From the NCBI GenBank assembly GCA_001770425.1, contig MEQZ01000014.1, positions 5,300-38,426 on the forward strand: a DNA stretch of 33,127 nucleotides. The letters run 5' to 3'. The translations under genes were made by a program, and so were the position numbers. The DNA comes from Betaproteobacteria bacterium RIFCSPLOWO2_02_FULL_65_20. Its GTDB lineage: Bacteria > Pseudomonadota > Gammaproteobacteria > Burkholderiales > SG8-39. Each line of letters starts with the position of its first letter. The first letter of the stretch is position 1. This document shows positions 1-33,127 of this stretch, piece by piece. Below the pieces are notes generated by a model. It worked only from the letters and a program-made list of their open reading frames with translations. It had not been told where the DNA came from and did no database searches.

Positions 1-200
1 TCGGCCTCCGCGCGCGAAACGAAACGCGCCGAGCCCATGAACACGATGGTGTCGTCGATCTTGTGGTACTCGAAGCGGCTCTTGGGCTCCAGGTACTCGG
101 CCAGGATCCGCAGCGGCCGCGCCTCGCCGCTTTTCAGGAACGGCTCCTTGAGGTACGCCTTGACCGAATGGCGGCGCCTTTCCCTGCGTTTTTCATCCAT
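1..200 (-). CDS. LOG family (TIGR00730-like) protein, N-terminal part; runs off the window edge
   Basis: Manual translation from ATG 200: MDEKRRERRRHSVKAYLKEPFLKSGEARPLRILAEYLEPKSRFEYHKIDDTIVFMGSARFVSRAEA. The RILAEYLEP...TIVFMGSAR pattern is typical of long LOG-family proteins. RBS AAGGAG upstream. Not in the ORF track. Confidence 0.8.
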   Translation of the reverse strand, partial: MDEKRRERRRHSVKAYLKEPFLKSGEARPLRILAEYLEPKSRFEYHKIDDTIVFMGSARFVSRAEA

Positions 201-335
201 GGGACAACTCCTTGCGCAAGCGCTCCGCGGGCGGCGCTGCGCGCCGATGGGTGATTGCAGCCGGGGAACTCCAGCCCATGGTAGCAGCCGATCCGGCAAC
301 GCCCGCATGCGCATGGGTAGGCGCCCGACGGCCCC

Positions 336-346
336 TCAGAGCTTGT
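336..346. repeat. Left copy of 11-bp direct repeat TCAGAGCTTGT
   Basis: Identical 11-mer at 8798-8808. Both copies are intergenic and lie near the edges of the lower-GC block. Confidence 0.5.
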
Positions 347-367
347 ACCAAATCTGCCTCCGAATGC

Positions 368-769
368 TCAAGCGTCTGGCAGTGCGGCAATGGCGCTGAT
401 CTCGATCAGGTAATCGGGCGAGGTCATCTTGCAGACCTCGACCATGGTCGAAGCCGGTGCGGGTGGTTTGAAATATTCGCGGCGCACTTTATGGATCAGG
501 TCGAAATGCTCCATGTTCCGCACGTAGACGTCGACCCGGCAGATGTCGTCGAGCGTGCCCCCCGCCTCCTCGATAGCAGCCTTCAGGTTTTCGCACACCT
601 GGCGCGTTTGGGCTTCCACATCGCCGATTCCGGCTATGGAGCCGTCGGTGCGTCGCGCGGTCATGCCGGAGATGAAAACCAGTTTCCCTCGCGCCTCGAT
701 CATCGTGGCCTGCGAAAAGTGTCCGTTGGGCTGACGCAGCTTTGCGCTCGTTATCTGCTTCTTGGCCAT
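368..769 (-). CDS. Rid (YjgF/YER057c/UK114) family protein lacking the catalytic Arg
   Basis: 133 aa from ATG 769 (MAKKQITS...). Motifs FSQA, VFISG, AQTRQVCENL, PASTMVEV and LIEISAIA. Purine-rich RBS. Confidence 0.9.
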   Translation of the reverse strand: MAKKQITSAKLRQPNGHFSQATMIEARGKLVFISGMTARRTDGSIAGIGDVEAQTRQVCENLKAAIEEAGGTLDDICRVDVYVRNMEHFDLIHKVRREYFKPPAPASTMVEVCKMTSPDYLIEISAIAALPDA

Positions 770-795
770 CCGTTTCCCCCTGTTTCCTCGATTCA

Positions 796-1872
796 TCACT
801 CGCCCGCAAACACGCCCGTCCCGGTAACGCCCAGCTGCTGCGCCGTCTGCTTGAGCTCCTTCACAACCTCTGATGCCAGGGGGCACATACCACCGTTCTT
901 CTGCAGCACGCGCCATGCGGGCTCTCCGGGCGTAAAGATACGATCCACGCCCATAGAGCGTCTTGAATGCCGGACGCGCTCCGCAAAGCCGGTCACACGC
1001 GCCCGGAACTGTGCGGGCTCGCAAAAGCGCTTCACGTCGATTCCAAGAAAGAAATGGGCGCATGCGTACGGTTCGGAAGCATCTCCGTACAGAGGCTTCA
1101 CCTCCCCACCTATCGCGCCGCAAGACAACCCCCCGCAGAACAGGTCGATCATGAAAGCCAGTCCGAATCCCTTCGGGCCAGCAGCAGGCAACAGCATTCC
1201 CTTGATAGCCTCCGCGGGATCTGTGGTCGGTTGTCCCGAGGCGTCGGTCGCCCAACCCTCGGGAATGTGCTCTCCGGCAGCTTGCGCGAGCCGGATCTTT
1301 CCCATCGCACTTGCGCTCATCGCCATGTCGAGCAAGATGGGTGGCCCTGATTCCGACGGCATCGCAATGGCGATGGGGTTGTTGCCCACGACGCGCTCCG
1401 CACCCCCGGGCGCCGGCATCAACGGTCTTGTGTTCGACATCGCGACACCAATCCAGCCGTGGTCGGCAAGCATTTGAGCCCAGCGCCCCGCCGTCCCGAA
1501 ATGGAATCCGTTGCGCACCGCAACCGTAGCGATCCCATGCTCGGGAACCCGCTCCTTGAGGATGTCGATCGCCTGCTGAGAGGTAAGCTGCCCGAGTGCG
1601 TTTTGCGCATCCAGCACGACTGCGGAACCACGATCGCTGGCAACGCGCGCCTGCGTCCTCAGAGAAACCGATCCGCCGCGGATGCGCTCGATATACAGGG
1701 GAACAAGCGTCACGCCGTGCGACGCCTGGCCTTCCATGTCTGCAGCGACCAGCGCCTCGGCCACCAGCCTGCCCGAGGGTCGCGACACACCCGCGGCCAC
1801 TAACAATGCTGCCGCAAACTCGATTAACTCGGCCTCCGGAATGCAGATATCTGAACCTGTTTTCACGATCAT
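796..1872 (-). CDS. Ldh_2 family oxidoreductase (AllD/ComC/DpkA-like)
   Basis: Motifs ADMEGQASHGV, RNGFHFG, GNNPIAIA, LDMAMS, GQPTTDP and GPKGFGLA. Confidence 0.9.
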   Translation of the reverse strand: MIVKTGSDICIPEAELIEFAAALLVAAGVSRPSGRLVAEALVAADMEGQASHGVTLVPLYIERIRGGSVSLRTQARVASDRGSAVVLDAQNALGQLTSQQAIDILKERVPEHGIATVAVRNGFHFGTAGRWAQMLADHGWIGVAMSNTRPLMPAPGGAERVVGNNPIAIAMPSESGPPILLDMAMSASAMGKIRLAQAAGEHIPEGWATDASGQPTTDPAEAIKGMLLPAAGPKGFGLAFMIDLFCGGLSCGAIGGEVKPLYGDASEPYACAHFFLGIDVKRFCEPAQFRARVTGFAERVRHSRRSMGVDRIFTPGEPAWRVLQKNGGMCPLASEVVKELKQTAQQLGVTGTGVFAGE

Positions 1873-1959
1873 GTTCTGTCCGTTAGCCCTAAGATGCGTC
1901 CGGTACAGCGTGTCCGGGCGGCCATGCGGGACCGGGCATTGTTCGGCCAGATGCGCGAC

Positions 1960-2436
1960 CTAGCGCCTGGCACGCTTCGCAGAGCCGGACTTCTTCGCCT
2001 TGCTTGCAGACCGTTTTGCCGTCCTCGCCACCCTCGGCTTGCTCTTCTTCACGACGCTGCCCACGGTCGCGTCGGAGTGATACGAAGGTCGCTTGACATA
2101 GTGCGGCCCGTCGTACATCTCCAGAAGCAAGGACTCCTTGCGTGCCATCGTCGGGCCATGCGCATGTCCCTTGGGGTTCATGTAAAACGTGCCCGGCTTG
2201 AGCACGAGACCTGTAGACGTGTATTCGTATTCGCCCTTCAGGCAATACATGAACTGGTTCGACGCATGCTTGTGGCGGATCGGCACGCCCACGCCCTTGG
2301 GACAATGAAACAGCGCGATGCTCGCCCCGGTTTTCGGGTTTTCCCAAAGCGGATAAATCCGAAACCCCGCCGGTATGTTCCGCCATTTTTTTGGATCGAG
2401 TTCCGTGACCAGCAATTCCTTGGTTCTCTTCCTCAT
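1960..2436 (-). CDS. Cupin (ChrR/DAD/Dke1-like, 3-His type) with a Lys/Arg-rich C-terminal tail
   Basis: HKHASNQFMYCLKGEYEY and PGTFYMNPKGHAHGP cupin motifs. RBS AAGGAG. Confidence 0.8.
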   Translation of the reverse strand: MRKRTKELLVTELDPKKWRNIPAGFRIYPLWENPKTGASIALFHCPKGVGVPIRHKHASNQFMYCLKGEYEYTSTGLVLKPGTFYMNPKGHAHGPTMARKESLLLEMYDGPHYVKRPSYHSDATVGSVVKKSKPRVARTAKRSASKAKKSGSAKRARR

Positions 2437-2473
2437 CGCTGATTCTCCTTCAATTGATGGGTAAGGCTCGCTC

Positions 2474-3142
2474 TTACGATCTTCCGGCGGTCGCGCGTAG
2501 TGCTATTTCTATACCGTCGCAACTGGTCACCCGGCCGAAGTAGATCTCAACGTTCTTCAGCGTGGCGGCTTGCAGGTCTGGAAAGGTCGAAGCGACGCAA
2601 TCAGCCGGCACGATGATGTCATAATCGCGAAAGTAGGCATCGCGTATCGTCGACTCGACACAATAGTTGGTTGCGACACCTGTGACGATGAGCATCTGGA
2701 TCCCCAACATGCGCATTTTGGTGTCGAGGGTAGTGTCGAAGAAGCAGCTCGGCCGGTGCTTCTCGAATACATGATCCTCGGGCCTGAGTTCAGCCTGGAA
2801 TTCGCTGACGAGTTCAGCATCCCACGTGTCTCTCAGGCATGGGAAGTAGTTGCGCTTGTCCATGTGCGAAGGAATCTTGTGAATCCGCCGCGTTACGTCG
2901 TTCTGGAAATGAACCTGCCTCGACGCGAGAATCCGCAGGCCCGCGGCGCGACACAGTCGGACAATTCGTACGATATTCGGGACCACGGCTTGCTGACGTG
3001 TCGTATCGATGCCGGCCCGGGCCATTGCGCTATCCTTGTGGCAGAAGCCGTTCTGTATGTCGACGACGAGGAGCGCGGTATCTTTTCGGTCAATCGTGAA
3101 ATCGAGGGAGAGAGCGCCTGCATCGCTTTCGTTCTTGATCAT
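2474..3142 (-). CDS. Cysteine hydrolase (isochorismatase/RutB-like amidohydrolase)
   Basis: Asp-Lys-Cys triad: VVDIQNGF, EKHRPSCF, GVATNYCVESTIRDA. Start placed at ATG 3142 behind AGGAG; the ORF track extends to 3259. Confidence 0.9.
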   Translation of the reverse strand: MIKNESDAGALSLDFTIDRKDTALLVVDIQNGFCHKDSAMARAGIDTTRQQAVVPNIVRIVRLCRAAGLRILASRQVHFQNDVTRRIHKIPSHMDKRNYFPCLRDTWDAELVSEFQAELRPEDHVFEKHRPSCFFDTTLDTKMRMLGIQMLIVTGVATNYCVESTIRDAYFRDYDIIVPADCVASTFPDLQAATLKNVEIYFGRVTSCDGIEIALRATAGRS

Positions 3143-3240
3143 AATAGGCTCCTGTTCTGGTTCTTGTCTTCGATCGGCCAGCATTTCCGTGCCGCGCCCT
3201 CCGAAACTGTTGACGAGGATTCTATATGAGGTCGATGAAA

Positions 3241-4920
3241 ATGCCATCGCGCGGTTCAAAACCCAAGTACGACCTAGTCATCGAGAAAGACGTCGAGATC
3301 CCGATGCGCGACGGCGCCGTCCTGCGCGGCGATGTGTTTCGGCCGAAGTCGGCACAGCGCGCTCCGGTGATCATGAATCTCGGCGCCTACCAGAAGGACA
3401 AGATCTGGCTGCCGCCGGACGAGGTCGACGAAAGGGCCAATCCCCACATGAACTGGGAGACGGCCAATCCACTTTGGTGGGTACCGAGAGGGTACGCGCT
3501 GGTGCGAGTCGACTCACGTGGCTCGGGCAAGTCCCCGGGACTCAACAATCCTTGGTCCCCTTCCGAAGCACGGGATTTCTACGATGCCATTGAGTGGGTC
3601 GCCAGAGCGCCGTGGTGCAACGGACGTGTGGGCACGCTGGGTATCTCCTACTACGCAATGAACCAATGGCTGGTAGCGAATCTGCGTCCGCCTTCCCTCA
3701 AAGCGATGATTCCCTGGGAAGGGGCGGCAGACATGTATCGCGATTTCGCGTACCACGGCGGCCTGTTCAGTTTCGGGTTCGCCGTAAACTGGTATCACGC
3801 ACAGGTCGCCCACCACAGGCTCGGCAAGCCCAGGTCGACGTCGCCGGATGGGTTCTCCAGCCCCTGGCTGCTCGAATACCTGCGGGAGAACCTGGATAGC
3901 GAGTGGTATTTCGGGAGACAGGCGCGCTGGAGTGAAATCGACATTCCGTTCCTCTCGGCCGGCAACTGGAGCGGCATGGGACTGCACCTGCGCGGAAATT
4001 GCGAGGCCTTCACACGCGCGGCGTCGCGGCACAAGTGGCTGCGAATCGATACAGGCACCCACTATGGCCCTTTCTACAGCGAGGAGGGCCGACAAGACCA
4101 GTTGCGCTTTTTCGACTATTGGCTCAAGGGCGTCGAGACAGCGCTGCTCAAGGAACCCCGAATAAAGTTGCGCATTCGAAAGGGCGGCAAAGACAACTAC
4201 GAATGGCGCCATGAAAGGAACTGGCCGCTCAAGCGCACGCGCTGGACCCGGTTTTACCTGAACCCTGTGAAGGTACCCGCCCGCCAAGATGCCGACGGCA
4301 CGCTCACGATTCTCGCGCCGCGCAAGGCAACATCGCTCACCTACTGGTCAAACGGACTGGCGCAACCTGGTCTCGGAACGCCAACTTGGATGAGCGGCAT
4401 GATCGGAAAGAGCAGTCCGCGCACGGGCATTTCATTTGAAACGGCACCGCTCGATCGGAATACCGAGATCACCGGCCCGGTAGCGCTTGTGCTCTGGGTC
4501 GCCAGCGGCACAGAGGACATGGATATCTACGCGACCATTCGCAACATCGATGCAGACGGAAACGACGTCTTCGAACAGGGGCAGCAAGGCCAACCGGTAC
4601 CGGTTGCCAAGGGATGGCTACGCGCCTCCCACCGCAAGCTCGACCCTAATCTCACTCTGCCCTATAGGCCATATCACGCCCACACCGAGCGACTCTGGCT
4701 CAAGCCTGGTGAACCGGTAAGAGTCGAGGTGGAAATATGGCCCACGTGCATGGTCTTCGCCAAGGGTCACCGGATCCGCCTCGATATCCAGCCGCGGGAC
4801 GGCATCGGCAGTGCACCCTACACGCACTATTCGGCAGACTACAACTGCGCGACAAATACAGTGTTTGCAGGAGGAAGCCGGGCGTCTTACCTCCTGCTCC
4901 CCCTCATCGCAGACCGCTGA
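3241..4920 (+). CDS. CocE/NonD family serine hydrolase (peptidase S15-like)
   Basis: IPMRDGAVLRGDVFRP, VDSRGSGKS, GISYYA nucleophile elbow, and C-terminal EITGP / GWLRASHR / GHRIRLDI domain. Alternative starts at 3226 and 3235. Confidence 0.9.
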   Translation: MPSRGSKPKYDLVIEKDVEIPMRDGAVLRGDVFRPKSAQRAPVIMNLGAYQKDKIWLPPDEVDERANPHMNWETANPLWWVPRGYALVRVDSRGSGKSPGLNNPWSPSEARDFYDAIEWVARAPWCNGRVGTLGISYYAMNQWLVANLRPPSLKAMIPWEGAADMYRDFAYHGGLFSFGFAVNWYHAQVAHHRLGKPRSTSPDGFSSPWLLEYLRENLDSEWYFGRQARWSEIDIPFLSAGNWSGMGLHLRGNCEAFTRAASRHKWLRIDTGTHYGPFYSEEGRQDQLRFFDYWLKGVETALLKEPRIKLRIRKGGKDNYEWRHERNWPLKRTRWTRFYLNPVKVPARQDADGTLTILAPRKATSLTYWSNGLAQPGLGTPTWMSGMIGKSSPRTGISFETAPLDRNTEITGPVALVLWVASGTEDMDIYATIRNIDADGNDVFEQGQQGQPVPVAKGWLRASHRKLDPNLTLPYRPYHAHTERLWLKPGEPVRVEVEIWPTCMVFAKGHRIRLDIQPRDGIGSAPYTHYSADYNCATNTVFAGGSRASYLLLPLIADR

Positions 4921-4949
4921 GAGCCGCCCGTTAAGCAGCGGCTACGCGC

Positions 4950-5918
4950 CTATTCGGGCTGGATACCCGCCAGGCGAGCCCCTTCGGTCCAGCGGTCGAC
5001 TTCGCGCTTCAGAAACGCCGCGAATTCTTCGGGCTGTGATCCGACCGTATCGACACCCGAGGTGGCAAATCGGTTGTGCACCTCGGGCATGCGCAGGACA
5101 GCGACAATATCCGCGTTGATCTTGCGCACCAGTGCGGGGGGCATTCCAGCCGGACCAAATACGCCCTGCCACGGCTGCACGTCGAAGCCTGGGACGCCGC
5201 CCTCGGCAACCGTTGGTAACTCGGGGACCAGCGGCGCGCGAACCGAACCTGTGACGGCGATGCCAACGACCCGGCCAGCCTTGATCTGCGGGAGGACGGT
5301 AGGCAGATCGCCGATGATCATCTGCACCTGCCCCTGGATCACGTCGTTCAGGGCCTGGGCGGTGCCCTTGTAAGGCACATGCAACATCTTCAAATCCAAT
5401 GCCGAGCCCAGCAGTTCAAACGCAAGATGGGACGTGCCACCGATACCCGAGGACCCGTAGGACACCTTGCCCGGCCGGGCCTTTATGTAGTCCCTCAACG
5501 CGCGAAACGTATTCACACCAAGCGACGGGTGCACCGCTAGTACCCAATTTGCACGCGTGACCTGGGTAATCGGCGTGAAATCCTTCAGGGGGTCGTAGAG
5601 CATCTTCTTGATGCTCCCCACGTTCATCGCGTGGGACTGGATCGTGCCCACCACGAGCGTATAACCGTCCGCTGGCGCCTTCGCCACGGCATCCCCGCCT
5701 ATCATTCCGGACGCACCAGGCTTGTTATCGACCACGACCGATTGACCCCACCGTTCCTGGAGCTTCGGTTGCAGCAGTCTAGTAGTGAAATCAACGGGCC
5801 CGCCAGGGGGATACGGGACTACCACCCGGACCGGCTTCTGGGGGAAGCCCTGCGCGCCGACAAGTCCTGCCGAAAGGAAAAGAATCCATACGGAAATTCG
5901 GATTGCGAAAGAAAACAT
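4950..5918 (-). CDS. Bug/TctC tripartite tricarboxylate transporter solute-binding protein
   Basis: Signal peptide; VVVPYPPGGPVD, DNKPGASG, ADGYTL, YGSSGIGG, HVPYKG. RBS AAAGGAG before ATG 5918. Confidence 0.92.
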   Translation of the reverse strand: MFSFAIRISVWILFLSAGLVGAQGFPQKPVRVVVPYPPGGPVDFTTRLLQPKLQERWGQSVVVDNKPGASGMIGGDAVAKAPADGYTLVVGTIQSHAMNVGSIKKMLYDPLKDFTPITQVTRANWVLAVHPSLGVNTFRALRDYIKARPGKVSYGSSGIGGTSHLAFELLGSALDLKMLHVPYKGTAQALNDVIQGQVQMIIGDLPTVLPQIKAGRVVGIAVTGSVRAPLVPELPTVAEGGVPGFDVQPWQGVFGPAGMPPALVRKINADIVAVLRMPEVHNRFATSGVDTVGSQPEEFAAFLKREVDRWTEGARLAGIQPE

Positions 5919-6299
5919 GTGCGCTCCTTTCATCTCATACGATTCAGCTTCCTGCGTCATTTTGCTCCCGTATCGTACCGCTGCCTATGCAGATCTTCTC
6001 GCCAAAGCAGGTCGGTATCTGCGATGGAGCTTCTGCACGCCGCAATCGGAATGCCGATCGGTGAAATATACATCCAATTGGGTGCCTTGCAGCAACGTCA
6101 GGACGGTTGCGCGGTTGCAGTCGGGGGGTGCCGTGCACTGCGGCCCGGCAATTTCCGCCAAAGAATTTGCGCCCAATCCGGGTCCGGAAGCCCTTGCACC
6201 AGTCGACACCAGCTTCGGCGTTCACGCCTCCAGGGGAGGCGCTGTCCGGGACGAATTCGAACCGGATTAAGGAGCGCCCGCGCGCATTCGCGTTTGTAT

Positions 6300-6325
6300 G
6301 TGATCGGATTGAAGCTTCCGATCAC
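6300..6325. promoter_or_regulatory. 9-bp inverted repeat (candidate operator) in AT-rich divergent promoter region
   Basis: GTGATCGGA-N8-TCCGATCAC between the two divergent Bug genes. Line 6301-6360 is only 22/60 G+C. Confidence 0.4.
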
Positions 6326-6490
6326 TTTATGCAGTTAAGTAAAGTAGAATCGAATGTGTATTCAAGTGAAGAGGACTCGATAATGAACTCATGGTCAATT
6401 AAGTGTCGTCCGGCACATGCTCAGATATCCAATTGCGGCGCCAAGACGCGCGTCCTGCCGTTGACCACCCGCATCGAAGGAGCACTTATC

Positions 6491-7474
6491 GTGACGCGCC
6501 TTCGAACAGGAGTGGTGAGGTCGCTGTTCCTTGCCGCTGCCCTGCTTGCTCAGGGCGCGGCGTTCGCACAGACCTATCCCGACAAACCGATCCGGATCGT
6601 GGTGCCTTATCCGCCTTCCGGAGTGAACGACATCGTCGCGCGCGCGCTCGCCGTCCGGGTTACAGAAAGTATCGGCCAGCCGGTATTGGTTGAGAATCGA
6701 CCGGGCGCATCGGGCAAGGTCGGCACCGAGTACGTCGCCAGGGCCGCCGCGGATGGCTACACCGTGTTGGTAGGCGGTACCGGTACTCATTCGATCAATC
6801 CGGCACTGAACCCCAAGCTGAGCTACGATCCGGTGCGCGATTTCGCCCCGATCACGCTGCTCTCCACCTACTCCATGGTACTCGTGGTGAACCCCTCGCT
6901 GCCGGTCGCTACCGTCTCGGAACTGATCGCATGGGCGAAGGCCCGGCCCGGAGTGTTGACGGTGGCCTCGGCCGGCGCCGGCGGCGCCCAGCATCTCGCC
7001 TGGGAGATGTTCCGCCTAGCCACCGGCTTGGAGGGTGTGCACGTGCCCTACAAGGGCAGCGTTCCGGCGCTGAACGACGTTGTCGGCGGACAAGTGCAGG
7101 CCATGATCGACCTGCTCGCCTCCGCGGTGCCAATGGTCCGCGCCGGCAAGTTGCGCGCGCTAGCTGTCACCAGCAGCTCGCGCGTGGCCAGCCTGCCCGA
7201 TGTGCCGACATTCGCCGAAGCGGGCGTACCGAACTACGTCGTGGTCAACTGGAACGGACTGTTCGCGCCAGCAGGCACCCCCAGGCCGGCGATCGAGCGG
7301 TTGAACGCGGAGTTCGTGCGTGCGCTCAATATTCCGGAAGTTCGCAGGCTGTTGGTCACGCGGAACGCGGACCCGGGCGGCGGGACGCCGGAGGAGTTCG
7401 GTACCTGGGTACGCGACCAATTGCAGCGATGGACGAAAGTTATCCGAGAAGCTGGGATCAGCCCCACATCCTAA
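6491..7474 (+). CDS. Bug/TctC tripartite tricarboxylate transporter solute-binding protein
   Basis: GTG start behind GAAGGAG; signal peptide ending AAFA-Q; IVVPYPPSGVND, ENRPGASG, ADGYTV, HVPYKG. Confidence 0.92.
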   Translation: MTRLRTGVVRSLFLAAALLAQGAAFAQTYPDKPIRIVVPYPPSGVNDIVARALAVRVTESIGQPVLVENRPGASGKVGTEYVARAAADGYTVLVGGTGTHSINPALNPKLSYDPVRDFAPITLLSTYSMVLVVNPSLPVATVSELIAWAKARPGVLTVASAGAGGAQHLAWEMFRLATGLEGVHVPYKGSVPALNDVVGGQVQAMIDLLASAVPMVRAGKLRALAVTSSSRVASLPDVPTFAEAGVPNYVVVNWNGLFAPAGTPRPAIERLNAEFVRALNIPEVRRLLVTRNADPGGGTPEEFGTWVRDQLQRWTKVIREAGISPTS

Positions 7475-7611
7475 TATCCAAAACTGGGGTGCCATCGCAG
7501 GCATCGGCTCGTGCCCGGACCTGCGCGGCTCGTTTCCTACGGAGTACGTCGAATCGACCCGGCGGAGCGCGTAGCATCCGGTCAAATATGAACCTTGATT
7601 GAAGGAGTGCG

Positions 7612-8754
7612 ATGAGCCACTGTGTGGGCGTGCGCGAGGTCGGTTATCTGGACTGCGCGGGCGGCGGCCAGATAATGGTGGAAGGCAATTACGCCTACAT
7701 CGGACATATCACCGGGCCGGAGGGAACCAGTATCGTCGACGTGCGTGATCCTGGACATCCCAAGGTCGTCGCCGAATTGAGCATCGAAACGGGTTTGCAC
7801 TCGCACAAGGTACGCGTGGCAAACGGCATCATGCTCATCAATCGCGAAGTCGACCCGGCCACGAGAGCGACGACTGGACACGCTCCGCAGGGCGGCCTCG
7901 TAATATACGACGTCTCTGACCCTCGCCATCCGCACGAGATCCTGTTTTGGAAATGTGCCGGGTCCGGCGTGCACCGCTTCACCTTCGATGGCCGCTATGC
8001 CTACATATCTCCGGAGATGGAAGGCTACCGAGGCAACATCGTCGTGATCCTGGACCTCGCCGATCCGGCGAAGCCGGTTGAAGCAGCACGCTGGTGGATG
8101 CCGGGACAATGGACCGCCGGCGGCGAGAAACCTTCGTGGAAGGAGGAGGGTTCCCGCGCGCCGCGCTGCCACCATCCCATCCGAATGCGGGACAGGCTCT
8201 ACGTAAGCTACTGGCACGGCGGTGGATTCATTCTGGACATCGCCGACCTGTCCCGACCCAGGGTGCTCTCATCGATAGACTGGGGCTCGACTTTCCCGTG
8301 GCCGATGCACTCGCTGGTACCTGTACCGTTCCCGATCCATGGCCATCGCTGGATGCTGATCGCCGATGAGGACGTCCTGCCCCGCACTGCGTGCATCCCG
8401 TCCCGCATGCCTGCGTTCCTTTGGATGGTCAACATCACGGACGAAACGAAGCCCATTCCGGTGGGTAGCTTCCAGGTCGAAGGACTAGACGGCGGGGAAC
8501 ACCCAACGCAGACCGGATGCCATCAGCCGGTGGAGAACATTCGCGGCACCGAAGTGCCGTGCGCATGGTTCGCTAAGGGCCTGCGCATTGTGGACATATC
8601 CAACCCGCATACCCTGCGCGAGGTGGCCTCATACATGCCTGACCCGGCGCCCGGCGCAAACAAAGTCAGCAGCAACGACGTGTTCATGGACGATCGCGGG
8701 CTGATCTACTTGATCGACCGCATACGGGGTCTGCATATTGTCGAGCGCCTATGA
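7612..8754 (+). CDS. LVIVD-repeat (beta-propeller) protein
   Basis: Repeated GTSIVDV / GLVIYDVSDP / VILDLADP / GFILDIAD / GLRIVDISNP blades. RBS GAAGGAG. No signal peptide. Confidence 0.85.
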   Translation: MSHCVGVREVGYLDCAGGGQIMVEGNYAYIGHITGPEGTSIVDVRDPGHPKVVAELSIETGLHSHKVRVANGIMLINREVDPATRATTGHAPQGGLVIYDVSDPRHPHEILFWKCAGSGVHRFTFDGRYAYISPEMEGYRGNIVVILDLADPAKPVEAARWWMPGQWTAGGEKPSWKEEGSRAPRCHHPIRMRDRLYVSYWHGGGFILDIADLSRPRVLSSIDWGSTFPWPMHSLVPVPFPIHGHRWMLIADEDVLPRTACIPSRMPAFLWMVNITDETKPIPVGSFQVEGLDGGEHPTQTGCHQPVENIRGTEVPCAWFAKGLRIVDISNPHTLREVASYMPDPAPGANKVSSNDVFMDDRGLIYLIDRIRGLHIVERL

Positions 8755-8797
8755 GTGCATCGGTGACCGCGCGGCTGGAGCCCCTGAAAACCTCCAG

Positions 8798-8808
8798 TCA
8801 GAGCTTGT
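8798..8808. repeat. Right copy of 11-bp direct repeat TCAGAGCTTGT
   Basis: Identical to 336-346. Immediately preceded by the hairpin CTGGAG...CTCCAG (8775-8797). Confidence 0.5.
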
Positions 8809-8923
8809 GTCCGCTCGACAACAGGACGCCGCGGCGACCCCATCGACAACGAGCCCGGTCGTGCCCTCACCTGCTGCGAGCAATCGGGGCAACCGTATTC
8901 ACAAAACAGCATGGAGTAGACAA

Positions 8924-10639
8924 ATGACACAGAACAACACGGGCATCGGCAACGCGGGCGAGGTGTTTCTGCGCCTGCTGGCCAGCCGCGGCGTGGATTA
9001 TTTCTTCGCCAATCCCGGCACCGACTTCGCGTCGATCTGCGAGGCGCTCGCGCGCGCCCGGCAGGAAGGCTTCGCGGTGCCCAGAGCGGTGCTGGTGCCG
9101 CACGAGAACATCGGTGTGGGCATGGCCTACGGCGTGACCATGGTGACCGGCCGCGCGCAGGCGGTGATGGTGCACGTGAACGTGGGCACCGCCAACGCGA
9201 TCTGCGGCCTGATCAATGCCTCGCGCGAGAACATCCCCATGCTGATGGCCGCCGGGCGCACGCCGTTGTACGAATCCGGCAGGCACGGAGCCCGTTCGCA
9301 GAACATCCACTGGGCCCAGGAGATGTTCGACCAGTCGGCGATGCTGCGCGAGGTGGTGAAGTGGGACTACGAGCTTCGCGCCGGCGAGCAGATGGAAAGC
9401 GTGGTGGATCGCGCGCTGGCCATCGCCCGCAGCGAACCCAAGGGGCCGGTGTATCTGTCGCTGCCGCGCGAGGTGCTCGCCGAAGCGGGGGTCGCGCCCG
9501 GTTCGGCGGCAGCGTTGCAGAACCCGCCCGCCCCGCCCTCGCCGGACCCGGAGTCGATCGAGCGCGCCGCGTCCATCCTGGCCCGCGCGAAGAATCCGCT
9601 GGTGATCACCGCGCGCGCAGGGTCCGAGCCCGAGGCCGTGCCGCTGCTCGAGGCGCTCGCGGAGCGCTACGCGCTGCCGGTGGTCGAGTACCGGCCGCGC
9701 TACCTGTCGATCTCCAGCGCGCATCCGATGCACGCGGGCTACGAGCCGGGGCCATGGCTCGATGCCGCAGACGCGATCCTGGTGCTCGATTGCGACGTGC
9801 CCTGGATACCGGAGGCGAAATCGCCCGCGGCGGGCGTGCCGGTGATCCAGGTCGGCACCGACCCGCTGTTCGCGCGCTATCCGGCGCGGGGATTCCGCGG
9901 CGAGCTGAGCATAGCGAGCACCTCGCGCCGCGCGCTGGCCGCGCTCGGGGCAGCGCTGGAGCGCGCCGGCGTCGATCCCTCGCTGGTCGCGCAACGGCGC
10001 TCGCGCATCGAGGCCGCGGGCGCCGCGCGCCGCGCCGGCCTGGAGAAACTAATCGGCTCGGCGCGCAGCGCATCGCCCATGGGCATGGCGTGGGTGAGCC
10101 GCGCCCTTGCGGAAGCCATCGCGCGCGCTGGAGTCGGCGACGCGATCATCGTTAACGAATATTCGCTGCTCGCGCCCGCGGCGAACCTGACCCTGCCGGG
10201 CAGCTATTTCGGATCCAGCCCGGTCGGCGGACTGGGCTGGGGCCTGCCCGCGGCGCTCGGGGCGAAGCTGGCCGCGCCCGAGCGGCTGGTGATCGCGACG
10301 CTCGGCGACGGCAGCTACAGCTTCGCCAATCCGCTGGCCTGCTATCACGCCGCGGCGATGCACGACACGCCGGTGCTCACGCTGGTGTTGAACAACGGCG
10401 GCTACGGCGCCGTCGAGCGCGCCACGCGCGCGATGTATCCGAAGGGGATCGCGGCCAGCCAGGGCATACCGTTGGTGTCGCTCGATCCGCTGCCGCGCTA
10501 CGACGCGGCCATCGCCGCCTGCGGCGGACACGGCGAGCGCGTCGTCGAGGCCGAGGCGCTGCCCGCGGCGCTCGACCGGGCGATCCGCGCGGTGCGCGAG
10601 GACCGCCGCCAGGCGCTGCTGGACGTCGCCTGCGTCTGA
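8924..10639 (+). CDS. Thiamine diphosphate-dependent enzyme (acetolactate synthase/decarboxylase superfamily)
   Basis: FANPGTDF, PHE catalytic Glu, GPVYLSLP, GLGWGLPAALG, and the GDG...NN ThDP-binding motif. RBS GGAG before ATG 8924. Confidence 0.9.
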   Translation: MTQNNTGIGNAGEVFLRLLASRGVDYFFANPGTDFASICEALARARQEGFAVPRAVLVPHENIGVGMAYGVTMVTGRAQAVMVHVNVGTANAICGLINASRENIPMLMAAGRTPLYESGRHGARSQNIHWAQEMFDQSAMLREVVKWDYELRAGEQMESVVDRALAIARSEPKGPVYLSLPREVLAEAGVAPGSAAALQNPPAPPSPDPESIERAASILARAKNPLVITARAGSEPEAVPLLEALAERYALPVVEYRPRYLSISSAHPMHAGYEPGPWLDAADAILVLDCDVPWIPEAKSPAAGVPVIQVGTDPLFARYPARGFRGELSIASTSRRALAALGAALERAGVDPSLVAQRRSRIEAAGAARRAGLEKLIGSARSASPMGMAWVSRALAEAIARAGVGDAIIVNEYSLLAPAANLTLPGSYFGSSPVGGLGWGLPAALGAKLAAPERLVIATLGDGSYSFANPLACYHAAAMHDTPVLTLVLNNGGYGAVERATRAMYPKGIAASQGIPLVSLDPLPRYDAAIAACGGHGERVVEAEALPAALDRAIRAVREDRRQALLDVACV

Positions 10640-10688
10640 TCGCACCGCGGCCCGCATCGAGACGACCCGCTCATCGGAGGCGCGCGCC

Positions 10689-12395
10689 ATGTCCCGCGAT
10701 CCCGGACCATCCGATCCCAGCCTGCGCTACGGCGAGTTCCTGAGCGCGGTGCGCGTCAGGCAGCGGCTGGTGAGCTACAACCGCGTGCACGAAGAAGGGC
10801 GCAGCCAGGCCAGGGCGCCGCAGCTGCGCCTCGTCGATCTGCACCGCCTGCTCACCCCTTACGTGAGCGTGCGTTTCCTGGAACAGGCGCGCGCCGTAGT
10901 GCCGCTGGCGCTGTTTCTTGCGCTGTTCCAGACCGCCGCGCTGCGCGTTGCCGTGCGGGAGGGCGACGAAATCATCCTCGGCATGCTCGCGGTGATGCTC
11001 GGGCTGACGCTGTTCATGGACGGAGTCAAGTATGGGCTGATGCCGTTCGCCGAAAACATCGGCTTCAAGCTGCCCGGCCGCTCGCCCACGGCGGTCGTGC
11101 TCGCATTCGCATTCCTGCTCGGCGGGATCGCCACGTTCGCCGAACCGGCGATCGGCGCGCTGCGCGCCGCGGGCGCGGGACTGGATCCGGCGCGCACGCC
11201 CTGGCTGCACCTGCTGCTCACGCGCTATCCGGACCGGCTGGTATTCGCCGTCGGCGCCGGCGTCGGCGCCGCTGTGGTATTGGGCATGCTGCGCTTCATC
11301 TACGCGTGGCGCATGAAGACGCTGGTCATCGCCGTGCTCCTGCCCTGCCTCGCCGCTTCGGTCTACGCCGGACTCGATCCGCGTCTGGCGCCCATCCTCG
11401 GCCTGGCCTGGGACTGCGGCGCGGTCACCACCGGGCCGGTGACGGTGCCGCTGGTGCTGGCGCTGGGAATCGGCGTCGGGGCCGCTGCCGGCGACCGGGA
11501 CAACCCTCTCTCGGGCTTCGGTATCGTCACCCTTGCCTCGCTGTTTCCGGCCATGGCGGTGATCCTGGTCGCCGTGGGCCTGGTGGCCGAAGTGCCCGAC
11601 CCCGGCGCGCTGCCGGCGCTTGCCGAGGTTGGAACCGCGGCGGCGTGGTGGGACCAGACGCCGGTGGCCGAGATGATCGGCGCCCTGCGCGCCATCGCGC
11701 CGCTTGTCCTGCTCCTGTGGCTGGCGCAACGCTTCCTGCTCGGCGAGACGCTGGCGCAGCGCCAACTCATCGCCTACGGCGTGGTGACCGCCGTGCTCGG
11801 CATGAGCCTGTTCAACGTCGGCCTGAGCATAGGCCTGATCCCGCTGGGCGACCAGGCCGGCAACGTCGTTCCCTCCGCCTTTCACGCCGCGCAGGGCGGC
11901 ACGCCGCTCTACCCCTATGCTTTCGGCGTCGGCCTGACGCTGCTGTTTGCCGCCACCATAGGCTATGGCGCCACGGTGGCCGAACCGGCGCTCAATGCGA
12001 TGGGCGTCACGGTGGAGAATCTCACCGACGGCGCCTTTCCGCGCAAGCTGCTGATCCGGGCCGTGGCCACGGGCGTGGCCATGGGCACGGCGCTGGGGGT
12101 CGCGAAAATCATTTTCCAGTGGCCCATGCTGCCGCTGCTGCTGGGCGCCTACGCCGTGGCGCTGGTGTGCACGGTGCTGTCGATCGACGAGTATGTAAGC
12201 CTGGCATGGGACAGCGCCGGGGTCACCACGGGCCCGGTGACGGTGCCGCTCGTACTGGCGCTCGGCCTGGGTCTGGGCAAGGCGGTGGGCGCCGCGGAAG
12301 GTTTCGGCATCCTGGCCATGGCATCGGCCGGGCCGATCATCAGCGTGCTGGCGGTGGGGCTGTGGATCCGCCGCCGCAGCGCCGCCGAGCATTGA
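10689..12395 (+). CDS. DUF1538 family membrane protein with two fused DUF1538 domains
   Basis: Highly hydrophobic. Two copies each of AEPA and AWD(C/S)(G/A)(A/G)VTTGPVTVPLVLALG, plus GFGI. RBS GGAGG. Confidence 0.85.
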   Translation: MSRDPGPSDPSLRYGEFLSAVRVRQRLVSYNRVHEEGRSQARAPQLRLVDLHRLLTPYVSVRFLEQARAVVPLALFLALFQTAALRVAVREGDEIILGMLAVMLGLTLFMDGVKYGLMPFAENIGFKLPGRSPTAVVLAFAFLLGGIATFAEPAIGALRAAGAGLDPARTPWLHLLLTRYPDRLVFAVGAGVGAAVVLGMLRFIYAWRMKTLVIAVLLPCLAASVYAGLDPRLAPILGLAWDCGAVTTGPVTVPLVLALGIGVGAAAGDRDNPLSGFGIVTLASLFPAMAVILVAVGLVAEVPDPGALPALAEVGTAAAWWDQTPVAEMIGALRAIAPLVLLLWLAQRFLLGETLAQRQLIAYGVVTAVLGMSLFNVGLSIGLIPLGDQAGNVVPSAFHAAQGGTPLYPYAFGVGLTLLFAATIGYGATVAEPALNAMGVTVENLTDGAFPRKLLIRAVATGVAMGTALGVAKIIFQWPMLPLLLGAYAVALVCTVLSIDEYVSLAWDSAGVTTGPVTVPLVLALGLGLGKAVGAAEGFGILAMASAGPIISVLAVGLWIRRRSAAEH

Positions 12396-12420
12396 AAGCG
12401 AAGCAACGGAGGGAGCCCGA

Positions 12421-12804
12421 ATGAAAAAACGCGACGAGATCGTGGTGCTGACCGATGCGGTGCTGATCACCTGCATCGTCCAGCGCGGTTCGGCCGACGC
12501 GGTGGTCGATGCCGCGACGGAAGCCGGGGCGCAGGGCGCCACTATTTTCTACGCGCGCGGCACCGGCGTGCGCCAGAAGCACCTTGGCGTGCTCGGCATC
12601 ACGGTCAATGCCGAGAAGGAAGTGCTCTATATCGTCGCCCCCAGCGACCATGCGGACCACATTTTCGAGCGCATCTACGTCGCCGCCCACCTCGACACAC
12701 CGGGAATGGGCATGCTCTACATGATGCCGCTGGAGAAGATGGCGACCTACGTTCCCCCCGAGGTCGCGACGCGTTTCGGTCACCATGCCGGCCGCCGTGG
12801 ATAA
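12421..12804 (+). CDS. P-II superfamily (P-II-like) signal transduction protein
   Basis: LITCIVQRG...AGAQGAT...ARGTG...EKE...LDTPGMG pattern. RBS GGAGGGAG. Confidence 0.85.
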   Translation: MKKRDEIVVLTDAVLITCIVQRGSADAVVDAATEAGAQGATIFYARGTGVRQKHLGVLGITVNAEKEVLYIVAPSDHADHIFERIYVAAHLDTPGMGMLYMMPLEKMATYVPPEVATRFGHHAGRRG

Positions 12805-13165
12805 GCCGGACAAGGCTGCCGCGGCGCCGCCCGCAGGCGTCCGGTATCGCGTGATCATCTGCATCATGCCCGCCGGCCGCGGCGCGGAGATGCTGCAAGC
12901 CCTGCGCAGCGAGACCGGCGTCATCAGCGCCTACACCCACCATGCGCGCGGCATCGGCACGCACAGCCTGCGCCACCGCATCTATTCCGACGAAAAGCAG
13001 ATCTTCACCGTGCTGGTGGAGGACGAGCGCGCCGACGAGGTGTTCCACTTTCTCTATTACCGCGCCGGCCTGGACACGCCGCACGCAGGAATGATCATGA
13101 TGGGCCGCGCGGCACGCGGAGCCGGCGTCGTTCCGCTGCCCGAGGCCGCAAGCGGCGGCGCGTAG
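12785..13165 (+). CDS. Second, more divergent P-II-like protein
   Basis: IICIMPAG...ARGIG...EKQIFTVLV...LDTPHAG parallels the upstream P-II-like protein. Overlaps its stop; alternative GTG start at 12797. Confidence 0.7.
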   Translation: MPAAVDKPDKAAAAPPAGVRYRVIICIMPAGRGAEMLQALRSETGVISAYTHHARGIGTHSLRHRIYSDEKQIFTVLVEDERADEVFHFLYYRAGLDTPHAGMIMMGRAARGAGVVPLPEAASGGA

Positions 13166-13194
13166 GCGCCCGTCTGCGGCACCCCGGGGCGCCG

Positions 13195-14427
13195 CTAGGA
13201 GATTTTCGGCGTCAGCACCAGACGCCGTATCGCGGCGCTCCTGGCCAGCGACAGCCACACGTAGCCCAGCACGATGGCCGCTCCGCCCGCGAGCGCCGCG
13301 CGGGGCCCGGTCAGCGAGCCGACGAAGTTCAGCAGGAAGCCGCTCAGGAACATCAGGCTCCACACCAGCGTGAACACGCCCATCACCCTGCCGCGGTACT
13401 GGTCATCCACGAGCGTCTGCAGGATCACCTGGCAGCTGGTCACAAAAACCGCGTGGTTGAGCCCGACCACGAGCAGCAACACGAACGAAACCCAGAACCA
13501 GCTGCTCAGCGCAACGCCGATAAGCGCGAAGCAATACGCGCTCAGCGAATACACCATCGCGTTCCTGGGCGTCGTGCGCGCGTGCAGCCACGAATAGAAA
13601 AGCAGCCCGCACAGCGCTCCGATCCCGGGCGCCGACGCGAGTATGCCGAGCCCGCGCGAATCGACCCCGAGCACGTCCTTGGCGAACACGGGCAGCGTGT
13701 AGATGTAGCCCATGGCGAGGGCCGCGTTCAACAGCGAGGCGACAATGACCTTGGAGAAGACTTCGTTCTTACGGATGTAGCGCACGCTGTCGGCGAGGTT
13801 GTCGATCAGGCTGCCATACGAGGGCGCGCCGCGGGTGCTGGACCGCACCAGGAACAGGATCGCGATCATCGAGCTGATCCCGATCGCCGAGAGCAGGAAG
13901 GTGACGGACGCGCCGGCCGCCGCGATCAGAAAACCGGCGAGCGAAGGCGCGACGATGCGCGAGCCGCCGAAGGCCATGGAGATGAGCGGGACACCCGAGC
14001 CCAGGTGCGACTTGGGGAGCAGCCGCGGAAAGAACGCCGTGCGGCTCGGCTCGTCGATGGCGTTGGACAAGCCGAGCAGAAGCGACCCGAGGGCGAGGTG
14101 CCAGAGCTCCGCCCGGCCCAGGAACGTCATGATCCCCACCCAGATGACCCCGACCGCCGCGAACGACTGGGCGGCCTGGATGAGCTTGCGCGGGTCGATG
14201 CGGTCGGCGAGCGCCCCGCCTATCATCGTCAACGCGAACTGCGGCACGAACGCGCACAAGTGGATCAGACCGAGCTGCGCCTGCGAGCCGGTGATCTCGA
14301 ACGCCAGCCACCCGAGCGTGAACTGGAACATGTGCTGGCCACTGATCTGCGCGATCAGGCCGCTCCAGTACAGCCTGAAGTCCCGCACCCGCAGAGCGAT
14401 CAGCGCGCCGCCTTTGAATTCGGTCAT
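13195..14427 (-). CDS. MFS transporter (DHA3/MFS_3-like)
   Basis: About 12 hydrophobic segments; RDFRLYWSG, GGALADRIDPRK (motif A) and YRGRVMG. Confidence 0.9.
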   Translation of the reverse strand: MTEFKGGALIALRVRDFRLYWSGLIAQISGQHMFQFTLGWLAFEITGSQAQLGLIHLCAFVPQFALTMIGGALADRIDPRKLIQAAQSFAAVGVIWVGIMTFLGRAELWHLALGSLLLGLSNAIDEPSRTAFFPRLLPKSHLGSGVPLISMAFGGSRIVAPSLAGFLIAAAGASVTFLLSAIGISSMIAILFLVRSSTRGAPSYGSLIDNLADSVRYIRKNEVFSKVIVASLLNAALAMGYIYTLPVFAKDVLGVDSRGLGILASAPGIGALCGLLFYSWLHARTTPRNAMVYSLSAYCFALIGVALSSWFWVSFVLLLVVGLNHAVFVTSCQVILQTLVDDQYRGRVMGVFTLVWSLMFLSGFLLNFVGSLTGPRAALAGGAAIVLGYVWLSLARSAAIRRLVLTPKIS

Positions 14428-14517
14428 GCCCGCAGCTTACCCCGGGCGGGAGAACGGGGCAGAAGCGCCGGCGGCTCCACGGGCCGGCCCGGCGCGGGTC
14501 ATGGCACGCAGCGCGGC

Positions 14518-16845
14518 TTACCCCTTTGCCTCCCGGATCGCTCGCCACAGCTTTTGCGGCGTCGCAGGCATGTCGATGTGGGTGATCCCCAGCGGCGAGA
14601 GCGCGTCCACCACGGCGTTCATGATCGCCGCGAGCGCCCCGACGTTGCCCGCTTCGCCCGCGCCTTTGGCGCCCAGCGGATTGGTCTTGGTCGGCACCGG
14701 GTGGTTCTCCATGGTGAACGCGCACATGTCGTCCGCGCGCGGCATGCCGTAGTCCATGAACGAGCCGGTGAGCAACTGCCCCGAGTCCGGGTCGTAGACG
14801 ACGTGCTCGCTGAACGCCTGGCCCACGCCCTGGCCGATGCCGCCGTGGATCTGGCCTTCCAGCGTGAGCGCGTTGATCACCGTGCCGACGTCGTCGACCA
14901 CGGTGTAGTTCAGCACTTCGGACTTGCCGGTCTCAGGATCGATCTCCACCTCGCAGATATGGCAGCCGGTCGGGAAATTGGGAATCTCGGGCGAGTAGGC
15001 CGCCGATTCCGCCAGTCCGGTCTCCATGTCCGCGGGAATCTTCGAGCGCTGGAAGGCGGCCTGCACGACCTCGAGCAGCTTCACCTTGCGGTCGGTGCCG
15101 GCCACGCGAAACGCCGCTTCCTTGAACTCGACGTCGGCCGCGGCAACCTCGAGTATGTGCGCCGCGATGCGCCTGCCCTTGTCGATGATCTTGTCCATGG
15201 CGAGCGTCACCGCGCTGCCCCCCAGCACCGCGGTGCGCGAGGCGAACGTGCCCCCGCCGTCGGCGGCGACATCGGTGTCGTTGCGCGCCACCCGGATCGA
15301 ATCGGCGTCGATCCCCAGGCGGGCACTCACCAGGATCTTGTACATGGTCTCGTGGCCCTGGCCGTGCGAGATCGATCCGGGCACCACCGTCACCCCGCCC
15401 GCCGGATCGAAGCGCACCTGCACCGTCTCGCCGAAGCTCTGCGAGGTCTGTTCGATCACGTTGCCGATGCCGATTCCGCGCAGCCTGCCGCGGCGCGCGG
15501 ACTCGGCGCGGCGCGCCTCGAACGTTGCGTAGCCCGAGAGTTCGAGCCCGCGCTCCAGGTTGGCGGCAAAATCGCCGCAGTCGTAGGTGAACACGAGCCC
15601 GGTCCGAAACGGCATCGCGCTCGCCGGGATGGTGTTCCTGCGGCGCAGCTCCGCGCGGTCGATCTTCATCTCGCGCGCGGCATTGTCGATCACGCGCTCG
15701 AGGATGTACGCGGCCTCCGGCCGCCCCGAGCCGCGGTAGGGCCCGTTGCAGGAGGTGTTGGAGAACACGCCCGCGACTTCGACGTAGATCGCGGGCGTGG
15801 TGTAGGTGCCGGCCAGCCCGCCCAGATGAGCGGTGGGCGAGATCAGGCCGCCGGGCATCATGTAGGCGCCGATGTTGGACACGTTGGAGACGCGCAGCGC
15901 GAGAAACCTGCCCTCGCGGTCAAGTGCCAGCGCCGCCTCGCTGATGTGGTCGCGGTCGTGGTCGTCGCTCGCCATCGCATCGCCGCGCTCGCAGATCCAC
16001 TTGACCGCCCGCCCGACCTTCTTCGAGGCCCAGAGCGCGAGCGCGTACTCCGGATAGTGCCCGCCCTTCATGCCGAAACTGCCGCCGACTTCGCCCGCCA
16101 CGACGCGCAGCTGCGTCTCGGGAATCCTCAGCACGGCGTGGCCCACGTCGTGGCGCGTGCGGTGCGGGCGCTGGGTGCCGGTCCACAGCGTGTAGCGCTC
16201 GTCGCGCTCGTCGTATTCGCCGATGCAGCCGCGCGGCTCCATGGTCGCCGCGGTGACGCGGTTGATCACGATGCGCAGCCGGGTCACGTGGTGCGCGCGC
16301 GCGAACGCGGCCTCCACCGCGCCTCGATTGCCCTGCGTGAAGAAGAAGGTCTCGTTGTCGGGGCAGCCTTCCCACAGCGCGGGCGCGCCGGGTGCGCCGA
16401 TGCGCTCGGTCGCGGTCAGCGCCGGCAGCGGCTCGTACTCGACCTCGATGCGCTCGGCCGCGTCCCTCGCCAGCGAGACGGTTTCGGCGACCACGAACGC
16501 CACCGGATCGCCCACCAGCATGACGCGCCCGTGCGCCAGCGCGGGGCGCGGCGGCACGAATATCGGCTTGCCGTCACGCCGGCGGCGCGGAATGCTCGGC
16601 TCGATGTGGCCGAAGCCTTCCGCCGCCCAGTCCTCGCCGGTCAGCACCGCCAGCACGCCGGGCATCGCGCGCGCGGCGCGCGCCTCCACCGACACGATGC
16701 GCGCATGCGCGTGGGGCGAGCGCAGCACGCAGGCGTGGCACTGGCCGGGGACGAAGAAGTCGTCGACGAATTTTCCCCGGCCGGTCAGCAGGCGCGGATC
16801 TTCGGTGCGCGGCACCGACTGGCCAATTGCGAACTCTCCCATCAT
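14518..16845 (-). CDS. Xanthine dehydrogenase family molybdopterin-binding large subunit (CoxL-like, not form I CODH)
   Basis: RTEDPRLLTGRG, GGSFGMKG, PYRGSGRPE, HGQGHET, GQIHGG and GAKGAGE. Confidence 0.92.
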   Translation of the reverse strand: MMGEFAIGQSVPRTEDPRLLTGRGKFVDDFFVPGQCHACVLRSPHAHARIVSVEARAARAMPGVLAVLTGEDWAAEGFGHIEPSIPRRRRDGKPIFVPPRPALAHGRVMLVGDPVAFVVAETVSLARDAAERIEVEYEPLPALTATERIGAPGAPALWEGCPDNETFFFTQGNRGAVEAAFARAHHVTRLRIVINRVTAATMEPRGCIGEYDERDERYTLWTGTQRPHRTRHDVGHAVLRIPETQLRVVAGEVGGSFGMKGGHYPEYALALWASKKVGRAVKWICERGDAMASDDHDRDHISEAALALDREGRFLALRVSNVSNIGAYMMPGGLISPTAHLGGLAGTYTTPAIYVEVAGVFSNTSCNGPYRGSGRPEAAYILERVIDNAAREMKIDRAELRRRNTIPASAMPFRTGLVFTYDCGDFAANLERGLELSGYATFEARRAESARRGRLRGIGIGNVIEQTSQSFGETVQVRFDPAGGVTVVPGSISHGQGHETMYKILVSARLGIDADSIRVARNDTDVAADGGGTFASRTAVLGGSAVTLAMDKIIDKGRRIAAHILEVAAADVEFKEAAFRVAGTDRKVKLLEVVQAAFQRSKIPADMETGLAESAAYSPEIPNFPTGCHICEVEIDPETGKSEVLNYTVVDDVGTVINALTLEGQIHGGIGQGVGQAFSEHVVYDPDSGQLLTGSFMDYGMPRADDMCAFTMENHPVPTKTNPLGAKGAGEAGNVGALAAIMNAVVDALSPLGITHIDMPATPQKLWRAIREAKG

Positions 16846-16899
16846 CTTCTCCCGTTGCTGCGCGCCGGAACATCCATTATGCGAGGCCTGCCGGCCGCG

Positions 16900-16917
16900 G
16901 GTTTCGCAGGCGAAACC
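16900..16917. terminator. Hairpin directly after the MBL gene stop
   Basis: GGTTTCG-CAGG-CGAAACC. No clear U tract. Confidence 0.35.
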
Positions 16918-16920
16918 GGG

Positions 16921-17919
16921 TCAGACGCCGAAGCTGAAGCGGCTGGCGACGTTGGAATAGACCAGCTTGCCGGGCATGCGCTCGCGCATCATCTCGATGA
17001 ACGGCGCGCCGGTGCAGTGCATCGGGATGATCACGTCCGGATCGAGCGCTTCGAGTTCGCGCAGGCTGTGCTGCAGGTACTCCGGCTTCGCCATGCCCAG
17101 GTGGAAGCCGCCGATCACCGCGTGCACCTTGTCCACGTTGGCCGCGGCCATCGCGCTCTTCACGCTGTTGATGATGCCCGCGTGGCCGCAGGAGGAGATC
17201 ACCACCAGCCCGCGTCCCTTCACGATGTAGCAGGTCGCGTGCTCGTCGGGGTGCAGGTCGCGCACCAGGTCGCCTCGACGCTCGGCTTCGCTGTAGTGGC
17301 CGCCGTCGTCCTCCACCATCGTGCCGCCGGTGACCTCCTCGAACGACTTGCGCTCGATGTAGCCCGAGGTGAAGGCGCCATCCAGCGCACGCGGCGCCGG
17401 GCAGCAAACGGTGGCGACGTTCTGCGCCCGCAGCGAGGCCCGGTTGGCCGCGCCCCAGGGCAGCGGCTCGCTGTCCTTTTCATTGAGCCACTTCTCGCGG
17501 AATACGGTCTCGCCGCCGACATAGAGCGCCAGGTCGTCGCGCATCTTGCTGCGGTGCTGCATGACGAAGCCGTCCATGCCGCCGAAGTGATCGCGGTGGC
17601 CGTGGCTGAGGATCAGCCCGTTGATCGCCACCGGATCGATGTCGAGCAGGTCGAAGTTGCGGTTGAGGATCTCCGGCGTGTAGCCGAAGTCGAGCAGGTA
17701 CTGCGTTGTTGCGCCCGCCTGTACCGAGGAAAGGTGCAGCGACAGCCCCCACTCGGCGGCGATGGTCGTCATCTGGCGCCCCGGCACCCGCCCCACGTGC
17801 TCGATAGCCACGTGCGGATGCGTGGCCTTGGGCAGGAAGCGCTCGTAGTGCGAATCGACCACCACGCGCACCGACAGCGAGTCGACCACCGGGGCCTTGA
17901 AGGGAGTGACGGCTTGCAT
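16921..17919 (-). CDS. MBL-fold metallo-hydrolase (MJ0301/dihydropteroate-synthase-like subgroup)
   Basis: EWGLS, LLDFG, SHGHRDHFGG (HxHxDH), SCGHAG, GGFHL and PMHCTG. RBS CAGGAGG before ATG 17919. Confidence 0.88.
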   Translation of the reverse strand: MQAVTPFKAPVVDSLSVRVVVDSHYERFLPKATHPHVAIEHVGRVPGRQMTTIAAEWGLSLHLSSVQAGATTQYLLDFGYTPEILNRNFDLLDIDPVAINGLILSHGHRDHFGGMDGFVMQHRSKMRDDLALYVGGETVFREKWLNEKDSEPLPWGAANRASLRAQNVATVCCPAPRALDGAFTSGYIERKSFEEVTGGTMVEDDGGHYSEAERRGDLVRDLHPDEHATCYIVKGRGLVVISSCGHAGIINSVKSAMAAANVDKVHAVIGGFHLGMAKPEYLQHSLRELEALDPDVIIPMHCTGAPFIEMMRERMPGKLVYSNVASRFSFGV

Positions 17920-18028
17920 GACAAAACCTCCTGCATTGAATGCTGTTGCGGACCGGATAAGGATGAAGGATGCTGCAGCCAGTGGCAAGCGCCCTGGGGC
18001 GAATACGCGAACGAGGTCGCGCAGCGCG

Positions 18029-18814
18029 CTAGCGGCGGCAGTCGCCCGGTGCGATCACCCGCGGGCCCGAGGCGAGGCCGACCGACACCTCGCGCGGCGA
18101 AATCACCTTGACCGGGCCCGTGACCGGCGAGCCGAGCGCGCAGCGGCCGGTCTCCACCAGGCGCCCTTTTTGGAGCGCGACCATGCGCAGCGCAAGGCGC
18201 GAGGCATCCGGCACCAGCAGCCGCATGCCGCCTGCGACTGCCACCGGCGAGGACAGCGCGAGCTCGATCGTGCCGTAGACGTGATTCGAGAAGCCCGCGA
18301 GCGCGGCTACCTCGACCAGATCGCGCCCGCGCCGGCGATAGACCTTGAGCGTGCCGCCGATGTGCGGTGTGATCACGGCGGCGATCTCGGCGCGCCCGTC
18401 GCCGTCGAGGTCGGCCACGCCCACCGGATTGAGCCAGCGATTGGCCGTGCCGATCGCGGCCGACTGCGCGCCGATCGCCAGCACGCCTCCGCGCAATCCC
18501 ACCAGTGCGAGCCTCGAACCGGCATCGCGCCGGCTCACGATCACCAGCAGCTCCGCCGCGCCGCCCGGCGCCAGGCGCACCAGCCGCGGCGCCAGATCCT
18601 CGAATACCTCGTTCTCGGGCAACTCGAGCGCAATCGTGCGCCCGCCGTCGGTGGTGGCGGTCACGCGCGCGTATTCGTGCGGGGGCCCCAGCGCGTAGTG
18701 GCCGTAGCGCGCGACCGGCGCTTCGTAACGCGCTGCGGCGATCGTCTCCGCGCCTGCCTGCGCCGCGACCAGCAACAGCGGCGCGGCAAGGGCGAGCCAC
18801 CACATCACGCGCAT
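18029..18814 (-). CDS. Secreted FG-GAP/VCBS-repeat protein
   Basis: Signal peptide; RYGHYALG, VFEDLAPRL, ADLDGDGRAEIA, TPHIGG and FSNH. Confidence 0.75.
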   Translation of the reverse strand: MRVMWWLALAAPLLLVAAQAGAETIAAARYEAPVARYGHYALGPPHEYARVTATTDGGRTIALELPENEVFEDLAPRLVRLAPGGAAELLVIVSRRDAGSRLALVGLRGGVLAIGAQSAAIGTANRWLNPVGVADLDGDGRAEIAAVITPHIGGTLKVYRRRGRDLVEVAALAGFSNHVYGTIELALSSPVAVAGGMRLLVPDASRLALRMVALQKGRLVETGRCALGSPVTGPVKVISPREVSVGLASGPRVIAPGDCRR

Positions 18815-18875
18815 GGCCCGATGATCCGACCCGCGCCGCGTGTCGGTCGTCGCAGCGCGAGTTCCACGCGCTCGC

Positions 18876-19790
18876 TCAGGCGAGATGCTTGCGGAAGAAC
18901 GCGACCGTGCGCTCCCAGGCGAGCTTGGCCGCCGCCTCGACGTAGCGCGGCGTGGAGTTGTTGTGGAAGCCGTGCTGGGTGCCGGGATACGTGTGCATCT
19001 CGTGGCGCACGCCCGCGGCCTTGAGCCCCGCCTCGAAGGCCGGCCACATCGAATTGACGCGCTCGTCTTTTTCCGCGTAATGGATCAGCAGCGCCGCCTT
19101 GATCTTGGGCACGCTCGCGGTCTCGGTCGCGGCGCCGTAGAACGGTGCGCCCGCCTGCAGGTCCGCGCCGAGTTCGGCCGCCATCCAGTTGACGATGCTG
19201 CCGCCCACGCAGAAGCCGGTCGCGCCGAGCTTGCCGCTCGAGAGTTTGTGCGCCTTGAGGAAGCGCGCGCTGTTCGCCATGTCGGTGCGCAGCTTCGCCT
19301 GGTCCAGCTTCGTCTGCATGTCGCGGCCCTCGTCGTCGTTGCCCGGATAGCCGCCCACCGGCGCTAGGCCGTCGGGCGCGAGCGCGAGGAATCCTTCGAC
19401 CGCAAAGCGGCGCGCGATATCCTCGATGTAGGGGTTCATCCCCCGGTTCTCGTGGACGGCGATCACCGCCGGCCAGGGCCCCGCGCCGGCCGGGTGCACG
19501 AGGTAGCCGCGCATGGTGCCCGAGTTCCCCCCCGGCGAGGGGTAGGTCACGTATTGCGCCTTGATGCGCGCGTCGGTGGACGCTATCGTCTGCGCGCGCG
19601 CGTAGCGCGGCAGCATCGCCTCGGCCATCGCCAGGCCCGACACGCCCGCGACCGTGATGACGCTCGAGCGCGCGAAGAACTCGCGCCGCGTGATGCGCCC
19701 GTGGCAATACTCGTCGTACAGATCGAACACACGCTGGTCTATTTCCGCCTGCGTCAGTTCGGGTTGCTGCGCCTCCTGGGTTCCGATCAT
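18876..19790 (-). CDS. Dienelactone hydrolase family protein (YghX-like)
   Basis: FDLYDEYCHG-x-ITRREF N-terminus, HENRG, GFCVGG nucleophile and HGFHN. RBS AGGAGG before ATG 19790. Confidence 0.92.
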   Translation of the reverse strand: MIGTQEAQQPELTQAEIDQRVFDLYDEYCHGRITRREFFARSSVITVAGVSGLAMAEAMLPRYARAQTIASTDARIKAQYVTYPSPGGNSGTMRGYLVHPAGAGPWPAVIAVHENRGMNPYIEDIARRFAVEGFLALAPDGLAPVGGYPGNDDEGRDMQTKLDQAKLRTDMANSARFLKAHKLSSGKLGATGFCVGGSIVNWMAAELGADLQAGAPFYGAATETASVPKIKAALLIHYAEKDERVNSMWPAFEAGLKAAGVRHEMHTYPGTQHGFHNNSTPRYVEAAAKLAWERTVAFFRKHLA

Positions 19791-19833
19791 GGTCCCTCCT
19801 CTCGTGAAAGGCGGCATTCTAGCCAGAATAAAG

Positions 19834-19856
19834 AAACGGGGACAGACCACGTTTTC
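19834..19856. repeat. Single REP-like short intergenic element
   Basis: AAACGGGGACAGACCACGTTTTC with terminal inverted AAACG/CGTTT. Resembles, from recall, a dispersed betaproteobacterial repeat. Only one copy in the window. Confidence 0.3.
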
Positions 19857-19924
19857 CAGGGCACGGGTTGGCCCGCGCGCGAAAACGGATCAAACTGGCG
19901 GGAGATCCAATCACGGGAGGTGCG

Positions 19925-20059
19925 ATGAGCCACTCAAAGACGGTGCAGACCAGGCGCAGGAAGCACAGGGCGAGGAAGATCCTCGCGGTAGAAACCAAGC
20001 GGGCGAAGAAACTGAGGAAGGCGAAGACGGCCGCCGCGGCCGCGCCGAAATCCTCCTAG
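19925..20059 (+). CDS. Small, highly basic hypothetical protein (44 aa)
   Basis: Strong SD GGGAGGT before ATG. MSHSKTVQTRRRKHRARKILAVETKRAKKLRKAKTAAAAAPKSS fills an otherwise empty gap. Confidence 0.65.
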   Translation: MSHSKTVQTRRRKHRARKILAVETKRAKKLRKAKTAAAAAPKSS

Positions 20060-20090
20060 GGAGGATACGCCGGGCGGAACAAAGCCCAGC

Positions 20091-21170
20091 CTATCGATTC
20101 CTCTTTCCGCGGATCACCGCGGCAATCGTGCCGAGCACGAAAACCACGAGCGCGACCCCGTTCAGCATCCCGCCCCAGCCGCGCCACTCGGGCGAAAGCA
20201 TCCAATCGCCCGCAAGCCGGACGAACAGCGAGGCATGCAGCAGTGCGAGCGGCGCATAGAAGTAAGGGTGGTACGGCACGGCGACGCGCAGTACCGCGGG
20301 GAAAATGATGGGCGCGTGGCCGAATACCATCGAGAACACGAAACCGAGCAGCACCGCGTGCAGCGCCGCATCGTACGCCGCACCGCCAACGTCGAGCCCG
20401 CCCGAGGCGAGGATCGACATTGCGCCCACCGCGAGCCAGACATAGCCCGAGAGCAGGCACACGGCGATGAAGCGCACCAGGCCGTTCGCCTTCACCGTGC
20501 GCCTCGCAACGTCCTGGCGCATCAGCCACAACGCGAGGCCCGCGAGTCCGAACCCGAGCACCCGCGTTCCGGCGGACCAGTCGAAGAGCGACACCGTGAC
20601 TCCAAGGAGCAGCCCGGCGAGCAGCAAGGCAAAGACCTTCTTCGCCGTCGGCGAGGGCGGCAGCAAGCGCGACAACTCCAGGCGCTCGCCGGCGATGGTC
20701 AGCACGAGGAACGCGATCCACCACGGCACCAACTCATACACCGGGTGTCCGCCCAGCCACAGCAGGTTGCCGACGGTCCAGCAGGCCGCGCCGAGCGCGA
20801 GCGTAAGCGTGAACAACTCGCGTTGGCGCAGGGCGATGACCCAGGACGCGGCGAGCATCAGCGCGCTCCCCGCGGTACAAAGCAAAGGCGCCACGGCCGG
20901 CGGAGCCGCGAACATCGCGGCCAGCGCACCCAGGCCCGATGTGAGCGGTGCGAGGTACGCCCAGCGCCGGCCCAATGCGACCGCGCGCTCCAGGCTGATC
21001 ACGGTGCCGAAAAAACCCGACACCATGAGCGGCCCGTGCATGGCGGCAAGCCCTGCGCCGGGCGACGACCAGCCGAGCCGCGCGAGGCCCGCATCGATGC
21101 CGACGAACAACGACGCGAAAGCGAGCAGCAGCAGTGGCACCCGCAAGGGTGGTCCGATGTCGCCGGACAT
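20091..21170 (-). CDS. NnrS-like integral membrane protein
   Basis: Many TM segments; HGPLMVSGFFGTVISLERAVA, TIAGERLEL and YDAALHAVLLGFVFSMVFGHAP. Confidence 0.7.
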   Translation of the reverse strand: MSGDIGPPLRVPLLLLAFASLFVGIDAGLARLGWSSPGAGLAAMHGPLMVSGFFGTVISLERAVALGRRWAYLAPLTSGLGALAAMFAAPPAVAPLLCTAGSALMLAASWVIALRQRELFTLTLALGAACWTVGNLLWLGGHPVYELVPWWIAFLVLTIAGERLELSRLLPPSPTAKKVFALLLAGLLLGVTVSLFDWSAGTRVLGFGLAGLALWLMRQDVARRTVKANGLVRFIAVCLLSGYVWLAVGAMSILASGGLDVGGAAYDAALHAVLLGFVFSMVFGHAPIIFPAVLRVAVPYHPYFYAPLALLHASLFVRLAGDWMLSPEWRGWGGMLNGVALVVFVLGTIAAVIRGKRNR

Positions 21171-21181
21171 TCCCGCCGGTC

Positions 21182-21514
21182 TCAAGTGGGCCAGCCGAAG
21201 GTCTGCTTTGCGGACTCCGACATCCGGTCGGGCGTCCAAAACGGCTCCCAGACGAGTTCGATTTCGACGCCCACGCCATCCGGCGCCAGCGCGGCGACCG
21301 CCCTGCGCGCGTTGTCGGTGATCAAATCACCCATCGGGCAGGCCTGGGAGGTCATGGTCATTTCGACACGGATGCGTTCCGGTCCGACGTCGATGCCGTA
21401 GACCAGTCCCAGATCGACGATGTTGATGCCGACCTCCGGATCGTCCACAGAACGCAGTGCCTCGCACACCCGTTCCTCGGAAGGCATGATCTGCGCCACG
21501 TCGAGGTCTCCCAT
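21182..21514 (-). CDS. DUF59 (SufT/PaaD-like) metal-sulfur cluster assembly factor
   Basis: DPEVGINIVDLGLVY, MTMTSQACPM and LVWEPFWTPDRMS. Start uncertain (21514 or 21487). Confidence 0.88.
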   Translation of the reverse strand: MGDLDVAQIMPSEERVCEALRSVDDPEVGINIVDLGLVYGIDVGPERIRVEMTMTSQACPMGDLITDNARRAVAALAPDGVGVEIELVWEPFWTPDRMSESAKQTFGWPT

Positions 21515-21543
21515 GCTTCGTTCAAGAGGCGCTAACGATAGCA

Positions 21544-21633
21544 CGCGGGCTGCGCCTGTCCGAGGAGCATCCGCTGCTCGGCTTCAAGCTGGTGCTTCGC
21601 ATCGCCAAGCTGATAAGCCGGCGCCTGCGCTAA
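21544..21633 (+). pseudogene. Probable remnant of a cNMP-binding (Crp-type) domain C-terminal helix
   Basis: Manual translation RGLRLSEEHPLLGFKLVLRIAKLISRRLR*. No upstream start or RBS. Bracketed by GCGCTAACG direct repeats. Confidence 0.5.
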
Positions 21634-21654
21634 CGGCGGCATGGCAACGCCGCC

Positions 21655-22356
21655 CTACTCTCCGAGATAGGCTTCGCGCACGCGTTGGTCGGTTAGCAGC
21701 GCCCCGGCGTCCCCTGCAAGGGTGATGCAGCCGCTCTCCATCACGTAGGCGCGCCCTGCCAGCTCGAGCGCGAGTTTCGCATTCTGTTCCACCAGCAGGA
21801 TGGTCACGCCCCCGCGCGCGATCGCCTGAATAGTTTCGAACACCTTCTGCACCATGAGCGGCGCGAGTCCCATGCTCGGCTCATCCAGGAGCAACAGCTT
21901 GGGCCGGCTCATCAGCGAGCGGCCGATGGCGAGCATCTGCTGCTCGCCGCCGGAAAGCGTGCCGCCGGTCTGATTGCGCCTCTCGTGCAGCCTCGGCATG
22001 AGGGCAAAAACCTTTTCCAGGTCCTGTCCGACCTCGCCGTCGCTGCGGTGGTAAGCCCCCATCTCGAGGTTCTCGCGCACCGTGAGACGCCCGAACACGC
22101 CGCGCCCCTCCGGCACCAGTGCAAGACCCCGGCGCACCAGCTCGAAAGACGCCAGTCCGGCGGTGCTGTCGCCGCCCAGCCTGATGTCCCCTCGGGAGCG
22201 GGGCACCAACGCCGCGATCGCCTTCAGGGTCGTCGTCTTGCCGGCGCCGTTGGCCCCGATCAGGCACACCAATTCCCCCTTGGACACCTGGAGATCGATG
22301 CCCTTCACGGCTGCAATACCGCCGTAGTGAACCTCGAGGCCGCGAACCTCAAGCAT
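21655..22356 (-). CDS. livF: Branched-chain amino acid ABC transporter ATP-binding protein
   Basis: GANGAGKTT, VPEGR, LSGGEQQMLA, LLDEPSMGLAP and LLVEQN. Confidence 0.95.
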   Translation of the reverse strand: MLEVRGLEVHYGGIAAVKGIDLQVSKGELVCLIGANGAGKTTTLKAIAALVPRSRGDIRLGGDSTAGLASFELVRRGLALVPEGRGVFGRLTVRENLEMGAYHRSDGEVGQDLEKVFALMPRLHERRNQTGGTLSGGEQQMLAIGRSLMSRPKLLLLDEPSMGLAPLMVQKVFETIQAIARGGVTILLVEQNAKLALELAGRAYVMESGCITLAGDAGALLTDQRVREAYLGE

Positions 22357-23119
22357 GCAGCGCGCCTCCCAGGTAGGCCTCGATCACCGTCGGATCCCGC
22401 TGCACCCGGGCGGGCGGCCCCTCGGCAATCTTCCTGCCGTAGTCGAGCACGGCGACCCGGTCGCACAGGCCCATCACCAGCTTTACGTCGTGCTCGATCA
22501 GGAGAACGGTGACGCCATCGGCGCGGATCGCTTCGAGCAACCCGCGCAAGCTCGCGGTCTCGGTCGCGTTCATGCCGGCCGCTGGCTCGTCCAGCGCGAG
22601 CAGCCTGGGCTCGGTGGCGAGCGCACGCGCGATCTCCAGCCGGCGTTGATCGCCATAGGAGAGGTTCCTGGCTGACTCGTCCCTGCGCCCCGCAAGCCCC
22701 ACGTATTCGAGCAATTCGAGCGAGCGAGCGTGAATCGCGCGCTCCTCTGCGCGCGAGCCCGAATCGCGCAGCACCGCGCCGATCACACCGGTTCGCGTGC
22801 GCACATGGCGCCCGACCATGACGTTTTCAACGGCGCTCATGTTGGCGAACAGGCGGATATTCTGGAACGTGCGCGCGATGCCCGCTGCCGCCACGCGGTG
22901 CGGTTCGCCTACGGGCAGCGGTGCCCCGTCGAACAGAAATTCGCCCTCATCGGGCCGGTACAGCCCCGTGAGCACATTGAAGAGCGTGGTCTTGCCGGCG
23001 CCATTGGGGCCGATCAGGCCGTAGATCTCGCCGCGCTCGATCCCCAGCGATACCTGCATGAGCGCGTCCAGCCCGCCGAAGCGCTTGCCTACGCTACGCG
23101 CCTCCAGCAGTGCGCTCAT
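22349..23119 (-). CDS. livG: Branched-chain amino acid ABC transporter ATP-binding protein
   Basis: GPNGAGKTT, RTFQNIRLF, LSYGDQRRLEIARALA, LDEPAAG and IEHD. Confidence 0.95.
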   Translation of the reverse strand: MSALLEARSVGKRFGGLDALMQVSLGIERGEIYGLIGPNGAGKTTLFNVLTGLYRPDEGEFLFDGAPLPVGEPHRVAAAGIARTFQNIRLFANMSAVENVMVGRHVRTRTGVIGAVLRDSGSRAEERAIHARSLELLEYVGLAGRRDESARNLSYGDQRRLEIARALATEPRLLALDEPAAGMNATETASLRGLLEAIRADGVTVLLIEHDVKLVMGLCDRVAVLDYGRKIAEGPPARVQRDPTVIEAYLGGALHA

Positions 23120-23138
23120 CGCGCGGCCCCGATCAGAC

Positions 23139-23247
23139 TCACGCCGCAAGCTCCCGCTTGACCGATTTCACGACGCAAGCTCCCGCTTGACCGATTTCAC
23201 GCCGCAAGCTCCCGCTTGACCGATTTCACGACGCAAGCTCGCGCTTG
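23139..23247. repeat. 29-bp tandem repeat, 3 full copies plus 1 partial
   Basis: Unit TCACG(C/A)CGCAAGCTCCCGCTTGACCGATT starts at 23139, 23168 and 23197; the partial copy at 23226 is the 3' end of livM. No spacers. Confidence 0.95.
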
Positions 23248-24320
23248 CGTGTGGTCGACGGCCAGATGCCGGCGGGCCGGAACAGCATCACCAGCACCAG
23301 CGCGAGGCCGAACAGCAGCATGCGCACAACCTCCGGATCGAACACGATCTTTCCGAACAGCTGCTGCTGCACCGGCACGATGGTGTTGCGGAACACTTCC
23401 GGCATCGCCGCGAGCAGCACCGCGCCCAGAATCACACCGGGGATGTGCCCCATGCCGCCCAGGACCACCATGCACAGCACGACCACCGATTCCATCAGGA
23501 TGAAGCTCTCCGGGCTGACGAAACCCTGAAACCCGGCGAACAGGCCTCCCGCGATGCCGCCGAAGCTCGCTCCCATCGCGAAAGCGAGCAGCTTGATGTT
23601 GCGGGTGTTGATGCCCATCGCCCTGGCCGCGACCTCGTCCTCCCGGATCGCCACCCACGCCCTGCCGATGCGCGAATTTTCCAGCCGCAGACTGACGAAA
23701 ATCACCAGCAGCGCGAGCGCGAGAAAGAGATAGTAATAAAGGTGCACCGACGGAACGTCGATGCCGAGGACCTCGACAGGCCTGGCCAGCGAAAAATTGC
23801 TGAATGAAATCGGATCGATCCTGTTCACGCCCTGCGGGCCGTTGGTGATGTTCACCGGCGCGTTGAGATTGTTGAGAAAGATCCGGATGATCTCCCCGAA
23901 GCCCAGTGTGACGATGGCGAGGTAGTCGCCGCGCAGCTTGAGCGTCGGCGCACCGAGCAGCACCCCGAAGACACCGGCCACACCGGCCCCCATCGGCAAC
24001 ACCAGCCACACCGGCAGGTGAATTCCGAAATGCGGTGAGGCGAGCAGCGCGTAGGTGTAGGCACCGACGGCGTAGAAGGCGATGTAGCCCAGATCGAGCA
24101 GGCCCGCGAACCCGACCACGATGTTCAGGCCGAGCGCGAGCATCACGTACAGCAGCGCGAAATCGATGATGCGCACCCAGCCGCGGCCGCCCACGGCGCC
24201 GGCCACGAACGGCAGCACTGCGAGCGCGACCGCGATGAGCGCCACCCCCAGCCACCTGGCGCGCGGATCCCGCTTCGCGGTCTCCACCCAGTCGCCCAGA
24301 TCCTTCGCGGCCCAGCTCAC
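23226..24320 (-). CDS. livM: Branched-chain amino acid ABC transporter permease
   Basis: GLNIVVGFAGLLDLGY, LKLRGDYLAIVTLGFGEI, AIREDE and VVLGGMG. Confidence 0.95.
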   Translation of the reverse strand: MSWAAKDLGDWVETAKRDPRARWLGVALIAVALAVLPFVAGAVGGRGWVRIIDFALLYVMLALGLNIVVGFAGLLDLGYIAFYAVGAYTYALLASPHFGIHLPVWLVLPMGAGVAGVFGVLLGAPTLKLRGDYLAIVTLGFGEIIRIFLNNLNAPVNITNGPQGVNRIDPISFSNFSLARPVEVLGIDVPSVHLYYYLFLALALLVIFVSLRLENSRIGRAWVAIREDEVAARAMGINTRNIKLLAFAMGASFGGIAGGLFAGFQGFVSPESFILMESVVVLCMVVLGGMGHIPGVILGAVLLAAMPEVFRNTIVPVQQQLFGKIVFDPEVVRMLLFGLALVLVMLFRPAGIWPSTTRKRELAS

Positions 24321-25261
24321 GCCCGCTCCGCCACCCGCTCGCCCATCAGGCCCGAGGGCCGGAATACGAGCACCATGATCAACACGAAGAACGCAAACAC
24401 GTCCTGGTAGTTGCTGCCCATGAACCCGCCGGTGAGATCGCCGATGTAGCCCGCCCCTAGGCTTTCGATGAGTCCGAGCAGCAATCCGCCCGCCACCGCG
24501 CCGCCGAGGTTGCCGATGCCGCCGAGTACCGCCGCGGTGAAAGCCTTCAGCCCCAGCACAAACCCCATGTAGTAATGCGCGATCGAGTAGTTGGCGGCCA
24601 CCATGACCCCCGCCACCGCGGCCAGTGCGGACCCGATGACGAACGTGATCGAAATGATGGCATTGATGTTGACGCCCATCAGCCCGGCTACCGACTGGTT
24701 CTCGGCGGTGGCGCGCATCGCGCGCCCGAGCTTGGTGCGGTGTACCAGAAACATCAGCCCCGCCATGATCGCCATCGCGACGACGATGATCACCACCTGC
24801 ACCGGCGTCATGGTCGCGCCGAACACCTGGAACGGCTCGGTCGACACGTAGGCCGGAAAGCTATGGTAACTGCGTCCCCACACGACCATGGCGATGTTCT
24901 GCAGCAGGATGGACACGCCGATCGCCGTGATGAGCGGCGCCAGGCGCGGCGCAAAGCGCAGCGGCCGGTAGGCCACTCGCTCGATCGTATAGCCCAGCGC
25001 CATGCACACGGGAATCGCCGCGAGCGTAGACAGCAGCAGCACGATCGGCCCTGGAAGCCCCGGCAGCACGCTCTGCAGCAGGCGCGCTGCGCTGAGCGTG
25101 CTCAGCGCGCCGATCATGACCACCTCGCCGTGGGCGAAATTGATGAGGCCCAGCACGCCGTAGACCATGGTGTAGCCGAGCGCCACCAATGCGTAAACGC
25201 TGCCGAGCACCAGCCCGTTGAGGATCTGCTGAAGCAGGATTTCGAAGTCCACGGCGCTCAT
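24317..25261 (-). CDS. livH: Branched-chain amino acid ABC transporter permease
   Basis: ALGYTMVYG, INFAHGE, GRAMRA, KAFTAAVLGGIG and RPSGLMG. Confidence 0.95.
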   Translation of the reverse strand: MSAVDFEILLQQILNGLVLGSVYALVALGYTMVYGVLGLINFAHGEVVMIGALSTLSAARLLQSVLPGLPGPIVLLLSTLAAIPVCMALGYTIERVAYRPLRFAPRLAPLITAIGVSILLQNIAMVVWGRSYHSFPAYVSTEPFQVFGATMTPVQVVIIVVAMAIMAGLMFLVHRTKLGRAMRATAENQSVAGLMGVNINAIISITFVIGSALAAVAGVMVAANYSIAHYYMGFVLGLKAFTAAVLGGIGNLGGAVAGGLLLGLIESLGAGYIGDLTGGFMGSNYQDVFAFFVLIMVLVFRPSGLMGERVAERA

Positions 25262-25274
25262 TGAACCACAAATG

Positions 25275-25304
25275 AAAAACGGCACCCGAAGTATTGGGTG
25301 CCGT
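25275..25304 (-). terminator. Intrinsic terminator/attenuator hairpin between livK and livH
   Basis: 9-bp stem ACGGCACCC/GGGTGCCGT ending in a T run on the minus strand. Confidence 0.7.
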
Positions 25305-25321
25305 CGCGCAGCGTGTCGCAG

Positions 25322-26563
25322 CTATTTCTTCGCGGCGTCGGCCTTGGGCGCTTCGGCCTTGGGCGCTTCGGCGGCCGCGGGCGCCGCGCCACCGACCACC
25401 TCCAGCACATTCAGCTTGCCTTCCCTGGTCTCGTACATGGTGATGGCGCCGTTCTTGACGTCGCCCTTGTCGTCGAATTCGATCCTGCCGGTAACCCCCA
25501 GATACGACGTCTTGGGCAGTTCGGTGATGTAGACGGCCGGATCGGCCGACTTGGCGCGCTTCATCGCGTCGACGATCACGGCGACCGCGTCGTAACTGTA
25601 GGGCGAGTAGATCTGTACCTCGCTGTTGAAGCGCTTCTTGTAGCGTTCCGAAAAGGTCTTGTCAGTCATCCGCTCGAGCGGAAGACCGGCCTGAGTGCAG
25701 TAGAAACCTTCAGCCGCATCGCCGGCAAGCTTGATGAACTCCGGCGTGCAGGCGCCGTCGCCGGACATGAACTTGGCCTTGAGCCCGAGTTGCTTCATCT
25801 GCTTGGCCATAGGACCGGCTTGCGCGTCCATGCCGCCGTAGAACACGGCATCGGGCCGCCTGCCCTTGATCTTGGTCAAGATGGCTCTGAAGTCGGTTGC
25901 GTCGTTCTTGGTGAACTCTCTCGCGACTATCTTGACGCCGCCCGCCTTCGCGGCCTTTTCGACTTCGTCGGCCAGTCCCTGCCCGTAGGCGGTGCGATCG
26001 TCGATGATCGCGACGGTCTTGGCGCCGAGTTTGTGCACCGCGAACTCACCCACCACCTTGCCCTGCTGGATGTCGTTCGCCATCACCCGCATCGCGGTCT
26101 TGAAACCCTGCTGCGTATAAGTCGGATTGGTGGCTGAAGGCGAGATCTGGGGAATGCCGGCGTCGGCGTAGATTTTCGAGGCCGGGATGGTGGTTCCGGA
26201 ATTCAGGTGCCCGACGACGCCATTCACCTTTGCATCGACCAGTTTTTGCGCCACCACCGTGCCGGTCTTCGGATCGGCCTGGTCGTCTTCGCCGATGAGT
26301 TCGATCTTGAGCTTCTTGCCTTCGATCATGACGCCCTTGGCGTTGAGTTCCTCCACGGCGAGCCGCGCGCCGTTCTCGTTGTCCTTGCCCAGGTGGGCGA
26401 TGTTGCCGGTCAGCGGCGCGACATGGCCGATCTTGATCGCCAGTTCGGGCGGCGGCGCGGCTTTTTGCGGCGCCGGGGGCGGTGGTGCTTCCTTGCCGCA
26501 GCCTGAAAGCCCGAATGCAGCCAGCGCAGCGAGCGTGCACGAAACGACGTGTGAGCGGTTCAT
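25322..26563 (-). CDS. livK: Branched-chain amino acid ABC transporter substrate-binding lipoprotein (LivK/LivJ)
   Basis: Lipobox LSGC, APLTG, DDQADP, GHLNSG, QISPSAT and DRTAYGQG. RBS GGAGGGAG. Confidence 0.92.
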   Translation of the reverse strand: MNRSHVVSCTLAALAAFGLSGCGKEAPPPPAPQKAAPPPELAIKIGHVAPLTGNIAHLGKDNENGARLAVEELNAKGVMIEGKKLKIELIGEDDQADPKTGTVVAQKLVDAKVNGVVGHLNSGTTIPASKIYADAGIPQISPSATNPTYTQQGFKTAMRVMANDIQQGKVVGEFAVHKLGAKTVAIIDDRTAYGQGLADEVEKAAKAGGVKIVAREFTKNDATDFRAILTKIKGRRPDAVFYGGMDAQAGPMAKQMKQLGLKAKFMSGDGACTPEFIKLAGDAAEGFYCTQAGLPLERMTDKTFSERYKKRFNSEVQIYSPYSYDAVAVIVDAMKRAKSADPAVYITELPKTSYLGVTGRIEFDDKGDVKNGAITMYETREGKLNVLEVVGGAAPAAAEAPKAEAPKADAAKK

Positions 26564-26593
26564 GGAAGACTCCCTCCCTAGTAAGGACGGCTG

Positions 26594-26622
26594 ATTATCC
26601 GTTTCGCACTCCAGAATGTCAA
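26594..26622 (-). promoter_or_regulatory. Sigma70-type promoter for the liv operon
   Basis: Minus strand TTGACA (26622-26617), 17-nt spacer, GATAAT (26599-26594), 30 nt upstream of the livK ATG. Confidence 0.7.
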
Positions 26623-26659
26623 TTTGCACAACCTGTATTTTCTTAGCCGAATCACAGTC

Positions 26660-28705
<2,046 letters not shown>

Positions 28706-28926
28706 CGGAAGCACCACCGAGGGGGAAGAGTGGGGGCGATTATCCCTCGCCGCGGCGCGACGGATCTACCGCGACGGCGGTAGGGCCATTGCGTTGCCGG
28801 GGCGTCAGCACGTCGTCGGGCACGGGGGTCGCTCGTGTCGACGGATCCGGCCCCGCTCAGCCAGACCGCCTTTCACGGTTCATCGGCGAAGGCTAGAATG
28901 GCCTCTCTCCGTCGAGTCCAGGCGCC

Positions 28927-31290
28927 GTGAGCACCCAAACCAGCCCCGAGGCAGTCCGCAGGATTCTAGACCAGAGCACGTCGCGTGCCGAAGTCGAGCA
29001 GCTTCTGCAGCGCCTGTCGGAGGCCGAAAAGGCGGATCTCGTCCTTCAGCTTGCCGAGGACGCGCGTCGCAAGACGCTGTTCGTGGACATCGCCAACAGG
29101 GTTTCCGACAGCCTGTCACTGGACGTCCTGTTCCCCCGCCTGATGGAAGTGGTGACCGAAATGCTCGACGCGGACCGCAGCTCCCTGTTTCTCCATGACC
29201 CGGAGACCGGCGAGTTGTTTTCCCGCGTGATGCAAGGCAGCGTTATGGGCGAGGTGCGCTTTGGGGCCACGCTCGGCATCGCCGGCTCGGTGTTTGCGAG
29301 CGGAAGCGGGGAGATCATCGCCGACGCCTATGCCGATTCCCGCTTCAACCGCGATATGGACCGGCGCACCGGGTACCGTACGCGCAACATCCTGTGCGTT
29401 CCCATCCGCAACAGGAAGCAAGAGGTGATCGGCATCACCCAGGCGCTCAACAAGCGCGGGGGCGATTTCGACGCCGAGGATATGCAGCTGCTCGAGGCGC
29501 TGTCGCATCAGGCGGCCTCGGCGCTCGAGAACGCCCGGATATTCGAGAAAGTGGAGCGCGCGCAGCGCGAGGAGTTGCTGCTGCTCGAAGTGGTGAGCTC
29601 CATCGCCTCCGAAATCTTCCTTGAGCCGCTGCTGCAGAAGATCATCGACGCGGCGACGCTGCTTCTGGAAGCCGACCGCGGTTCGCTGTTTCTGTACGAC
29701 CCGGCGCGGGGCGAGCTGTATTCCCGCGTCGCCGGCGGCGCGACGATCAAGGAAATCCGGTTCCCCAGCAACGCCGGGATCGCCGGCGAATGCTTCACCG
29801 CAGGCGCGCCGGTCAACATACCCGACGCCTACGCCGACTCGCGATTCAATCCGGAGGTCGACAGGCGCACCGGGTACGAGACCAACAACATGCTGTGCAT
29901 GCCCATCACCACCCATCACGGCACCAGGGTCGGCGTGATGCAGATCCTCAACAAGAGGGCCGGATCCTTCGACCCCGGCGACGAGAAACGCCTGGTCGCG
30001 CTGTGCGCGCAGGCTGCGGTATCGATAGAGAATGCCCAGCTGTTCGAGCAGGTGAACGCGGCCCGCAACTACAACGAAGGCATCCTGCGCAGCATGAGCA
30101 ACGGCGTGGTCACGATGGACGCTTCGTGGACGATCACCAAGGTGAACCAGGCGGCGGTCCGTATCCTGCGCCGGGCCGAGGAGGACCTGCAGGGGAAAAC
30201 GCCGCACGCAGTCCTCGGCGAGCGCAACGCCTGGATCCTCAAGAGCCTGGAAAAAGTCCGCTCATCGGGCAAGACCGACATCACGGTGGACACCGACTTG
30301 CTGCTGGACAATCGCGAGGCGGTTTCGATCAACATGAGCACCGTGCCGCTGGTCACCGCCCAGGACCAGCCGGTCGGCTACATGCTGGTGATGGAGGACA
30401 TCAGCAGGGAAAAACGGCTGCGCAACACCATGTCGCGCTACATGAGCAAGGCCGTGGTCGACCAGTTGATCGAAGGCGGAGAGAAGGTGCTGGAGGCCTC
30501 GGGCCGCGAGGTCAGCGTGCTGTTCTCCGATATCCGGGGCTTCACCACCATCTCCGAGCGCCTGGGCGCCCGCGAGACGGTCGCGCTGCTCAACGAATAC
30601 TTCACCGACATGGTCGACATCGTATTCGCCCACAACGGCATCCTGGACAAATACATCGGCGACATGATCATGGCCGTGTTCGGGTCGGTGATGGCGCGCG
30701 ATCACGACGCCGACGATTCGGTGACGGTCGGCAATACGATGATGGTGGGCCTGCGCGAGCTGAACGCGCGCAGGCTGAAGACCGACCGCGAAGCTATCCG
30801 CATCGGGGTGGGAATCAGTACCGGGCACGTGGTGGTAGGCAACATCGGCTCGCCCAAACGCCTCGAATACACGGTGATTGGGGACCGCGTGAACCTGGCC
30901 GAGCGTCTCGAGGCGGCCAACAAGTATTACGGCACCGGCGTCCTGATATGCGAGCATACGGCGGCCAAGCTGCGGCGACCCGTTACGCTGCGGGAGATCG
31001 ATTTCATACGCGTGCGCGGCTTGATGCGGCCGCTTGCGGTCTACGAAGCGCTGGATCACCACACTGAAGAGAGCTTCGTGCATCGCGCCGAGGTTCTGGC
31101 GGCGTACGCCGAGGGTCTGCGGCTGTACCGGATGCGCGACTGGGCGCGCGCGGCGAGTTGCTTCCGCACCGCGTCCCTGGCCAATCCGGACGACAGGCCT
31201 TCGCGCGTTTTCTGGGAACGTTGCCTGCAATACGTCGAGACGCCGCCGTCGGATAGCTGGGATGGCGTCTGGACGGTGACGAACATCTGA
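28927..31290 (+). CDS. Class III adenylate cyclase with GAF-GAF-PAS-cyclase-TPR architecture (CyaB1-like)
   Basis: Two GAF domains, each with DAYADSRFN and NK...FD..D; PAS region; FSDIRGFT, DKYIGD, GNIGS and EYTVIGDRVNLAERLE; TPR-like tail. Confidence 0.9.
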   Translation: MSTQTSPEAVRRILDQSTSRAEVEQLLQRLSEAEKADLVLQLAEDARRKTLFVDIANRVSDSLSLDVLFPRLMEVVTEMLDADRSSLFLHDPETGELFSRVMQGSVMGEVRFGATLGIAGSVFASGSGEIIADAYADSRFNRDMDRRTGYRTRNILCVPIRNRKQEVIGITQALNKRGGDFDAEDMQLLEALSHQAASALENARIFEKVERAQREELLLLEVVSSIASEIFLEPLLQKIIDAATLLLEADRGSLFLYDPARGELYSRVAGGATIKEIRFPSNAGIAGECFTAGAPVNIPDAYADSRFNPEVDRRTGYETNNMLCMPITTHHGTRVGVMQILNKRAGSFDPGDEKRLVALCAQAAVSIENAQLFEQVNAARNYNEGILRSMSNGVVTMDASWTITKVNQAAVRILRRAEEDLQGKTPHAVLGERNAWILKSLEKVRSSGKTDITVDTDLLLDNREAVSINMSTVPLVTAQDQPVGYMLVMEDISREKRLRNTMSRYMSKAVVDQLIEGGEKVLEASGREVSVLFSDIRGFTTISERLGARETVALLNEYFTDMVDIVFAHNGILDKYIGDMIMAVFGSVMARDHDADDSVTVGNTMMVGLRELNARRLKTDREAIRIGVGISTGHVVVGNIGSPKRLEYTVIGDRVNLAERLEAANKYYGTGVLICEHTAAKLRRPVTLREIDFIRVRGLMRPLAVYEALDHHTEESFVHRAEVLAAYAEGLRLYRMRDWARAASCFRTASLANPDDRPSRVFWERCLQYVETPPSDSWDGVWTVTNI

Positions 31291-31326
31291 CCGTCCTTGG
31301 AGCCGCCGACAGCGTGAACGTCCGCG

Positions 31327-31375
31327 GCCTGACTTGGGGAAATGAGGGGGCCGTGCCCCACTCATATCGTCAGGC
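31327..31375. terminator. Long imperfect hairpin between convergent genes
   Basis: Outer GCCTGAC/GTCAGGC and inner ATGAG-GGGGC/GCCCC-A-CTCAT pairing. Confidence 0.45.
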
Positions 31376-31379
31376 GGTC

Positions 31380-32684
31380 TCAATCCTCGTTTAATCCGTA
31401 CCGCTCGACGAACCCTTTGGGGTCGAGCGCCGGGCCCCTGTAATCGGCCTGCATGTAGTCGCAGCCGAGTTCCTTGAGCCGGCCCGCGGCCGCGTCGTCC
31501 GCAACGCCGACGGCAACAACGTCCAGTCTCAGGTGGTGGGCAAGCTCGATCAGCGACTGCAGGATGCGCTCGGACTTCTGAACGTCTGCCAGATCGCTCG
31601 CGGCAGCGACGTCGATCTTGATTTCCTGAAACGGCAGGGTCGCAAGCCAAAACAGAGACGAAAGCGCCTGGCCCGCGTCGTCGATCGACAGCTTCACGCC
31701 GAGCGCCTTCAGCCGCACCAGTGTTTCCCGCGCCGCGGCATCTGCGCGCAACACCGAAGTCTCCCCGATCTCGATGACGAGCCTGCCCGGCCTCAGACTC
31801 CAGGTGCGCAGCGCGCGTTCGACGACTTCGGGAAGCTCCGTGTGCAGCAGCACACGCCCTGGAATGTTGACGCCGATGCGCAAATCCAGCCCGGCGCTGT
31901 AGCGGAACTCCGAAACGTTTCGCAGCGCCCGATTCAGTATCGAAGAAACCAGTTCGGTGACCACGCCTGCCGATTCGGCCGCCGCAAAAGCGTCCTCCGC
32001 CGGGACCACGCCCAGTTTGGCGTCGCGCCCGCGCAGCAGGCTATCGGCCCCCATGATCTGTCCGAGGCGCAGATCGTACTGCGGCTGGAACAGCAGTTCG
32101 AGCGCGTCCTCCGCAACCGCCGTGCGCAGCCGGTTCTCGTACATGAACCGCGCCTGCCCCGGATTCTCCCGGTCTCCCGCGTACACCGCGATCCGGCCCG
32201 CAATGTCCCGCGCGGCAACGCACGCGCTCTTGGCCCGCTGCACCAGGGACTCGGCCTCATCGCCGTGGTCCGGATACATGGCGATCCCGATCGCGGGGCG
32301 CGTGTAGATCTCTTCCTCGCCCATCCAAAGCGGCGCGGCAACCACGCGCAGGATCTTCTCCGCCGCAAGCAGCGCCACGGCTGGACCCTCGACGGTCGAC
32401 AGTACGCAGGCGATGTCGTCCGGACCCATGTCGCCGACCAGATCATCCGGGCGGAGCACGTCTGCGCGCAGCGACGCGGCGATCCGGGCACGCACGGCGT
32501 CGCCGACCTGGTATCCCCACAGGGCGTTGATCTGCCCCATCACCCCGCACTTCATCAGCAGCACGGCCAGATTCCGGCCGTCGGCGCGCCGTTCCGCGAC
32601 GCGGCCGCGCAGCGCCTCCAGAAACGGGATTTCGGCGGCCGGCGAGCCGCGTGCCGCCGGCTCGGCAGAGTCCGCCTCGCTCAC
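31380..32684 (-). CDS. GGDEF-EAL protein with both domains degenerate
   Basis: GTG start overlaps the upstream TGA. WGYQVGD; GPDDI in place of GGDEF; IGIAMYPDHG; FQPQYDL; ADSLLR in place of EAL; SIDDAG; EIKID; CDYMQA. Confidence 0.85.
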   Translation of the reverse strand: MSEADSAEPAARGSPAAEIPFLEALRGRVAERRADGRNLAVLLMKCGVMGQINALWGYQVGDAVRARIAASLRADVLRPDDLVGDMGPDDIACVLSTVEGPAVALLAAEKILRVVAAPLWMGEEEIYTRPAIGIAMYPDHGDEAESLVQRAKSACVAARDIAGRIAVYAGDRENPGQARFMYENRLRTAVAEDALELLFQPQYDLRLGQIMGADSLLRGRDAKLGVVPAEDAFAAAESAGVVTELVSSILNRALRNVSEFRYSAGLDLRIGVNIPGRVLLHTELPEVVERALRTWSLRPGRLVIEIGETSVLRADAAARETLVRLKALGVKLSIDDAGQALSSLFWLATLPFQEIKIDVAAASDLADVQKSERILQSLIELAHHLRLDVVAVGVADDAAAGRLKELGCDYMQADYRGPALDPKGFVERYGLNED

Positions 32685-33127
32685 AGGAAGAGCTCGCGCG
32701 GATCGATCTTCACGCTGTCGTACTCCAGTGTGCGCTGGATCCGGTACGGCTCGTCGGGTCCGACTTTCGGCTCCTTCATCAGGTCGAGCATCTTGTACGG
32801 AATGAGCGGGTTGCCCTTGGCGTCCTTGACGACCATGATGCGCGGCTGCAACCGGCGCACCATGTTCTGGGCGATCACGACCGCGACCTCGCCGCTGTTG
32901 AGTTCGACCACGCTTCCCACCGGGAAAACGCCTATGCACTGTATGAACTGCTCGACCAGTGCCGGGTGGAACTGCTTGCCGCGCCCCTTGTAGATGATGC
33001 TCAGCGCATTTGCAGGCGATATGTTCTCCCCGAACGGGGGCGGCGCCGTGAGCGTGTCGTATGCATCGACGATCCCCGCGATCAAGCCTGATAGAGCGAT
33101 CGCGTCGCCGCGCAGTCCGCGCGGGTA
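32681..33127 (-). CDS. HD-GYP domain protein, C-terminal part (5' end beyond the window)
   Basis: Open from the window edge: YPRGLRGDAI...GIVDAYDTLT...FHPALVEQFIQCIGVFPVGSVVELNSGE. Confidence 0.85.
   Translation of the reverse strand, partial: YPRGLRGDAIALSGLIAGIVDAYDTLTAPPPFGENISPANALSIIYKGRGKQFHPALVEQFIQCIGVFPVGSVVELNSGEVAVVIAQNMVRRLQPRIMVVKDAKGNPLIPYKMLDLMKEPKVGPDEPYRIQRTLEYDSVKIDPRELFL

Follow-up and report, generated by a model that had tools for sequence, protein, structure and literature searches.

A fused double-DUF1538 membrane transporter in near-obligate linkage with two non-canonical P-II-like proteins

Membrane proteins of the DUF1538 family and a subfamily of P-II-like proteins are encoded next to each other in a linkage that is near-obligate in both directions. 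In the window, i.e. the whole analysed stretch of 33,127 nucleotides, they form a self-contained cassette of three genes (Table 1): one for a transporter with two fused DUF1538 halves, and two for diverged P-II-like proteins, here called A-type and B-type. On balance, we lean towards regarding the large protein as a transporter akin to cation/proton antiporters and the small ones as a dedicated, probably mixed, P-II-like trimer that modulates it. P-II proteins belong to the most widespread signal transducers and, to our knowledge, only two of their partnerships with transporters, those with AmtB and SbtA, are understood. The cassette points to a further partnership, made of a P-II-like subfamily found nowhere else among the matches examined and a transporter fold without convincing solved counterpart. 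This widespread pairing appears never to have been studied before: no paper describing it was found in a search of the literature outside subscription journals and supplements.

The three open reading frames, the 25-nt gap and the overlap of the P-II-like genes given in the preliminary description of this DNA are reproduced by the ORF coordinates. Because the host genome carries two canonical P-II genes elsewhere (GlnB and GlnK), the A-type and B-type proteins are additional to its canonical P-II set. The gene for a TPP enzyme that lies 49 nt upstream was rejected as a possible fourth member of the operon, since it is not recurrent in the flank clusters of 80 fused loci. A scan of positions 8500-13600 revealed no promoter or terminator above chance. 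No riboswitch or other Rfam family lies close to the cassette in the 30 sources searched (about 262 kb), where the sole match was a tRNA in one source; neither a riboswitch nor a regulator indicates a substrate.

Table 1. Features of the cassette, with positions counted from the first letter of the window
Feature	Position	Strand	Remarks
Fused double-DUF1538 transporter gene	10689-12395	+	568 aa ORF
N-terminal DUF1538 half, residues 48-301	10830-11591	+	Predicted N-in/C-out, 7 crossings (AF2 helices)
AEPA motif 1, residues 151-154	11139-11150	+	Helix break; E152 kept in 64/65
TTGPV motif 1, residues 247-251	11427-11441	+	Helix break; AWD before; D242 kept in 64/65
C-terminal DUF1538 half, residues 325-567	11661-12389	+	Predicted N-out/C-in
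AEPA motif 2, residues 431-434	11979-11990	+	Helix break; E432 kept in 60/65
TTGPV motif 2, residues 513-517	12225-12239	+	Helix break; AWD before; D508 kept in 65/65
A-type P-II-like gene	12421-12804	+	127 aa ORF; start 25 nt past transporter stop
Variant B-loop LDTPGMG of A-type, residues 91-97	12691-12711	+	From alignments
B-type P-II-like gene	12785-13165	+	126 aa ORF; 20-nt overlap with A-type gene
Variant B-loop LDTPHAG of B-type, residues 96-102	13070-13090	+	From alignments

Relatives of the fused transporter were gathered with an alignment of eight sequences, and one scan of species-level genomes confirmed at least 580 fused-type stretches. The best 80 of these were chosen for comparison, so the loci are skewed to relatives of the present transporter. 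Among them, a P-II-like ORF adjoins the transporter gene in all 77 loci with at least 420 nt of downstream sequence. Of 73 loci long enough to accommodate two genes, 69 carry both an A-type and a B-type gene, three carry a single chain with three P-II-like domains and one carries a single gene. The linkage extends to loci in which the two halves are split into UmpA and UmpB: a P-II-like ORF follows umpB in 30/30, and extended split loci contain exactly one such gene (12/12). It holds in the reverse direction as well, all 22 assessable matches of the A-type profile adjoining DUF1538. The genes overlap at 33 of 45 DUF-to-A junctions and at 46 of 56 A-to-B junctions. Apart from the P-II-like genes, no neighbour recurs in more than 8 of the 80 fused loci. 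Conserved linkage had been set beforehand as a test, and these counts bear it out. Pseudomonas strains are among the carriers of the cassette. When 401 genomes of the phylum were sampled, 151 had split-type matches. A Rosetta-stone fusion of transporter and P-II was also sought and rejected; 22 long relatives (641-991 aa) contain neither P-II nor any other Pfam domain.

The transporter contains two copies of DUF1538 (Pfam PF07556; E 3.9e-99; score 330.6 bits, cut-off 22.6). Its halves are 35% identical over 246 columns (E 2e-20), with AEPA and VTTGPVTVPLVLALG common to both, which confirms the internal duplication, with AEPA and a Gly/Thr/Pro-rich motif in each half, noticed earlier. The distribution of lysines and arginines in the loops is opposite in the two halves: 11 in odd versus 6 in even loops of the N-half, in agreement with the bias of UmpA-type proteins (8.2 versus 0.8), and 1 versus 5 in the C-half, in agreement with UmpB-type proteins (2.7 versus 6.7). 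Judged from sequence, this charge bias indicates antiparallel halves and lends support to the inverted-repeat architecture suggested in the preliminary description. The product of the large gene belongs to the UmpAB/DUF1538 family of secondary transporters, whose two homologous seven-helix subunits, predicted to be oppositely oriented, are fused here. In its AF2 model (pLDDT 90.4, pTM 0.90), helix breaks are seen at AEPA and TTGPV, as had been suspected, and near-invariant carboxylates are present there. Each half probably supplies two helices broken mid-membrane, at AEPA and at AWD...TTGPV. Conservation was counted over 65 fused sequences and 12 split subunits of each type; E152, D242, E432 and D508 are near-invariant in the former (60-65 of 65) and kept in 12/12 of each type of the latter. 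These four carboxylates most likely represent cation/proton binding sites, so that alkali-cation/H+ exchange is the most likely activity. Conserved residues predicted to face the cytoplasm include E122, R202, K210 and E443.

Searches for a solved relative of the transporter gave no clear match. Its sequence found 0 matches in PDB at E <= 10; the best Foldseek match of its model had E 0.059 and TM 0.14, and the best VIA-align score against 48,161 chains was Z 6.8, among generic helical matches. Re-alignment of the top 992 Foldseek chains reached Z 6.0 at best. Proteins of the CaCA group (NCX_Mj fold) scored Z 3.4-5.7 over 66-164 aligned residues, which is under the meaningful level for helical proteins. 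The lack of a clear match is not a demonstration of a new fold.

The statement of the preliminary description that DUF1538 has no established substrate is outdated, because one DUF1538 pair, UmpAB from Halomonas zhaodongensis, has been assigned experimentally as a heterodimeric Na+(Li+,K+)/H+ antiporter; in that single study, the assignment is based on heterologous complementation and vesicle assays (PMC5484666). According to the same study, an E. coli clone with umpAB alone shows antiporter activity (PMC5484666); the P-II partner is thus dispensable for activity, which fits the role of a modulator. A P-II gene is not mentioned there, the terms P-II and PII having 0 occurrences (PMC5484666). 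With UmpAB in the family, bicarbonate or ammonium is less likely as a substrate than alkali cation/proton exchange. The N-half of the present transporter matches the UmpA model NF041627 with 201.8 bits and its C-half the UmpB model NF041628 with 156.1 bits, far under the equivalog cut-offs of 490 and 500, respectively, so its substrate may differ; moreover, both halves reside in a single 568-aa chain and not in two separate subunits, as in UmpA/UmpB. The architecture and P-II regulation may then be as outlined here, with another ion or small solute (ammonium, a divalent cation or bicarbonate) as physiological substrate and the Na+/H+ activity of UmpAB as a lineage-specific or side activity. 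We hold this to be unlikely. Apart from the low scores, it draws on the motif variants of the two clades (TTGPVTVP in fused versus TTSTITVP in split) and on the many fused-type carriers whose record titles denote sulfur- or iron-oxidising autotrophs. A SulP-STAS-cNMP transporter, adjoining 8 of the 80 fused loci, agrees with a different cargo, too. Ammonium and bicarbonate are, besides, the cargo of the two known P-II-gated transporters (PDB titles 2ns1 and 7egk). However, the four membrane-embedded carboxylates are kept across split and fused clades and therefore fit cations or protons better than anions. The recurrent neighbours include Na+/H+ exchangers of the CPA type that carry either a TrkA_N domain (6 of the 80 loci) or a cNMP-binding domain (5 of the 80). 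Genes for carboxysomes, RuBisCO and nitrogen assimilation are not prominent in the flank clusters, the four largest of which were annotated.

The A-type protein scores above the cut-off of the Pfam P-II family (PF00543; 44.6 bits against 25), has more than 2195 homologues and is well conserved across phyla (mean column identity 51% in 46 sequences). The B-type protein has no match in Pfam or NCBIfam. It is 30% identical to the A-type (E 4e-11), its 93 close homologues are mostly unnamed, and mean column identity among 50 sequences is 34%, with about eight near-invariant positions; by these comparisons it is a fast-evolving paralogue of the A-type. The best PDB match of its family profile is a P-II protein (E 0.058). 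The AF2 model of the B-type (pLDDT 76) has the element order E-H-E-(H)-E-H-E and gives 44 Foldseek matches at E <= 0.001, those listed being P-II superfamily structures, namely GlnK, PII, SbtB, PstA and PH1503 (probability 1.00). As modelled, the B-type has the beta-alpha-beta-beta-alpha-beta ferredoxin-like fold of the P-II superfamily, which supports the earlier description of both small proteins as P-II-like. In a tree of the P-II-like partners, the B-type is split from the A-type, single-type and triple-domain pieces at 96/100; the tree has few columns and long branches, with host GlnB/GlnK on a very long branch on the B side, and is too poor for rooting or order of events to be taken from it.

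Both proteins were aligned with GlnB and GlnK of the host genome as reference for canonical features, and their non-canonical character, described earlier, was upheld. They lack some 6-10 residues of the T-loop region, and no Tyr of theirs is aligned with Tyr51, the modifiable T-loop residue of canonical GlnB/GlnK. The B-loop reads LDTPGMGMLY in the A-type and LDTPHAGMIM in the B-type versus TG-KIGDGKIF in the host proteins, and the C-terminal RIRTGE is absent from both. The canonical motifs, TGxxGDGKIF of the B-loop and RxRTGE of the C-terminus, are both visible in host GlnB/GlnK; the B-loop Lys and the C-terminal Arg-x-Arg, which contact ATP phosphates in canonical proteins, correspond to positions unconserved in the A-type and B-type. 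The sensing of adenine nucleotides put forward in the preliminary description is therefore a conjecture. In the A-type, the P-II nucleotide cleft retains its Gly framework, and the segment ARGxGVRERLG in the T-loop region is strongly conserved across phyla. Routine annotation labels such partner genes "nitrogen regulator"; no tie to nitrogen is in evidence, and this annotation is corrected here. The absence of canonical nucleotide-contact motifs from both proteins, as well as the high divergence of the B-type, would also suit structural or assembly subunits without signalling function, which retained the P-II fold alone. This we consider very improbable, as the conserved cleft framework and T-loop segment of the A-type argue for a functional site and UmpAB needs no P-II gene for either insertion or activity in E. 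coli (PMC5484666).

In the modulated-antiporter model that we favour, the A-type and B-type proteins belong to a P-II-like subfamily seen only beside DUF1538 (22 assessable matches) and would most likely form a mixed trimer, as suggested by paired genes (69/73 loci) and three-domain single chains (3/73). The A-type would be the ligand-sensing subunit, and the presence of the B-type would abolish the three-fold symmetry. Bound to the pseudo-two-fold transporter from the cytoplasmic side, the trimer would adjust transport in response to a small-molecule signal, probably as an inhibitor. Docking of the transporter with two A-type and one B-type chains (an assumed 2:1 ratio) gave ipSAE 0.42 (0.41, 0.42 and 0.42 in individual runs; best of three controls 0.00), a mark attained by 116/157 solved complexes and 2/215 mismatches and belonging to the class "weak support", in which predictions fail more often than they hold, except where the pairing was already likely. 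Contacts agreed between runs by at least 61%, and partner pLDDT was at least 73. For a P-II trimer of three-fold symmetry bound to a two-fold transporter, we know of no solved precedent.

The strict linkage fits equally well a transporter serving as sensor or membrane anchor for the P-II-like trimer, which would leave the transporter itself uncontrolled and instead inform other targets in the cytoplasm of ion or energy status by sequestration-type signalling. P-II proteins are multi-target hubs, and other proteins are controlled by holding of GlnK at the membrane by AmtB. Such a relay is nevertheless improbable in our opinion: the cassette lacks a third conserved gene that could encode a dedicated downstream target, and the subfamily was never met away from DUF1538 among the 22 assessable matches.

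The modulated-antiporter model can be carried further, into a possible but doubtful proposal. DUF1538 with its P-II-like partners might constitute a third, very widespread class of P-II-controlled transporters, in which an asymmetric trimer sits one-to-one on an antiparallel pseudo-two-fold antiporter (a symmetry mismatch) and lets Na+/H+ and pH homeostasis respond to a signal of energy or of a second messenger. The B-type would then be a pseudo-sensor, preserved solely for its fit to the asymmetric target. Such a trimer would exist in three versions, made from a single gene, from an A/B pair or from one three-domain chain. If the modulated-antiporter model is true, it would explain metabolic switching of an alkali-cation/proton antiporter family and reveal the adaptation of a three-fold sensor to a two-fold target.

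Several known systems are close to the cassette. With UmpAB, the present transporter has in common the Pfam family, the AEP and (W/Y)D...VTT...TVP motifs and the carboxylates; its N-half resembles UmpA, its C-half UmpB, with opposite charge bias of the two units, and UmpAB-type loci have their P-II-like gene after umpB as well. It differs in being one fused chain instead of separate subunits and in having two diverged P-II-like genes instead of one. As in GlnK-AmtB and SbtB-SbtA, a P-II-fold gene lies directly downstream of the transporter gene and is strictly linked to it, and a cytoplasmic cap is the working model; 2ns1 and 7egk are among the fold matches of the B-type. The present transporter is, however, of another family with no detectable fold match, a pseudo-two-fold single chain in place of a homotrimer, and its partners are two paralogues with non-canonical loops and predicted binding. 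NifI1 and NifI2, reportedly the subject of a 2006 paper by Dodsworth and Leigh, are a pair of P-II paralogues that associate into a heteromer and in this state regulate nitrogenase. They resemble the A-type and B-type as two adjacent, diverged paralogues that probably act together, but here the putative target is a membrane transporter, the heteromer is a predicted one and the B-type is far more degenerate. Finally, dual-topology evolution has produced paired or fused antiparallel small membrane proteins, e.g. in the DUF606 and EmrE-type families, which likewise consist of homologous units with opposite K+R bias, encoded by adjacent genes or fused in one chain; the present units are much larger, with seven crossings each, and have a dedicated soluble partner.

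Genes for DUF1538 transporters and for P-II-like proteins are neighbours in genomes far apart from that of the window, whose cassette joins a fused transporter gene (both DUF1538 halves in one chain) to two P-II-like genes, A-type and B-type. When genomes, one for each species, were scanned for relatives of the fused form, at least 580 stretches were confirmed, and the best 80 were taken as loci. All of these 80 carry fused double-DUF1538 genes; their sources belong to Gamma-, Beta- and Alphaproteobacteria, Campylobacterota, Nitrospirota, Gemmatimonadota, Planctomycetota, Leptospira, Kiritimatiellae and Opitutales. A P-II-like ORF lies immediately downstream on the same strand in 77/77 of them with at least 420 nt of downstream sequence. 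Where the downstream sequence could hold two partners (73 loci), single-sequence search found two P-II-like genes in 67; in the other six, profile HMMs revealed the B-type gene in L010 and L040, one gene in L057, and a single chain with three P-II-like domains in L060 and L071 (both Leptospira) and in L072 (Kiritimatiellae), giving 69 two-gene, three three-domain and one single-gene locus. At 33 of 45 junctions the DUF1538 gene overlaps the A-type gene, in 28 cases by exactly 4 nt, and A-type and B-type genes overlap at 46 of 56 junctions. The split clade, with separate umpA and umpB genes, has matches in 151 of 401 sampled genomes of the window's phylum; in the best split loci, umpA-umpB is followed in 30/30 cases by an ORF for a P-II-like protein of about 116 aa, and twelve extended split loci have exactly one such gene each. 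Conversely, when 301 genomes of the window's class were searched with an A-type profile, 20 contained matches at E <= 1e-15, 23 in all, 22 of which adjoin a DUF1538 gene, the 23rd lying only 124 nt from a contig start. Linkage is thus conserved across genomes; the preliminary description, which proposed a candidate P-II-gated transporter, had named its absence as evidence to the contrary. In public annotation the genes appear as 'DUF1538 domain-containing protein' and as 'P-II family nitrogen regulator', with no link made between the two.

Features of the window and of related stretches in other genomes (L-numbers)
Stretch	Feature	Coordinates	Strand	Remarks
Window	LVIVD-repeat protein	7612-8754	+	PF08309, E 3.1e-18; overlaps start of annotated TPP enzyme ORF
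Window	Thiamine-pyrophosphate-requiring (TPP) enzyme, PRK08327 family	8738-10639	+	668.9 bits, cut-off 456
Window	Transporter gene	10689-12395	+	ORF, 568 aa
Window	A-type P-II-like gene	12421-12804	+	ORF, 127 aa; starts 25 nt past transporter stop
Window	B-type P-II-like gene	12785-13165	+	ORF, 126 aa; 20-nt overlap with A-type gene
Window	MFS_3/EntS-like transporter	13195-14427	-	Pfam; convergent with cassette
Window	Molybdopterin-binding large subunit, xanthine-dehydrogenase/aldehyde-oxidase family enzyme	14518-16845	-	Pfam; convergent with cassette
Window	GAF-GAF-PAS class III nucleotide cyclase	28927-31290	+	16-19 kb downstream of cassette
Window	GGDEF-EAL protein	31380-32939	-	16-19 kb downstream of cassette
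L060	Three-domain chain	5934-7049
L071	Three-domain chain	5919-7037
L072	Three-domain chain	about 5880-7059
L156	'P-II family nitrogen regulator'	3927-4601		224 aa; after fused DUF1538 gene
L041	Stretch with seemingly truncated A-type ORF	5785-6385		A-type ORF is 108 aa and overlaps B-type ORF by > 200 nt

The transporter contains DUF1538 (PF07556) twice (E 3.9e-99). The two halves share 35% identity over 246 columns (E 2e-20), and each holds AEPA and VTTGPVTVPLVLALG, which bears out the internally duplicated membrane protein with AEPA and a Gly/Thr/Pro-rich motif per half seen beforehand. In NCBIfam the N-half matches UmpA at 201.8 bits and the C-half UmpB at 156.1, scores far under the respective equivalog cut-offs (490 and 500). 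In a confident AlphaFold2 model (pLDDT 90.4, pTM 0.90) two helices per half are broken exactly at AEPA and TTGPV. Among 65 fused sequences, E152 and D242 are each conserved in 64, E432 in 60 and D508 in all; the AEP and (W/Y)D positions are also kept in 12/12 UmpA-type and 12/12 UmpB-type subunits. The positive-inside rule places the Arg-rich N-terminus and the C-terminal RRR in the cytoplasm and the linker between the halves, which has zero K or R, outside. K+R counts of odd versus even loops are 8.2 vs 0.8 in UmpA-type and 2.7 vs 6.7 in UmpB-type subunits (n = 12 each), and 11 vs 6 and 1 vs 5 in the N- and C-halves of the window's transporter. We infer an antiparallel 7+7 architecture, encoded by a pair of genes in the split clade and contained in one chain here. 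PDB sequence search and fold searches of the model gave no convincingly matching solved structure; the sole transporter recurring in the fold searches was the Na+/Ca2+ exchanger NCX_Mj, at low Z (3.4-5.7).

The preliminary description was also accurate in placing two overlapping P-II-like genes 25 nt downstream: besides the ORF positions, the A-type protein matches Pfam P-II at 44.6 bits (cut-off 25) and the B-type protein, with zero matches in Pfam and NCBIfam, is 30% identical to it (E 4e-11). The B-type family comprises 93 close homologues, most of them unnamed, from Burkholderiales and Sulfuritalea metagenome bins; the top PDB match of its profile is a P-II chain, but at E 0.058. Because the AlphaFold2 model (pLDDT 76) has the strand and helix order of P-II and 44 Foldseek matches at E <= 0.001, with GlnK, PII, SbtB, PstA and PH1503 among the matches listed, the B-type protein is assigned the P-II fold, whose lack had been named as a further ground for rejection. 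GlnB and GlnK of the source genome, encoded on other contigs and scoring 114-119 bits, served for comparison in an alignment: A and B have a shorter T-loop region with no Tyr aligned, both lack RIRTGE, and their B-loop reads LDTPGMGMLY or LDTPHAGMIM versus TG-KIGDGKIF, so the canonical features are indeed absent. The D-x-P-G-x-G loop recurs in the partners of other DUF1538 transporters. In the A-type protein, the glycines that frame the P-II cleft are retained, as is a Lys possibly equivalent to K58; the canonical phosphate contacts are lost. Across phyla, A-type sequences show 51% mean column identity (46 sequences), with ARGxGVRERLG, EK, LDTPGMG and ATYVP near-invariant, whereas B-type sequences are far more divergent (34%, about 8 near-invariant positions, 50 sequences). 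B-type proteins separate from A-type, single-gene partners and domains of three-domain chains (96/100) on longer branches; this tree, of few columns and long branches, is taken to say only that the A/B split is old.

Complex prediction used transporter residues 40-568 as scored partner with two A and one B (an assumed ratio), each as alignment. It gave ipSAE values of 0.41, 0.42 and 0.42, graded 'weak support', against 0.00 in all three controls; of 157 solved complexes 116 attain the mark, as do 2 of 215 mismatches, and the tool itself states that passes up to 0.60 are wrong more often than they are right, except where the guess was likely a priori. Contacts agree to at least 61% between runs, partner pLDDT is at least 73, and the output gives no interface. 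As gene linkage already makes binding likely a priori, we count the prediction as a modest addition to the case for binding.

Partner formats vary elsewhere. Three-domain chains, about 370-400 aa long, occur not only in Leptospira and Kiritimatiellae but also in three genomes (L142-L144) of the window's class; Pfam detects their middle domain alone, and in L060 under the cut-off. The partner in L156 (Vescimonas fastidiosa, NZ_AP023416.1) has two-domain length, yet its Pfam match covers only residues 122-199; it would be a fourth format. The A-type ORF of L041, matching only the first half of the profile, may reflect a frameshift or assembly error.

The cassette is patchily distributed, since DUF1538 search found it in only 2/40 relatives of the source genome, with identical gene order. 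This fits the setting of L155, Methylocystis rosea plasmid pGW6_2 (NZ_CP034088.1), a mobilizable plasmid on which a split DUF1538 pair and one P-II gene are flanked by two IS66 transposase genes. No further neighbour is recurrent, the largest flank cluster covering 8/80 loci. The four largest, which were annotated, are a SulP-STAS-cNMP transporter (8 loci: L019, L020, L028, L039, L051, L067, L074, L087), a hybrid histidine kinase (7), a CPA Na+/H+ exchanger with TrkA_N (6, within L063-L070) and a CPA exchanger with a cNMP-binding domain (5: L033, L061, L082-L084). All but the kinase are ion transporters with fused nucleotide-sensing domains, and the clusters give a mild hint of an ion-homeostasis theme. 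In the window, the TPP enzyme gene ends 49 nt ahead of the transporter gene on the same strand; it does not recur in the flank clusters of the 80 loci, and its true start is probably downstream of 8738, as the family match begins at residue 67. Just upstream of this region G+C steps from 0.56-0.63 (1-9000) to 0.63-0.72 (9001-33127), which could mark the edge of a genomic island or a wrong join within a contig of the draft genome. The nucleotide cyclase and GGDEF-EAL protein are probably unrelated to the cassette; they would be of note if the P-II-like proteins bind cyclic nucleotides.

A relative has already been characterised. UmpAB of Halomonas zhaodongensis consists of two DUF1538 proteins that co-immunoprecipitate; co-expressed in E. 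coli KNabc, umpA and umpB confer tolerance to salt, Li+ and alkaline conditions and pH-dependent Na+(Li+,K+)/H+ antiport (PMC5484666). The earlier statement that DUF1538 has no established substrate was therefore outdated. The fragment that was cloned stopped at umpAB, and P-II is nowhere mentioned in the paper (PMC5484666). In another article, DUF1538 is among the Pfam families tabulated in a section on pH-adaptation genes (PMC13255231).

We give a somewhat better than even chance to a mechanism in which the transporter would act as a cation/proton antiporter-like carrier, a dedicated trimer of A and B would dock on its cytoplasmic face, and the trimer would modulate transport according to a small molecule that it binds. 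Partners are encoded by one gene, by two genes or as a single chain of three domains, which suggests one trimer per transporter, with asymmetry tolerated or even selected. Inhibition would be the likelier direction, because UmpAB is active without its partner and, to our knowledge, the P-II caps described so far shut the transporter to which they bind. P-II-gated transporters in general are an already known kind; the searchable literature yielded no such description for this transporter family, nor any of its dedicated P-II-like subfamily or of the paired A/B form. The window's transporter resembles UmpAB in DUF1538 itself, in matching halves, in the AEP and (W/Y)D positions and in the opposite K+R bias, and differs from it in being one fused chain instead of two subunits.
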